Below are positions 1 through 64,000 of a stretch of DNA of 64,000 nt, one piece after another (within the stretch, counting starts at the first letter, position 1; the number at the start of each line of letters is the position of its first letter). Under the pieces are notes generated by a model that was not told the origin of the DNA, ran no database searches, and was given only the letters and a program-made list of their open reading frames with translations. The DNA is from an uncultured virus (IMG/VR IMGVR_UViG_3300027734_000046) (taxonomy: Duplodnaviria > Heunggongvirae > Uroviricota > Caudoviricetes). The stretch lies in the IMG/VR virus record IMGVR_UViG_3300027734_000046, positions 1 through 64,000 of that record; one strand, written 5' to 3'. The translations under genes were made by a program, and so were the position numbers.

Positions 1-169
1 TATCCGTACCAAAATCTGGATTATATAGTCTTTGACCTTTTCTAGTCAATAATAGATGCATCAGGTCAGCCTTTATTGCTCTTTGTTCGTTATCATTAAG
101 TTTTATAAAAAAACCGTTTGTACTATCCTTAAAGGGGTAGTCAATATTTATAAATTTACCGTTAGCCAT
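1..169 (-). CDS. Baseplate wedge protein, T4 gp25/GPW-like (5' part; runs off window start)
   Basis: Not in ORF track. Manual translation from ATG at 169: MANGKFINIDYPFKDSTNGFFIKLNDNEQRAIKADLMHLLLTRKGQRLYNPDFGTD. LLLTxKGxRxxxPDFGT is the gp25 signature. Confidence 0.9.
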   Translation of the reverse strand, partial: MANGKFINIDYPFKDSTNGFFIKLNDNEQRAIKADLMHLLLTRKGQRLYNPDFGTD

Positions 170-221
170 AATACCTTTTATATGATAAATATGATAATAA
201 TTTATTTTTATAAGTAAATCC

Positions 222-250
222 ATAAAAAAAGGGTCCAATTGGACCCTTTT
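222..250 (-). terminator. Intrinsic terminator after nrdJ
   Basis: Inverted repeat AAAAGGGTCCAATTGGACCCTTTT followed by a U tract on the minus strand, just after the stop codon. Confidence 0.85.
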
Positions 251-269
251 GTATTATTTTTTTATTTTA

Positions 270-2246
270 CTATGCTGTTGTAACCTCACAACCTCCAGCA
301 CCGCAAGCTACTTCTCCAGATAAATTTGTGGAATCGCTTACTTCTATAACCTTTGTTAGGTCAATATCGCGTAAAACTTCCATCATTTTTTCGTATTTTT
401 CCTTATTACAGTCTTCAAAGGGAGCCTGAATATAACTTCCTCCATCATAGGGTAATACTGAAATACCATTAAATGATTCACGATTTTCCCACATCCATTT
501 TCCCACCATTGGCCATTCGTTTATTTTATAAACCAAATTTCCTTTCTCATCTCTTCTATCTTCTTTAATTGGGTTGTTGTTTGAGTCTAAAAGGACTTTA
601 CCATTCTCATCTAATTTAGATAATTTTTCAGTTTCTTTTTTAATAGAAACAGTTACCGACACATTATGTGTGTTTTGACCATCTCTATGCCCAGTCCCAA
701 CCCAATTTTTGTTAAACGTACTTACTCTTTCTAAAAGATTCATTGGTGATTCAAATCTAAAAATAGAACCTTCTGGTGCCTTTACAGGTAATGAAATTAC
801 CGCTTGTTCTTTTGGTTTGAAGTATTCGTCTTCAACTAATTCTGGGTGGTAGATTGAAAGGTATGTGTATATCGATTCGTTTTTACCAACACGTATTCTA
901 CGAACATAATAATCATTATGCCAAGCATGTATTCCAGATGCTGTACCTAATACCAATGAACTAGTTCCAGATGGTTTTACCGTAGTTGTTCTAGCCGCTT
1001 TATTAATACCTATTAATTTAGCAACTCTAGCGTTTTCTTTTAATACAGCCTTTGATGCTAATTCTAAATCATATTTAAGAACCTCTCCAGAACCAATACC
1101 AGTCATTCCAACACCTATTAAAGCGTCTTTCTCTGTTGTACGCTTCCACACATCACGAAGATAATGAAAGTCCGTATAACCAGCTTGTAATGTGCCAATA
1201 AAAGATGCAGCTTTTGCCCTAGCCTCCAAATCTTCTTGTGATTCAATATCTGATACATTAACTTCACAAAGATTACAGAATTGGAATGGTCTTAACCCAA
1301 TCTCACAACAAGGGTTTGTACCCCAATCTTTATCGTTTGAGAAGTATACGCCTGGTTCTCCAGAGTTACTATCTTCAATTTTTTTCCATAATTGGAAGAA
1401 TTTATCTTCAGTTATTTTATGTCTTAAGATAACGGCTGAATTGTTTGCTCTACCTCTCTGTGGATTTAATTCCCACCATGCACCTGATTTAGATGATAAC
1501 ATTTCTTCATCATCAATTGAGAATAATGAAATAAGAGCAGCTCTACGAATACCACCAGTTAATACTGCGTCAGCAATAAAACAAACAACATCGTGACATT
1601 CGATTGGTGATAATTTTTCACCATCATTTTTTGTATCTAATATTTTTTTAATATTGTGAATACAATCTTTAAGTGGTTGTGGGCCAGGGGCTCTACCACC
1701 ACTAGTCACCAACAACGAACCTTTTTGACGAATGTCTGAATAATCAAATTCTGGTGTTGACATACCTTCAAAGTATGACCTCATAAGTGTTTTGATTGCA
1801 TCTGCCCATCCTTCTATGCTATCACCAATAAGATATCTTCTACTTCTAGTTGTATTAGGTTTTCTAATCTCTGGTAATTGGTCCACATGATGTCTTTGTA
1901 CTGAAAATCCAACACCTGTTCCACCTAATAAAAGGAACATAGTTTCACTAAACGCTCTATAGTCATCAATCGGTAAATACGCACAATTGTATATACGATT
2001 TGGGCTAATTTCAATAGATTTTCCGCCAAACTGTAATGACCTCATTGATGGTAATACTTTTTTTGCATAAACAAATTTATATGCCTCTTCAATTTCATCC
2101 ACAATGTGTGGATATTTTTTCTTATGCATTTCTTTGTTTCTTGTTACTAACTCTTCCCAAGTTTCTCTTCTTTGTAGTTCTGGCATGTACTTAGCATATT
2201 TCATATGTACGGTAATATCAGATAAAATTTTTGTTGATAAATCCAT
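270..2246 (-). CDS. nrdJ: Class II (adenosylcobalamin-dependent) ribonucleotide reductase, monomeric RTPR type
   Basis: ETWEE..R, LPSMRSL, YNCAY, GGTGVGFSV, GGIRRAALI, GTNPCCEI (thiyl-radical Cys), VKPSGT, C-terminal CGAGGC redox pair. No beta-subunit gene nearby. Confidence 0.92.
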   Translation of the reverse strand: MDLSTKILSDITVHMKYAKYMPELQRRETWEELVTRNKEMHKKKYPHIVDEIEEAYKFVYAKKVLPSMRSLQFGGKSIEISPNRIYNCAYLPIDDYRAFSETMFLLLGGTGVGFSVQRHHVDQLPEIRKPNTTRSRRYLIGDSIEGWADAIKTLMRSYFEGMSTPEFDYSDIRQKGSLLVTSGGRAPGPQPLKDCIHNIKKILDTKNDGEKLSPIECHDVVCFIADAVLTGGIRRAALISLFSIDDEEMLSSKSGAWWELNPQRGRANNSAVILRHKITEDKFFQLWKKIEDSNSGEPGVYFSNDKDWGTNPCCEIGLRPFQFCNLCEVNVSDIESQEDLEARAKAASFIGTLQAGYTDFHYLRDVWKRTTEKDALIGVGMTGIGSGEVLKYDLELASKAVLKENARVAKLIGINKAARTTTVKPSGTSSLVLGTASGIHAWHNDYYVRRIRVGKNESIYTYLSIYHPELVEDEYFKPKEQAVISLPVKAPEGSIFRFESPMNLLERVSTFNKNWVGTGHRDGQNTHNVSVTVSIKKETEKLSKLDENGKVLLDSNNNPIKEDRRDEKGNLVYKINEWPMVGKWMWENRESFNGISVLPYDGGSYIQAPFEDCNKEKYEKMMEVLRDIDLTKVIEVSDSTNLSGEVACGAGGCEVTTA

Positions 2247-2272
2247 TTTAAATTAAATTTGTTTTTTGGTTT

Positions 2273-3706
2273 TTAATTGTTGTTATTTTCTTCGTCTGAG
2301 ACGTTATCTGTATTGTTAAGAACTTTTTTTCTTTCTTGCATTCCGTTTAATAAACCAGCAACATAGTCGGTAGTTTCTTTTTCTTTCCCTTTATTGAATT
2401 CTCCTTGGGTCCTAGCTTTTTTATTAGGGTTCATATCTATTTGAATTCTAGAATTATCAAAGATTATGTCTTCTAATATTATACCATCCTTAGCAAATCT
2501 AGATTTTAAGATGGCCATGGTAGCCGTTCCATTTTCTTTTTGGTCTAGGGTTTTAGCTATTGAAACAACGAAGTGACCTATTTGTCCTTTCTTGATTGAG
2601 CCACCCATTTGGTCAGATTCAACAACTGTTGCTTTGATTGAACTTCTATTGCCCTGAACAGCGGTCCATCCTGCCATATCTAATTCAGATAATAATGTTT
2701 CAAATTGTCTCATTACATTACCTTCGCCAACATTAACATCATCAAATTTCCTAGATGGTTGTACGCAGTCAATATAATCAACTAAAACGATATCTGGTCT
2801 AAAGCCTTGTGCTATCAACTTTCTAATATAGTTTCTAATAATTGGTATTGTTGTTCCATCACTAGGAAATTTTTTAAGCCTTAGTACACCTTTTTCAGAT
2901 TCTTTTTGTTTAACTAGATTCTTTAATTCATCCTTGTGTAATGATAAGCTATTAAGTTCGTAACCTGACCAACAAGCCAAATGCTTTCTTTGAATAACCT
3001 TTGCGGCATCTTCAAAAAATATTTGCAACACATTGTAACCTAAGTTCTTGGCTGTATTTGCTATCTTGGTAATCATTGTAGTTTTACCAACACCAAATGG
3101 TGCTAATATAATCGCAAGTTCACCTTTTGATAACCCACCATCCATGATTTCATCTAAACCCTTTATACCAGTCGGTATTGGCTTTCTGAAGTCATCTAAT
3201 AGTACGGACTCAATATTTTCTAGAACATTTATGCCATTATCTTTAAGGTCACCATGTTCTAATGCTTTTTTTAATAACTCTTCACACTCATCGTATCTAG
3301 CATCATCACCAACTTCAATAATACTGCTAATTTGCTTGATTGATTTTTTTAATTCTTGTGTTTTGCAAAACTTCATTGCTTTTTCTTGAACACCAAGAGT
3401 ATCATTTAGGCTAACGTCTTTTATTCTCTTTAACTCCGCAAGCGCCCATTTTTTATCAATTTCATTAGTTATAACATCTAGTAGTCTGTATTCTAGACTA
3501 CCGATATCTATTATAATGTTATGTTTTGCATAGGCCTCCTTTATTGTTGAAACAATAAGTTTTAGCGCATTACCCTCAAAATAGTTTGCATCAATTATTT
3601 CAATTATTGATTCGGCAAATCTGTTGTCAACAAGAAGTTGTGCGATTAGTCTAAGTTGAAAATCATCCCCTAGATACCCAAAACCTTCTCTATTTATTTT
3701 TGCCAT
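2273..3706 (-). CDS. Replicative DNA helicase (DnaB / T4 gp41 family)
   Basis: IPTGIKGLD..MDGGL, Walker A APFGVGKT, Walker B VLVDYID, WTAVQGNR, KSRF arginine finger. Confidence 0.93.
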   Translation of the reverse strand: MAKINREGFGYLGDDFQLRLIAQLLVDNRFAESIIEIIDANYFEGNALKLIVSTIKEAYAKHNIIIDIGSLEYRLLDVITNEIDKKWALAELKRIKDVSLNDTLGVQEKAMKFCKTQELKKSIKQISSIIEVGDDARYDECEELLKKALEHGDLKDNGINVLENIESVLLDDFRKPIPTGIKGLDEIMDGGLSKGELAIILAPFGVGKTTMITKIANTAKNLGYNVLQIFFEDAAKVIQRKHLACWSGYELNSLSLHKDELKNLVKQKESEKGVLRLKKFPSDGTTIPIIRNYIRKLIAQGFRPDIVLVDYIDCVQPSRKFDDVNVGEGNVMRQFETLLSELDMAGWTAVQGNRSSIKATVVESDQMGGSIKKGQIGHFVVSIAKTLDQKENGTATMAILKSRFAKDGIILEDIIFDNSRIQIDMNPNKKARTQGEFNKGKEKETTDYVAGLLNGMQERKKVLNNTDNVSDEENNNN

Positions 3707-3750
3707 TTAATATTAACTTTTTTTGAAAACTTGTGATTTTTATAAATATA

Positions 3751-4230
3751 TTAAAGTTGCACATCGGCATACTTTGTTGTGTATTTTTTTTGACTTAACG
3801 TGTCCTTGATATCAGATATGATGTTGGGTATTAATTCTTTAATATCTACTTGATACCTTACTTGTGGCGGAAAATTATTTCCAGAAAACGTGCTCTGTGC
3901 AATAGGGTTTTTGTCCACTCTAATCTCAAAATCAAAAATATCTTCTTTTTCAAAAATGTTTTTATATGGTTCTTCTTTTGAGGGCGCATATGGATTGTAA
4001 AATTTGTATAGATACTCACGCGATTTCTTTTTTAAATGGTTAGGAATCATACCCATAGCACCAAAATCGTCATTGCTCATACCTACGATTCTGTCCATCA
4101 ACTCTTTTAAATCTAATGATTTTGTTGAATTTTCATTATAGTCTCTGATACTAAAATATCTTTGACAAATAATGTGCTTGTTGATGTACAACAAGAATTC
4201 AAATCTCTGTTCTTCAATTTTTTTGTTCAT
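3751..4230 (-). CDS. Hypothetical protein in the replication operon (probable start ATG 4230, MNKKIEEQ)
   Basis: Tightly packed ORF between exonuclease and helicase. The ATG at 4230 avoids overlap with the upstream gene and has an A-rich leader. Confidence 0.75.
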   Translation of the reverse strand: MNKKIEEQRFEFLLYINKHIICQRYFSIRDYNENSTKSLDLKELMDRIVGMSNDDFGAMGMIPNHLKKKSREYLYKFYNPYAPSKEEPYKNIFEKEDIFDFEIRVDKNPIAQSTFSGNNFPPQVRYQVDIKELIPNIISDIKDTLSQKKYTTKYADVQL

Positions 4231-4243
4231 AATGTTTGTTTTT

Positions 4244-5293
4244 TTAATTTGTTTGTTTAATCTCTCGTTCAATTAATTGTTTAAATGGTATTAAATAGTC
4301 AGCATATCTATAAGAACCTATTGTTTTTTCTAACCCATCAACCTTCATTTGTTTTAAGACATTTTTAAGACCCCTATCATCCATATTAAACTCACCATCA
4401 ATTAGTTCGTTTAATTGTTCAATAGCCTCATTGGTTATTAACGGGTTATTTAAATCAACCAAAGCAGTATTTATTTCGTAAAGTTTATCACCCTGTACAC
4501 CATCAGTAATGCCATTGATAATATTATCTAACGATTTTAATGGTTTTTGTTTGGAATTTAATCTTTCTTCCTGTAAAGATTTTGCTGATTCGATTAAGAA
4601 ATCTAATGTAACTTTCTTGGTTTTGATATCGGGAAATAAAGCTATTAGCGTTGCTTCTTTTACACCCTTCACACCTTTGATAGTATCGCTATTATCACCA
4701 GTAATAATCTTTATTAGTGCAGAATTTTCGTGGTAATGATTAAAATGGTTTGAGTAGTTGTTGGTATCAACGTATGTTTTTAAATCACAAAAATATATTC
4801 TAACCCTTTCAGATATCAACTGACACATATCTCTATCAGTGGTACAGATAGTTATGAATTCATTTTCACCCCTATTTAAACAATAATAACCGATAAAATC
4901 ATCACTCTCAACAAATTCATGTTGTGTTTGTCTAATACAAAGTTCTTCCAAATAATCCCGTATCATATTTTTCTGTTTGATTTCGGATTCATCGGGTTCA
5001 GTACCTTCGATATAATTTTTACCACGACCACTTTTATATGGTTCGTATATGTTATACCTTAGTTTACCACTAAACTTGCCATCCCAAAAAACATAAACTC
5101 TATGATATAGATTTTCACCTAATAGCTTACGCAATATAGTTAAAAACTGATATAACCCACCTATGTGTTCTCCACGATGGTTATATTCACTCTTGGCTCC
5201 GTGAAAACCAAATTTAAATAAGGCATTCCCGTCAACCAAGAGTGTATTTATAACTTTAATTCGTTCACCATTTTTTGGTGGTCTTTTGTTCAA
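4244..5293 (-). CDS. 5'-3' exonuclease / flap endonuclease (T4 RNase H / PolI N-terminal family)
   Basis: LLVDGN, VFWDG, YKSGR, ESDDFIG, TTDRDMCQL, GDNSDTIKGVKGV (H3TH). TTG start. Confidence 0.92.
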   Translation of the reverse strand: MNKRPPKNGERIKVINTLLVDGNALFKFGFHGAKSEYNHRGEHIGGLYQFLTILRKLLGENLYHRVYVFWDGKFSGKLRYNIYEPYKSGRGKNYIEGTEPDESEIKQKNMIRDYLEELCIRQTQHEFVESDDFIGYYCLNRGENEFITICTTDRDMCQLISERVRIYFCDLKTYVDTNNYSNHFNHYHENSALIKIITGDNSDTIKGVKGVKEATLIALFPDIKTKKVTLDFLIESAKSLQEERLNSKQKPLKSLDNIINGITDGVQGDKLYEINTALVDLNNPLITNEAIEQLNELIDGEFNMDDRGLKNVLKQMKVDGLEKTIGSYRYADYLIPFKQLIEREIKQTN

Positions 5294-5323
5294 AACTTAA
5301 TTGTTAATGAGTGAAAAAATGTT

Positions 5324-6418
5324 TTAATCGCCTGTTTCAACACTACCTGAAATTAATTCAGTCTCAATGACAAAGTCGTCATATTCTGTGTTTAACTTTT
5401 CTTTGATAAAATCTTTGTGTATCTCTTTGTAAGAGTCAATTTTGTCAGGGTTCCAATATCCGTGAGGTGTAGATGCAATGCTACCTTTTTGTTCAATACC
5501 ATTTACCTGATTCTTTTCACAACGAATTTTTGTAACGATACCAAATTGGTATTCTTCACCTTTGTATGTTGCTTTTAATTTTTCAGTACTATGTGTTAAG
5601 ATACCACCAAAATGGAATATCATTCTTGGAGCGTAGAAGAAAGCTTCACCGCCTTTGTGTTTGATAACTTTGTTTTCATTATCCAACCAAATCTGTTGAA
5701 CAACGGCAAAGCTTGCTGTGTATGGTACGTCTTCTCTTCTAGACGCTGGAATACGATAGTTGATTAATGACTTAAAACATGTTGCTAACGCACCTGCAGT
5801 CCATTGGTTGTTAGTTGTTTTAGATGTGGCACCCTTAAAGCAGTTGATTGAACCAACTGAATCCCAAAAGAACGCAACATCTCTAGGTAATGAACCCTCT
5901 TGTTGTTTATCCAATATGAAATGCATGTATGTTGATATGTCTTCAACAACAGGTTCATATCTTAGTGCTTTGGTCCCCATCTTGCTATGCTGATGGTCGT
6001 AGTTTTGATATTTTTTTAATAGGTCTGGACCTTGCATAAAGATGAAGTCACCTTTATAGTTAATAATCTCACCAGTATCAGGGTCAACAACTTCTTCAAA
6101 TTGCATACCAATGTTTCTAGCATGTTCCCAATTCCAGTTATTTTCAGTTTCAAAAATTATTGGTAACACGCCAATCTTTTGACAACCTGCAACGGCCTCA
6201 TAGATTGAAGTTGATTTACCAGTATTTGAATATCCTCTGAATGATACAAAATAACCCATCGGAATCCCAGGCACTTTTACAGCCTCGTGAAAAGCTTCTG
6301 ACAATGGAATCCATTGTATTTCTTTCTCTTTAACCGTAAAATCTAACCCTTCACTCTCTTTAAATGAATCGATATTAAACGATTTTTTTTCAATAATTTT
6401 TTTCGGCTTTGTGCCCAT
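5324..6418 (-). CDS. uvsX: RecA/UvsX-like recombinase
   Basis: GIPMG, Walker A GYSNTGKS, ETE catalytic Glu, Walker B FFWDSVG, GGEAFFY, CEKNQ. Adjacent to the gp32-like SSB. Confidence 0.85.
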   Translation of the reverse strand: MGTKPKKIIEKKSFNIDSFKESEGLDFTVKEKEIQWIPLSEAFHEAVKVPGIPMGYFVSFRGYSNTGKSTSIYEAVAGCQKIGVLPIIFETENNWNWEHARNIGMQFEEVVDPDTGEIINYKGDFIFMQGPDLLKKYQNYDHQHSKMGTKALRYEPVVEDISTYMHFILDKQQEGSLPRDVAFFWDSVGSINCFKGATSKTTNNQWTAGALATCFKSLINYRIPASRREDVPYTASFAVVQQIWLDNENKVIKHKGGEAFFYAPRMIFHFGGILTHSTEKLKATYKGEEYQFGIVTKIRCEKNQVNGIEQKGSIASTPHGYWNPDKIDSYKEIHKDFIKEKLNTEYDDFVIETELISGSVETGD

Positions 6419-6455
6419 ATGTATGTTGTTAAAAATAATATTATTTAGATAATAA

Positions 6456-6485
6456 AGAATGGGTAGTTATGTACCACCCATTCTT
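6456..6485 (-). terminator. Stem-loop after the SSB gene (terminator or processing site)
   Basis: Inverted repeat AAGAATGGGT...ACCCATTCTT between the SSB and uvsX genes. Confidence 0.6.
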
Positions 6486-6496
6486 ATTATAAATTA

Positions 6497-7432
6497 TTAG
6501 AACGGCAAATCGTCGTTTACATCTTTTTCACCTTCATTATCATCATCATCATCATCATCAGGCTCAGTAACTTTAATAGATGGTGCAGTTTTTTTTGAAG
6601 CTGCGGTAACGTTTGACTTAACGTTTGGTGTTCCTAATGTTAATTCTTCATCTAGGCCGTCGCTTTCTTGTGTTGTTAAAGAAGCTTTATCCACGAATTT
6701 TTTTGCTTCTTTATCCCAAGTAGGTACACCGCCTTTAACGATAATCTCAAGATAGTCGTATGGTTTAACACTGTATACATCTTCCCAAGTTCTAGAATCT
6801 GATAACCATTCAGCTGAAACTTCAGCATCTTCAGAAAGTGGTGATGGGTCTAAATGAGAAATACTCTGAACAATTGGACGATTGTTTTGGTCTCTAGCAA
6901 TCATAACCATCAAATCTCTACCAGTCTGTGCATCAGTAATGTTTTGTTTAATCGCAGTCAAAACACCATAGATTTTGTCATAGATACCTTGTTTGCGGTA
7001 GTCATGGTTAAAACGCCAGAATTTAACACCATCAGCTTCATTATCTCTATCGATAATTTTTACAACGTACATTTTTTTAGCACTGTATTTTTTAGCTAAC
7101 TCTTTATCTGAATCCTTGCCAGAAGCTAAAAGTGCTTCACGAGCTTCGCAGAAAGGACAGTCTTCATCTTTTTCGTGCTTTAAACACATAAATGTTTTCC
7201 ATTCTCCGTCAACCTGCATTTTGTGTCCGTGAACTTCTTTAAATGGTGTTGAGCCGTCAGAGGTAGGTAATACTCTGATTGTTTTAGTAGCTGTTTTTTG
7301 TTTGTCAGAAAGGTACGTTGTGAAGTAGTTCTTCAAATCATACTCTTTAGCTGAATTGTTTTTAGCATAAGAACTAGAATTGTTCTCATACTGTTTCATC
7401 ATCGCTTCAAATTGCGCATCTTGTTTACTCAT
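6497..7432 (-). CDS. Single-stranded DNA-binding protein, T4 gp32-like
   Basis: IRVLP, H..H..C..CPFCE zinc-binding motif, GRDL, acidic tail ending DDLPF. Confidence 0.9.
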   Translation of the reverse strand: MSKQDAQFEAMMKQYENNSSSYAKNNSAKEYDLKNYFTTYLSDKQKTATKTIRVLPTSDGSTPFKEVHGHKMQVDGEWKTFMCLKHEKDEDCPFCEAREALLASGKDSDKELAKKYSAKKMYVVKIIDRDNEADGVKFWRFNHDYRKQGIYDKIYGVLTAIKQNITDAQTGRDLMVMIARDQNNRPIVQSISHLDPSPLSEDAEVSAEWLSDSRTWEDVYSVKPYDYLEIIVKGGVPTWDKEAKKFVDKASLTTQESDGLDEELTLGTPNVKSNVTAASKKTAPSIKVTEPDDDDDDDNEGEKDVNDDLPF

Positions 7433-7485
7433 AATTGTTGTTTTTTAAAATATATGTAGATGTTATTTACTCGTTTTTAATTATA

Positions 7486-7590
7486 CAAATATACGAAAAA
7501 TTCGGGAAAAGTCAAGTAGCGGGAAAACTTTTTAAGTTAAAAATATTACATCAATAAAGCAAATATACTAACTTAATTAACATAGTGCAA
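7486..7590 (-). promoter_or_regulatory. Two tandem Bacteroidetes-type sigma70 promoters upstream of the SSB operon
   Basis: TTG(7515-7513)-N19-TATATTTG(7493-7486) and TTG(7590-7588)-N20-TATATTTG(7567-7560). Both match the -33 TTG / -7 TAnnTTTG consensus. Confidence 0.8.
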
Positions 7591-7592
7591 AT

Positions 7593-7624
7593 AAAAAAGG
7601 GATGTTTTTTAACACCCCTTTTTT
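7593..7624 (-). terminator. Intrinsic terminator
   Basis: Imperfect AAAAAAGGG...CCCTTTTTT hairpin with flanking A/T tracts after the 7647-8465 gene. Confidence 0.7.
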
Positions 7625-7646
7625 GTACTTTATTTACTTATTATGC

Positions 7647-8465
7647 TTATACGTCTTCTTCTTCGTAGTCTTCTGGAACATCAAATGTTTTTTTGATTGA
7701 TGTGTCTACAACTCCGCCTGTATCTATATCATCTTTTTTTAAGATGTATTCTTTAGGTTTTTGTTCTCCAGTTGCGTCATACCCATCAACATCTTTCCAA
7801 TAGTCGGTTAATTTTATATTGTACGGGAAAGAATCCATAGACCTCATTTCTAATTTTTCTACAGGTGTTGGGTTTCTTTTTACAATTTCTTTTTCAAGCG
7901 TATCAATTTTACTAGCTATTGAATCCATAGCAGCAACTCTTTGTTCTAAATCATTAAATTTATTTAAAAGTTCTGTTGTTTTTAAAAAACTTAAATCGGC
8001 AGATTTTTTAGCATCTTCACCACTCTTAACAAGTTGTGTTACGTCAATATCAACTTCTTCTTCCGCACCAGCATCCTCGGTTCCAGCATCTTCCGTGCCA
8101 GCGTCATCGGCGCCTGCGTCATCAGTTCCAGCATCTTCGGTTCCAGCATCTTCGGTTCCAGCATCTTCAGTTCCATCGTCTTCAGTTCCATCGTCTTCAG
8201 TTCCAAACATATTTGAATCGTCAGTATCAGCTTCCGCACCCGCATCAGCACCAGCCTCGGCACCTGCTTCTGCTCCAGCTTCTGCTCCAGCCTCGGCAGT
8301 TTTTGAATCATCAACTGGTTCTTCATCAGCTTCCTCTAGATTAGAACCTAAGATTAAATCATCTTCTGTTCCTTTAGGTTCTTCTGTATAAAATGAATAT
8401 TCAGATAAGAGTCTAAATTTTTTAAGCTCTTCGTTTAGTAATTTTTGATTAATTTTCTTAGCCAT
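7647..8465 (-). CDS. Acidic low-complexity/coiled-coil protein, possible prohead scaffold or internal protein
   Basis: N-terminal LLNEELKKFRLLSEY leader, AEAG and TEDAG repeats, coiled-coil segment. Function is inferred. Confidence 0.55.
   Translation of the reverse strand: MAKKINQKLLNEELKKFRLLSEYSFYTEEPKGTEDDLILGSNLEEADEEPVDDSKTAEAGAEAGAEAGAEAGADAGAEADTDDSNMFGTEDDGTEDDGTEDAGTEDAGTEDAGTDDAGADDAGTEDAGTEDAGAEEEVDIDVTQLVKSGEDAKKSADLSFLKTTELLNKFNDLEQRVAAMDSIASKIDTLEKEIVKRNPTPVEKLEMRSMDSFPYNIKLTDYWKDVDGYDATGEQKPKEYILKKDDIDTGGVVDTSIKKTFDVPEDYEEEDV
8066..8298. repeat. In-frame tandem repeats: ~9 x 15 nt (TEDAG/TEDDG) and ~5-6 x 12 nt (AEAG)
   Basis: Units such as ttccagcatcttcgg and tctgctccagct are directly visible. 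Confidence 0.9.
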
Positions 8466-8466
8466 A

Positions 8467-8661
8467 TTAAGTTAATAATTGTCTTCCGTCTTCTGTTATT
8501 ATCTTTTTGTTGATTCTTTCTAAAATGCTTTTATCATTTTTGATAATGCAAACACCTGAGCTGCAATCCATTTCTTGATTTGACTCGTCTAGTGTTGGTT
8601 TTTCACCTAAAAAACTATCCATAGCTTTTTTAAGGTTTTTTTCATTAGTTTCGTTATACAT
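8467..8661 (-). CDS. Small hypothetical protein
   Basis: 64 aa, ATATTTAT motif upstream (8693-8700), stop 1 nt before the next gene. Ends in KKIITEDGRQLL. Confidence 0.75.
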   Translation of the reverse strand: MYNETNEKNLKKAMDSFLGEKPTLDESNQEMDCSSGVCIIKNDKSILERINKKIITEDGRQLLT

Positions 8662-8710
8662 AAAATTTATTTTTTTGTAAATTATTATACTAATAAATAT
8701 CTTAAATTAA

Positions 8711-9112
8711 TTAAAAAACTCGTTTTAAATCCAAAAGTACCAATTCTTTCTTATCTATCAGTATCATTTTGTCTTGATACTCAGACCAATCTACTTGATA
8801 CGACTTGTAATCTATATTACCAATGTCATCACCAAATTTAGATTCGATAAGTTTGTTTAGGGCATTTATAGTGTAAAACGCTGTACCTTTTTTGTGGACG
8901 ATTATGGCGTTAGGAAAGAAATTTTTAAGGTCTATTTTTTTACCCTCAGGTAATAATAATTTAAAAGTTAGTATGATTTTTGAGTCGTCATTTATATTAT
9001 TATAACAGAAGACTTTATCTTTTGTTACATTAAATTTTGTATCTAAATAATTTAGAAACCAATCTAATCGTTCTGGAAATATAAAGGACGCTAATAATAT
9101 TGATTTATTCAT
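8711..9112 (-). CDS. Hypothetical protein
   Basis: ORF overlaps the upstream gene by 8 nt. Contains an HKK...YTINALN motif; function unknown. Confidence 0.75.
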   Translation of the reverse strand: MNKSILLASFIFPERLDWFLNYLDTKFNVTKDKVFCYNNINDDSKIILTFKLLLPEGKKIDLKNFFPNAIIVHKKGTAFYTINALNKLIESKFGDDIGNIDYKSYQVDWSEYQDKMILIDKKELVLLDLKRVF

Positions 9113-9701
9113 TTTCTATAGAGTATAAGTATGGAATGTACTTGACCTGATTATCAAGGTTTTCAATTCTAGTTTTATACTCAATAAATATCATATTTTT
9201 TTCTAAAAACACTTTACTTTTATTCTTTATTTTCAATAAGAATTTTTCAACATTCAAACCAATAAACTCAATAAGTTCTAAATCAAAACCAAATATAAAA
9301 TTATCAAAATATGTATATACCATTCTATCATGTCTATACGATATGATGTTGTTTGTTTTGTTAATCTTTTTTAATAGTTTTATGATTGTTTTTCTATCAA
9401 ATATAATTGGGTCGATGAATGTGTATTTGATATCTTTGGTAAGTTGTTTGTAAACTCTTTCAACAAAATTGTATATGTCTTCTTCGTGTAGTTCTCTTCT
9501 TTCGGTTTTTTTAAATGTCCAATATAGATTGTCGGATAATTTTCTATCTATGATGTCGTAGTCTGGATAATGTTTCTTGATGTAATCCCATCCAATGATT
9601 AACGTGGGTAATCCCTGAACCGTTAGGTCCAAGGATTTAACCACATTAAAATCACAAGAAACATTTACATTAGCAACTGAAACAATATTCGCTATAAGCA
9701 T
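9105..9701 (-). CDS. Hypothetical protein (probably leaderless mRNA)
   Basis: 198-aa ORF whose ATG lies 4 nt after a TATATTTG -7 element. Confidence 0.75.
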   Translation of the reverse strand: MLIANIVSVANVNVSCDFNVVKSLDLTVQGLPTLIIGWDYIKKHYPDYDIIDRKLSDNLYWTFKKTERRELHEEDIYNFVERVYKQLTKDIKYTFIDPIIFDRKTIIKLLKKINKTNNIISYRHDRMVYTYFDNFIFGFDLELIEFIGLNVEKFLLKIKNKSKVFLEKNMIFIEYKTRIENLDNQVKYIPYLYSIENE

Positions 9702-9705
9702 AACG

Positions 9706-9735
9706 CAAATATACGAAAAGTATTTTAAAAGTCAA
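9706..9735 (-). promoter_or_regulatory. Bacteroidetes-type promoter
   Basis: TTG(9735-9733)-N19-TATATTTG(9713-9706). Confidence 0.8.
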
Positions 9736-9737
9736 AA

Positions 9738-12700
9738 TTATCCAATAAGTGATTTAATTTCATTTGCCAGTACAGGATAGTGTAACTTGTAAGGGCCAGT
9801 ACAATTATGTGCTTCACCGTCTGATGCTGAATAACCAACACCTTGATTTAAAACTGTAACATTTGGTTGACCATTTAATACAGAATAATATGATATGACG
9901 TCAGTGTTATCATAAGTTGTTGTACCGTTTAATTTTGTACCGTATATTTTATTTATATCCCCATTAGGTTTATATTTTATATTTCCTATCCAACCACCAC
10001 TTCCTCTGACAAATAGGTATTTTGCACTTGGAAATACTCTTCTAAGTTCTGTTAGTACTTTTAGTAAATTGTTTGAATTTTGAAATCCATCATTAGTACC
10101 TATTGATACTACAACATTTTCTACCCCAGTGCTTACTGGATATTTTTTAAGTGCACCTATTAACCATGTAGTGTCTTTTCCACCAAAATATAATGATGCA
10201 TCACCTTGGGTTGGTGAAATTCTTCTTGCGGAAGAGCCTGCGGTTATTAAAATATTTTCTAAACAAAATAACAATGAATCACCAACTAAAATGTTTTTTA
10301 AGGTTGTTGGTGTGTTGGTTGAAGTTGGTTGTGTTGATGAATTTAATGCTTGTGGGTTATAACCGCTTATTTTTTTAAATAATTTGAAATTATCTATCCC
10401 TACTTTAACAAATCCCTCTGTCATTATATCTGCATCATATTCATCATAATTTAGGTATCCACTTTTACCCTTAAACGACCTTGTTATATATGGTTTATAT
10501 ACGTCATATTTTTTTCCCATTTGGAACATGCCAGCATATCCACTATTTGGGTCTGTATATGTTTGTAACCCATTTTCCTGCATCCCCATTGTAATGATAT
10601 TGTCAAGCGAAAAACCTTCATTTGGTTGTTCGTATTTTTTAAATATATCTTTAAGTCTTGAATATGGTCTACCCAAGTCATCCTTCGCACTACCATTGAT
10701 TCGTGTTTGTGCCTCTGCTGCTTTTATTGGAAGTTGTTTAGTCCACACGTTAAGAAATCCATTGGCTAATTTTTTAGGGTCTGACCTATATAGTGTTGAA
10801 ATGTCTGATTTTTTAACACCGTTATCTGCGACTAATGTACCTGGCCAATTGTCTGTGAAAAAATCAGTATTTACGTTGCTTTGATACGATGCTTGGGTAC
10901 CACTAGCAACTTTGTAATGTTGAGATGCGCCATCAGGACCTTGTTGCCATGAAAAATATATCCAAAGTAAATCTGATGTTGATAATTCATAATTTGCTGT
11001 TCCTTTAACGGTAATAAAATCACAACCGCTATAAACAGCTTCTTTTCCATCTGGTTCTTTAGGATTTTTTACAACTGGGTCATATTGTGCGTTTGCTGGT
11101 ATTGTTACGGTATTTTTTGGATTATTGACATATTTTGGTTCTTTCGTCTGCCATAGACATATTGCTGATGTTCCGTGGTATTCAAAATGCCAAAACTCTT
11201 CGACACCGCTACCATCTCTTAAGCTGGTTGGCATCCAGAATCCATATCTCCAGCAATTTTCTAAAAACCATTTTAGTGATATGTTTATATTTTGGTCAAA
11301 ACCTCTTTTTAAATTATCCGCACTAGTTGATATTTGTAATGCATTACCATCAGCATCTATTGTTTGTAAATCAACAGCCAACCCCCATCCATGATAAGAA
11401 GTTCCAACAGCAGCAACAGCACCAGGGGGTTTTTTATTTTTTATATTATCTCTTACTAAATTTGTTTGTTTTGTTGCGTTACGATATAGGCTAGTAATAG
11501 TGATATAGTTTCCATCGCTAAATGTTTTATAATTATTTTGTTTTGCGTGTGTAACAAAATCAGTTAACATTTTTTCTAACGCATTTGCAGCTTCTGTTAT
11601 TAATGACTCGTTAAGTTCGTTTTCGTTGTCTGGGGCTGGAGCTTCTACCTGTGTACCAGCTTTTTGATTACCAACACCGTTAGGTGCAACAACTTTTTTC
11701 ATTGTTATTTGATTGTTTGTTTGAGTCAAATACGCATTTTTGCCATCATTTCTAAATATTGTTGCTGCAATAGGTGCTAATAGTTGAGTTGGGGTATACG
11801 TTACTGTACTACCAGCTGTTGCCGCTCCAATTTTTTGGCCAGATATCAATGAAGAATAAAGCGTCGCTTTATCTATCAATGGTGTTTTTGCTATTCTAAT
11901 TCTTGTACCAGTAAATACGGTTGTCATATTATTTGGCACAATGCTATGAGTAACCTTTGTGATTAAATAAGCACCATGAAACATTGGTATGTTATCCAAT
12001 TGAAAATACATCATTGGTTGAATCATTGCATCGCCAAGCATTTCAACTTCAGCTTTATAGCTTCTTACAGAATAAACATTGTATAGGTTTTGACCAACAT
12101 ATGACTGGTTTGCCGAACTTAGTGAGTTTGATATTGCGTCTGTTATTGCTAATGATTCGGCCGTTTCATTAAATTCTGATTGGTCAAGCCTGATATCCTT
12201 AAATATGTTTTGATTTTGTTGTCCGTATTTAACAATAAATGCAGATGCAAAATCCTCCCAACTGGCTTTTTCTTCTGAAAAATCTTTAGGCCATGTTTTA
12301 TCGTTTGTTATATCAAAACCATCGTTTGGATATTCCGAATCTGGACCGAAATCTAGCTTGGTTGATGTTTGCCCAACATATACGCAAACAAACGATGGGC
12401 CAGTTGCTGTTTCTTTTTGTGCCATATAATAAGGGTATGGTTCAAAAATGGAATGCAATTCTTTGGGGTCGTTAAAGTTAATAAAATTTGGTAATGCAAT
12501 AAATTCAAAATTATTATCTGTTAATATTCTACCAAATAAATCATAAATGCTAGAATCAGGACTCTCATACAGTTGATGCGTTACCATTACTGGATGTATT
12601 TGAAATTGTTTGCTAATATCTTCAAATGACCTACTGACAAATCTAAAACTATCAATAAGGTTTAATCCAGCAGGTGTTCCTTTACCGTATTCGGTATTTA

Positions 12701-15700
12701 TGGCTGTATCGCCAGCTAATCTATATGGTTCATTTGTTCCTTTAGAACAACATTGAAATAATATATCATTAAATGGTCTTGGGCTACCACCGACACCAGC
12801 AATCCATTTATCATATATTTTTTTACACGTTCTGTATATCTCTAATTTAATTTTTTCGTTTTCGCCTGGTGATACAATTGTTTTCTGGTCGTCAGTAACT
12901 TTGGCTATTAATGCTTGATTAATAGTATCGATATATTTTGCAAATTTTGATTTAAGAAATTTAGGTGTTGGGTTTGTATCTTTTATACCATTTGACCATA
13001 TAAATACTGAGTTATTTTCAATATATTTATGTGAAAAAAGTAATTCTTTTAATTTTTTTTCTGCTGGACCATTTAGTTTATATTCAATAAATAAATTATA
13101 ATCAAATTTACCTAGTGTTGGTAATGCGTAAATATATGTCATAACTGAATAGTTATCCTCTAGTTTACCAATATTTAATTTATTACCATATAGTTCGTTC
13201 ATTTTGGCAAGCGTGTTAACGGTTATCTCGGTGTATGTACCATTAACGTCATATTCTTCCAAAGATTTTGCATCAGTTTTAACAACTGTGCTACTTCTTA
13301 ATATGTCCCATTGTGCTTTCCACTGGCTATCGCCAAAAAATGCTGTTCCGTCCCCTTTGGTTATATCCAAAAGTGGTATGATATCATTTGTAAACTCTTC
13401 TTTAACAAATGTATCAAATTCACTAACAAATAAATCTTGAACTTTTGGTGGTAGTGCTAAAATTTCTGGGTCGATTTTTTCATAAGACATACCAAGTCTA
13501 TCACAAAAAAACATTGAAAAATTGCTTTGGTTATCATTTAAAGCATCGTTACCAGTTGCAACTTGTAATCCAAAAATATTTAAATTTGTTTTAGACGTTT
13601 CAAATGAAATAACCTCTGGATAAGCTTTTAAATATTCGTCATTTTTTGGATAATCGTCGTCATTTGTACTAAACCCAGGTATTAAAGATTCGTTACCTAT
13701 TTTAAACGTTACTGGTATTTTTCCAGCTAACCCTTCTCTGTATCTCCAAATTAAAGAGCCTATAAATGCTGGCCATAATTTTGGAACTTTAACAAATCCA
13801 TTTCTTATAGCAAATGTATTAAAAATTTCTTTTTGTTTAAAAATACCAACATCATCTGTTATACTCAATATTCCAGTAGACCTTGATGATTTTCCAACTA
13901 GTCCTTTCCAAGGAAAACAATGTAAAAATAAAAAAGCTTTTGGATAAACGCTTGTTTGTGCGTTATATAACCTACTACCAAACAATGAAAAGTTAAAAGA
14001 ATATTTCCTAGTCTGTGCAGCAAAATTAAAAAATGGAAAAGAAACTTGGTCTTGTGTTGTTTCGTTTGAAAACAATGTTATATTTTTACCAACTGATTCG
14101 TGGTTATTTGAAAGTACATTATATCTTTCTCCTGGTATAAAAGTATCAATATATTCACTTGTTGTTATATTTTCAAATGTATAAGCGGCAAAAGCACCAC
14201 CAGAAAAAGTTAAATCAAGAGGCGTTTCACTATTAATTCTTCGTGTTGATAACCCATTTTGAATTCCTTCCCAACCATTTTCAATTAGCGGATTATCATA
14301 AAAAATACTATGATAACCTAACTGACCAGCACCATATTCAGATTTTGAGGAGTAATCGACCGATGAGTATTCTTGGACGCCATACTTACCATTACTAAGA
14401 AAAAAATCAGCATCTACTGGTGAAGTTAAATCGTTAGACAATAAGTCGTATTTAAAAATACTTGGACCCCTAGCAAGAGGTGGTTGCGTCGTTATACTAT
14501 CGTAATCATCGGCGCCAATAATACTAATATATTTTGCGGTATCTGCAGATTCGGCGTTATCATCGTATTTTACACTCCCAGACCTATTTGATAATTTAAA
14601 ATCAGAATAATTACCATAGTAAGGGTTTGTTATACTGTTAAAACCTTTATCAGCAGGTATTTCGTATCTATTAAAAGGAGTACTTCCTTTAAATGGTATT
14701 TCAATATATTTATAATCCCAATGTTCAATATTATTATATGTGGATGCTGATAGTAGATTTTTTTCTGTACCATTAACAATACCTTTTACTGCAGAATATT
14801 TATCAACTGTATTGTAATTGCTAGTTAATGCTGGTAAAATAATTTTATTTGTTTTGTATTTTTGAATTATTAACTCCGCTTCAGCCTTTGCAAATGATTC
14901 TATTTCTTTATCATCAATTAAGTTGCTAGGTTGCCAACCTAATACACCAGCAGCTCTTAAAACAATAAGTCTGGCAATATCATCTTGATTTGCGCTGTCT
15001 GGTAATCTATCGTATGGAGTTTTATCTGGTATTGACCTAATTGAATCAATTGGGCTAAATGCTTGCCAAGCTACAACACCATTTGAGTTTAATTGTACTG
15101 CCTCGTCCTCTTGTATATTTTTAACCATTTGTACGTACAAATCTTCAACGAATTTAACTTCTGGTACTAGAAGTGGGTTTTCAAGAACACCCGCAGAACC
15201 AAGATATCTTTCCACATCGTTTTCAATGTATTCTGGCCATGGATATATTACAGCGTCATCAGTTTTTTTAATATCTAATCTTTGATTGTCAAGAGATTGT
15301 GATTTGAATTTTTTTAATTCATCAATTCTAGTTGTTTCTAGATACCTTGAAGAAACCTTAAACATTAGTTCTAGGAATATTTCAATATGTGCTGTAAACA
15401 TTTTAAAAATATTCCTTATATTTGGTTCAAATGTTAACTTGCTTTCAATTGCATCTGCAATATCTAAAGCTAATGAGTCTGTAAAATCTTTTTGAGCTTT
15501 TTCTAATTCTGTTCTAGCATCTTGTATATATTGTCTAGTTTCTGTAACATCGCGTACTATAATATATGCCTCACTAGGTGATACCGTTTTTGGTAATGCA
15601 TTTTGAAATCTTTTTACAATACCACTAATTACTTCATTATTGGTACCGTCTATTAAATCTTCATAACTTTCTTTTATATTATCAATCATGTCGGCGTTAT

Positions 15701-16859
15701 TAACACCACCAGTTGGGCCAATTAATTCATTTACTTTTGCTATCGCCCCACCAGTAATTTGATTTGTTTCTATTAATTTTGCGCTCAATAAATTGCCAAC
15801 CTTTGTGTTATATGCATCGCGTTTTTTTTTATATTCTTCTCTAAAAGTCTTACCAATTTTATACACATTAGTATTTTTATATGCATCTCCAAAACTAGTT
15901 TCGCCCTCTTTACGTGGGTCTGGAAAAAAAACAATACTAGTTTGATAAGGCTCGGTTGTATCTCCAAGTATTGCCTCGCATATTGTTGGGTTTTTAAGGT
16001 CTCCAATGTAGCTATCTACTAAACCCTCGATAACCGTTAAATCACCCTGTAATTCATTAATTAATGCTACGTTATTTCTATTTACATTTGATGTATTTGC
16101 TAATTGTTCTTCCACTAATTTATCAATGTTATTCATATCTTTCATGAATTGATTGATAGAAATGGTATCTTTACTTTTTAATAAATCAATTCCATCTGGT
16201 GTTCTAACAGCAGCTCTCAGATATCCAAGAATCATATCAGCAAACATCGCATATGTATAACCAACAAAGCTTGCACTAATTTCAAAATTACCAGTTTGTG
16301 AATTAAATTTAGTGTTGCATTTAACCATGTGTAAACAATATACAACAGGTTTACCATAAAACCCTTTGATTTTTAATTCAAATAATGGATAGGGTAATCT
16401 AAATAAAACATTATATATTGATTTTGCACCAGATTGGAAAATTGCTCCACCTCTAACATCAATAAAATCTATATTGACCATTGGTGCATATGATGAGTTG
16501 AACTCTATTTGAATATTAGTAATTCCTAATGCTTCTTCAATTATATTTTCAGTTCCTAAGTCTGTATAGCTAGTGGTTAAAAAATTACCATAACCTGTAC
16601 TTCCGTCTTTTTTACCTTTGATAAAATTTACAATACTAGAACCTTCGCTATTTTTTTTTTGTGTACCGTTTTGAGTATTAATTAATACGCTTCTTGCTTT
16701 TTGTGTTGTAAGCAATTCAACAATAATACATAATTCTTCTGGCGGTACGGACATGTTATAATTTGTATCACCAAAAATACTATCATTATATTGATAACCA
16801 AAATCGTTTGGGTCAACTATGCTGAATCTGCCACTACCTTTTCTATCACCTTTAGCCAT
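9738..16859 (-). CDS. Giant baseplate hub/tail-tip protein with C-terminal M15 (VanY-like) peptidase, lysozyme/SLT-like and SGNH hydrolase domains
   Basis: Located after tape measure, baseplate and gp53-like genes. Hub-like C-terminal motif EVEMLGDAMIQP...GAYLITKVTHSI. M15 motifs SLYR, SYHGWGLAVD, EEFWHFEY; QENG...GMFQM; LVGDSL and SIGTND. Confidence 0.75.
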   Translation of the reverse strand: MAKGDRKGSGRFSIVDPNDFGYQYNDSIFGDTNYNMSVPPEELCIIVELLTTQKARSVLINTQNGTQKKNSEGSSIVNFIKGKKDGSTGYGNFLTTSYTDLGTENIIEEALGITNIQIEFNSSYAPMVNIDFIDVRGGAIFQSGAKSIYNVLFRLPYPLFELKIKGFYGKPVVYCLHMVKCNTKFNSQTGNFEISASFVGYTYAMFADMILGYLRAAVRTPDGIDLLKSKDTISINQFMKDMNNIDKLVEEQLANTSNVNRNNVALINELQGDLTVIEGLVDSYIGDLKNPTICEAILGDTTEPYQTSIVFFPDPRKEGETSFGDAYKNTNVYKIGKTFREEYKKKRDAYNTKVGNLLSAKLIETNQITGGAIAKVNELIGPTGGVNNADMIDNIKESYEDLIDGTNNEVISGIVKRFQNALPKTVSPSEAYIIVRDVTETRQYIQDARTELEKAQKDFTDSLALDIADAIESKLTFEPNIRNIFKMFTAHIEIFLELMFKVSSRYLETTRIDELKKFKSQSLDNQRLDIKKTDDAVIYPWPEYIENDVERYLGSAGVLENPLLVPEVKFVEDLYVQMVKNIQEDEAVQLNSNGVVAWQAFSPIDSIRSIPDKTPYDRLPDSANQDDIARLIVLRAAGVLGWQPSNLIDDKEIESFAKAEAELIIQKYKTNKIILPALTSNYNTVDKYSAVKGIVNGTEKNLLSASTYNNIEHWDYKYIEIPFKGSTPFNRYEIPADKGFNSITNPYYGNYSDFKLSNRSGSVKYDDNAESADTAKYISIIGADDYDSITTQPPLARGPSIFKYDLLSNDLTSPVDADFFLSNGKYGVQEYSSVDYSSKSEYGAGQLGYHSIFYDNPLIENGWEGIQNGLSTRRINSETPLDLTFSGGAFAAYTFENITTSEYIDTFIPGERYNVLSNNHESVGKNITLFSNETTQDQVSFPFFNFAAQTRKYSFNFSLFGSRLYNAQTSVYPKAFLFLHCFPWKGLVGKSSRSTGILSITDDVGIFKQKEIFNTFAIRNGFVKVPKLWPAFIGSLIWRYREGLAGKIPVTFKIGNESLIPGFSTNDDDYPKNDEYLKAYPEVISFETSKTNLNIFGLQVATGNDALNDNQSNFSMFFCDRLGMSYEKIDPEILALPPKVQDLFVSEFDTFVKEEFTNDIIPLLDITKGDGTAFFGDSQWKAQWDILRSSTVVKTDAKSLEEYDVNGTYTEITVNTLAKMNELYGNKLNIGKLEDNYSVMTYIYALPTLGKFDYNLFIEYKLNGPAEKKLKELLFSHKYIENNSVFIWSNGIKDTNPTPKFLKSKFAKYIDTINQALIAKVTDDQKTIVSPGENEKIKLEIYRTCKKIYDKWIAGVGGSPRPFNDILFQCCSKGTNEPYRLAGDTAINTEYGKGTPAGLNLIDSFRFVSRSFEDISKQFQIHPVMVTHQLYESPDSSIYDLFGRILTDNNFEFIALPNFINFNDPKELHSIFEPYPYYMAQKETATGPSFVCVYVGQTSTKLDFGPDSEYPNDGFDITNDKTWPKDFSEEKASWEDFASAFIVKYGQQNQNIFKDIRLDQSEFNETAESLAITDAISNSLSSANQSYVGQNLYNVYSVRSYKAEVEMLGDAMIQPMMYFQLDNIPMFHGAYLITKVTHSIVPNNMTTVFTGTRIRIAKTPLIDKATLYSSLISGQKIGAATAGSTVTYTPTQLLAPIAATIFRNDGKNAYLTQTNNQITMKKVVAPNGVGNQKAGTQVEAPAPDNENELNESLITEAANALEKMLTDFVTHAKQNNYKTFSDGNYITITSLYRNATKQTNLVRDNIKNKKPPGAVAAVGTSYHGWGLAVDLQTIDADGNALQISTSADNLKRGFDQNINISLKWFLENCWRYGFWMPTSLRDGSGVEEFWHFEYHGTSAICLWQTKEPKYVNNPKNTVTIPANAQYDPVVKNPKEPDGKEAVYSGCDFITVKGTANYELSTSDLLWIYFSWQQGPDGASQHYKVASGTQASYQSNVNTDFFTDNWPGTLVADNGVKKSDISTLYRSDPKKLANGFLNVWTKQLPIKAAEAQTRINGSAKDDLGRPYSRLKDIFKKYEQPNEGFSLDNIITMGMQENGLQTYTDPNSGYAGMFQMGKKYDVYKPYITRSFKGKSGYLNYDEYDADIMTEGFVKVGIDNFKLFKKISGYNPQALNSSTQPTSTNTPTTLKNILVGDSLLFCLENILITAGSSARRISPTQGDASLYFGGKDTTWLIGALKKYPVSTGVENVVVSIGTNDGFQNSNNLLKVLTELRRVFPSAKYLFVRGSGGWIGNIKYKPNGDINKIYGTKLNGTTTYDNTDVISYYSVLNGQPNVTVLNQGVGYSASDGEAHNCTGPYKLHYPVLANEIKSLIG

Positions 16860-16885
16860 GCTGTAAATTGTTTTTTATTCTAAAA

Positions 16886-17206
16886 TTATACCCCATAAAG
16901 TAGTTTATAATTGTTTACTAATTGTATATATCTGCCTATTGCATCTTCAAAAGGAAACGGTACAACGATTATTGTTTGGTCGGGTATTAAAAACTCCAAA
17001 CCCCCAAATTGTGGGTTTGCAGACATTATTAACCAACCAAAGTATGGTGAATTATAATACGCATTGCTTACTTTGTCAAGTCTTGTTTCACCTAATTTAT
17101 ATAATACAGTTTTATCACCGCTTGTTTGGGTCAGCGTAAGGCCAGGTATTGGCTTCATCTTATCGTTACTTCTAAATTCTTCGTATCTATCGAAATATCT
17201 TGGCAT
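16886..17206 (-). CDS. Baseplate wedge protein, LysM-like (T4 gp53 / P2 gpX-like)
   Basis: GETRLDKVSNAYYNSPYFGWLIMSANP...IVVP is the typical LysM-like baseplate pattern. Confidence 0.8.
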   Translation of the reverse strand: MPRYFDRYEEFRSNDKMKPIPGLTLTQTSGDKTVLYKLGETRLDKVSNAYYNSPYFGWLIMSANPQFGGLEFLIPDQTIIVVPFPFEDAIGRYIQLVNNYKLLYGV

Positions 17207-17220
17207 ATGTTTTTATTTTT

Positions 17221-20200
17221 TTATTTTGGTGGTTTTGTTACTGGTAATGTGTATTTAGCAAATTTTTGCCAGAAAGTACAAGTTTCTGTACCAATTTTTG
17301 ATGAGAGGTTTATAAAATCACCTAATGCTACTAATTCTACACTGCTAGCGTCAGAAGGGAAATTTTTCTTAATGTTTTCAAGCAATCCTACTGTTGGTGG
17401 GTTTGTATTTGGATTTCCGTCATAATTTTCATTTGCTACCGCTAGGCTAGTTGCACTACCCCTGCTTGAGAATCCAACCCAAGCTTTTCCATCAGTACTT
17501 CTATCTATGGTAGCGGTCCAAGTAACTACAGGCCCCTTTACCGTAACTTCTACAGATATGACCGTTGGATTTATTCCAGCATCATATAGTGCATATAAAA
17601 CTTTTGCAACTTTAGTATTCATTTCACCGACATTTCTAGAAACTCCATTAATTGTTGTACTTTGAAATGCGTGTAGCTTGTCACGATTGTTACCAAAGTT
17701 AAATGTTGTTACGTCATAACTATCTTTTAAAGCATATGGTAATTGATATGGTGATGTTGGTGTAGATGTTGGAGGCGGTGCTGGTGTATTGTCTAGATAA
17801 AAACTAATACCTGGTTGTCCGCCAGTTTCCCAATTTATTATAAATCGACTACTAGGGTCTTTTTGTGCTGCCAATATATTATTTTTATTATCTTCGTCAA
17901 TATCTCCCAAATCTAAAACTCCCTGCCAAGTTGTACCTTTTTCCCAAGCTTTACCACTAGGTTGGTCTGCGGCTACTTCTGTATTTGCCACAATAACTTG
18001 ACTACTTGAATCAGAACCAGAATCAAACACAACTGAGGTGTCGTCATTTCTACTAACATTAAATGTTCCGTCAACACCTAAACCAAGATTAAGGCTAGCA
18101 CCATTTATATTTGCCTTTATGGTAACCATACCTTTATATGTTTTTGATGATTGTAATGCAAATGTTGGTAATTTATCTGTTCTACCCCATTCAAAATCAA
18201 CGGTTATACTATTCAATGATTTATCATAAGGATAAACTTTTTTAATATTAATTGCATTAACAACATCAGCATCTTTACTATTACTAGCAGCTACTGGTGT
18301 TGGTGGTGCTGGTGCTGGTGTTACCGATGATGGTGTGGTTGGTTGTGTAAATGGTTGACTTACTAGATTTAATTTATTAGGGTTGGTTGCCCCGTCAGGG
18401 TAATAGTCAACATTTAGCGTATATGTACCATCTTTTTTATCATTAACAATACAGCTTTGAGCATTTGCTCCTAAACAAACATTCGACACAATTTTACCCG
18501 AGTCATCTTTAAATTGTGTATTACCAACTTTCATAAAGTCATAGTTAGGGTCAATAATTCTTAACACTAAATATTTACCAGTTGTTTGTTCTAAATTAAA
18601 ATAACTAGCATCATTACCTTGTAATGTGCTAAACTCACCTAAATAATCAATAGTTATACCAGGTTTGCTTACGTTCGTATTTGCAGTATTGGTTAGCATT
18701 TCTGTATTTAATTGTACCTTTGTTGTATCGTTATACACTAACGTTTCTAGGCTATATTGTTTACCCTCTGTAAGCCCAGTGCACGGTGGTGTTACATTAG
18801 CAAGAGGAATTGAAAGAGCATTATCCTTTGTATTTTTTTTAAATGAAAAAGGGTCAAATTGAAGTAGTTGAGTACTATCGCTAGTGTCAAGATGTATATA
18901 TTGATATTGTTCAAGTCCGTCAGCGCTTTTTATTGTCGATTTAACATTTAGTTTATACTGACTAAGTTCAGGTCTTGTTGGGTCTCCGTTATTATAAAGA
19001 TTAAAACTAATAACCCCGTTTTTATTGTTTGTATTTGTAGTTGTTACATCTTTTACCGTTAAATTTTTAATAGCAGATTCTTGTTCTTGTTGAGAATTTG
19101 TTAATCCGTTAACATCTATATCATAACTACATGGGATTGAAACACCAGCAAAACTAAATACAATTTTATATGGTATTTCATTTCCCTCAATTAATTCAGG
19201 TGTTTTTGGTTCTGTATTTGAAAAGTATAAATTATTGACTACCGAATTTGATTTTGTGAATGCGCTAGATACATCTATTGGTGTTTTCCATACATAGGTA
19301 TCTTTTTCATTGATTTTACTAATTAGTGTTACCGTTAACTTGTAATCCTGAGATAATTCTACAGTTTTATCTGTTGCGTTAATAAAAAAGGAGATATAAT
19401 TACCTTTGGTAGCATCTTTAAGTACTTTTAAATCTGGGTTTGACGTATCTGATTCTGATACACCTATAGAAATTATTTGACCGTCGCTATCACATTTGGT
19501 TTCTGATTTGGTTACGATTCCTGTTGCTGTATCAAATATAATTTCACACGTTGGGTCATTAACACCCACTAGTTGTATTGATACATTATATTCGCCACTA
19601 TCAATTAATGATTGTGGTGGTGGGTTATCACCCCATATACCATTATCAGTTGGTGTACAATAAAAATTATTATTCTCTGGTGCGTATGTTTTATTATCTT
19701 CAGCATAAAATAGTTTATTTGGATTAGTTGCTACATATATAACACTTAAATCGTTTATATCGTAAACATTAATATATGAGTCATATGGTTGTAATATTTT
19801 TACTGCTGAGTCATTATAATCAAATCTAAAACCAATAATATCTTCAAAAAAAGAAATTGGTTCATTTTTTTCATCTTGTACATTAAACCAATATAGGTTA
19901 TCTTTATCTCTTTCACAAGAAGATGAAGTACCATCACCACCTTGAGTATCTGAGCTTGTTTGTTTTTTATCTTCATCACTAGTTGCTGTTTGGTCAACAG
20001 TCGGAGGTGCATACGTTGGTACTGTATCGCCAAAAGCTCCCATAGAAGTGGTAACGGAATCAAGACCTAGTACCAAGCCGTATGCTGTTTCTTGTGTACC
20101 TTCTGGCATTAGTTCTGTTTTAGAAGCAAATGTTGTTCTTGTATTTTCCCCCTTGTAATTCTTATCAAGCAATTTAATATCTTCAACAGTTGCGATATAA

Positions 20201-23200
20201 TCAGCTCTGGGGTCATAAACTTGCGAGTTTGCAAAATAATTAAACGATAGTGCGTTTTGTAATTTATTAATTGGGCCGTACATACTAGAACCACCAATAT
20301 ATTTAAAAGATATTGTTACATTAGCAATCATTGGTTGTACACCAACACCTTCTGGATTTAAATCCCAAACCAGCGGTTCGTAATCAATACTTAAATTATC
20401 CATCATTATTTTTGTATTGTAAAAATCACCAATTCTTAGTATACAAACTGGTGCTGGACCAAAAGCTAAATTGTTTGGGTTGTCATTTGCATTGCTTGTT
20501 GGCCCTTGTCTAGTGCATTGTAATAAGAATGTTAATCTAGAGTTTAAACCTTCTGGTGTTGTTGAATGAAATGCTGGATGAAAATATCTTATTTGTTGTC
20601 TAATTTTATCAAAAACAAAAGAATCGTCTCTTGTTAATTTTTCAAAAAAATCCTGTTCAGTATAGAATCTATTAGTTACTTGTGAATTTAAGGCTATTTG
20701 TTCAGGCTCTACTACTGTTCTTGGTTTTTTTGTTTTAGTTCCTTCAGCTTTATTTGTAAATTTAACTCTACCGTATCTGTCGTATTTAGGTCCTTGAGAA
20801 TCTACAGGTGTTTTTGAAGTATACGGAAATTTTTGACCATCTTTGGTAGCTGTTTTTACTGTACCAACAATTCTTTTCTTTTCAATAATGTTGTTATCTA
20901 ATAACCATTTTTCCATTGCCGCAGCTCTATTTTTTGATAGTTGTTCATTCGCATATGTTTGTCCACCACCTTGACTACTGGCATACCCCTCGATTTCAGC
21001 AACACAACTAGGGCACGTATTTTTTAAATAATCTCTAAGCGCAGTCTTATATGCTTCGTCGTTCCATGTGTCAAATTCTTTATCTGGTGGTACTTTTAAT
21101 TTTTTATTACCAAGAGACTTAGAAGTGCCAGGCTTGTTAAAACCATAGTTTGTTGAATCTGGCCAATACCCCGTATATCCTGTTGGTGGGGGGATTGTGG
21201 CATAATAATCAAGTTTTGGATTTGGGCTATCGTATCCCTCCGTATCCGTCGCATCTTTATATTGTTTTTCACCATTGTATTTTCCGTGTCCTGTAAGACC
21301 ACCATCTTCGTAGTTCCACGCTAGAACAGTTTCTATTTTTGTTATATCGTTAGGAAAATAAATAGTAATTTCGCTTGGTGCCTCTACTGGGGGTTCTGTT
21401 ATCTCGTCAACATAAGTTTTAACTGTTTGTTTAACTGTTTCTTGCTCTTCTCTTGTTAATAAACTAGCATAATAGTCATCATCAATACAACCAGCAAACC
21501 ATGAACGTATATATTCATCTGTTGGTCCGTTGTCACCTTTAAACCCATTCATCGAACTAGGATGGTCAACAACTATTTTAAACGAAAGATTACCTGTTCT
21601 TTCAGTATTATTATATGTATATAACGGTTCGCCTCTACCAATAAATAAATTACTTTCAAGACTAACTGAACTAGATTCACTAAATGTTAAATCATATGGT
21701 GGAAACCACATTATTCTACCAAACTTTCCTGTTAGTAGGTCGCCTGGTCCTTGTTCAATTGGTAATAAATTTACCGCTGGCGAACCAACCCATGCTAAAT
21801 TCTCAATTGAGAACATGTATTTTTTGGGTATCGTTGACCTTCTAGTTAAATCGTCTGTTTTATATGGTGCAATTTTTGCAAATCCATTATCATCTAATAC
21901 AGACATTCTTTCTGAGTTGTGTAATCTCCAACCTTTTGTTCCACCTGTTAATATTGGACCTCCAGAACCTTCTTTTTGATTTAAACCACGACTTCTAATT
22001 AACTTATTAACAGTATCATATCTGTATTGTGGTATCCATGTTCTACAAAATGTATTTGTTGCTGAATCATTTGAGCTACTATTCCCAAGAGTACCGTCTG
22101 GATTAAATCTAAATTTAGATAAAACACCAGAACCTTTAGATATAAATCCATTTGGTGATATGGCTGTTTGTATTTGTTCTTTGCTATTACCACCTTCAGC
22201 ACTACCATATGCTGAAACCATTGTCCTCATACCCTTGCTATTAAATAGCATTTGTGTTTTACTTAATAATGATTTTTTTTCACCAACAAATTGAGCGTTA
22301 CTAGATTGGGGTGCTGCTGGTCCAACGAATTCTGCTTGTTGTGCTAATAAATTTGTTGTTGCACCTTTATTTGATGTCCAAGCAAAATTTTGTGCAAATG
22401 GTTTTGAATCTGATGCACTTGGTAACCCAATAAATCCAGAATCTGCAACCAATTTTTCACGATTCCAATTTAAATCAGGAATAATTCCATCTGTAGGTAT
22501 AAGAAAATTTTGTGTAAGAACCCCTTGAGGATTCATAAATGCGTACCCTTTTATATTTTTTACACCCTCGAAACCTGGTACATATCCACTTCTGAACGGA
22601 CCTTGTATATTTTCACCATTTGCATTTATATTATATTTTAAAGCTTCTTTTTGACCCTTACCAGTATTTTTTAACATACTGTTTGCACGTACAATATTAT
22701 CAACGTATTTATTTTCTTCTGCAAATATTGAACCTTCAGGTTGTAAAAGGCTTTTAGGTACTTGAAATCCTAATATCTTTTCACCTAATCCAAGTAATTG
22801 ACCACCTAGTGTTGATGATACAGTAATCTTGTAATCTGGTCTAAGACCTATTGAACCTATATCCCCTTGAACTAAATTTAAAAGATTTTCATTAAGATTT
22901 AATTTACCTAATATTGCTTGCTCTGTATTAAATGCTGCGTTGTTTGCTAGGGCCAATGCTAATTGTTGGGCACCTATTGTCCCTAATTTTGTATCGTTAA
23001 GAACACCAGCAACGCCTAATACTCTACCAGCCAAAGATGACCTTAAATCAAAATTTGGTACCACATTAATTCCACCAGCACCACCAATACCACCAGCGAT
23101 ACCAACACCTTGACCATTTAATAGACTACCTAAAATATCTGCGGCTTGTGTCGCATCTTTACCAACACCCAATAATTGACCATATGCTTCATCATAACTT

Positions 23201-23745
23201 GGTAATTGTTGCGCTGTTTGAATTGGTTGAAGTGATATATAGTCAGCCATATCAACTTGCTTGGTAGCATCTAAATATAGATTTTTAATTGTTGCTTGTT
23301 TTCTATATTCAGCAAAATCACTTTTTGCTAGTAAACCATATTGTTCTGTTGTTGAATCAGGTGTTGTTGGGTATTGAGTTGTTCCATTTGGCGGAACAGG
23401 ATATATTGGTGTTGTTAAGGTATAATTAATATCTAAAAACTCTGGTGCAGCTGAATCTTGGTTTTTATATAAATTCATTATGATAGCGTTATCATAACGA
23501 AACACACCATCAATAACAAGTGGATTTTGTTGAGGTACAGAACCATTACCAACCATTGTATCTAAAAATGGCTCTCCACCTCTTGGTGAACCGTTGATAG
23601 ATGTTGAATACTGTGGGTACCTAATTGGGTTTTGAATATTTAAATGTAATAAAAAATCACGAATACCAAAATCTAATGCCGTTCTAGTAATTGAGTTCTT
23701 ATTTCCTGCCGTAGGTGCTGTTGTATCATAATATATTAATGGCAT
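17221..23745 (-). CDS. Giant baseplate/tail-tube-initiator-like protein with an internal OmpA-like domain and a long C-terminal beta-rich extension
   Basis: Directly follows the tape measure gene. Tube-initiator-like motifs (FIGRGEPLYTYNNTERT; P.CILRIGDFYNTKI...QPMIANVTISF) flank OmpA-like IYFPND...IEGYAS...NEQLSKNRA...DR. Confidence 0.7.
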   Translation of the reverse strand: MPLIYYDTTAPTAGNKNSITRTALDFGIRDFLLHLNIQNPIRYPQYSTSINGSPRGGEPFLDTMVGNGSVPQQNPLVIDGVFRYDNAIIMNLYKNQDSAAPEFLDINYTLTTPIYPVPPNGTTQYPTTPDSTTEQYGLLAKSDFAEYRKQATIKNLYLDATKQVDMADYISLQPIQTAQQLPSYDEAYGQLLGVGKDATQAADILGSLLNGQGVGIAGGIGGAGGINVVPNFDLRSSLAGRVLGVAGVLNDTKLGTIGAQQLALALANNAAFNTEQAILGKLNLNENLLNLVQGDIGSIGLRPDYKITVSSTLGGQLLGLGEKILGFQVPKSLLQPEGSIFAEENKYVDNIVRANSMLKNTGKGQKEALKYNINANGENIQGPFRSGYVPGFEGVKNIKGYAFMNPQGVLTQNFLIPTDGIIPDLNWNREKLVADSGFIGLPSASDSKPFAQNFAWTSNKGATTNLLAQQAEFVGPAAPQSSNAQFVGEKKSLLSKTQMLFNSKGMRTMVSAYGSAEGGNSKEQIQTAISPNGFISKGSGVLSKFRFNPDGTLGNSSSNDSATNTFCRTWIPQYRYDTVNKLIRSRGLNQKEGSGGPILTGGTKGWRLHNSERMSVLDDNGFAKIAPYKTDDLTRRSTIPKKYMFSIENLAWVGSPAVNLLPIEQGPGDLLTGKFGRIMWFPPYDLTFSESSSVSLESNLFIGRGEPLYTYNNTERTGNLSFKIVVDHPSSMNGFKGDNGPTDEYIRSWFAGCIDDDYYASLLTREEQETVKQTVKTYVDEITEPPVEAPSEITIYFPNDITKIETVLAWNYEDGGLTGHGKYNGEKQYKDATDTEGYDSPNPKLDYYATIPPPTGYTGYWPDSTNYGFNKPGTSKSLGNKKLKVPPDKEFDTWNDEAYKTALRDYLKNTCPSCVAEIEGYASSQGGGQTYANEQLSKNRAAAMEKWLLDNNIIEKKRIVGTVKTATKDGQKFPYTSKTPVDSQGPKYDRYGRVKFTNKAEGTKTKKPRTVVEPEQIALNSQVTNRFYTEQDFFEKLTRDDSFVFDKIRQQIRYFHPAFHSTTPEGLNSRLTFLLQCTRQGPTSNANDNPNNLAFGPAPVCILRIGDFYNTKIMMDNLSIDYEPLVWDLNPEGVGVQPMIANVTISFKYIGGSSMYGPINKLQNALSFNYFANSQVYDPRADYIATVEDIKLLDKNYKGENTRTTFASKTELMPEGTQETAYGLVLGLDSVTTSMGAFGDTVPTYAPPTVDQTATSDEDKKQTSSDTQGGDGTSSSCERDKDNLYWFNVQDEKNEPISFFEDIIGFRFDYNDSAVKILQPYDSYINVYDINDLSVIYVATNPNKLFYAEDNKTYAPENNNFYCTPTDNGIWGDNPPPQSLIDSGEYNVSIQLVGVNDPTCEIIFDTATGIVTKSETKCDSDGQIISIGVSESDTSNPDLKVLKDATKGNYISFFINATDKTVELSQDYKLTVTLISKINEKDTYVWKTPIDVSSAFTKSNSVVNNLYFSNTEPKTPELIEGNEIPYKIVFSFAGVSIPCSYDIDVNGLTNSQQEQESAIKNLTVKDVTTTNTNNKNGVISFNLYNNGDPTRPELSQYKLNVKSTIKSADGLEQYQYIHLDTSDSTQLLQFDPFSFKKNTKDNALSIPLANVTPPCTGLTEGKQYSLETLVYNDTTKVQLNTEMLTNTANTNVSKPGITIDYLGEFSTLQGNDASYFNLEQTTGKYLVLRIIDPNYDFMKVGNTQFKDDSGKIVSNVCLGANAQSCIVNDKKDGTYTLNVDYYPDGATNPNKLNLVSQPFTQPTTPSSVTPAPAPPTPVAASNSKDADVVNAINIKKVYPYDKSLNSITVDFEWGRTDKLPTFALQSSKTYKGMVTIKANINGASLNLGLGVDGTFNVSRNDDTSVVFDSGSDSSSQVIVANTEVAADQPSGKAWEKGTTWQGVLDLGDIDEDNKNNILAAQKDPSSRFIINWETGGQPGISFYLDNTPAPPPTSTPTSPYQLPYALKDSYDVTTFNFGNNRDKLHAFQSTTINGVSRNVGEMNTKVAKVLYALYDAGINPTVISVEVTVKGPVVTWTATIDRSTDGKAWVGFSSRGSATSLAVANENYDGNPNTNPPTVGLLENIKKNFPSDASSVELVALGDFINLSSKIGTETCTFWQKFAKYTLPVTKPPK

Positions 23746-23825
23746 AACTGTAAATTATTTAATTATAAATATAATACCATAGTATTTTATGTAAATAAAC
23801 CTAAAATTGTTTTATCTTTATAACA

Positions 23826-23847
23826 AAATAAGCCCACGACGGGCTTA
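23826..23847 (-). terminator. Intrinsic terminator-like hairpin
   Basis: Minus strand TAAGCCC-GTCGT-GGGCTTA-TTTTG. Confidence 0.7.
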
Positions 23848-23918
23848 CTATTTTTATTATTGATTTAATTGTTTATTTATAATTATTTTATTTTTTTTAT
23901 TAATATTAATAATATATT

Positions 23919-23949
23919 CAAATATACGGTTTTTTTTCCAATAAGTCAA
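23919..23949 (-). promoter_or_regulatory. Bacteroidetes-type promoter
   Basis: TTG(23949-23947)-N20-TATATTTG(23926-23919). Confidence 0.7.
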
Positions 23950-23952
23950 GTA

Positions 23953-26556
23953 CTAATCGTTTTTACCTTTAAGTGCTTTATTTGCCGCTTCATTAACTTT
24001 AAGTGATAACTGTCTAAGAAACAATGGGTCGCTCATTAAATCCTTTCCAACTTCTCTAGATTCTTGAGTTGATTCACCATTTATTCTTACGTCAATTACT
24101 CCACCTATCTTCATATCATCAACCCTTACACTAGCAGACGCGTTTGAATTAGCCGAGCCAGGCGACCCACCATACATTGACATTATTGACCTTGCAAGAT
24201 TATTATTACCGTTAGCATTTGTACCAGCTATCATCGTTGAGTCATTCAACTTCATAAATTTATCTTTAGCATTAAAACTAACAAGACCATCATCTAATTG
24301 AGCAGTTGCGGCACCAGATACAACATCATCTGGATACTTATCTGGATTTGCCTTGATATCAGCAATTAAATCTTTATTAGATGGTATAATATCTTTTACT
24401 TCGGGGTGTAATTTTCTATAAACAGCCCTACCTAATGCAACATCGTCTGTCCCCATACCTTTGATACCCAAACCAAAACCTTGTGTATCTAAACCAAAAG
24501 CTTTAGGTAGTATTTCAAGTATCCCAACACCAGTACCACCCAAAGCTTCCAACCAACCAGCACCGCCTGTACTTCTTGCACTTTTTGACGAAAAAAAGTC
24601 AACTTGGTCTTTTACTGTTTTAGCTACAGAAACTACAGCTGCCGCAGTAGCAGCAGCGGCTCCAGCACCACCAGACCCAGCAGCTGCAGTACCAGTAGTA
24701 GTCGCACCTCTAGCAGCAGTACTCGCCGCAGCATTACCACCCATACCAAATAAACCTGAACCCATCATTCCCATTCTAAAACCTACAGCTAAAGACGCAC
24801 CATTAGCAATCCACATAGCAGCTTTACCAGCTAATGCAATAGCAAAAGATTTAATTGGGTTTTCAGTAACGTATTCAATAAATTCACTAATTTTACCACC
24901 AACCCAATCAAGAATAACCCCAATTTTATCAAATATTTTTTCTTTTTCAAACCATGCGGTGAATTTACTAATTGCTGCTCTAAGTTTATCACCAACACCA
25001 CCTTTTTTACCAAAAGTGTCTGCTAATTTTTCTGCAAACGGCATTAAAAATATTTTAAATTGTTCAATTAACCCATTAATTTGTTGGTCAAAACTCATAG
25101 CATCCTTAGCTCTTTTTTCAAGACCAGCTTTTTCTGCCATTTGTGCTCGAATAACCTCTTTTGCTGAACTACCTAATTGACTAAGTAATTTTTCGTTTCC
25201 GTCAATTTCAATATACGCTTGCCCCTTATCATTAAATTGTGATATATTTTCCAGAAATTCTTTTTCATCATCTTTTAACCCTGTAACATCCATTTGGGTT
25301 CTAATTTTTTTAAACTTAGCCATATTTTTACCTGCCGTTACCAATGTTTCCAACTCAACACCAGTTGCTTCAGACACCTCTCTAAGCCTTGCCATCTCAA
25401 CAGCCGCCAATTGTATATTACCATCTTTGTCTATCCTTGCATTTTGAGATGCAGCATCAGCAACGGCTTTTGTTAAACCCTCCATATCATTACGAGCCAT
25501 ATACATCAACTTAAAAGGGTCAGCCAATTGAGACCATTTACCACCTAAAACTTGAAGTTTAGCTGACATTTCAACTGCACCCTCAATATTCATCAACTTA
25601 TCAGCCATACCAGCTACAGAATTCATATTTATACCTAACTTGGTAACTGTTTCTGCCATTTTTTTAAACCCTTGAACCCCACCTTTAAAGTTATACCTAT
25701 TAAGCATTTTCATATTAGATGTGATATTCTTAATAACCTTAGATGAATTTAACCCCATTTTACTCGCATCTTCCATGGTGTTATTCATAAACGTTGCAAC
25801 CTTTTCAACGGACATACCCTGAGCCTCAAATTCAGCGGCCATTTTAGCAGCTTCATCAGCCCCCATACCAGTTCCTTTAGCAATGGCGGTAATATTAACT
25901 AAATTTTTAGCACCCAATAGCACCGACCTTCCAATTTCTTCACTATATGCTGATTGCATCTTTGTGGTCTCTTCAAGTGTACCACCCATTTCGGTAATTT
26001 GACCTGAAGCAACCCTTATACTACTACGAAAAGAATCACTTCTTTTTTTCAATAACCCCATACTTAAAGCCGAACTCCTAACCGCTTTATCCATATCAAA
26101 AAGTCCATAACCCTTAATCTTGTTGTAAACATCTACTATAGCACCAGGCAACTTACCCAACGCCTTAGAAGTTTCATTAACAAGCATTTTAGTCTTACTA
26201 ACTGCTTTAAGGTTTGCTTCGTATAGTTGTTTTTGTGCTTTTAATTTGTCAATTTCTTCGTCTAAAGCTTTTTGTAATTTTTCGGTTTCGGCCGCGTTTT
26301 TTCCAACAGCTAACGCTTTTTGTTTTTGTAAAAAAAGGATATCTTTTTCGAGCTCTTTAGTTTTTTTAGCATATGTTACGTATTGTTTAGCGTCACCAAG
26401 TATGGTTTTTTGTATATCCATACTTTCTCTGGTATTTTGAAGATATTCGTATTGCGACGAATTTAAACCCGTTGATAGTTGATTTGCTTTTTCTAAAAGT
26501 TTTATTCTCTTAATTAACTCTTCATTAGTTAATTTTGATAATTCATAATCATTCAT
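23953..26556 (-). CDS. Tail tape measure protein
   Basis: 867 aa, helical and Ala/Lys/Met-rich, with periodic aromatic residues and a hydrophobic Gly/Ala segment. Located between tube/chaperone genes and baseplate genes. Confidence 0.85.
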   Translation of the reverse strand: MNDYELSKLTNEELIKRIKLLEKANQLSTGLNSSQYEYLQNTRESMDIQKTILGDAKQYVTYAKKTKELEKDILFLQKQKALAVGKNAAETEKLQKALDEEIDKLKAQKQLYEANLKAVSKTKMLVNETSKALGKLPGAIVDVYNKIKGYGLFDMDKAVRSSALSMGLLKKRSDSFRSSIRVASGQITEMGGTLEETTKMQSAYSEEIGRSVLLGAKNLVNITAIAKGTGMGADEAAKMAAEFEAQGMSVEKVATFMNNTMEDASKMGLNSSKVIKNITSNMKMLNRYNFKGGVQGFKKMAETVTKLGINMNSVAGMADKLMNIEGAVEMSAKLQVLGGKWSQLADPFKLMYMARNDMEGLTKAVADAASQNARIDKDGNIQLAAVEMARLREVSEATGVELETLVTAGKNMAKFKKIRTQMDVTGLKDDEKEFLENISQFNDKGQAYIEIDGNEKLLSQLGSSAKEVIRAQMAEKAGLEKRAKDAMSFDQQINGLIEQFKIFLMPFAEKLADTFGKKGGVGDKLRAAISKFTAWFEKEKIFDKIGVILDWVGGKISEFIEYVTENPIKSFAIALAGKAAMWIANGASLAVGFRMGMMGSGLFGMGGNAAASTAARGATTTGTAAAGSGGAGAAAATAAAVVSVAKTVKDQVDFFSSKSARSTGGAGWLEALGGTGVGILEILPKAFGLDTQGFGLGIKGMGTDDVALGRAVYRKLHPEVKDIIPSNKDLIADIKANPDKYPDDVVSGAATAQLDDGLVSFNAKDKFMKLNDSTMIAGTNANGNNNLARSIMSMYGGSPGSANSNASASVRVDDMKIGGVIDVRINGESTQESREVGKDLMSDPLFLRQLSLKVNEAANKALKGKND

Positions 26557-26600
26557 ATATTAAATTCTTAGCAATATTATTATTATAAATATCTAGAAAT

Positions 26601-26625
26601 AAAAAAACCCTATAAATAGGGTTTT
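26601..26625 (-). terminator. Intrinsic terminator after the chaperone pair
   Basis: Minus strand AAAACCCTAT-TT-ATAGGGTTTTTTT. Confidence 0.75.
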
Positions 26626-26896
26626 ATGATAAGGGAACTTCCCCAGATTTTATTTTATTTTTTAATGCTTCACCACTCACCTTTGTTTTTCTACTACCCT
26701 TAGCGTTTGGATTTCCCCTATTTGTTATCTCTTCAGCCTTAGCTTGTTCTTCTTGTTTTGACTTAATAAGCATTCCCATGTAGTATCTTCTTTCATTTGT
26801 TGGCATATTTAAAACGTCATTATAACCTATTTTTAAATATTGCATACAAACAAATATCTCTTCCCATAAAGATGGTTTATATTGGTAAGTCAGGCC
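26624..26896 (-). CDS. Tail assembly chaperone, second ORF (likely frameshift extension; T4 gp51-/lambda T-like)
   Basis: Overlaps the end of the upstream ORF across a T7 run. EEIF...Y.DVLNMPTNERRYY resembles the phage tail-chaperone motif. Lies immediately before the tape measure gene. Confidence 0.65.
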   Translation of the reverse strand, partial: GLTYQYKPSLWEEIFVCMQYLKIGYNDVLNMPTNERRYYMGMLIKSKQEEQAKAEEITNRGNPNAKGSRKTKVSGEALKNKIKSGEVPLS

Positions 26897-28115
26897 AAAA
26901 AAATCTGACGTTAAGGGGAAGAAAGGTAGAAATAGACTCACCTCTAGGAGTCTTAACTTCGATTGATAGGTCAACCCCACAATCTATTTTTTCAATGTAA
27001 TCTTTTAATTCTTTAGAATCACGAACCCTCATTTTTTCGATAAAATCTTTAATAAAGCCTTTATCTCTATTACCATTTATATCTACAATTTGTCTCTCTA
27101 ATCTATATGTAATTACACTATTTACAGGTATTTCATTTTTTTCATCCTCAGCAACCAACTTTTCAATTTGGTTTAAATCACCTACTGTCAACAATTTAAA
27201 TTTAATATTTGCCTTTGCTATTGGTAAATAAAAATCAAAATAACCTTCAGCATCTGGCTCTTTCGATAATTTAATAGTTTTTAGGCTATTTAAATCAACT
27301 TCGCTTTCAAATGGTGCACCATCTTCATCATACATTGTAATCGGGTACATTTCACCATAACTTGTTGCTCTTAACCATAACATGATAGCATTTCTATCAC
27401 CAACATGTAAATCATTATATCTTAGGTCTGGTTCCAATAATTTTCTATTAATTAGAATTTCCAAAAATTCACCACTCTGTAATAGATTCGGAGACGTTAG
27501 GATATTCTCATCTGCCGTTGTCATATAGGCAACCTTAACACTTGATTTTTTATTTTTATATAGTTTACCCTCAGAAGGTAAAGGAATAACGTCAAAAGCT
27601 GCGTTATATTGTGGTTGGCTTAATTGTTGAATATACATATCACTGTTATTCATAATTAAATTAGATGGTCCCATATTAGTTATTGGTTGTTTAGATTCTG
27701 ATTTCAAAGGAACTTTTTGTGGTTCTTGATACTGCGGCTGTTGTTGTTGATATTGCTGCTGCTGATACTGCTGCTGATATTGTTCTTGTTGTACCTGTTG
27801 CTTTTGTGGTTGTTGTGGTTGTTGTTGATACGGTTGCTGTGTCCTTTCAGACGCCGTATTAAAACTATTTTGATATTGTTGAGTATTCTCAACATTTCTT
27901 TTCAATTGTTCATCTCTTAATCTAATTTGTTCTTCAGTCCTTTGACGCATAACTTCGACCGCTGACATGTTAGTTTCGTTCATCGAGTTGGTATATATTT
28001 CGTTTGCGGCTTCGATTCTCTTTGCTTCGTAATCCGAATCAACATTAACTGGTTGTTGAGGTGTGTTTTGGCTTTGTGGTGTGTTTGTTGGAAACACATT
28101 TGGTTTTTTGTCCAT
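26877..28115 (-). CDS. Baseplate hub/tail assembly chaperone, T4 gp26-like, with Gln-rich N-terminal extension
   Basis: IPLPSEGKLY, MTTADENIL, GDRNAIMLWLRATSYG, IKFKLLTVGD and C-terminal FFWP resemble gp26-like chaperones. Confidence 0.75.
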   Translation of the reverse strand: MDKKPNVFPTNTPQSQNTPQQPVNVDSDYEAKRIEAANEIYTNSMNETNMSAVEVMRQRTEEQIRLRDEQLKRNVENTQQYQNSFNTASERTQQPYQQQPQQPQKQQVQQEQYQQQYQQQQYQQQQPQYQEPQKVPLKSESKQPITNMGPSNLIMNNSDMYIQQLSQPQYNAAFDVIPLPSEGKLYKNKKSSVKVAYMTTADENILTSPNLLQSGEFLEILINRKLLEPDLRYNDLHVGDRNAIMLWLRATSYGEMYPITMYDEDGAPFESEVDLNSLKTIKLSKEPDAEGYFDFYLPIAKANIKFKLLTVGDLNQIEKLVAEDEKNEIPVNSVITYRLERQIVDINGNRDKGFIKDFIEKMRVRDSKELKDYIEKIDCGVDLSIEVKTPRGESISTFLPLNVRFFWPDLPI

Positions 28116-28208
28116 AATTAAAACTTTTTATTTACTATAAATATAGAACATTCGTTTTTTTTGTAAATAGGGTTTACAATTTTTAAATTTTTTTGTAAAT
28201 TTGTGTAT

Positions 28209-28313
28209 ATGTTAAAACTAATAGTAAAAATTAAAAATTATTTTGTTAAAAAGCAGAAATACAAAACTGCTAAATTTTTTCAAAAGATAGAACTTAGATT
28301 GCAAGATAATTAA
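28209..28313 (+). CDS. Putative small basic peptide (34 aa)
   Basis: Not in ORF track. MLKLIVKIKNYFVKKQKYKTAKFFQKIELRLQDN, with ATG 5 nt after a TAAATTTG (-7) element at 28196-28203 and a hairpin right after the stop. Confidence 0.45.
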   Translation: MLKLIVKIKNYFVKKQKYKTAKFFQKIELRLQDN

Positions 28314-28346
28314 AAATACCCCATGAAAATATCACAGGGTATCTTT
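28314..28346. terminator. Probably bidirectional terminator between the small ORF and the tail tube gene
   Basis: Imperfect inverted repeat ATACCC...GGGTAT with A/T-rich flanks. Confidence 0.55.
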
Positions 28347-28364
28347 AATATATTTTTTTATATC

Positions 28365-28853
28365 TTAGAATAATAAGATTGCTCTGTCAAATCTAAGTGT
28401 TGCGGTGATTTGAGCGATACCATCATCATCCATTGCTAAGTCACCAAAGCCAACGTTTGTAAGCATAGTACCATCTAATAACCATTTTTCTACAACAACA
28501 CCCGTCGGGTCAAGCATTTCAAGTTCAACAGGTCTTTTGTAACCAGCTGCGTAACCTTGACGACCAGTAATAGATTCAGAGTGTAAACGAACCCACTCCA
28601 TTATAGCTTGAGTAGCTGAAGGACCAATAGGGTCTCTAAAAGTAACATCAATAGTTTCCCATGTAAATCTACCAATAACCCAAGTAGAAGTATTCAAGAA
28701 TGGAATCTCAACTTCATTTTGTGTGATTGAAGGTCTAGAAGCAGTTTCTAACCACCATTGCTGAATACCCAAATCAGCTGGGAAAGTGATAAGCCAACGA
28801 TTCTTTTTCTTCGGTTCGTAAGGCAAGGGCATCTTCATGAGTAAATCGGCCAT
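28365..28853 (-). CDS. Tail tube protein (T4 gp19-like)
   Basis: YEPKKKNRW, RPSI, GRFTWETIDVTFRDPI, YKR.VELEMLDPTGVVVEKW, TLRFD. Confidence 0.92.
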   Translation of the reverse strand: MADLLMKMPLPYEPKKKNRWLITFPADLGIQQWWLETASRPSITQNEVEIPFLNTSTWVIGRFTWETIDVTFRDPIGPSATQAIMEWVRLHSESITGRQGYAAGYKRPVELEMLDPTGVVVEKWLLDGTMLTNVGFGDLAMDDDGIAQITATLRFDRAILLF

Positions 28854-28910
28854 ATTCTAAAAATTTTAATTTTTTGTTTTATTATTATAAATATGTAGTT
28901 TTTTATTTTT

Positions 28911-31850
28911 TTATATTAAACTACTCATTATTTTTTTTATTCTTTCTATCTCTTCAGTCAATACTTTATTTTTACCATTAACCGATTCATATGTTGCTGG
29001 TTTAAATGGTTTAGGTTCATCATCTGATGATTCACCACCACCACCAGACTCACCTGAAGACGCATCAGCATCTGAAGCTCCAGCATCACCACCACTAGGC
29101 GGCGTAGCCGTAGGTGCACCACTTCCACTAGCAGCACCCCCACCAGTACCACCTCCACCAGCAGCACTTCCACCCTTTCCATCTGGTTTTGACTTAATAC
29201 CTAATTTAGCAGCCTGCTTATCTGTATTTTGTTGTTGACCACCCTTTGCAGCCATATTTTTTTTCTGTTGGAACATATATTGAAACAAACCTATTGCATC
29301 AGTCATAAATTGCATTAAATGCTTTTTAAATTTACCTCTATCTTGAGCATCTTTTTCTATTTGTGTACGTTTAAATTGAGCCTCAGCCTCGTCAATATTT
29401 TTAGCACCAACTTTACCCATTCCAGCTAACTTATCCATTAAATCACCTTTTTTAAATTTACCAGTATATACTGTTTTAAAAATGTCATTGATAAATTTAG
29501 CTAAATTTTCATACGTTTGTGGGTTAGCAGATGAAAGATTAAACATTTTATTAAAATCAGTTAATATAATTGGATTTTGTTTAAATGTTTGAAGTTTTTG
29601 GTTAAAAACTTTATCATCCCCACTTTTCATATTTCTAAGCTTATTCCTAATCTGCTCAATTCTATTTAAAAAATCTTCAAACTCTTTAACTCTTTTAGGA
29701 CTAACGTTTTTATTAAGATATTTAACAAGCTCTTTATCTCTAAAGTATTTAGCTTCAGACAAAGGCTTTTTTAAATCTGCCGTCTTAACCGCGTATGTTT
29801 TTTTCTGAGGTCCGTCACCATCAGCATCTATTTGTGTACTTCCTGGTGAAACATCTGGAATTGTAACTGTAACGTTTCTACCTTTGTAAATTGCTTTATC
29901 ACCCTTTTTAAATGTTGTTACATTTGTATCTACATTTGATTCATCATCTGATTTACCCTCTGCTCCAGCACCAAACTTCTTATTGCTAGCAACAACAAAT
30001 CTAAATAAGTTTAATAATGAATTATATAAATCATCGTTAAAACCGCCTTTACCATCACCTTTACCTTTATCACCACCTTCTTCTTTACCTTTATCTTCAA
30101 TTTTTTTAGGGTCTTGTGCTTCATCTTTATCAATGGTTGGACCTTCTGGTTCTACAATACCAGCACCACCCTCAATGTTTAACATTGATTGGTATAGGTC
30201 ATTAAGTGTTTTTGCTCTAGATTGTTTTTGACCTTTCATTCTCATTATCTTAACAAGAGCACCAACACCCAAAAGAGCAACGCCAATTGGACCTAACGCA
30301 GCACCAAATCCTTTTGCCACCAAATATCCAGTACCAGTCTTAATACCTGTTTTAATTGCTACCTTGGTAACAATTTGTGGCACCATTTTAATAAGAATAG
30401 ATGTTAAGTTTCTACCAGCTATTGTACCGTATAAAGTTGTGTCAGGAGTTAATTTACCCGTTCCAGATGCGCCACCGTGGAACATATCATTAAGTGTTTT
30501 AAATTGGTTTGGGTTATTAACTAAATCATGAAGACCTTTAGCTGCTTCAGTTGGTTTCATCATTACACCACCTCTCTGACATAATAAATCAATACCCTTA
30601 TTAGCATCACCACCACCAATTTGCTTAAGTGCGTCAACCAATTCTTGAGGTTTTGAATTTGCATCTAACGGATGCTCTGTAAGACGACCTAAAAGTTTAT
30701 AAACACCTTCACCAGGCTTAATATCATTTAATATTTCACTTTTTGTTTGCAGTAACTCAGTTGTTGTTTCTGTGTCAGTATAGTTATACGGTTGGTCAAA
30801 TAAATGCTTAAACCATTCTGTATTTGCTATCCAACTAAATGCACCCATTGAACCACCTATACCTGCTAATAACAATGGAAGTTTATTTGACTTAAGTGTT
30901 TTCATTCTTTCACTGTCAAAATCTTTACCACCATCACCACGTTTAGCTTGCAATGTTTTTCTTACATTTGCTGCATCATCTTCATTAATTGAGTAGTCAA
31001 CACCCTCTTCATATCTAGAAGCTAATGTGCTAGGACCATCCCAATTACCTACTTCACCTAATCCTAATTCTTCTCTACAATCATTAAGTTCTAATAGGTA
31101 TAAATAATTTAATTTATCTGAGTCTGTAATACCTTTTGATATAGCAAGGTCAACAATTGCTTTTGCTCTTTCTTCACATTCTTTAGGACTACTTATAGAA
31201 TATTTTAAATTTTTACCAGCTTTTTTAAGCTTGTCACCAATATTGTCAAAAAAACCTTCTTCTATTTTTGTTTCACCTAAACCAAAACTTTCGTCTATTT
31301 CTTTTAATTCCTCTTCAGACACTTCAACAACGTTTCCCTCAGCCTCATCAACAACTGAATAAGCTGCTGTTAAATCAACATCTAAGAATTTTTTAACATA
31401 TTCTCTAAGGTCGTTGATAATACCGTTGGCCGCATCGATAGGTAAATAACCCTCTTCATTTGGTTGTTTTAATGTTGCAGCAACAATTGAATCATAAACA
31501 GAAGAAATACCCATAACGGTATTTAAAAAATCAGCACCCTTTTCATTATTAGGGAATTCTGGATTTTGTTCTTTCATTTGAGCATCAAGGGCTTTAATCA
31601 TTTCATTACCCTTTTTATCTATGATTTGCTGAATTTTAGCTGCGGCCTCTTGGTCAATTTTTCCCTTGCCAAAAATTTTACCACCAGCCTTATATCTACC
31701 CAATTTAGATAGACCATATTTAATTTTTTCCCACATTCCTTCGTCAATCATTTCTTCATTCATTGTTGGGTCAACTTCAACCATCTCTCTTAACATGTGG
31801 TTGATAACAACATAATGTTGTTCTTCTGTTAATATAATTTTTTGCGGCAT
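28911..31850 (-). CDS. Large putative internal virion (ejected) protein with two hydrophobic segments
   Basis: KIILTEEQ leader, C-terminal LTEEIERIKKIM, many (I/L/V)xE sites, TM-like LPLLLAGIGGSMGAFSWIA and FGAALGPIGVALLGVGALV. Own ATATTTAT motif upstream. Confidence 0.55.
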   Translation of the reverse strand: MPQKIILTEEQHYVVINHMLREMVEVDPTMNEEMIDEGMWEKIKYGLSKLGRYKAGGKIFGKGKIDQEAAAKIQQIIDKKGNEMIKALDAQMKEQNPEFPNNEKGADFLNTVMGISSVYDSIVAATLKQPNEEGYLPIDAANGIINDLREYVKKFLDVDLTAAYSVVDEAEGNVVEVSEEELKEIDESFGLGETKIEEGFFDNIGDKLKKAGKNLKYSISSPKECEERAKAIVDLAISKGITDSDKLNYLYLLELNDCREELGLGEVGNWDGPSTLASRYEEGVDYSINEDDAANVRKTLQAKRGDGGKDFDSERMKTLKSNKLPLLLAGIGGSMGAFSWIANTEWFKHLFDQPYNYTDTETTTELLQTKSEILNDIKPGEGVYKLLGRLTEHPLDANSKPQELVDALKQIGGGDANKGIDLLCQRGGVMMKPTEAAKGLHDLVNNPNQFKTLNDMFHGGASGTGKLTPDTTLYGTIAGRNLTSILIKMVPQIVTKVAIKTGIKTGTGYLVAKGFGAALGPIGVALLGVGALVKIMRMKGQKQSRAKTLNDLYQSMLNIEGGAGIVEPEGPTIDKDEAQDPKKIEDKGKEEGGDKGKGDGKGGFNDDLYNSLLNLFRFVVASNKKFGAGAEGKSDDESNVDTNVTTFKKGDKAIYKGRNVTVTIPDVSPGSTQIDADGDGPQKKTYAVKTADLKKPLSEAKYFRDKELVKYLNKNVSPKRVKEFEDFLNRIEQIRNKLRNMKSGDDKVFNQKLQTFKQNPIILTDFNKMFNLSSANPQTYENLAKFINDIFKTVYTGKFKKGDLMDKLAGMGKVGAKNIDEAEAQFKRTQIEKDAQDRGKFKKHLMQFMTDAIGLFQYMFQQKKNMAAKGGQQQNTDKQAAKLGIKSKPDGKGGSAAGGGGTGGGAASGSGAPTATPPSGGDAGASDADASSGESGGGGESSDDEPKPFKPATYESVNGKNKVLTEEIERIKKIMSSLI

Positions 31851-31884
31851 AATTACTTTTTTTATTATATAAATATCTGTTATT

Positions 31885-32292
31885 TTAGTAAAATTTAAAG
31901 TCTGGAAACTTTTTTAATACAAATTCTTTTACTCTTTCTGGGTTATATCCTAATAGTATCCCTATCTCGTATGTTTCCTCTGGTGTTTTGGTTGGTAGAT
32001 AACCATCTCTTTTTCTTGCTATGCTAGCCAATCTTGTTGCTTCTTCCTCATGGCCGTCACGATAAAATACATACGCTCTATTTATACCCAACGGAAAATA
32101 CTTTAATCCTGACGCTTCCAATGCGTCAACATCTGCAAATGTTGCACCGCCGTAAAATCCAACACCTCTTTTTCCGTCAATAACTGTCTTTAATGCTCTT
32201 GGATGTGAATATGCGTCCTCTGGTTCAATCTCTTCTGATAAGTGTTCTTTAATAAGACCATATTGTCGTTCGGTTATTATTATTTTTGCCAT
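31885..32292 (-). CDS. Small protein with virion-type leader (probable start MAKIIITERQY at 32292)
   Basis: Leader resembles that of the neighbouring 979-aa gene. ATATTTAT lies 4 nt before the ATG. Confidence 0.7.
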   Translation of the reverse strand: MAKIIITERQYGLIKEHLSEEIEPEDAYSHPRALKTVIDGKRGVGFYGGATFADVDALEASGLKYFPLGINRAYVFYRDGHEEEATRLASIARKRDGYLPTKTPEETYEIGILLGYNPERVKEFVLKKFPDFKFY

Positions 32293-32314
32293 AAATATAA
32301 ATATCATATAAAAT

Positions 32315-32343
32315 AAAAAACCCCCTGATTTAGGGGGTTCTTT
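32315..32343 (-). terminator. Intrinsic terminator after the endonuclease gene
   Basis: AACCCCCT-GATTT-AGGGGGTT stem with a U tract on the minus strand. Confidence 0.8.
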
Positions 32344-32345
32344 AC

Positions 32346-33869
32346 TTATTCTATATTTAGTTCAAATTTCATATTACCACAATCCCATATTCTATCATAA
32401 CCCTTAATTTTCATTATTTCAAATTCAGATAGTTTGTTATCAAAACCTTCTTTAACTAATACATCCTTTCTAAAATTAAACCTATGATACCTATTGTTAT
32501 ATTCACCTATTTTAACATACCAATAATTTGGTGGTGTATTTTCAATAAATGTAAACCCATTTTTATAATAAACAGTATTTTTATAATCTAAACCTGACCA
32601 CCTAATGTCGGCATATGTTATTACTTTATTTGGTTTGTAATTATCAATAAAATATTTTAATAGTCTTGAAAACCCACCAACAACCCTGTGATTTTTTTTA
32701 TTAACAAACCTCATTAATTCGTATTGATTTTCTTTATCACACCTACCCATTATTTTTCTTAATTTACCAAATGTAATCAGACTAACTAATTCGTTATCAT
32801 AAAATAATCCAAGTCTTATTTTATCGATTGAAGAATCTTGAATATGGTTTTTATTTAAAAATTCATCGGACACTTTCTTATCAACGCTCATTATTGAACA
32901 TTTTCTAGCATATATTTTTTTATTATTTATCATTAAAAAATTTGATAACCTAGAAAGTACTATATCTTTCTTATATAAAATTTCATCTTCAAATATATGA
33001 ACTAATTTTATGTTTGATTCGTGCGCTAGCTTAGATTTATTAATATGGTAATTTCTATCCTTTTCACCATTTATCTCACTATGGTAAAAATTACCATTAA
33101 CCTCGATTCCTAAATTATAGTCATGTAATAACAAATCTATTTCCTGCCCGCTTAATAGTTTTCTAGAATTATCTAAATGGTCAATATTATTTTCGTTTAA
33201 AAAATCACGTATAAATGCTTCTAATTTAGAATTTTTAACCAAAGGAAAACATTTTCTACATATTGGTATTTTACCAGAACCCAAAACTGTACTTGTAAAC
33301 ACGTTATTGCATTTTAAACATTTAAAATTATACGGCATAGATGTTGTCCCACTTTTATTTGCTGTATACTCATCTAATAACAATAAATTATTATCCTCTA
33401 ATTTTGGTAATAAATTATTTATTTGTTTTTCTTTTAACGTATTCTTTAATTTGGTAACCAACCCTTCATGTTTCATTGGATTATCAACTCCGTACTTATC
33501 CACCAAAATTTTCTTTAACCCATTTTTAAACTCATTTTTTTTAAAAATGGAATCAACTCCGTGTTTTTCAAAAAAACTTTTTTTACTAGCTAATATTCTT
33601 TTATCTTTATTCTCCTTAATTTTTCCCCACTTTATCCTACATTCACCAGAACATAACTTTTTTTTATTGTTTATCTTAACTTCAAAATCATTGTTACACA
33701 TATCGCATTTTCTAACCTCCCTAATACTTTCATCTTTTTTTCTACCTATCGTTTTGTTTTTGTTGGCAAATTCAAAATAGCAACTTCTTGAACAATACTT
33801 CTTATCCCTATGTTTATATTCGGCAATAAAATTATTATCACAATTAATACATTTTAATTCTATGTTCAT
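32346..33869 (-). mobile_element. Free-standing homing-endonuclease-like gene (Hef-like PD-(D/E)XK nuclease with Zn-finger repeats)
   Basis: CxxC...YCSRSC and CxxC...LCSGEC fingers, KHGVD/KYGVDNP repeats, EIDL...GIEVNGNFYH nuclease motif, IYARKC...NHIQ...YELMRF...YADIRW...RIWDCG C-terminal domain. Visibly more AT-rich, with its own promoter and terminator. Confidence 0.75.
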
Positions 33870-33919
33870 GGTATTATATTTTTTAATCTAACAAGGGCTT
33901 ATCTACAAATAAATATTTG

Positions 33920-33968
33920 CAAATATACCTAAAAAACAAAAAAGGTGCAAATATTTGCACCCTTTTTT
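33920..33968 (-). promoter_or_regulatory. Sheath terminator hairpin overlapping a Bacteroidetes-type promoter for the endonuclease
   Basis: Hairpin GGTGCAAATATTTGCACC with A/T flanks (33938-33968), plus TTG(33950-33948)-N20-TATATTTG(33927-33920). Confidence 0.7.
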
Positions 33969-33987
33969 AATTTATTTTATTTTTTTA

Positions 33988-36900
33988 TTAAATGTTATCA
34001 AATGAAGCCCCTGTATTCATAATATTAAATTCTACAATTATAAATTCTAGAGCTCTTGTTGGTTTAAGGTAAATCTTACCAGTTAATTGATTTCTATCGA
34101 TATCTTCTGGGTCGTTACTTAAAACAACTCTGAAATCTACTAAACCTCTTTCGGTTCTAATGCTATCCAATATTGGATTAACAAGTGACAAGAATTGATT
34201 TCTTACGATAGTATCATTTTGTTCGAACAACAATCTAATAGCCACAGCAGAGATAAGTTTTCTAGCTTGTAAAAGAAGTCTTCTAACATTGATTCTGTCA
34301 AGAGCACTTTCTTTAACTTGTAGTGTTTTATTACCCCAAATCTTAATACCATCAGATGTAAATGTTGCGATTGGGTTGATTCTATTTTCGTAAAGAACAT
34401 CTCTTTCACTTAAAGTTAACTTCTTACGAGCTTTAAGAGCGTCAACGTCACCTCTTTGAATACCTGCTACTGCGAACCAAGGGAATGCTATGTTATCAGT
34501 CAAAGCGATGTTTCTCACAACGTCTCTTGTTGGTGGAACGTAAACATACACATTGTTCTCAGCATCAAGGATTTGAATCCAAGGCCAGTATGTTGCTGTG
34601 TAGCTACTATCATACATATCTGATAATTGGTCTGTTACGTCACCAACTGTTAATACTGTTCCTGCAGAATCGGTATCAGGCGTTGTTACAACATATAAAG
34701 AGTCAGCTCTGTCTTGCTCAATCATTTCGATACTAGCTTCAACAAGATTTGTGTTATCAAACGTATCAATACCAGGCGTAGCAAACACATTAACATTTAC
34801 AGCCTCTGGGTTTTTAAATGTCCAGATACCCTCTAAGTAAGCGTAGTAATCAGATGTAATACCTAAATCACCGTTAGTTAGAGTTTTGTTTGCAAACGTA
34901 CCTACTGCTAAACCAGCAGCACCCTTGGTACCATTGATAGTAAAGCTATCTAAGTTAGTTCTTCTTGTTCTGTAAGGGTCGAAACCGTCGAATCCGCCAT
35001 AAGGTGCAAAAGTAAATTTACGAGCGTACACTTTCTCATATGGGCCGTTAGCTAAACCAGCGTCAGTTCTAAACTGCCAGTCACCAGTATCAAATAAGAA
35101 TATTGGACTATATGTGTTACCTGAGTTATCAATAACAACTTTAACATTGTCAATTGTAGCACCTGTAGCGTCGATATCCATGTGGAAACCTTTGGTTAAA
35201 CCAGTCCACATATCATAATCTTGTCCAACAGGTATACCTTTGTAATCAAAGAAATCAGCGTCTATACCTATTGTATTAGATAAACCTAAATAGTATTTAC
35301 GTTTGTTTTCAAAAGCGCCATATTTTTGCTTATACATTATGCTTGGTGTTTGAACATCAGGGTTAGAGTTAATTTCATAATCTCTAACTGGGAATCCAAC
35401 AAAACCAGCTGGGAATGCATCACTTGTATCAGAACTTTCATCAAGTTCAAGTAAAATGTGAGCAGATTTTGATGCATATACACCATCTAATGTACCGATT
35501 CTTCTAGCAACAAAGTTGTTTGAAGTTGGGTCCATTGTACAACGTGTGTAAGCTTCGATGATATTAGGTGCCGCATCTGTATCATAAAAACCTCTTACCA
35601 ATACATCAAACTCTCTTGTATCTGGTTTAATGTTAGCAATTGAAATTTTATATTGTTCGTTTGCTGCGTTACCGTCAGATATTGTCCAAATTCTAAATAA
35701 TCTTAACAATTTATTACCTCTTAATTCTGATACAACATAAGGTGTAACAGCTGGTTGGTATTCTTGTAAGTAGTCAGAGTATTGACCAGCGTAGTCGATA
35801 ATATCTAAATTGATACCTCTAACTTTACCATCATTAACATACTCAACAAACATTTTATCAAAGAATTCTTCAACGTATACTGCAGTTTCACCATCTAAAG
35901 CAGTTCTACCAAGAACTTTTGTTATGTAATTTCTTTGTGTTCTATCGAAAGAGCAATCATAAGAGAATGCACCCTGTGTATTTGATGTACCAATTAAAGC
36001 GAATGAACCGTAAGGGTTTTGTTCTGCTGTGGTAATGCTTGAATTAAAATTCAATCCTGTTGTTGCACTAACTTGGAATACTGGTAATTGAGTTTGAGCA
36101 TTAACTTTACCTCTAGAACGAAGCAAAGTAATTAATTTATCCTCAACATCTGCGTATCCTTTACCAACAGTATATGTTGTAAAACCAGATGTTGTACCTG
36201 TTTTATACATTGATATTGAAGTACCTGAGTAATAGTTTACAACTGCTGATGTTGTACCAGTATTATAAAACAAACCAGTACCTGAATATACACCTGTAAA
36301 ACCAGATGTTGTACCTGTTCTATAAACTGTTAATGGGTCACCAGAGAAGTAGAATACATTACCAATAGTTGTACCTGTTTTATAGTTAATACCAGAACCA
36401 GAATAGAATGTTGTAACACCTGAGGCTTGGCCTGATATGTATGCTGCTGTTTGAGCGCCACTATACTGTATTGTAAATCCAGATGTTGTACCTGAGATAA
36501 GTCTAGTGTTTGAAGCACCAGTATAATATTGAATATACCCACTTGTCAAACCAGTATAAATATTTGGTGTTGATGTTGAACCTGTACTTAAAATAATTGC
36601 AACACCATAAACACCAACATAAGTTGTTGCATTTATTGCGGTATAAGAACTAGGAACACCTTGTACACTATATAGTAATCCAACACCAGTTCCAGGTGAA
36701 TTTTTTAAACCAAAATAATTACCTTGCAATATTCCAGCGGTTTCCATTGTATTATATGGTTCACTAGTTGTTAAATAAGTAACATTTACAGTGCTAGATG
36801 TTGTAGCGGCAGTAAATCGTATAAATGAACTAATAAGTGGTGTTGCTCCGCTAAAACCTACCGAACTTTGATTTAAACTTTGTGGTGTTACACCAGAAGT

Positions 36901-38898
36901 TGCTGCAGAGAATACCGCAGAAGCACCAACATAAGATGAACCGCTTTGTACAAAACTAAGAGGTACACTAAACGATGTACCAACTGGTGCACCACTAAAC
37001 AATGTGGCTAAACTAAAGTTATTAGCAACATACATTGCATTAAGAACATTGTTATTAATAACATAACTTGTGCTGTTTGTTATTGGGTTTGTTTGATAAG
37101 TAATTAACGGATTAGCATTTATAGGGGTGGCAACACCACCTGTAGCACCAGTAGTTGTTGTATTAATTGCTGCTGGAACAGTTACTTTACTTACAATAAT
37201 ATAACTTGAAGAAGCACCAGTATAAACCGCACCAGAACCTGTCATAACAAAAGGAATTACACCTCTAACACCAGAATTTAACCCAGGTAATGAAGCTAAA
37301 CTAAATAAAGAAGCGCCATAAAATGCACTTGTTAATGGGTCTGAAATTACAGTATTTGTTAATGAACCACTAGTTGTTGCTGTATATCTAATTAATGGGT
37401 TATAGTTTGCTGTTGTTGAAACACCAGTACTAGATGCATTGAAATAGTATGGTGTAATACCTGTTTGTGATACAGTATATGTTGAACTAGCACCAGTAAA
37501 AATTGAACCGTTATAAATAAATGATAAAGGTATTGTACTAGTTGTACCAGTTGCTGTTGCGGGTAATCCGCTAAGACTAATATTACCAGCTTGGTATAAA
37601 CTATTAGTTAATGGGTCTGCAATAGTTGCGGTAATTAATGTATTACCAGTTGTTGCTGTATAATTTATAAATGGTACAAAACTACCACTAGTTGTAGCCG
37701 CAGTTGTTGTTGTATTAATACCACTTTGCGTTAAGCCAGTGGCAATTACAACGTAGTTAGATTCATTACCAGTAAAACTAGTACCTACGTTTACATAGTT
37801 TCTAGCTATTGAACCAGTCGCACCAACTGCCAAGCTAGATAACCCAGTTAAACTAAAATTTGAGTTATTATAACCAGCATTTGTATTTGGCTCGTTGATT
37901 TGAACAGCAGAAAGAACACCACCAGTTGTTGATGTATAAACAATAAATGGATTTGTATTTGCGCTACTAATTAAAGCAACACTAGCAGCACTTAAAGTCA
38001 TTGTTGTTGTACCAGCAGAAATAAGTGTATAAACTGCACCAGCACCACTATAATTTGAACCACCAACATTTATAAATGAATTAGAAATAACATCAGATTG
38101 ACTTATTGTTAGACTAGGCAATGTACTAAGACTAAAATTACCGTTGTTATAAAGGCTTGATAATAGAGTATCATTTATAGTTACTGTTACCAAATTATTT
38201 GAGGCGTCTGCTGTAAATGATGCAAATGGGAGGATACTTACATTTGTTAGTGTTGCACCTGTAGTTGTTGGGTCTAACACATTTGGTGTTGAACCAGCGT
38301 TAACAACCAACAATTGACTGCTAGCACCTGTAAATAAACCACCAACTTTTTCTAGCGAAACACTCAACGATAATATTTGACCATTTGTTAATGTTGGTAA
38401 CAAAGCTAAACTAACACTACCATTGTTAACTAAATAACTTAATAATGGGTCACTAATAGTTGTACCTATTAATACGTTAGAGTTTGTTGCAGTATATACA
38501 ATACTAGGATTATACGAGCTTGTTGTTGCTGTTATTGTTGAATTATCCAAAGCAGCATCCATCGTTATACCCCAAGCTTTACCTGCATCATAACCAGAAA
38601 AACCAAGAATTCTTGTTACAAATAATTGGTTTGATTGTGATAGATATGATTTTGCGATATATGGTAATTCATACAAAGGTGCGCCGTTTCCGTCTGGACC
38701 GTTTACCAATGTATTATTTAAACCACCGAAAAACGATTGAAACTCGCCGTAGTTACTTACGAAAATAGGTTGAAATGCTGGTCCTTTGGTTGTTTCACCC
38801 ACCAAACCCAATGTCGTAACACCTACTTGACGTGTTACAAATGTTAAGTCTTTTTCTGAGGTGTAGACACCTGGACTAACGAATACTTTTTCTGCCAT
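33988..38898 (-). CDS. Contractile tail sheath protein (T4 gp18-like) with an ~800-aa repetitive insertion
   Basis: FVSPGVYTSEKD, GETTKGPAF, FATPGID, YWPW, PWFAVAGIQRG, LYENRINPI, IWGNKTL, RINVRRLL, LLFEQND, LKPTRALEFI. Confidence 0.95.
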   Translation of the reverse strand: MAEKVFVSPGVYTSEKDLTFVTRQVGVTTLGLVGETTKGPAFQPIFVSNYGEFQSFFGGLNNTLVNGPDGNGAPLYELPYIAKSYLSQSNQLFVTRILGFSGYDAGKAWGITMDAALDNSTITATTSSYNPSIVYTATNSNVLIGTTISDPLLSYLVNNGSVSLALLPTLTNGQILSLSVSLEKVGGLFTGASSQLLVVNAGSTPNVLDPTTTGATLTNVSILPFASFTADASNNLVTVTINDTLLSSLYNNGNFSLSTLPSLTISQSDVISNSFINVGGSNYSGAGAVYTLISAGTTTMTLSAASVALISSANTNPFIVYTSTTGGVLSAVQINEPNTNAGYNNSNFSLTGLSSLAVGATGSIARNYVNVGTSFTGNESNYVVIATGLTQSGINTTTTAATTSGSFVPFINYTATTGNTLITATIADPLTNSLYQAGNISLSGLPATATGTTSTIPLSFIYNGSIFTGASSTYTVSQTGITPYYFNASSTGVSTTANYNPLIRYTATTSGSLTNTVISDPLTSAFYGASLFSLASLPGLNSGVRGVIPFVMTGSGAVYTGASSSYIIVSKVTVPAAINTTTTGATGGVATPINANPLITYQTNPITNSTSYVINNNVLNAMYVANNFSLATLFSGAPVGTSFSVPLSFVQSGSSYVGASAVFSAATSGVTPQSLNQSSVGFSGATPLISSFIRFTAATTSSTVNVTYLTTSEPYNTMETAGILQGNYFGLKNSPGTGVGLLYSVQGVPSSYTAINATTYVGVYGVAIILSTGSTSTPNIYTGLTSGYIQYYTGASNTRLISGTTSGFTIQYSGAQTAAYISGQASGVTTFYSGSGINYKTGTTIGNVFYFSGDPLTVYRTGTTSGFTGVYSGTGLFYNTGTTSAVVNYYSGTSISMYKTGTTSGFTTYTVGKGYADVEDKLITLLRSRGKVNAQTQLPVFQVSATTGLNFNSSITTAEQNPYGSFALIGTSNTQGAFSYDCSFDRTQRNYITKVLGRTALDGETAVYVEEFFDKMFVEYVNDGKVRGINLDIIDYAGQYSDYLQEYQPAVTPYVVSELRGNKLLRLFRIWTISDGNAANEQYKISIANIKPDTREFDVLVRGFYDTDAAPNIIEAYTRCTMDPTSNNFVARRIGTLDGVYASKSAHILLELDESSDTSDAFPAGFVGFPVRDYEINSNPDVQTPSIMYKQKYGAFENKRKYYLGLSNTIGIDADFFDYKGIPVGQDYDMWTGLTKGFHMDIDATGATIDNVKVVIDNSGNTYSPIFLFDTGDWQFRTDAGLANGPYEKVYARKFTFAPYGGFDGFDPYRTRRTNLDSFTINGTKGAAGLAVGTFANKTLTNGDLGITSDYYAYLEGIWTFKNPEAVNVNVFATPGIDTFDNTNLVEASIEMIEQDRADSLYVVTTPDTDSAGTVLTVGDVTDQLSDMYDSSYTATYWPWIQILDAENNVYVYVPPTRDVVRNIALTDNIAFPWFAVAGIQRGDVDALKARKKLTLSERDVLYENRINPIATFTSDGIKIWGNKTLQVKESALDRINVRRLLLQARKLISAVAIRLLFEQNDTIVRNQFLSLVNPILDSIRTERGLVDFRVVLSNDPEDIDRNQLTGKIYLKPTRALEFIIVEFNIMNTGASFDNI
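36157..38550 (-). repeat. Seven ~92-aa repeats followed by seven ~19-aa repeats inside the sheath
   Basis: Long units start at 38550, 38277, 37995, 37719, 37443, 37167 and 36876. Short units (Y.TGTTSG....YSG) span 36561-36157. Confidence 0.9.
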
Positions 38899-39061
38899 GT
38901 TATTTTTTTTTTACTTTTTTTAAAAATTATTTCTTGTTACTAAATAAATATTCAAGAAAAACCGAAAATTAAATATATAAGGATAAATATTTGAAAATTA
39001 CCATTCTAGGTTTTTTTATGAAAAAATATAAAAATAAAATAACATATTTTTTAACCAAATA

Positions 39062-39643
39062 TTACCAAGGTAATGGTAAATTAACTATTTGTGGGGATAT
39101 TTTTTGGTTAATTATATTATCTAATTTTTCTTGTAATAAACTTACGTTTTCTGTACCCTCAATCCAACTTATAACGGTATTTTCATTTAAACTACTATAA
39201 TTAATATACTGTCCATTTAAATTATTAAAACTTGATTGACCTTCAATATTTGCTGTTAAACCAGAATCAGATGTTGCATTATATCTCCAGCTTACACCTG
39301 TAACAAAATTTTCATACCCCTCAAAATTAGGGATAGTATTAAGACTGTATATAAACCATCTATATGTTCTTGGATAAACAATATTATATATTTTAATATT
39401 AATTTTATTCTGAAAATTACCAATATCATTAGAACTAATAACCATATTAATCAAATCATCTTGTATTATTGACGTGTATAAAGATTCTTCAGTATAATAA
39501 TTTGTACCATCTTCATATGATGTTATATTATTTTCATTTGTACCACGATACCTCCAATCAATTCTTGATATATATGTAACATTATTTTCAGAATCTATCG
39601 ATTCAACATAATTAAGTATTTCAAAAGCATATACTATATTCAT
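39062..39643 (-). CDS. Tail-fibre-associated protein with an internally duplicated small domain
   Basis: Two similar halves (IDWRYRGT / VSWRYNAT), YSSLNENTVISWI, C-terminal LPLPW. Lies at the end of the fibre cluster. Confidence 0.6.
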   Translation of the reverse strand: MNIVYAFEILNYVESIDSENNVTYISRIDWRYRGTNENNITSYEDGTNYYTEESLYTSIIQDDLINMVISSNDIGNFQNKINIKIYNIVYPRTYRWFIYSLNTIPNFEGYENFVTGVSWRYNATSDSGLTANIEGQSSFNNLNGQYINYSSLNENTVISWIEGTENVSLLQEKLDNIINQKISPQIVNLPLPW

Positions 39644-39667
39644 TTTATTATTTTTTATAATTTATTA

Positions 39668-40678
39668 TTACCATGTATAAACCCTTACTTCACCACGACC
39701 ACCAGTACCACCAGCACCACTATTTCCAGTGTTGGTAGCATTACCACCACCACCACCTCCACCACCACATGCACCACCATTTCCTCCTGCTTCACCGTTA
39801 ATATTACCAGAAGCAGCCGCAGCACCCCCACCACCACCACCACCATTACCACATTTTATGGAATTTCCGCTAGCACCTGTACTACCAGATGTTGGCGCTG
39901 TTGAACTATTAGCCCCAGGTGCAGAACCACCACCTGAAATATATGACCCCGAAGTGCCACCAGAAGTCGGAGCAACACCAACATTACCACTACCAGTACT
40001 ACCACCAACACCACCGCCACCAGCACCAAATATCGAACTACCCCCATCTTTAGGGATAAGGTTAGTAACACCTCTAGAACCGCCAGAGCCACCACCATAT
40101 TCAGCGTTTCCACTACCTAAACCAGCTGTACTAGAACCTAGTCCAGACGCTCCTTGACCACCTATAGCTATTAAAGATGCTACTCCAGGTACCCCACCAC
40201 CGTATGTTGCAGTTGTAGTAATACCACTTAAACCAGCACCACCATTACCACCACCACCACCACCAACCTGAGCTGTCGTTGCTGACAAACCACCAATACC
40301 ACCACCACCAGCATAACCAATTAATTGTGTTGCTCCAGAACTAAAAAAAGAGTTTTCACCATTACCACCACCTCTTCCAATACCAGAAATAGTTACACTA
40401 GCCCCACCAATACCGCCAGAACCAACAAATATTGGTTCTGTACTAGACAACGTACTTGCTAAATAAAATTTTTCAGCATATGCGCCACCACCACCACCAG
40501 TCCCACCCGTTCTATTATTACCGTTGTTTGCTTTTGCGCCACTACCACCTCCACCCCCAGCACCAATACATACAACATATACGAATTTTGCACCTGTCGG
40601 TTTTACCCAAGTCGAATTACCAACAGTTGTAAACACCTGTAAATCTGGTACTTCGTTTATATTATTATTTATTGCCAT
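39668..40678 (-). CDS. Glycine-rich tail fibre tip/adhesin paralog 3
   Basis: QVFTT..STWVKPTGAKFVYVVCIGAGGGGG, poly-Gly runs, C-terminal GGRGEVRVYTW. Confidence 0.75.
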   Translation of the reverse strand: MAINNNINEVPDLQVFTTVGNSTWVKPTGAKFVYVVCIGAGGGGGSGAKANNGNNRTGGTGGGGGAYAEKFYLASTLSSTEPIFVGSGGIGGASVTISGIGRGGGNGENSFFSSGATQLIGYAGGGGIGGLSATTAQVGGGGGGNGGAGLSGITTTATYGGGVPGVASLIAIGGQGASGLGSSTAGLGSGNAEYGGGSGGSRGVTNLIPKDGGSSIFGAGGGGVGGSTGSGNVGVAPTSGGTSGSYISGGGSAPGANSSTAPTSGSTGASGNSIKCGNGGGGGGGAAAASGNINGEAGGNGGACGGGGGGGGNATNTGNSGAGGTGGRGEVRVYTW

Positions 40679-40690
40679 AATTATTTTTTT

Positions 40691-41677
40691 TTAAAAAGTA
40701 TACACTCTTACTTCACCACGACCACCAGCACCACCATTACCAGCACCAATATCCGCACCACAACCACCTCCACCACCTCCACCGCCTGCACCGCCTACAC
40801 CACCATTACCACCTATTGTGTTTGGTGTTATTGTTCCACCACCACCACCACCACCAACACCATATGAAGTACCTGTACCACCTGATGTTGGTGATGCACC
40901 ATTTGTACCGCCTGAAGCACCACCACCAACAACATAAGAACGACTAGTACCGCCTGAGGTTGAATTTACAAGTATAGTACCAAGATAATTTGAGGTTCCA
41001 CCAGCACCACCACCGCCACCACCAAATAATGATGAACCTCCAGGACCAATTGCTGGTGTAAGACTACCATCATGACCACAACCACCTCCACCACCATATT
41101 CAGTTAAACCTCCATTAGTTGGGTTACTACCACCACTTGCCCCCGTACCACCAATACAAGTTTGAGCCACTACAGGGCTTACTGCGGCATAACCTGGTTG
41201 CCCTCCAATAGCAACCAATGAATCACCAACACTACCAGCCCCACCAGTACCACCACCACCACCACCACCAGCACCTATATCAATACCACCTCTAGCACCA
41301 CCACCACCACCATAACTAACCAAATATGTTGTTGCACCTGTACCAAAAAAAGAACTACCACCAATTCCACCAGATGTTGTTGACCCTGAAAGTCCACTGG
41401 TACCACCAGTACCACCAGCACCTACAACAATAGGCACCGTGTTAGCTAAATCACTTGCACTAAATACTTTATAAGCAAAAGCACCACCACCACCACCAGC
41501 ACCACCCCATTTAGGTGCTGTTCCTAAAGAGTATGAAGCACCACCACCACCTCCACCAGCACCAATACACACAACATATACGAATTTTGCACCAGTCGGT
41601 TTTATCCATGTCGAACTACCAACAGTTGTAAACACCTGTATGTTTCTTGCAGAATTTATACTATTATTTATTGCCAT
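40691..41677 (-). CDS. Glycine-rich tail fibre tip/adhesin paralog 2
   Basis: Same N- and C-terminal framework as its neighbours (ends GGRGEVRVYTF). Confidence 0.75.
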   Translation of the reverse strand: MAINNSINSARNIQVFTTVGSSTWIKPTGAKFVYVVCIGAGGGGGGASYSLGTAPKWGGAGGGGGAFAYKVFSASDLANTVPIVVGAGGTGGTSGLSGSTTSGGIGGSSFFGTGATTYLVSYGGGGGARGGIDIGAGGGGGGGTGGAGSVGDSLVAIGGQPGYAAVSPVVAQTCIGGTGASGGSNPTNGGLTEYGGGGGCGHDGSLTPAIGPGGSSLFGGGGGGAGGTSNYLGTILVNSTSGGTSRSYVVGGGASGGTNGASPTSGGTGTSYGVGGGGGGGTITPNTIGGNGGVGGAGGGGGGGGCGADIGAGNGGAGGRGEVRVYTF

Positions 41678-41690
41678 TTTTAATTTATTA

Positions 41691-42683
41691 TTACCACGAA
41701 TAAACCCTTATTTCACCGCGACCACCAGCACCGCCAGTGCCACCACTGCTAGCACGTGTACCGCCCCCACCACCTCCACCACCGCCACCAGGCGCACCAC
41801 CAACACCACCATTAGTACCTGCTGTATTTAAAGTTGCGGTTCCACCGCCACCTCCACCTCCATCGCCAGAACCATTACCTTTATTTGTACCTGTTCCACC
41901 CGAAGTTGGTGATATACCACTTGTTCCAAAAGCACCACCCGTAATACCAGTATAAGTACCTGAACTTCCGCCTGGTTTTGCGTCATAAACAGTCGGTACG
42001 CTATTTGCACCTCCACCAGCACCGCCTCCGCCACCACCATATAATGAACATCCGCCTGAAAAATTAATACCAGTCGTCGAAGTTCCACCACCCCCAGCAC
42101 CACCATATTGAGCAGCACCACCCGACGGAGCAGCAATTGTTCCAGCGCCACCAGTGCCACCAAAAGCTAAAGTGGTTGTACTTGCTCCTGCTGGATTACC
42201 ACCTGCAACAGCGGCACCAGCACCAGCAGCACCAACACTAACAGTACCACCTCCACCACCACCTGAATTAGAAACTGCCGTAACTCTACCCCCAGCACCA
42301 GAACCACCTCCATAGGCTGTTAATATTGTTAAACCTGAACTAAATATTGAATTACCACCTGTAGAACCAATAACACCTACGTTAGAGGCATTACCAGCAC
42401 CACCCGCACCACCAGTCCCACCCGAGGCAACTGTAATTGGTTCTGATAACGATAACTCCGAGGCTAAGTAAAGTTTTGAAACAAAAGAAGCCCCTCCACC
42501 GCCACCACCACCCATTCTATATGTTGCTCCAGATGCTGAACCTCCGCCACCTCCGCCACCTCCGCCACCAATACATTCAACATACACGAATTTAACCCCA
42601 ACGGGTTTTATCCAAGTATTAGAACCTACGGACGTAAATATTTGAACGTTTGAAACTTCATTTATACTATTATTTACTGCCAT
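41691..42683 (-). CDS. Glycine-rich tail fibre tip/adhesin paralog 1
   Basis: Same framework (ends GGRGEIRVYSW). Confidence 0.75.
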   Translation of the reverse strand: MAVNNSINEVSNVQIFTSVGSNTWIKPVGVKFVYVECIGGGGGGGGGGSASGATYRMGGGGGGGASFVSKLYLASELSLSEPITVASGGTGGAGGAGNASNVGVIGSTGGNSIFSSGLTILTAYGGGSGAGGRVTAVSNSGGGGGGTVSVGAAGAGAAVAGGNPAGASTTTLAFGGTGGAGTIAAPSGGAAQYGGAGGGGTSTTGINFSGGCSLYGGGGGGAGGGANSVPTVYDAKPGGSSGTYTGITGGAFGTSGISPTSGGTGTNKGNGSGDGGGGGGGTATLNTAGTNGGVGGAPGGGGGGGGGGTRASSGGTGGAGGRGEIRVYSW

Positions 42684-42690
42684 AAAACAA

Positions 42691-43812
42691 TTAATTTAAT
42701 GTTATCGTACCTACCGCAGATACCACAGTAAATACCGTATTTGCACTAGTACAAACTAATCTAATAGAATCACCATTATTTTGTGAAACTAATGTACCTG
42801 ATGTTTGTGTTGTCGTTATAATACCAAATCTTATAAATTGATTTACGTTTTGTGTTATTGTAAATAAACTATCTGACGCTGAAACAACTTCAATAACACT
42901 ACCCAAGCTTGCGGATACTGGCAAATTAATTAATGTTGTGCCTGTTGTTATATATCCATTATTAGTTGATGCTGTTATTGGAGACGTTGCAAATTGCCAT
43001 GTTAATCCACCACTACCAGTACTAAAACCTGTTATTGTGTTTCCATTAACATTTCCCGTTCCACTTAATGTGATTGTTCCGTTAGAATATGTTCCACCTG
43101 TAACAGCATTAACATTTTGATATGTTGTTGCTGATATTGTATTTGCTGTTAACCCACTAATAAATGATGTTGCACCACTAACTGTACCACCTGTAAAAGA
43201 TGTTGCTGTATTTGTACTAAAACCTGTAATTTGTATTCCGTTAACACCACCACTACCACTAAGCGTAAGCGTTCCGTTTAAATAAGAACCACCTGTAACA
43301 GCACTAATGGTGTAAGTAACTGCCGCACTACTATTTGATGTAACACTCAATACATTACCTGATAGTGTAGTTGCACTAATATAAGTAGGTAAATTAAGAT
43401 ACGTTGTTGCACTTATTGTATTTGCCGTTAATCCTGATAATAAAGTATTACCTGTAACATTTAATGTGTTTGCGGTTAATCCCGATTGGAATATTGTATT
43501 TCCCGTTACCGTACCCCCACTTAATGGGAGATACGCTCCCGACGTAGATGAACTACCCGTATATGCGGACAGGCTTATTGTAAATGCAGAATACTGTCCT
43601 GTTATATTTTGCCTTAAAGTTATTGTATTACTAGATAACGTAAACCCCGTAACAAACGTATCAGTTGTAACTGGTAAGTTAAGATATGTTGTTGCAGATA
43701 ACGTATTTGCTGTCAGACCACTAACAATTATATTGTCAAAATTACCACTAGCGTTTAACTGCGGATACCCATATGGCTGATTAGCCCTATCTAATGTTAT
43801 TATTGTCTTCAT
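42691..43812 (-). CDS. Tail fibre-like protein (Thr/Ser/Gly-rich repeats)
   Basis: SGLTANTISATTY, DTFVTGFTLSSNTITL and YLPLSGGTVTG modules shared with 46435-49374. C-terminal INLPVSASLG..IEV...GDSIRLV domain. Confidence 0.7.
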   Translation of the reverse strand: MKTIITLDRANQPYGYPQLNASGNFDNIIVSGLTANTLSATTYLNLPVTTDTFVTGFTLSSNTITLRQNITGQYSAFTISLSAYTGSSSTSGAYLPLSGGTVTGNTIFQSGLTANTLNVTGNTLLSGLTANTISATTYLNLPTYISATTLSGNVLSVTSNSSAAVTYTISAVTGGSYLNGTLTLSGSGGVNGIQITGFSTNTATSFTGGTVSGATSFISGLTANTISATTYQNVNAVTGGTYSNGTITLSGTGNVNGNTITGFSTGSGGLTWQFATSPITASTNNGYITTGTTLINLPVSASLGSVIEVVSASDSLFTITQNVNQFIRFGIITTTQTSGTLVSQNNGDSIRLVCTSANTVFTVVSAVGTITLN

Positions 43813-43819
43813 ATATTAA

Positions 43820-44266
43820 TTATGAGAATTTACCACCTCTCCATTTATCTTTTATTGCAACAAATTGATATTGGTCTGTTGAACCAATTGAAGTAATTTG
43901 TGAGTTACTACCTTTATCATATGGTTGAAAACCATTATTATTTATAGTAATACTGTTACTACCATCACTATTTATGACCGTAATTGTTTGACCCGTTAAA
44001 GTTGTTGGGTTTGGAAAAAACAATTCATTACCACCCGATGCGGTAATAATTTCATAAACACCTCCACCCGATATAGTGTAATTACCACTAGATAAATCAA
44101 TATCTGGATAGGTTGGTGACGCTGTTGTAAATGTTGGAAACGAAGAATTTCCAGTACTATTGGTTACCACCAATTGACCTAATGAGTTTAATGAAAGTAT
44201 TAATTTGCTTACATCTGATGAAGCTGGGACACTTGCGTTTTTATCTAATTCTATGTAACTTGGCAT
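43820..44266 (-). CDS. Small fibre-associated protein
   Basis: LFFPNP...GQTITVIN...QFVA...W beta-sandwich pattern typical of phage fibre modules. Confidence 0.55.
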   Translation of the reverse strand: MPSYIELDKNASVPASSDVSKLILSLNSLGQLVVTNSTGNSSFPTFTTASPTYPDIDLSSGNYTISGGGVYEIITASGGNELFFPNPTTLTGQTITVINSDGSNSITINNNGFQPYDKGSNSQITSIGSTDQYQFVAIKDKWRGGKFS

Positions 44267-44284
44267 ATATTTTAATTTTTGTTT

Positions 44285-45220
44285 TTATTCTATTATTCCT
44301 GAACCTGTTATAGTACCTCTATTATAAATAACCCCACCAACCTTTAAAGTTCCGTCAACAACAATATCACCATAATTATATAAATCACCCAATATATAGT
44401 AGTCGGCGTTAGTATCAACTATAAATACACTTGTACTTAATACCGTTAAGTCAGAAGGATTAAAAATTGATTGATTTATTGTTATTGTATCTGTCGCACC
44501 TGAATTTGTCTCGTTTCTTAAAAATGCACCACCAACTGAAGATGATGATACTTTATGTATAACACCACTTCCATCTATTGTTAATAATTCAGTGTCGGTA
44601 CCTGTTTGTACCCCTTCTACTTTAATTGGGTCGGTTGCTGCAAATACATGTAATTTATTTGATGGTGATACTGTTCCAATACCAACATTACCACCACTCT
44701 GTGCATTTAATACTAAAGGGTCGCCTTCTACATCTAAACGCCTCCAAGTTGAACCATTTTGAATTGAATATATTTGCCCAATATTTGGACCAGTAACTGG
44801 ATGTCCAAATGAAAAGTGTAATCCATTTACAGTACTACTTGTATTCCATTGACCTGTTATGGTTGTAAGTCCACTAACTTGTAATTTTGATTCTGGTGTT
44901 CTTGTTCCAATACCAACATTTGTACCACTAATAACAAACGTATTGGTATTTGCGGAACCACCAATAATAGAACTATTTGAATTTACTTGAAATATTGAAT
45001 TACCAATATTATTATTTACTGTTAATAACGAACCAGTTAATGTATCCGTTACCGACATCAATTGACCACTAGTACCTCTAACATCAATAAGTGTTGAGCC
45101 GCTTGTAATACCAGTAAACGTCGTTGTACCAGCTGTTGAAACAATAACCCTGTTTGTGCTATTTGTTGATAGCTTTAACCCTTGTGTTTGACTATAGAAT
45201 GCTCCGTTATTTACTGCCAT
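44285..45220 (-). CDS. Tail fibre-like protein with NVGIGT repeats
   Basis: NVGIGTRTPESKLQV and NVGIGTVSPSNKLHV trimeric fibre-type motifs. ATATTTAT upstream. Confidence 0.65.
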   Translation of the reverse strand: MAVNNGAFYSQTQGLKLSTNSTNRVIVSTAGTTTFTGITSGSTLIDVRGTSGQLMSVTDTLTGSLLTVNNNIGNSIFQVNSNSSIIGGSANTNTFVISGTNVGIGTRTPESKLQVSGLTTITGQWNTSSTVNGLHFSFGHPVTGPNIGQIYSIQNGSTWRRLDVEGDPLVLNAQSGGNVGIGTVSPSNKLHVFAATDPIKVEGVQTGTDTELLTIDGSGVIHKVSSSSVGGAFLRNETNSGATDTITINQSIFNPSDLTVLSTSVFIVDTNADYYILGDLYNYGDIVVDGTLKVGGVIYNRGTITGSGIIE

Positions 45221-45258
45221 TTAATATATTTGTTATTTATAAATATTAGAGTTTATTA

Positions 45259-46431
45259 TTAGTTTCCATTAAGCCTAATTAAACAATTAGCAGTTACACC
45301 ATCATAAGTTGTAAAATTTCCACAAACTAGTATTTTTCCATCTGATTGAATTGTACCTGAGCGAGTCGAATCATTAAATCCAACACCAGTAATAAATGAA
45401 TTATCTTTACTACCATCAGAATTTAATCTAATTATACGGTTTGATGTGCCTCCATTATATAGTGTATACGAACCCATAAAAATTATTTTTCCACTACCAT
45501 CTATTATATTACGAAACAATGAATTGCTATTAGCAAACCCAGTACCATAAACGAATAAATTATCTTTGCTACCATCTGAATTTAATCTAATAATACCATT
45601 TGCTGATATACCACTGTATGTTGAAAAAGTACCACCAACCAATATTTTTCCATCAGTTTGCAAACTCAAACCTTGAACAGTACTATCAAACCCAGCACCT
45701 ATATTAAATGATGAATCTTTGGTACCATCAGAATTTAACCTAATAATACGATTTGCTGATATACCACTGTATGTTGTAAAAGTACCACCAGCCAATATTT
45801 TTCCGTCACTTTGAATTGCTAAAGCGAAAAGAAAGTTTGTATTGAACCCAGTACCATAAACAAACGAATTATCCTTGCTACCGTCAGAATTTAATCTAAT
45901 AATATTATTTGCTGATATACCACTAAATGTTGAAAAAGCACCACATACTAGTATTTTATTATCAGACTGAATTTTAATATCCCAAATTTGTACACCAATA
46001 ATATCTTTACTAAATCCAGTACCTATATTAAATGATGAATCTTTACTACCATCTGAATTCAATCTGATTAATCCATTTGCTGATATACCACTGTATGTTG
46101 AAAAAGCACCACCAACCAATATTTTTCCATCTGTTTGTAAACTTAAACTTAGAACAAGGCCATCAAACCCAGCACCTGTATTAAATGATGAATCTTTACT
46201 ACCATCTGAATTTAATCTAATAATACCATTTGCTGATATACCACTGTATGTTGTAAAATTACCAACAACAAGAATTTTATTATCTGTCTGAACTGATACC
46301 GAATGCACTAAGGCATTAAACCCATCACCGATGTTAAATGATGGGTCGGCAAGACCTGGGATAGTGTTTGGATTTGGTCCAAATATTGCATTTCCTTTTA
46401 TAATAGTATTTCCTAGTATATTAACGCCCAT
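45259..46431 (-). CDS. Seven-bladed beta-propeller, Delta-60-repeat type
   Basis: Seven ~51-aa repeats: DxSF..GxGF...QxDGKILVGGxFxTYSG.SAN.IIRLNSDGSK. Confidence 0.85.
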   Translation of the reverse strand: MGVNILGNTIIKGNAIFGPNPNTIPGLADPSFNIGDGFNALVHSVSVQTDNKILVVGNFTTYSGISANGIIRLNSDGSKDSSFNTGAGFDGLVLSLSLQTDGKILVGGAFSTYSGISANGLIRLNSDGSKDSSFNIGTGFSKDIIGVQIWDIKIQSDNKILVCGAFSTFSGISANNIIRLNSDGSKDNSFVYGTGFNTNFLFALAIQSDGKILAGGTFTTYSGISANRIIRLNSDGTKDSSFNIGAGFDSTVQGLSLQTDGKILVGGTFSTYSGISANGIIRLNSDGSKDNLFVYGTGFANSNSLFRNIIDGSGKIIFMGSYTLYNGGTSNRIIRLNSDGSKDNSFITGVGFNDSTRSGTIQSDGKILVCGNFTTYDGVTANCLIRLNGN

Positions 46432-46434
46432 ATA

Positions 46435-49374
46435 TTACATTATTTGAACCCAACCAAATGATTTATATAAAAAATAACCCTCATCGGCATCGGTTTGATA
46501 AACAATTAAACCAGCTGTTGCAGTTATTGCCAATCTTTGTGCTTCAGTCATTCTTGGACCTAAAAACCCTTTGGTTGTTGAAGAAATTTCAAACAAGGCT
46601 GAAGCAGAAGGTGTTGCTGTTCCAATACCCACACTACCACCACTTAGTACAAGATTATTTGCTGACGTAGATGAACTAAAATTTAATGTCCTTCCACTTA
46701 AATCAACTATCCTATTACTATTTAAAACACCATTACCCGTATACAACGTGTTAGGTAAATTTTGATATGTTGTTGCTGATACCGTATTTGCTGTTAAACC
46801 ACTAATAAATGATGTTGCACCACTTACAGTACCACCACTTAATGGTAAAAATGCCCCACTTACAGATGTTGAGCTACCAGTATATGCAGACAGGCTTATT
46901 GTAAATGCAGAATACTGTCCTGTTCTATTCTGTGTTAGTGTTATTGTATTTGACGATAATGTAAACCCTGTGACAAAAGTGTCGGCAGTTACAGGTAAAT
47001 TTTGATATGTAGTTGCAGATATTGTACTTGCTGTTAAACCAGCTAAAAGTGTATTACCAGTTATAGTTAATGTATTTGCTGTTAAACCAGCTAAAAGTGT
47101 ATTACCAGTTATAGTTAATGTATTTGCTGTTAAACCAGCTAATCTAGTATTTCCAGTTACAGTTAACGTATCAGCAGTTACAGCGGCTAATCTAGTACTG
47201 CCAGTTACATTTAATGTATTTGCGGTTATAGCAGCTAATCTAGTACTGCCAGTTACGGTTAATGTATTTGCAGTTATATTACTTAAATTTGTATTACCAG
47301 TTACATTTAATGTATTTGCTGTTAAACCACCAGTAAATACCGTATTACCTGTTACCGTACCACCACTTAATGGAAGATAAGCACCTGATGCAGATGAACT
47401 ACCTGTATACGCCGATAAACTAATTGTAAACGCTGAGTATTGGTCGGCTCTATTTTGTGTAAGTGTTATTGTATTTGACGATAATGTAAACCCTGTGACA
47501 AAAGTGTCGGCAGTTACAGGTAAATTTTGATATGTAGTTGCAGATATTGTATTTGCCGTTAGCCCACTTAAGAAATTTGTTGCACCACTAACTGTACCAC
47601 CAGTAAATGTAGTACTAGAAGTAATACCACTAACATTAAATGTACCGCCTGTGTTATTTGTAAATATAAGTGTACTAGCAGCAGCGCTATATGTACCACC
47701 AGTTACAAATACATCTTTAGGTAAATTTTCATACGTTGTTGCTGATATTGTATTTGCTGTTAACCCGCTTTGGAATACTGTTGGACCACTTACTGTTCCA
47801 CCAGTAAAAGTAACCGCATTAGAAATAACTTGCGTACTTAGTTTACCTGTACTATCAGCAACAACCATTCTTGTAGTACTACCTGATAGATTACCAAATA
47901 TTATATCACCTGTTTTATTTTCAAATGCAATATGTGTTGTACCCGTTAGTGCAGAAAGAGTTGGATTATAATATATACCCCTGACTTTAGTACCTGTTTG
48001 TCCTGTAATATTAATTACTGGGTCTATTAGTAATGTTGCTGCTTCAAAGTTAATATCATTAGGGGTTTGCCACCCATAATTAATGTCAACTATAGATGAA
48101 TTAGTTTGATTCCATTCTCTAGTTTGCCCATAACTAAATCTTGATATAAATGCCCATTTATCTTTAGCACCACCTTGTTCATCTTCCATGAAATATGTAG
48201 ATGCACCATTTATCTTTCTTCTCCATATACCTACATATCCACTTGGGATACTTGTAGATGTGGTATCTATTTGAAAATAATTATTTATATATAAATTTGT
48301 GTCAACATATAATTCATTAGTAAATCTACCATTCCCAAATACATCTAATTTATAAGTAGGTGTATCTGTTCCAATACCTATTTTACTATCGTTACTTAAT
48401 ACTAATAGATTAGTATTCCATGTACTTGCTGAACTACTTGTTGTTTCTAATATCAATTTAGCACCTGTAGTGGTTAATCCACTAGGATTTGTAGAAAGTA
48501 CACGAGCCCCAGGCGTATACGCCACATTTACATTTGAATGACCAAATTCTAATACATTTCTATTTAGAGGTGCGCTACCTTTATCCCATAATCTTAACGC
48601 AACATTTTCAAATGTGCTAGCTCCGCCTATGATTGATACTCCTGGACCTGCACCAATACCATAATCAACTTCTAATTTAGCTGTTGGCGTTGTTGTCCCT
48701 ATACCGACATTACCACCACTCATAACAAGCGTGTCAGGATTTGTTACTGAACTAAAATTTAATGTTTTTCCACTTAAATCAACTATTCTATTACCACTTA
48801 AAACACCATTACCCGTATACAACGTGTTAGGTAAATTTTGATATGTTGTTGCCGATATTGTATTTGCAGTTAATCCACTAGTAAATACTGTTGCACCATT
48901 AACAGTACCACCTGTAAATTGAGCACTAGCGATTATTCCCGTTAATTTAGAGCCATCCCCATAAAACGTATCACCACTTATTGTTGTTGCTGATATCGTA
49001 CTAGCTGTCAAACCACTTTGGAATATTGTATTACCAGTAACAGTACCACCACTTAACGGTAAATAGTTACCAGACGCTGTTGATGTTGAACCTGTTGTAA
49101 AACCTGTAACTTGAAATGTACCGCCTGTTGAATTAACAAATGTTGCAGTACCTGTAGTATTATTATATGTACCACCAGTCACATACACATTTAATGATGA
49201 ACCAGTAAGTCCTGATAATGTTATAGTAAAAGCTGAATATTGGTCAATTCTATTTTGTGTTAGGGTAATATTGTTTGATGACAAGGTAAACCCAGTCACA
49301 AAGGTATCATCAAGCACCAACGGCTCAATTATAAATGTTTCATTAATATCCCCAAAGTTATTTATACAGCTCAT
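46435..49374 (-). CDS. Long modular tail fibre protein
   Basis: Reused modules (FTGGTV, SGLTANTISATTY, NVGIGT, YLPLSGGTV), six 16-aa tandem repeats, C-terminal KGFLGPRMT...GLIVYQTD...W. Confidence 0.75.
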   Translation of the reverse strand: MSCINNFGDINETFIIEPLVLDDTFVTGFTLSSNNITLTQNRIDQYSAFTITLSGLTGSSLNVYVTGGTYNNTTGTATFVNSTGGTFQVTGFTTGSTSTASGNYLPLSGGTVTGNTIFQSGLTASTISATTISGDTFYGDGSKLTGIIASAQFTGGTVNGATVFTSGLTANTISATTYQNLPNTLYTGNGVLSGNRIVDLSGKTLNFSSVTNPDTLVMSGGNVGIGTTTPTAKLEVDYGIGAGPGVSIIGGASTFENVALRLWDKGSAPLNRNVLEFGHSNVNVAYTPGARVLSTNPSGLTTTGAKLILETTSSSASTWNTNLLVLSNDSKIGIGTDTPTYKLDVFGNGRFTNELYVDTNLYINNYFQIDTTSTSIPSGYVGIWRRKINGASTYFMEDEQGGAKDKWAFISRFSYGQTREWNQTNSSIVDINYGWQTPNDINFEAATLLIDPVINITGQTGTKVRGIYYNPTLSALTGTTHIAFENKTGDIIFGNLSGSTTRMVVADSTGKLSTQVISNAVTFTGGTVSGPTVFQSGLTANTISATTYENLPKDVFVTGGTYSAAASTLIFTNNTGGTFNVSGITSSTTFTGGTVSGATNFLSGLTANTISATTYQNLPVTADTFVTGFTLSSNTITLTQNRADQYSAFTISLSAYTGSSSASGAYLPLSGGTVTGNTVFTGGLTANTLNVTGNTNLSNITANTLTVTGSTRLAAITANTLNVTGSTRLAAVTADTLTVTGNTRLAGLTANTLTITGNTLLAGLTANTLTITGNTLLAGLTASTISATTYQNLPVTADTFVTGFTLSSNTITLTQNRTGQYSAFTISLSAYTGSSTSVSGAFLPLSGGTVSGATSFISGLTANTVSATTYQNLPNTLYTGNGVLNSNRIVDLSGRTLNFSSSTSANNLVLSGGSVGIGTATPSASALFEISSTTKGFLGPRMTEAQRLAITATAGLIVYQTDADEGYFLYKSFGWVQIM
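46937..47551. repeat. Exact 90-nt direct repeat (46937-47026 and 47462-47551) flanking a 48-nt tandem array
   Basis: agtgttattgtatttgacg...gcagatattgta is identical in both copies. About six 48-nt units (TANTLxVTGxTxLAxx) lie at ~47040-47327. Confidence 0.9.
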
Positions 49375-50423
49375 ATTGTATTACCGATTAATTGAAATTT
49401 ACCTGTTGCTAAATTTGATTTATATACTCTTATACTAACAGTGCTATTGGCACTTATTGCTATTGGTGACGTTAATGTCAATCCATCAAACACACCAACA
49501 CCATTAACTGATATTACAATCCTGCTAATATCCTCAACATTTATTAGTTGGTTAAAACTAATAGCATATTGCGCATTAAATGAAAACCTAGGTTCAGACC
49601 TTGGTTTAAATACAAACGTATACGTCGCGGTATTCCCCTTTACAATAGGGTCAAATATAACATTATGAAATGTTTTATTTTCATCCAACTCAATTAGTGT
49701 ATACACCCTATTAATAGTTGGGATAACCTCAAAATCATTTTCGTCTAAAATATATCCAAGTAATGTCATATCAAATAATTGAACATAAAATCTTGCATTT
49801 TCAAAATCATCAATATCACTCTCGTCACTAATACCCTCTAAATGAACGGGCATTGGATGCCCTTTAACATTAATGTATGCTTGTCTAGATTGAAATGTTC
49901 TTTGAACCAACGAATTTAATTTATTTAAATCCTTCATTCTATTTGTAAAAATCCTAATCTCGTAACTAATATCAACAGATGTCGGTTGCGGTACCTTATA
50001 TACATCAACACCCTTTCTAGCTCCATCCCAAGTTGGAACTTTCATGTATGTGTAGGTTCTATTTCCTGGAATATTGTAATTACCTGCTTGGTTTTGACCT
50101 ACTTGAGCATCTGGTTTTCTAACAATTGTAATAAAAGGTAATTGTATATCGTTATACTTATCACTAAATTGCCATGTTTTTGTAAATTCAGACCATCTTT
50201 GTATTGTTAAAAATAATACAGGCACCTTTCCATCATCAACAGTAATACCTAATTCATTTTTAACAAAATCAACAAATGTTTCATCCATATCTTCTTCAGA
50301 AACACCTCTTGGTAAAAAAGTACCGTGGTCTGCAATATCGTCAAGAATTTCTTGTCTTCTTTCTGGGCCAATCTTACCTGGATTAATATTTATGTTATTT
50401 CTAAAGCCTTTTGGAACTGCCAT
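49371..50423 (-). CDS. Tail terminator / sheath-stabiliser (T4 gp15-like)
   Basis: QRW...LPFITIVR...PTSVDISYEIRIFT...LNKL pattern, next to a head-closure-like gene. Confidence 0.6.
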   Translation of the reverse strand: MAVPKGFRNNININPGKIGPERRQEILDDIADHGTFLPRGVSEEDMDETFVDFVKNELGITVDDGKVPVLFLTIQRWSEFTKTWQFSDKYNDIQLPFITIVRKPDAQVGQNQAGNYNIPGNRTYTYMKVPTWDGARKGVDVYKVPQPTSVDISYEIRIFTNRMKDLNKLNSLVQRTFQSRQAYINVKGHPMPVHLEGISDESDIDDFENARFYVQLFDMTLLGYILDENDFEVIPTINRVYTLIELDENKTFHNVIFDPIVKGNTATYTFVFKPRSEPRFSFNAQYAISFNQLINVEDISRIVISVNGVGVFDGLTLTSPIAISANSTVSIRVYKSNLATGKFQLIGNTI

Positions 50424-50448
50424 TTTTTTATTTTTAATTTAATTTTTA

Positions 50449-50970
50449 TTACAAAGCGCGAAACTCTGAAGAATCCACAGGTGCACAAAGAATTGTTCTA
50501 AATGCACCCTTCCACCCCATTATTGTATGCGCGTTATCAAAATTCTTTTTTCCATCATTTGATACACTAAAATATATTATACTTGTTTCAGTTACTGGAT
50601 ATCCGATATAATCACCATAAAGAATATCAATTTTTTGTTCGGTAAGCTGAGCATCATAAATACCGAATGTTAATGGTCCATCTAGTAAATATCTAGCCGA
50701 ACCATTTGGGTTATAGGTTCTATTTTCTGGTTCCGCCATTATTGGTATTACCTTAAGCTCAATTGGTGGTAAAAATCTAATACCATCTTTGGTTGCTTCG
50801 GTATACAAATCATCATACTGAGTCATCTCTCTATCAACTCTATAAAGAATAACGGTAAAATTACCATCACCTTCAATAGCTTCTCTACTCATACTAACTT
50901 CTAGTTCAAAATCTTCACCAGAAAAAAACTTGTTTATTCGCGTTATTGGTGTTATTTTAGAGTTTACCAT
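50449..50970 (-). CDS. Neck / head-closure protein (T4 gp14-like)
   Basis: VILYRVD...DDLYTE...F.PPIEL...GDYI pattern, context, ATATTTAT upstream. Confidence 0.6.
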   Translation of the reverse strand: MVNSKITPITRINKFFSGEDFELEVSMSREAIEGDGNFTVILYRVDREMTQYDDLYTEATKDGIRFLPPIELKVIPIMAEPENRTYNPNGSARYLLDGPLTFGIYDAQLTEQKIDILYGDYIGYPVTETSIIYFSVSNDGKKNFDNAHTIMGWKGAFRTILCAPVDSSEFRAL

Positions 50971-51017
50971 ATCTTTTATTCATAAATATTTAGATTAGGT
51001 TAAATATTCTTAAGTAC

Positions 51018-51062
51018 TTGATTTTATTTGATATTTTATTATATTAGTAATATAATATTTAT
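51018..51062 (+). promoter_or_regulatory. Composite promoter region for the SNF2 helicase gene
   Basis: TTG(51018-51020)-N19-TATATTAG(51040-51047, one mismatch to TAnnTTTG), plus ATATTTAT at 51055-51062. Confidence 0.55.
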
Positions 51063-51079
51063 ATTAAAATACAGTCAAA

Positions 51080-52927
51080 TTGATTAATTTAGACGATATC
51101 AAGGGTCATTCAGCACTTAACTTATTGGAAGAATATTCTGGTATAAATCCGTATATTCGCAAAATGAAAAAGGAATATTTAAAAAATAAAAAAATTACAT
51201 TAACGGAAACGCAAATAAAATACATTATTGACAACCATCAAAAGGAACCTATACCGATAAATAAAGTTGTAAATATCACACCTTTCTTAGGTGAAGAACT
51301 ACAAAAAAAAGAAGAACTATCTTTTTTACCTGAAAGAGTATTGATTGAATATATTTTAGCAGAAAACGAAAAAACATTTCACATATATGGTAAGCTAAAA
51401 AGAAACCAAACAGAATCAAAAATGTATTGGTTACCAAAAACACAAGTTTTAGACGACCCATATTATGAAAAAATAGATATAGATGTAAATTTTGATAAAT
51501 ATAATGACGTTTTAAAGAAAACAGGAAAACAATTATACAAACATCAAGAAGAAGGTATAAAATTTTTATTATCTAGAAACGGTAGTATCCTAGCTGACGA
51601 TATGGGATTGGGCAAGTCAATACAATCAATCATTGCAGCGCTAGAAAGCGGTGCTAAAAACATACTTGTTGTTTGCCCCTCAGCTGTTAAAATAAATTGG
51701 AAACGAGAAATAAATGTATTTTGTGACGACGTCGCTATCGTTGAGGGTAGAAAATGGCAAAACGCAAAATTTACTATCATTAATTATGACATCCTTAAAA
51801 ACTTTCATACACTAGGTGACGGTAAAAAGAAAAAAGATACCGACCCAGTATTAGAATATAATAGACACATAGTAAATGCAAAGTTTGACCTTGTTATTGT
51901 AGATGAAGCACATTACTTAAAAAACAATAAAAGCATTCGTGGTGAAATAATGGTCGACTTGGTTGTTAACCATAATATTGAAAGAGTTTGGTTATTAACA
52001 GGAACACCTGTGGCCAATAGACCAATGGACTTCTTTAACTTATTAAAGATAATTAAATCACCAATAGCGGATAATTGGCAATATTTTGCAACCAGATATT
52101 GCGATGCAAGAAAATTCTTTAGAACATTAAAAAACGGACAAAGAAAACAAATATGGTTAACAGACGGAGCATCAAACCTAGACGAATTAGCAGCAAAAAC
52201 AAAAAATTTAATACTTAGAAGATTGAAAGAGAATGTGTTAGATATGCCAGATAAAGTTATTACACCTATGTACCATCAATTATCCGATAAAGGTTGGGAC
52301 GAGTACGATAGACTTTGGGAAGATTATTTAGATAAAAGAAAAGCTGAAAAGAAAAAAGGTTCAATACAAAGAGATTTGGTTGAACTAATTCTTTTAAGAA
52401 AGTTTATTGCTATTGAAGCCATCCCACAAACTATCGAGATGGTTGAAAACATATTAGAAACAGGTAAAAAAGTTATTATATTTACTAGTTTTACCGACGA
52501 ACTAAATGAACTGGCTGAACATTTTGGTAAATTATGCGTAACACATAATGGGCCCATGAATGATAAACAAAAACAACGTTCGGTTGATGATTTTCAAAAC
52601 AATGATAAAATTAAAGTATTTATTGGTAATATAAAATCGGCTGGTGTTGGTATCACATTAACAAAAGCTAATTTTGTTGTCTTTAATTCATTTGATTGGG
52701 TGCCAGGCAGCAACGAACAAGCCGAAGACAGAGCATATAGAATTGGACAAAATAATAACGTAAATGTTTACTATCAATTATTTGAAGATACAATATCAAC
52801 TAGAATGTGGGAAACACTTAGAACAAAAAAAGATATCATATCTACAATCATAGGTGATAATCAATTATCTGAAGAAGAAATAATTGAAATAATGACAAAT
52901 AAATTAATCGATGAAGACAATGGTTAG
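51080..52927 (+). CDS. SNF2-family (SMARCAL1/HARP-like) ATP-dependent helicase/translocase
   Basis: LADDMGLGKS, DEAH, LTGTPVANRP, GVGITLT, QAEDRAYRIGQ. TTG start. Confidence 0.9.
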   Translation: MINLDDIKGHSALNLLEEYSGINPYIRKMKKEYLKNKKITLTETQIKYIIDNHQKEPIPINKVVNITPFLGEELQKKEELSFLPERVLIEYILAENEKTFHIYGKLKRNQTESKMYWLPKTQVLDDPYYEKIDIDVNFDKYNDVLKKTGKQLYKHQEEGIKFLLSRNGSILADDMGLGKSIQSIIAALESGAKNILVVCPSAVKINWKREINVFCDDVAIVEGRKWQNAKFTIINYDILKNFHTLGDGKKKKDTDPVLEYNRHIVNAKFDLVIVDEAHYLKNNKSIRGEIMVDLVVNHNIERVWLLTGTPVANRPMDFFNLLKIIKSPIADNWQYFATRYCDARKFFRTLKNGQRKQIWLTDGASNLDELAAKTKNLILRRLKENVLDMPDKVITPMYHQLSDKGWDEYDRLWEDYLDKRKAEKKKGSIQRDLVELILLRKFIAIEAIPQTIEMVENILETGKKVIIFTSFTDELNELAEHFGKLCVTHNGPMNDKQKQRSVDDFQNNDKIKVFIGNIKSAGVGITLTKANFVVFNSFDWVPGSNEQAEDRAYRIGQNNNVNVYYQLFEDTISTRMWETLRTKKDIISTIIGDNQLSEEEIIEIMTNKLIDEDNG

Positions 52928-53174
52928 ATTATATACTGTTGAAAACTGCCCATATTGTGCAGAACTAAAAGAAATTTTTATAAATGAAGGTGTTGAATTT
53001 GTTGAGGTTGATGTTAACAAACCAGAAAACGAACCTGAATTTAATAAGCTATATGAAGTAGCAAAATGTGATGATGTACCAATGGTTAAAATTGGTCCAC
53101 AAATTCTTATCCCACATACTAGTTTCAGGTCAATTCGAGAAGCTGCCGATTTAACTAAGAAGTTTTTAGTTTAA
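52911..53174 (+). CDS. Glutaredoxin/NrdH-like redoxin
   Basis: CPYC active site, VP motif, 87 aa (start may be the ATG at 52920). Confidence 0.88.
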   Translation: MKTMVRLYTVENCPYCAELKEIFINEGVEFVEVDVNKPENEPEFNKLYEVAKCDDVPMVKIGPQILIPHTSFRSIREAADLTKKFLV

Positions 53175-53211
53175 TTCGTTATTTTCAAATATTTATAAGA
53201 AAATAACAAAT

Positions 53212-54360
53212 ATGTCAGTTAGCTCAGAAGACCGTGAAAGATTATTCACACAATTTAGACATTCAGTTGGCGCACCTATTCGTCAAATAGAAATGACAGA
53301 CGACCAACTGTGTACCTTATTGGACATAGCCGTAGAGGATTATGCCCAATATGTTCAAGAATGGCTCGTAGAACATCAATGGTTATCAATACTTGGTAAA
53401 AACATCGATACAATCGATATGGCATTTGCTCTTAGCGTTAGGTCATTTGATTTTGTAACACAATATACATACGCGTACTCAAAACAAGTTGGACTACAAG
53501 CAGCTGGTCCATGGGAATTAAAAAAGGATTATGTTGAACTTGAAGAAGGTAGACAAGTATATCAAATTCCTGCAAACAGAGAAATAAACGAAGTTCTTTG
53601 GTTAACACCAACAGCCATTAGCCAAGCACTATTAGCAAACTATGGTGGTATTGACTACGGTTTTGGTGGTGGTTTTGCACAAATGGGTGGAGGATACGGC
53701 ACAGCTGGTACAGGTACTGGTGGCGGTAGAAGCGGATACTATATATCCCCAGCTTTTGATATATTATTAACAGCTTCGGATATGAATCTTAAAAATAGAA
53801 TTGTAAGAAGCGAATTAGTATATAAAATAACCGCTGGCCCTAATGGTACAAAATTATTACATCTCCTAAGTACACCTGGCTCAAGACTATCATTTGGTCA
53901 AGGTATTGGTGGTGTCGGAAACTCAATTAACTTATCTGGTTGTCAAGTATGGTATCACTATTATGATACAGATGGCGCAAACGTAGACGAATGCAGAAGA
54001 GACAATCCAGATATCATTAAATTACCAAACGAAGTACCACTTTCAAAATTAGATTATTCAACATTTAACGAACCAACTAAAACTCTTATCAGACAATTAT
54101 TTATTGCTGAAGCAAAGAGAGCGCTAGGTAGAGTAAGAGGTAAGTTTGGCGGTATTGTAGGTCCACCAGAGGCAGAAAGAACAATGGACTATGAAACACT
54201 TATTAGTGAAGGTAACGACGAAAGAAAGGCTGTTTTAGAAAGGCTGGACGCAAGACTTGATAGACTTTCATCTACAAAACAACTTGAAAGAGCTGCAAAT
54301 GAGTCAGAGTTTTTAAATAAACAATTAAAATATAGACCACTAGGTTTCTGGGTGTATTAA
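53212..54360 (+). CDS. Neck protein / head-tail adaptor (T4 gp13-like)
   Basis: GAPIRQIEMTDDQL and AKRALGRVRGKF...P.....DYETLISEG..E motifs are typical of gp13-like neck proteins. ATATTTAT upstream. Confidence 0.8.
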   Translation: MSVSSEDRERLFTQFRHSVGAPIRQIEMTDDQLCTLLDIAVEDYAQYVQEWLVEHQWLSILGKNIDTIDMAFALSVRSFDFVTQYTYAYSKQVGLQAAGPWELKKDYVELEEGRQVYQIPANREINEVLWLTPTAISQALLANYGGIDYGFGGGFAQMGGGYGTAGTGTGGGRSGYYISPAFDILLTASDMNLKNRIVRSELVYKITAGPNGTKLLHLLSTPGSRLSFGQGIGGVGNSINLSGCQVWYHYYDTDGANVDECRRDNPDIIKLPNEVPLSKLDYSTFNEPTKTLIRQLFIAEAKRALGRVRGKFGGIVGPPEAERTMDYETLISEGNDERKAVLERLDARLDRLSSTKQLERAANESEFLNKQLKYRPLGFWVY

Positions 54361-54366
54361 AATATT

Positions 54367-54393
54367 AATGGGAGGCAATGCCTCCCATTTTTT
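54367..54393. terminator. Terminator between convergent neck and polymerase genes
   Basis: AATGGGAGGCA-A-TGCCTCCCATT followed by TTTTT. Confidence 0.85.
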
Positions 54394-54394
54394 A

Positions 54395-57300
54395 TTAAAA
54401 GTTCCATTCATCATCTTCTATTTCATCTCTTTCTGTTTTTAGGCTTTCCATCAGCACTTTAACATAATCAACCTCAGCAGCTGGCTCGGTATCAGGTGTA
54501 AAACTTTTCGTTTCGATTTCAAAATGAATCCTTTCAAGTTCTGGAATAAATTCATCTGTAACATCTAATTCTTCGGTATCGTCTTCTTCGTCTTCTTCGT
54601 CACCATCATCATCCTCTTCAGTTTCTTTCTTTTGTTTAACGGGTTTTAATTTTAACTGTGTTTCAATCGGTGCTATATTTTCTTTTAATGAAAGGATATC
54701 TTCACTAGACAATTGTTCGCCACCCAAACCTATTTCTATCGATTGCTCCGATTTGTATTCCAACCATAATTCGTATCTATTATCAGAATGTTTGTTGGTG
54801 TTTTTATACCAATAACTTCTTTCAATCGCCTCATTCTCATATTTAAACATTTCATTAACATGGTATAATTGAGCACCCCATTTTCTAGAAATAAAATATC
54901 CACCCTCATTAACCGTTGCGATGATTAATATCTCTTTTGGTAGAATTAACTTTTCGGAAACATCATCTAATTCATTAATTTCCATTTGTTTAAAGATACT
55001 ATCTAATCTATCTAATTCAAACTTAATACCATTTTCTCTTTCAATAATCATTCTTTGACGATAGTCATCTCTAGTTGCGTACCAATCATTTTCATCCATA
55101 TTATTTGGTACTTTATTAACAGAATCCCAGAATCTTATTTCTTTATCTTCCATTGTCATAAGTTCTTCGTAGGTATCTTGGTCTGTTGGTTTATTTGGCA
55201 TACCTGATACAAGCGTACATTGCTCTTCCGTGAATATATTTTTATCTGTTAACTTTTCAAGTTTAGTTTTCTTATCCTTTTTAATTGTCAATAATATCCT
55301 ATCTCTAATATCAGAATGAAAACAAACTAATAGTGGTTTAACTTTTTTATTAAATGATTCCAAATATTTTGCAACATTATAATCATCAGTTAACAATCCA
55401 GATTCAATCTGTTCAATTTGTGAATTGATTTCGTTTATTTTATCTTCATCAGCAACACCTACCAATAACTTTTTAAGTGTTTCAATCTCTTTAATCATTT
55501 CTAGGTTTGAATCAACAACTAATGTGTCAATTAATTGACAATTGATTTGTATTTCCGTTTCAAACTTAGGGTAATGACCATTAGCATTAAAATACGTTTC
55601 CAATTCTTTTTTTGTCATCTTAGACTTATTCAAAGTCTTTATATCACCCTGCGTTTTACCCTTACCTGTATTAACATAATAAATTGTATCACCAAGATTA
55701 ACATTTAAATCATGTTTAAGTGCCAATTCCATGTGCGCCTGTTTAGGCATTGGATTGCCAGCTTTATTTTTCTTATTCGCTTTAGCCTTATATTCAGAAA
55801 TAGAACATTTAACTTTTGATTTAGATGCAATTTTAACTAGCGGTATGTTGAAGTTATAAATCTTATCTACATAGTCATGATAATGGGTGATGAATTCCTT
55901 ACCCTTACCATCAAGCAATAACCTAATCGCCTTATCTAAAAAATCTTCGATATATACAGGCATCTTTTTAGACTTGATAGAGTTACCAACAAACTTAATT
56001 TTACCACCTATATCATTTGCGTAGTTCTTTCTAGAAAAGTTAATCGTTGAATTACAAATATCATCAATATCTAAACCCATCCTACCAATCATATAATTTT
56101 CATTAAACTCGGCCAACACTGCCTCTAACCCAACTAATTCAACACCAGCATTTTTTTCTGTTTTCCAATGTGAGCCCCTAGCTAAATATTTAATATCATT
56201 AATATTATCAGGGAACGAAAAGTTGAAACCATCCGTATCACCAACAAGCGCTTTAAAACCATATTTCTCACTAAAATGCCTAACCATCAATCTAAGATAC
56301 TGACGACCACGACAAGTAGTTTCTTCTGCACAGTTTGTATCACCCCAGTTAAAAATATACGGGGCACCATAAGCACCGAACCAAGAGTTAGCTAATATCT
56401 TTAACGGCAATTGTTTTTTGTCATAAAGACCAGCCAAAGCTTTGTGTTTTTTGATTTCTTTTGTATGGTTTTCCAAACCATCACCGAGAGTGTTTTCAAT
56501 AAGTTTTCGAAGCCCTTTAACAATATCTTTTTCTTCTGACGTAAGAAATTTAAACTTATCACGGGTATCAACAATGTATGTTAACAACCCTTCCATAACA
56601 CCACTAATATCTAAATCTGGAAAAATACCCCATGTTATCTCTGTTTTAGGATAAAGAGCAGCATAATCAAGTTTAACAACATTCCTAGCATAACCCACTT
56701 CAAGCAACCTAGAAAGACCACCAGTAAATTCTCTTTTTGGTTCAGTCTCTGGAATTGCCAATTCATTTTCATATGACCAAGCGGCCATGATTAATTTCCA
56801 CTGACTAGCGGTACCCATAGTAGAACTTCTACTATATGTTGTTGGTAACAGTTTAGAAATCAAAAATGCGGCCTGATTAAATATATTATCAATCTGCTCC
56901 GTTTCCCAAAGGTCATCTAATAGATATCTCTTAACAATATAATCACCACCAACCTCTTCATACCCTTCTTTTAACGGCATTCTATCTGATATCTTGTAAT
57001 AATCTCCGTTGGTATCGTTTAATGCGTATTTGCTTTCTTTGTCAGACCATGTTGAATGTATTTTATCACCAGCGACGTATACCCGATTTGGTTTTGCAAC
57101 ATCAGAATATTTTGTGATGTACTTTAACCCCCAACTTTTAATATCTGAATTAATAGCCTGTGCTCTACGAACAGAGTGAGCAATATCGATGATATTATAA
57201 CCCCACATGTACGTTTGTTCAAAAGTCTCTTGCTCATTACCTAGCTTAAGCATTGCAGGTTTTCTTTTCAGTGGGGTTTCCCCGTCCAGCGTTATCGCAA

Positions 57301-58087
57301 TATCATTTGCCGATATATACAATCTTTTGCAGGTATCAATAATAAATTTCCAGTCAAAAGACTCTGAGTTATAACCACTAATGATGTCGGGTTTAAGATG
57401 ATTAATAACTTTAAAAAAAGTTTTTAAATTTTTTCTTTCTGAATCTCTTCTTTCTTTATGTGTATCACCAGTTGTTTCTAACACGTATTCAAAACCCCTA
57501 TTGTCTTTCATTCCTATTTGGAATATTGCATTTTTAGAACCCAACAACCCCTCTGTCTCCAAGTCAAATTGAAAACGATGTAGGTCATTATAATCTTCCA
57601 TACCCTTAAACAACCTAATACCTGATTGAATCATAAATTGTTCAACAGGTGAGAACATGAAAAATAGTTTTGAATATTTTTTATCAAAAACATCAATACC
57701 ACCCTCCTTAAAAAATTGTATTAAATTATTATAAGACCCCTTACATTGAGCAATGTATTTATATCCGTTTTCTAATCTTTGGGGTACATCACCATTATCG
57801 TGGTGTGTTCTAAGGGCTTTTATCTTGATATTGTGCTTTTCTCTAGCCGCGATAATTTTACTTCTCTTGCCCTCATACATTATTTCCGTAACATCATGTT
57901 TAAACCATAAAAACGGTTGGAACTTATGTTTCTCTATTTTTTTACCCTCATCAGGGTCGTTTATAATAAGGTGTACAAATGGCTGATTGTAACTAGCTTC
58001 GATACTTACAACGTATTTTTTAGGGTTACTACCATGTAAAAAATTCTCAATAACTTCAGGGTCTACCTTCTTTTTATTATCACTCAT
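54395..58087 (-). CDS. Family B DNA polymerase with 3'-5' exonuclease
   Basis: ExoI FDLETE, ExoII YNSESFD, ExoIII YLLDD, region II LDYAALYP, region III KILANSWFG, region I GDTDG, RKNYA. Confidence 0.95.
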   Translation of the reverse strand: MSDNKKKVDPEVIENFLHGSNPKKYVVSIEASYNQPFVHLIINDPDEGKKIEKHKFQPFLWFKHDVTEIMYEGKRSKIIAAREKHNIKIKALRTHHDNGDVPQRLENGYKYIAQCKGSYNNLIQFFKEGGIDVFDKKYSKLFFMFSPVEQFMIQSGIRLFKGMEDYNDLHRFQFDLETEGLLGSKNAIFQIGMKDNRGFEYVLETTGDTHKERRDSERKNLKTFFKVINHLKPDIISGYNSESFDWKFIIDTCKRLYISANDIAITLDGETPLKRKPAMLKLGNEQETFEQTYMWGYNIIDIAHSVRRAQAINSDIKSWGLKYITKYSDVAKPNRVYVAGDKIHSTWSDKESKYALNDTNGDYYKISDRMPLKEGYEEVGGDYIVKRYLLDDLWETEQIDNIFNQAAFLISKLLPTTYSRSSTMGTASQWKLIMAAWSYENELAIPETEPKREFTGGLSRLLEVGYARNVVKLDYAALYPKTEITWGIFPDLDISGVMEGLLTYIVDTRDKFKFLTSEEKDIVKGLRKLIENTLGDGLENHTKEIKKHKALAGLYDKKQLPLKILANSWFGAYGAPYIFNWGDTNCAEETTCRGRQYLRLMVRHFSEKYGFKALVGDTDGFNFSFPDNINDIKYLARGSHWKTEKNAGVELVGLEAVLAEFNENYMIGRMGLDIDDICNSTINFSRKNYANDIGGKIKFVGNSIKSKKMPVYIEDFLDKAIRLLLDGKGKEFITHYHDYVDKIYNFNIPLVKIASKSKVKCSISEYKAKANKKNKAGNPMPKQAHMELALKHDLNVNLGDTIYYVNTGKGKTQGDIKTLNKSKMTKKELETYFNANGHYPKFETEIQINCQLIDTLVVDSNLEMIKEIETLKKLLVGVADEDKINEINSQIEQIESGLLTDDYNVAKYLESFNKKVKPLLVCFHSDIRDRILLTIKKDKKTKLEKLTDKNIFTEEQCTLVSGMPNKPTDQDTYEELMTMEDKEIRFWDSVNKVPNNMDENDWYATRDDYRQRMIIERENGIKFELDRLDSIFKQMEINELDDVSEKLILPKEILIIATVNEGGYFISRKWGAQLYHVNEMFKYENEAIERSYWYKNTNKHSDNRYELWLEYKSEQSIEIGLGGEQLSSEDILSLKENIAPIETQLKLKPVKQKKETEEDDDGDEEDEEDDTEELDVTDEFIPELERIHFEIETKSFTPDTEPAAEVDYVKVLMESLKTERDEIEDDEWNF

Positions 58088-58102
58088 TATAAAATATTTT
58101 TA

Positions 58103-58207
58103 CAAATATACAAAGGATATTACACCAAAACAAATTATTTGGGATAAAAAAATTTGAGCCCTTATGTAGGGCTCAACAAATATACGAAATATTTTTTAAA
58201 GATACAA
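58103..58207 (-). promoter_or_regulatory. Two Bacteroidetes-type promoters upstream of the polymerase, separated by a terminator-like hairpin
   Basis: TTG-N20-TATATTTG at 58133-58103 and at 58207-58177. Hairpin TTGAGCCCT...AGGGCTCAA at 58154-58176. Confidence 0.7.
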
Positions 58208-59437
58208 ATCAAATCCCTCGTCAACATCATTTTTTTCGGATGAATTTTGTGCGGCAACTTTATCAATTTCATCGATGATAAATTTAGCAACATCAGAAAT
58301 AACTTTTATGTTTGCTAAAATTTTTTCTTTATTAGCTTTCCATAACGCTAGGTATGTTGTTTGATGAGTAACTGGCAATCCATAATGTTTCATTACAATA
58401 TATGCAACACTTTCTGCTTGTAATTCTTTAATTGCACTATCATATTTAACCTCATCACCTTGATAGTATATTGATGATTTTTTCCAATGCATTAATTCGT
58501 GTGCTAATTCATGTATAAGTGTTGACACTTCACCAGCACCCTCAACTTCAGATGACATATTAATATGATTACCAGCGGAATAACCTTTCTCACCAGCTTT
58601 TGCATCACCCTTAGTTAATTTAACCCCCATAACATCAAGAATTTCTGATAAGTATTTATATAATTCTTTTGTTCTTTCGGTTGGTTCACTATCTTGAAAC
58701 CATTTTGGTGTTTCAGGAACATCACCTCTTTCGTCAATTGCCTCTGTATCAGAAATATCAAATACGTATACAGGCATAAACCTAACTGGCATACCCTTTT
58801 TAACTTCGTTATCTAATTGTGTATCATTAACTTGGGTATCATCTTTTGCTGTTTTTGACATAACAGGTGCAAATATCATAATTCCTTTTGCACCTTTTTT
58901 AACCCTTCTAAATTTCTTTTCCCATTGTCTAAAACCAGCAACTTTTTTTGCGTCTGGTTTTTGAATCCATATAAGTAATGTGTTATAAAAACTATGACCT
59001 CTAAACCCAGCAAAAAATGTAAGATATCTTTTAATCTCAGCGGTCATTGCTTTTTCATCGGTGGCATTTGCTAAATCTTGAACATACATGTTGATTTTAT
59101 CCATAAGATTTCCCTTACCTTTAAAATCTTCTGAATTAGAAACAAATTCTTCTAAGTTTTCAAGTTTATCAATAAATTCACCTGACTTATTAATATCAGA
59201 CAAAACTTTTTTAGCGTTTTCAAAATTATCCATATCTGTCACCCAAACTGGTGCGGGATAATTAGCACTTGGGCCCCATTTAAAACCAGAAGCTTTAAGT
59301 GTTTCTTTATTTCTAAATGTTTCTTGTGATGCTTTTTTTGCGTCAACCTCATTTGATTGAACAACCAGCATATTTTTATCTTTATCAGCCTTAAGTATCA
59401 ATGCTTCATCAAGCATTTTTTTTATTAAATCTATCAT
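58196..59437 (-). CDS. ArdC-like ssDNA-binding/antirestriction protein with zincin-like metallopeptidase domain
   Basis: HSFYNTLLI, VAGFRQW...RRVKKGAKGI.IFAP, F.PVYVFDISDT (ArdC N-domain), HELAHE...ELQAESVAY (HExxH + E). Confidence 0.8.
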   Translation of the reverse strand: MIDLIKKMLDEALILKADKDKNMLVVQSNEVDAKKASQETFRNKETLKASGFKWGPSANYPAPVWVTDMDNFENAKKVLSDINKSGEFIDKLENLEEFVSNSEDFKGKGNLMDKINMYVQDLANATDEKAMTAEIKRYLTFFAGFRGHSFYNTLLIWIQKPDAKKVAGFRQWEKKFRRVKKGAKGIMIFAPVMSKTAKDDTQVNDTQLDNEVKKGMPVRFMPVYVFDISDTEAIDERGDVPETPKWFQDSEPTERTKELYKYLSEILDVMGVKLTKGDAKAGEKGYSAGNHINMSSEVEGAGEVSTLIHELAHELMHWKKSSIYYQGDEVKYDSAIKELQAESVAYIVMKHYGLPVTHQTTYLALWKANKEKILANIKVISDVAKFIIDEIDKVAAQNSSEKNDVDEGFDLYL

Positions 59438-59466
59438 TTTTTATTTCTTTAATAATAAATATATTA

Positions 59467-62103
59467 TTATGGGCAAACAACAACGCTGCTACCCTTAATT
59501 GTAACATTAATTGATGAAACCAATCCTTTTGAATCTTTAATAGTACATACATACGTTCCAGCTTTTAACCCTGTATAGCTTGTTGTTGTTGTAAATGCTG
59601 AAGTACCAACTTTATACGTATAAGGCGCTGTTCCACCAGAACCACTTAAAGTTATTGTCCCATCATTTCTAGTTTTACATGTTGTGTTTGTTGATGATAC
59701 CAATACAACATTTGGTGTTGCTGAATATTTGTATAATCCAATATCCATCGTACTAGTTAAAGGTGCACCAGCAAAATCTTTATTAATTCCACTAATCAAT
59801 GAACCATTACCAATACCATAACTCCCAGGCACCAAAGTAAAATCCCAATTTTCAGGATTTGGTGACGTTGTATTTTTAAATATTTGTTGTGAACCAGTAT
59901 AAAGCACTTCTCCTGAATTTAAACTTGCGCCATCTCCGAGTCTAGAAACATTATTAAAACTTGTTCCTTGTCCTGTAGGGAATGTATGTGAAAACCCACC
60001 ATTCACATAATAGATATTGTTTTTTCTTTTTATTCTTGTTCCATTAGAATTTGTGACTCTACTATCAGGATAAATTAATTGTAGTCCAGTCGTACCCCAA
60101 ATAATATTATTTCTCATGTCGATAAGTGTATCGTAATCATTACCATAACATGCTGGACCTGAAAAGAACGCAAACAATCTATCATTATCTGCATTGTTAT
60201 CAAAACCACCATAGTAACCACTTGACGATGGATTGTTTGGTTGACTCCACCTAATACCCTTGGTAGATAATGGCGGGAAAGCCAAAAATTCTACATCAAC
60301 TCCTGTTCTTTGCGGCGCTTTGTCTAGTGTTATTGAATTTACACCTAAAGATGTTACTGTTGCATAATCTCTATCCCCACCAGCAAAATATGGTGGGACC
60401 GCTTTTTCAGGTCCGTACACTGTTGACCCCACTTGAATACCATCCATTCTTGATAAGGATGTTATTTGGTTTGAACCTGATGTAAAGGTACCTGTCGGGT
60501 CAATATTTCCAGTTGTTAAAAAATTCGCACCCCAAAACCACCATTTAAAATCTTGGCCATCACCATACACATCACCACCAAATCCATTACCTGAAAATCT
60601 ACTTTTGTCGTTTTCTACAACTATATTATTCCAAATTCTTATATTATATTGCGCTGCGGCAAAAACATCACCACAAGGTAAATGTAAACTAATAACATCC
60701 AACGAATTTATTATTAAGTTAAATGCAATTGTATCGTTATTCATACCTGAAGTAATATCATCATTGTCTATGCTTCCTGCTTCAATAAAACTACTACAGT
60801 CGATTACTTTATTATATACTATTTTTGAATTTTGTAAATTAAACACGTCTAAAGTTATACCACCCATTCCTTGTGTTGATGAATTTCTACCTGATTTGGC
60901 CCAAGCACCTTTAAAATAATTATAACTAATTTCCAGATTTTTACCATTTAAAGCTTCTATTGCGCCAGCTAATACATCATTAATCCCAAACGTATCAACC
61001 GTACTTTTAAAGTTGGTGAATACATTTTTAGTAATCTTACTATTAAAAGCACTTACTGAACCAATACCGAATGACATATTACTAAAATAACAGTTTTGAA
61101 CTGTAAAATTAAATACACTACCTTTTCTATCACCATAATCTCTGTTAGTGCCCCAAATTGTATCGGTACCATTAACTTTAGTGTCTTGGTATTCACCCAT
61201 TAACATTCCACCGTAACTATACGCAGGATTTTGTTTATCGGCAACAGGAAAACGGGTATCATTAAATTGTAACCCATCTATTATTATATTGCTAACACCA
61301 CCAAATTGTGCAACCCAGTGAGTGGGACCATCTTTATATGGGGATTCAGCCGTTGGAAAAACAAAATTAGGTAATGGCAAAGACTTGTCACCATAACTTG
61401 AAAACACAATCGGTTTTTCAGGTGTTCCACTAGGTGCGGTAAAATCGTCATACGGCCTATCAATATATGAAAAACTCACAAAATTAAAATAACCAAGGGT
61501 ACCATCATATCCGTTTGCAAACATGTCACCTCTTTTAAACAGTATTGAATCACCAGGCAAGAAAGTAACATTTGGACTTGATGTCATATTTTGAAGAGCA
61601 ATCAACGTTTTTTTAGGTGTACTTGGTGATAAACCATCATTATCATCGTTACCTGAAGTACTAAAATAGTATTTTTTATTTGGGCCAGCAGCAAGTGTTG
61701 TAAATGTAAGTTCATTACCATACGAAGTATCAACAGCATTTATAGCAAACGCTCTGATATAATAAGTTGTTGATGGTAATAATGGCATAATTCCACCACC
61801 ACCATCTGGATAATTCGGTGGTATAACGGCAACAAAATGATTAACATAAGGACCAGTACCTGTAGAAGGATAACCTAGTCTATAGTATTTAACATAAGGG
61901 CTTAATTTTGGATTTGGAGAAGTACTCCAAACAACACCTCTTTTTGTTACTGGAGAACCCCCATCACTTGTTACATTACCACCACTTTCTGCTCTAAGTG
62001 CCTCAATACGACTTATCGCATTAGTTGTAACCGTTGGCGCTGTTTGACTAAAACCAAAAATCGTTAATAAACTTAACGTTAATACTAGTAATACTTTTTT
62101 CAT
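59467..62103 (-). CDS. Secreted-type protein: signal peptide, FN3-like domain, right-handed beta-helix and SprB-like repeat
   Basis: MKKVLLVLTLSLLTIFGFS|Q; SGGNVTSDGGSPVT.RGVVWS...YYIRAFAIN; YYFSTSGNDDNDGLSP...PGDSILFKRGD; C-terminal TC...DGTITL.GSGGTAPYTY...GL.AGTY...KDSKG. Confidence 0.7.
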   Translation of the reverse strand: MKKVLLVLTLSLLTIFGFSQTAPTVTTNAISRIEALRAESGGNVTSDGGSPVTKRGVVWSTSPNPKLSPYVKYYRLGYPSTGTGPYVNHFVAVIPPNYPDGGGGIMPLLPSTTYYIRAFAINAVDTSYGNELTFTTLAAGPNKKYYFSTSGNDDNDGLSPSTPKKTLIALQNMTSSPNVTFLPGDSILFKRGDMFANGYDGTLGYFNFVSFSYIDRPYDDFTAPSGTPEKPIVFSSYGDKSLPLPNFVFPTAESPYKDGPTHWVAQFGGVSNIIIDGLQFNDTRFPVADKQNPAYSYGGMLMGEYQDTKVNGTDTIWGTNRDYGDRKGSVFNFTVQNCYFSNMSFGIGSVSAFNSKITKNVFTNFKSTVDTFGINDVLAGAIEALNGKNLEISYNYFKGAWAKSGRNSSTQGMGGITLDVFNLQNSKIVYNKVIDCSSFIEAGSIDNDDITSGMNNDTIAFNLIINSLDVISLHLPCGDVFAAAQYNIRIWNNIVVENDKSRFSGNGFGGDVYGDGQDFKWWFWGANFLTTGNIDPTGTFTSGSNQITSLSRMDGIQVGSTVYGPEKAVPPYFAGGDRDYATVTSLGVNSITLDKAPQRTGVDVEFLAFPPLSTKGIRWSQPNNPSSSGYYGGFDNNADNDRLFAFFSGPACYGNDYDTLIDMRNNIIWGTTGLQLIYPDSRVTNSNGTRIKRKNNIYYVNGGFSHTFPTGQGTSFNNVSRLGDGASLNSGEVLYTGSQQIFKNTTSPNPENWDFTLVPGSYGIGNGSLISGINKDFAGAPLTSTMDIGLYKYSATPNVVLVSSTNTTCKTRNDGTITLSGSGGTAPYTYKVGTSAFTTTTSYTGLKAGTYVCTIKDSKGLVSSINVTIKGSSVVVCP

Positions 62104-62128
62104 TTTTTTTATTTTTTTAATTTTTTAT

Positions 62129-63103
62129 TTAACAATTAGTTACATCTATAGTCCATCCACTTGAAACCAGACTTGTATATGCGCTATATCCTAATGTATT
62201 GGCAGATAAACAACCATTACCAGTTTGATTAAATAATGTTATTGTATTTGGATTTTGCCAATACGTAGTTGCACTCAATTTAATTAATGTGTTAGTTATA
62301 CCACTATTAGGCAACGAATTATCGTTCAAATATATATACGAAATAAAATTAGGGAATGGATTACCTAACGACCATGGATTAAATGTTGATATTGAATTAT
62401 AACTTAAATCTAACACCTGCAATCTGCTAGGTAATGGTTGATACGGTGTAAAATTAGTTATTGAATTATAGCTTAAATTTAATGTTTGAATACTTGGTAT
62501 TGGTAATGATGGGTCATAATTTGTGATTAAATTATTATTCAAATAAAGATTTGAAATACCCAAAGGAAAAGGAACTGTTGGGGTGAACCCTGTCAATAAA
62601 TTATTATTTAAATATAAATCAGTCAGCCCTTGTGGTAAACTAGTCGGTGTAAATGCTGTTACACTATTATACGATAAATCCAACGTTTGAACCGAACTAG
62701 GTAATGTTGAAATTCTACTATCAAAGTTATTGATTAAGTTACCACTTAAATTTAAATACGTTAAACCACTTAAATTCTCTAAACCTATTATATCCCTTAA
62801 TCTATTATTACCATACCCTGAAGATATGTCCAAATTGTTAATTAATATTGGGTTGTTAATAGCTGTTGATGCGGTATAGTTACCGTTAATTGAATATGTG
62901 TGTGATGGTGTATAGTTATCAGAACTTAAATATGTATTTTGAGAGCCATCACCCCAATTTACTGTCATTGTGAAATTAGAGGAGCCCTGAACAAAAAAGT
63001 TTAACGAATTACCTGTTGAATTAAAAACAAATTTTAATTGTCCTTCCGTAGATGCAGATGTTTTATATGATGAGGCTGTTAAACCAATATAAAATAATTT
63101 CAT
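62129..63103 (-). CDS. PKD-like + leucine-rich repeat protein
   Basis: VNWGDG...HTY followed by about seven LxxLxLSxNxI repeats. Confidence 0.8.
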   Translation of the reverse strand: MKLFYIGLTASSYKTSASTEGQLKFVFNSTGNSLNFFVQGSSNFTMTVNWGDGSQNTYLSSDNYTPSHTYSINGNYTASTAINNPILINNLDISSGYGNNRLRDIIGLENLSGLTYLNLSGNLINNFDSRISTLPSSVQTLDLSYNSVTAFTPTSLPQGLTDLYLNNNLLTGFTPTVPFPLGISNLYLNNNLITNYDPSLPIPSIQTLNLSYNSITNFTPYQPLPSRLQVLDLSYNSISTFNPWSLGNPFPNFISYIYLNDNSLPNSGITNTLIKLSATTYWQNPNTITLFNQTGNGCLSANTLGYSAYTSLVSSGWTIDVTNC

Positions 63104-63106
63104 ATT

Positions 63107-63478
63107 TTATTTTTTTATGCTCCCTTCTAAGACATTTATAAATAATTCTTCTCTAATTGGAACAACCAACGTTCCACTACCATCTAAAAATTCTATCGTA
63201 AAAGTACCAACATATCTTCCAGCCTTTTCAGTATCCCTTTCAGAAAATTGATAAACTAGATAATATTCCTCACCAACACAATCAACAGGTATTACAAGTT
63301 GGGTACCAGCAATTTTTCTACCGATTCTTTTAACGCCTGTTGTTACATCAGACATACTAAAATATATTGTTGCATTTTGAATTTGTTCAAAAAATCTTCT
63401 GAAATCATTTCTACCATCTTGAATTAGCTCAAGCTTTAGGATAGGTAATGTTGCGCCTTTATTTATAAAAAATTCCAT
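63107..63478 (-). CDS. BppU-like fibre/baseplate attachment domain protein
   Basis: FFINKGATLP.L...Y.F...DT..AGRY.G.F.I.F..G...P pattern. Confidence 0.6.
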   Translation of the reverse strand: MEFFINKGATLPILKLELIQDGRNDFRRFFEQIQNATIYFSMSDVTTGVKRIGRKIAGTQLVIPVDCVGEEYYLVYQFSERDTEKAGRYVGTFTIEFLDGSGTLVVPIREELFINVLEGSIKK

Positions 63479-63492
63479 ATATTATTTTAATA

Positions 63493-64000
63493 TTAATCAT
63501 AAACTCTTATTTCTATCACAGTATAATAGGTATCGCCAAATACCCTATCTGAGGTTGCCTTAGCTACTTGTATTTTACTTGAATCTACAAAATTGGTAAA
63601 CATAAAACCATAAGTAGCTACTGTTATATCACCCCCACCCTTAGATACACCACATGTAGCAAAAATTGCCGTTTTATCAGTAGTAAATGGTGTACCAGTA
63701 GATGCGCTAATTGTTATTACTTTTACACTCCTATCGTAAACTACACCAATTGTTGTGTTAAGTTCATTTTCTAAAACAATAGGATAACCAGCAGTCATAT
63801 TATTTCCAGAATCTATATCAACCGCCGCAACATATCTTTTATAAGGGTTTATTGTTCTCCACATAGTACCATCATACAACTGGAGACCAGCATATCTCCT
63901 TGTAGGAGTACTTCCAGAGGCATCTGAATGAACAATAAGTCCTTTTGCTGGACTACTTGGCAAATCTCCACTACCTACTCTTGGTGGTAAAAAACCTTTA
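63493..64000 (-). CDS. C-terminal part of a tail fibre-like protein (starts beyond window end)
   Basis: The frame stays open to the window edge: KGFLPPRVGSGDLPSSPAKGLIVH...YDGTMW, similar to the KGFLGPRM...GLIVY...W module of 46435-49374. Confidence 0.7.
   Translation of the reverse strand, partial: KGFLPPRVGSGDLPSSPAKGLIVHSDASGSTPTRRYAGLQLYDGTMWRTINPYKRYVAAVDIDSGNNMTAGYPIVLENELNTTIGVVYDRSVKVITISASTGTPFTTDKTAIFATCGVSKGGGDITVATYGFMFTNFVDSSKIQVAKATSDRVFGDTYYTVIEIRVYD

Follow-up and report, generated by a model that had tools for sequence, protein, structure and literature searches.

A contractile tail sheath protein of an uncultured phage with a probably seven-fold self-nested outer domain

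In the tail sheath protein gp18 of phage T4, domain I is inserted in domain II, domain II in domain III, and domain III between the chain termini, which form domain IV (according to the portion of PMC3004832 drawn on here). The sheath protein that we describe, from an uncultured virus of the class Caudoviricetes, belongs to the same protein family and follows the same domain-in-domain principle. T4, however, nests unrelated folds, and its domain I is one contiguous stretch, whereas here the outer domain is probably nested within itself seven times: seven long repeats, A1 to A7, are followed by seven short ones, S1 to S7. Recursive nesting of homologous domains is known from Si3 of the cyanobacterial RNA polymerase beta', where it involves the SBHM domains SBHM-2 to -5 (PMC10895346, passages cited), and a 2026 survey of 2.7 million domains gives Si3, with a six-level nested architecture, as its deepest case (PMC13114784, in the part available). 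Like Si3, the sheath array is an insertion that is obliged to return to its own starting point. Si3 is irregular, combines continuous and split SBHMs, has a swordfish shape and is a module of a cellular enzyme (PMC10895346, same passages); the sheath array, by contrast, keeps to a strict A^7 S^7 order, is predicted to return one strand per level, lies in a virion protein and has graded relatives with 0, 1, 2 and 7 levels. If the hosting sheath domains are counted, the nesting would be deeper than that of Si3, and the array would rank among the deepest such nestings in any protein. The preliminary description knew of no seven-fold homologous nested array; that remark has to be narrowed, given the recursive homologous nesting of Si3. 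In the open-access literature that we searched, nested repeat arrays were not described for any sheath protein.

Surface additions to sheaths are also documented. Multi-domain sheaths of large phages ('type 3') carry surface domains added away from the tube-contacting core, for which roles in adhesion or stabilisation have been proposed; these sheaths are credited with 'five and more' domains, mostly Ig-like, and neither 'nested' nor 'repeat' turned up in a search of that text (PMC9230969). Rak2-like jumbo phages (phAPEC6, CBB) bear filaments off the contractile sheath, with a proposed part in host interaction, according to the sections cited (PMC7247149, PMC5259590). The array described here would resemble those hairy tails, with the differences that the projection would belong to each sheath subunit and that this phage is known from sequence alone. 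In chaperone-usher pili, another subunit supplies the strand that an incomplete beta fold lacks (donor-strand complementation); the sheath domains are likewise predicted to be incomplete beta folds that receive a strand from elsewhere, here from far away along their own chain.

The sheath gene and its repeat units

The window, the whole stretch of DNA analysed, comprises 64,000 nucleotides (IMG/VR record IMGVR_UViG_3300027734_000046, positions 1 to 64,000). The genes that concern us, and the parts of the sheath that flank the array, are as follows.

33988..38898, minus strand: tail sheath gene, an ORF of 1636 aa plus stop; matches phrog_23 tail sheath
28365-28853, minus strand, as the sheath: tail tube gene (phrog_4542, E 4.9e-26)
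26877-28115, minus strand, as the sheath: baseplate hub gene (phrog_150)
38554..38898, minus strand: aa 1-115, the N-terminal core of the sheath, whose last strand is WGITMDAA; kept in all relatives, dN/dS 0.00-0.08
33991..36156, minus strand: C-terminal sheath body, aa 915-1636; Pfam and phrog matches

Profile searches matched the ORF to phrog_23 (E 2.7e-56) and phrog_10581 (E 4.3e-36). Pfam sheath-domain matches at aa 1349-1626 fell under the curated thresholds, both for PF04984 (28.1 bits, cut-off 31.4) and for PF17482 (23.0 bits, cut-off 26.9). In tblastn, annotated sheath genes were matched, such as that of Flavobacterium phage immuto (40.5% over aa 1354-1633). Judged by the homology of its C-terminal domains, and with tube and baseplate hub genes on the same strand, the 1636-aa ORF is a contractile tail sheath protein of the T4 gp18 type, a type known to form polysheaths. 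That the gene is the sheath of a large myovirus we regard as probable, jointly with the nesting explanation as a whole.

The array, aa 116-914, lies between WGITMDAA, which begins at aa 109, and YADVEDKLITLLRSRG, which begins at aa 915 (positions 36157-38550 correspond to aa 117-914). The preliminary description had read this region as seven long repeats followed by seven short ones, and we recovered exactly that layout, with A units of about 92-104 aa and S units of 17-20 aa. The long units share an anchor, P/S-x-I-x-[YF]-[TQ], at aa 131, 224, 317, 409, 501, 597 and 691 (spacings of 93, 93, 92, 92, 96 and 94), with one unrelated match at aa 1509. The long-unit lengths first listed (91, 94, 92, 92, 92, 97 and 105) differ from ours (93, 93, 92, 92, 96, 94 and 104) because the unit boundaries were placed differently, and for no other reason. 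All seven short strings first quoted were found, at aa 780, 800, 820, 839, 859, 878 and 898. A loose S pattern matches six of the seven S units; when aa 116-914 were shuffled 2000 times, 1995 of the shuffled sequences had no match and 5 had one.

For comparison with the single domain of related sheaths, we built an HMM from 36 distinct domains that have one A and one S (1+1), taken from other phages only and therefore non-circular. The units and their support are:

38275..38553, minus strand: A1, aa 116-208, outermost in sequence and expected at the base of the rod; anchor, alignment, 1+1 HMM E 1.9e-14, states 1-92
37996..38274, minus strand: A2, aa 209-301; anchor, alignment, 1+1 HMM E 3.4e-12
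37720..37995, minus strand: A3, aa 302-393; anchor, alignment, 1+1 HMM E 9.7e-12
37444..37719, minus strand: A4, aa 394-485; anchor, alignment, 1+1 HMM E 6e-17
37156..37443, minus strand: A5, aa 486-581; anchor, alignment, 1+1 HMM E 4.2e-13
36874..37155, minus strand: A6, aa 582-675; anchor, alignment, 1+1 HMM E 5e-06
36562..36873, minus strand: A7, aa 676-779, predicted tip; hhalign against A1-A6; 103-121 aa long among orthologs
36502..36561, minus strand: S1, aa 780-799, strand predicted to close A7; together, A7 and S1 match the 1+1 HMM as one stretch
36157..36501, minus strand: S2-S7, aa 800-914, predicted returning strands that would close A6 to A1 in order

Units A1 to A6 form a nearly gapless alignment with pairwise identities of 24.7-41.3%. 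A7 is 16.1-26.9% identical to the other A units, and its homology to them is supported by an hhalign comparison with a profile of A1-A6 (probability 78.8%, E 2e-6, 89 columns). Repeats in metagenomes can be mis-assembled, and the region might in principle be an artefact of assembly or annotation. With just 16-41% identity among them, however, the units differ too much for an assembler to merge or multiply them, and the reading frame is open at a dN/dS well under 1. The sheath gene is moreover 100% identical on IMG/VR contigs of three samples (L001, L002 and L004), and 11 orthologs, 54-93% identical over the array, have the same layout. The array is therefore no assembly artefact, a reading to which we assign a negligible probability.

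Relatives with none, one, two and seven insertions

The preliminary description predicted that homologous sheaths would always have long and short repeats in equal number. Surveying relatives bore this out: only classes of 0, 1+1, 2+2 and 7+7 were seen, always in the order A^n S^n. One relative has no insertion (P0024, 810 aa). The 1+1 class, of about 945 aa and including P0012-15, is the majority; in IMG/VR it accounts for 52 distinct full-length ORFs of 943-955 aa among 78 loci. Five proteins of 1055-1064 aa are 2+2 (L143, P0165, P0166, P0167 and P0168), and all 11 of 11 orthologs of the window protein, 1635-1653 aa long, are 7+7. Among the relatives surveyed, no A-bearing protein showed its units as (AS)n or measured between 1065 and 1634 aa, and no class-assigned relative had unequal numbers of A and S. 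An automated tally with separate A-only and S-only HMMs proved too noisy as a unit counter and was dropped; over 108 full-length ORFs it returned 88 as (1,1), 12 as (1,2), 2 as (1,0) and 2 as (2,0), read four 7+7 proteins as 6 A with 4-7 S, and missed L143 as 2+2.

Two single proteins have additional sequence between A and S. In P0017, A is followed by about 190 aa of unrelated sequence and then by S; this foreign insert lies at the A/S turn, which must therefore tolerate a nested domain. L027 (1064 aa) consists of A, about 123 aa, and S. Similarity of its middle unit to A (E 0.11) and to the tip (E 0.074) was not significant, and L027 is possibly a further 2+2 form; its placement as sister of the 7+7 clade has weak support (0.60-0.68). 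The 7+7 proteins form one clade within the 1+1 forms (support 0.985-0.996), and the 2+2 protein L143 is sister to a 1+1 form (support 0.977). Nesting would therefore have arisen more than once.

A nested domain and competing arrangements

An AlphaFold2 (AF2) model of the 1+1 relative L008, which is 76% identical to the window protein over the best tblastn segment, was confident overall (pLDDT 89.7, pTM 0.84) and across the domain (83-96). It was the L008 model, rather than the window protein, that matched the sheath fold of T4 in Foldseek (9mkb, E 8.8e-26); VIA-align placed it on the Klebsiella phage KP1 sheath (Z 37.3, rmsd 3.5, 453 aligned) and on T4 gp18 (3j2m, Z 27.7), and by sequence L008 matches gp18 at E 1.3e-31. 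Similarity to gp18 can be detected in the sequence along the N-terminal ~60 aa and the C-terminal ~310 aa alone, with none at domain I. In the model, strands at 123-138, 143-148, 175-179, 183-185 and 188-205 and a helix at 151-158 make up A; after a two-residue turn, the 17-residue S (208-224) follows as the domain's final strand. That S pairs with A's last strand we take from the DSSP assignment, in which only two residues separate the two long strands, rather than from coordinates. A+S lies at the chain position of gp18 domain I (after aa ~115), and its six strands and helix resemble, by description only, those of that domain (residues 98-188; PMC3004832, passages cited). A look-up of the 1+1 domain in the ESM Atlas returned viral clusters only, without structure.

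The proposal that one domain is a long unit plus a short strand is thus upheld by the ~945-aa relatives, which have exactly one A and one S, with S as the last strand in the L008 model. New copies had been proposed to enter the terminal hairpin, and the 2+2 forms fit this well. On the 1+1 HMM their first element reads as A alone (E 1e-14 to 1e-16), the second as A+S, a complete domain (E 1.8e-6 to 1.2e-15), and the third as a lone S (states 89/91/93-111, E 0.001-0.005). At the sequence level, then, a domain split around a full A+S is found in the 2+2 relatives, and one split at the same turn around foreign sequence in P0017.

The same HMM applied to the window protein found A1-A6 (E 6e-17 to 5e-6, states 1-~92) and, as one weak contiguous match, A7+S1 (states 4-111, E 0.045). 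Its final ~20 states (~92-111) were matched by S2, S3 and S5; the match of S7 was below significance, and S4 and S6 had no separate report. A units in the 7+7 protein, at 92-96 aa, have the length of A without S.

Together, these observations make a seven-fold self-nesting of the outer domain the probable explanation, with good though indirect support. In most relatives the outermost domain is a single unit of ~110 aa, at the surface position where T4 gp18 has its protruding domain I. Its ~92-aa A begins with a long leader strand, continues through a short strand, a helix and two more short strands, and finishes with a long strand; a 17-aa S that turns back closes it. Copies of the whole domain would repeatedly have been placed in the terminal hairpin in this phage lineage, so that the chain would run outward through seven open A parts, turn after A7, and come back as seven S strands. 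S1 would close A7, S2 would close A6, and so on to S7, which would close A1 before the chain re-enters the sheath body. Each sheath subunit would then carry seven serially nested domains, most simply as a doubly threaded rod. The order of pairing, the shape of the rod and an adhesive role are what we infer from this arrangement.

The A units could instead be autonomous tandem domains, with the S units forming a separate stack of hairpins or a solenoid that leads the chain back. The S units are very regular and rich in Thr, Gly and Tyr, as fibrous beta structures are, and an AF2 model of the 7+7 array (aa 100-930, 11-sequence alignment; pLDDT 38, pTM 0.22) was too low in confidence to be read for A-S contacts such as the anti-diagonal pairing first predicted. 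S nevertheless matches the final strand of the single domain in both position and sequence, and the A units are as long as the domain minus that strand. Autonomous A domains would also leave the equal counts in the 1+1, 2+2 and 7+7 forms without a reason, and we consider this arrangement unlikely.

Equal counts would be required as well if the S strands completed A units of neighbouring subunits, meshing the tail surface, and the sequence by itself would look the same whether the strands pair inside one chain or across chains. Against such donation, S1 directly follows A7 just as S follows A in the monomeric 1+1 model, which AF2 predicted confidently without a partner. A mesh would furthermore have to survive the large rearrangement on contraction, and the T4 outer domain is described as having no inter-subunit contacts (PMC3004832, in the portion cited). 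Exchange between subunits therefore seems quite improbable to us.

Self-nesting within the chain also has to be weighed against a shift in register. When A3, A4 and A5 are aligned to the 1+1 HMM, the match runs past the unit into the leader that follows it (states up to 104-106), as it also does in the 2+2 form L143; since the A leader resembles S, this leaves some room for another strand assignment, in which the leader of each unit closes the unit before it in a zig-zag tandem and S2-S7 are a surplus tail. Such a zig-zag needs 8 strands for seven cores, not 14, and does not explain why the number of S units tracks that of A units. In the L008 model, moreover, the leader and the PLVTFTAT segment after it form an unbroken strand (123-138). 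Each domain has two Thr-rich strands, the leader and S, and the 7+7 protein has seven leaders and seven S strands for its seven cores, as it should if nesting requires two per domain. We give a shifted register slightly less credence still than exchange between subunits.

Evolution along the array and the predicted tip

Outside the tip, the array is under purifying selection, with dN/dS of 0.13-0.27 (S2-S7 also fall at 0.13-0.27). The tip unit A7+S1 evolves fastest, at 0.3-1.1 against 0.05-0.27 elsewhere. A7 had been singled out beforehand as the most divergent unit, and this agrees with its lowest identity to paralogs, its ortholog identity of 0.38 and its dN/dS of 0.72-1.07; S1 is the most variable of the S units (ortholog identity 0.51, dN/dS 0.29-0.71). 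On the nesting explanation, the distal A7+S1 would be a contiguous, complete domain and, evolving fast, probably the ligand-contacting end. A fast-evolving tip could bear on host recognition. More tentatively, and leaning slightly against the picture as a whole, we envisage a rod of tens of nm from each sheath subunit, made of seven twice-threaded barrels and as long as the depth of nesting makes it, whose hypervariable tip would bind the host surface as an adhesin of low affinity and high multivalency; it would represent the deepest nesting known, counting the hosting sheath domains, by a route of self-insertion taken at least twice in the family.

If true, this would be a new way to a 'furry' contractile tail, made from the sheath protein and not from added fibre proteins. 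In the study of protein evolution, the family provides a natural series of 0, 1, 2 and 7 levels of a self-inserted domain, with many sequences per level, usable for studying how recursive domain insertion arises and folds. For protein design, it suggests that a single module could be built up into rigid rods that are tethered twice and have a chosen length.

We also asked how far the A and S units have evolved in mirrored pairs. Conservation of A_i correlates with that of S_(8-i) (r 0.88), a value equalled by 324 of 5040 permutations and carried entirely by A7/S1. In a Mantel test of A against S paralog distances, the mirrored mapping gave r of 0.51-0.65 (rank 407-525 of 5040 permutations) and the direct mapping was negative; the top permutations share only A7 with S1, units that adjoin in sequence anyway. 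Congruence of trees or distances between A_i and S_(8-i) thus gave no signal except for the A7-S1 pair. With unit-specific HMMs, the S of 1+1 forms was closest to S2 in 36 of 60 cases, and not to S7; the outer units therefore have no simple orthology to the single domain. For the A of the same forms, the best model was A1 in 37 of 60 (with a bias from the shared flank) and A4 in 17 of 60.

The sheath gene and its repeat array

The repeat array lies within a single long gene, given here in window coordinates.

33988-38898, minus strand: tail sheath gene, a 1636-aa ORF holding the repeat array

By sequence, the product of this ORF is a contractile tail sheath. It matched phrog_23 ('tail sheath', E 2.7e-56), gave weak matches to Pfam sheath domains at its C-terminus (both under the Pfam cut-offs), and its gene is followed downstream on the same strand by genes for the tail tube and the baseplate hub. 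By tblastn, sheath genes annotated in many myoviruses were matched only over aa ~970-1636, and the array was covered in 0 of the 2665 matching phage records.

The array starts after WGITMDAA (aa 109-116) and stops before YADVEDK (aa 915). The preliminary description of seven long repeats followed by seven short ones proved correct, with slight differences in unit boundaries. P-x-I-x-Y-T anchors mark the long units (A1-A7) at aa 131, 224, 317, 409, 501, 597 and 691. Units A1-A6 share 25-41% pairwise identity and align almost without gaps; A7 is longer, is just 16-27% identical to them, and is related to the other A units at the profile level (hhalign probability 78.8%, E 2e-6). The short units (S1-S7) start at aa 780, 800, 820, 839, 859, 878 and 898. 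They are not a product of chance, because a loose pattern matching six of the seven had zero matches in 1995 of 2000 composition-matched shuffles.

Immediately downstream of the sheath gene, before the next structural genes, lies a 507-aa HNH/homing endonuclease gene (32346-33869, minus strand; phrog_3339, E 6.2e-107), over which GC falls to 0.27. Three paralogous glycine-rich proteins (336, 328 and 330 aa) are encoded in tandem at 39668-42683 on the minus strand, with a common N-terminus, MA(I/V)NN.IN, and a common C-terminus, RGE(V/I)RVY(T/S)(W/F). Their cluster is a local GC peak (0.47 vs ~0.33), one of the three weakly matched PHROG tail-fibre and minor-tail families, and a 373-aa Thr/Ser-rich repeat protein comes next (42691-43812). 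No PHROG match at E<=1e-5 was found for two giant tail-module ORFs on the minus strand (9738-16859, 2373 aa; 17221-23745, 2174 aa) or for two ORFs of 979 aa (28911-31850; 46435-49374).

Unit counts among related sheaths

A search of 5.8 billion proteins with the array region gave 14 matches: the query itself, ten orthologs with 54-93% identity (all 11 being 1635-1653 aa long), and a further three proteins of 946-952 aa. Seven A and seven S units (7+7) were present in all 11 long proteins, which vary in length only in A7 (103-121 aa), and exactly one of each (1+1), between the same flanks, in the shorter three. The 78 IMG/VR loci included six 7+7 genes, four of them complete and two truncated, and 52 different full-length ORFs of 943-955 aa that hold a single A. 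They also included a form of 1064 aa (L027), in which the identity of the middle unit as an A+S copy could not be established. Five clean 2+2 forms of 1055-1064 aa (L143, P0165, P0166, P0167 and P0168) came from scanning metagenomes and from another protein search. Counting the units automatically with split HMMs gave results too noisy for use. No relative found had unequal numbers of A and S or the alternating order (AS)n, and none with A/S units was longer than the 2+2 class yet shorter than the 7+7 class; equal long and short counts, as predicted from the window alone, were thus borne out.

In a representative search, the array site emerged as a hot spot for insertions in related sheaths. 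One protein (P0024, 810 aa) has no insertion there, and in another (P0016) aa 123-326, just before the A+S domain, form an ice-binding-like domain (PF11999, E 2.5e-14). In contrast to the A^n S^n order (all A, then all S), P0113 has another domain at the array site (aa 93-431), in three simple tandem repeats of ~108 aa. Many (uncounted) copies of a ~40-aa GGSGYT.P.V repeat occupy a later site, aa ~330-1050, in P0092 (1832 aa). These two related sheaths expand their surface in other ways than the A/S array.

A proposed nested-domain model

The closest 1+1 relative, L008 (945 aa), was modelled by AlphaFold2 from a 132-row alignment with pLDDT 89.7 (83-96 over the domain) and pTM 0.84. The model has the sheath fold (Foldseek, T4 9mkb, E 8.8e-26; VIA-align, Z 37.3 against the sheath of phage KP1 and 27.7 against T4 gp18), and its A+S domain comprises six strands and one main helix, beginning with the leader, the Thr-rich first strand of each A.

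Elements of the A+S domain in the AlphaFold2 model of L008
aa 123-138: leader strand, 16 residues
aa 143-148: short strand
aa 151-158: helix
aa 165-169: short helical turn
aa 175-179 and 183-185: two short strands
aa 188-205: last A strand, 18 residues, then a two-residue turn
aa 208-224: S, one 17-residue strand back into the sheath body

Because just two residues separate them, S and the last A strand almost certainly form a hairpin, judging its geometry from the DSSP string. The same string would put the turn at the distal end of the domain, since the leader begins and S finishes at the base.

An HMM of 111 states, built from 36 distinct 1+1 domains only, was run on the window's protein. 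A1-A6 matched states 1 to ~92 (E 6e-17 to 5e-6), S2, S3 and S5 matched states 92-111, and A7+S1 formed one weak full-length match (states 4-111, E 0.045); S7 fell short of significance, and no separate match was reported for S4 or S6. In the 2+2 proteins, the first segment matched as an A (E ~1e-14 to 1e-16), the second as a whole A+S domain (E 1.8e-6 to 1.2e-15), and the third as a lone S over the last ~20 states (E 0.001-0.005). This pattern is the signature of a complete domain copy inside the terminal hairpin of another copy. The hairpin also accepts a foreign domain, as in P0017, where A is followed by ~190 aa of unrelated sequence and then S.

Nesting is the best-supported reading of the array, and we regard this prediction as likely to hold. 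The chain would run outward through A1 to A7, turn after A7 and, returning, donate S1 to A7, S2 to A6 and each later S to the next A inward, ending with S7 for A1. Such mirrored pairing would be the sole unknotted way to supply every A with its missing strand, and would bring the chain back to its exit point from the sheath body. The expected product would be seven serially nested domains per sheath subunit, for which a rod is the simplest shape. Each domain needs one leader and one S strand, and in the 7+7 protein seven leaders and seven S strands are present for the seven cores. As the leaders are themselves S-like and the 1+1 profile sometimes continues into them, we retain, at low probability, a model in which strands are assigned in a shifted register. 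As to the mirrored order, the correlation of conservation and paralog distance between A_i and S_(8-i) favoured it over the direct one, a signal coming from the sequence-adjacent A7-S1 pair alone. The S of 1+1 forms is closer to S2 than to S7, and AlphaFold2 of the whole array (aa 100-930) gave pLDDT 38.

Known nested systems and evolution of the array

Nested but unrelated domains are a textbook feature of T4 gp18, whose protruding domain I, of six strands and one main helix (PMC3004832), is like A+S in chain position and in element inventory, the fold being compared by inventory only. Surveyed sheath proteins have up to 'five and more' domains, some from two chain regions (PMC9230969), and in Rak2-like jumbo phages the hairy tail has been ascribed to separate fibres, set at three rings (PMC7247149). 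The preliminary description knew of no described 7-fold homologous nested array. Recursive nesting of homologous domains is already known from cyanobacterial RNA polymerase Si3, in which distant segments of the chain make up SBHM-2 to -5 (PMC10895346); a 2026 survey reports this six-level structure as the deepest (PMC13114784). In the open-access literature searched, no account of a regular, self-nested A^n S^n array came up, whether in sheaths or anywhere else. The sheath array would be an unusually regular and deep case of recursive domain insertion, a principle already known, and relatives differing in A/S number form a ready natural series for testing it.

On a tree built on the sheath C-terminal core, the 7+7 proteins group as a single clade (support 0.985-0.996) placed among 1+1 forms, and L143 (2+2) has a 1+1 form as its sister (0.977) inside the same wider clade (0.90). 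Therefore, nesting arose at least twice.

dN/dS by sheath region
Sheath core: 0.00-0.11
A1-A6: 0.20-0.25
S2-S7: 0.13-0.27
A7: 0.72-1.07
S1: 0.29-0.71

Between the window and the related locus L003, dS in the tip (A7+S1, aa 676-799) was ~0.8-1.0, against 0.3-0.5 in the flanking units, a two- to threefold difference. The comparison suggests that the tip was exchanged or replaced as a cassette, by recombination. A stalk that is maintained while its tip changes fast would fit a surface-contacting or adhesive role, by analogy with the roles proposed for extra sheath domains (PMC9230969).

Two sheath-like ORFs lie close together on each of two metagenome contigs, at 898-3762 (954 aa) and 5678-8791 (1037 aa) with a 609-aa reverse ORF between them on L142, and at 3-1256 and 1358-4309 on L136, which suggests that sheath genes are duplicated there.
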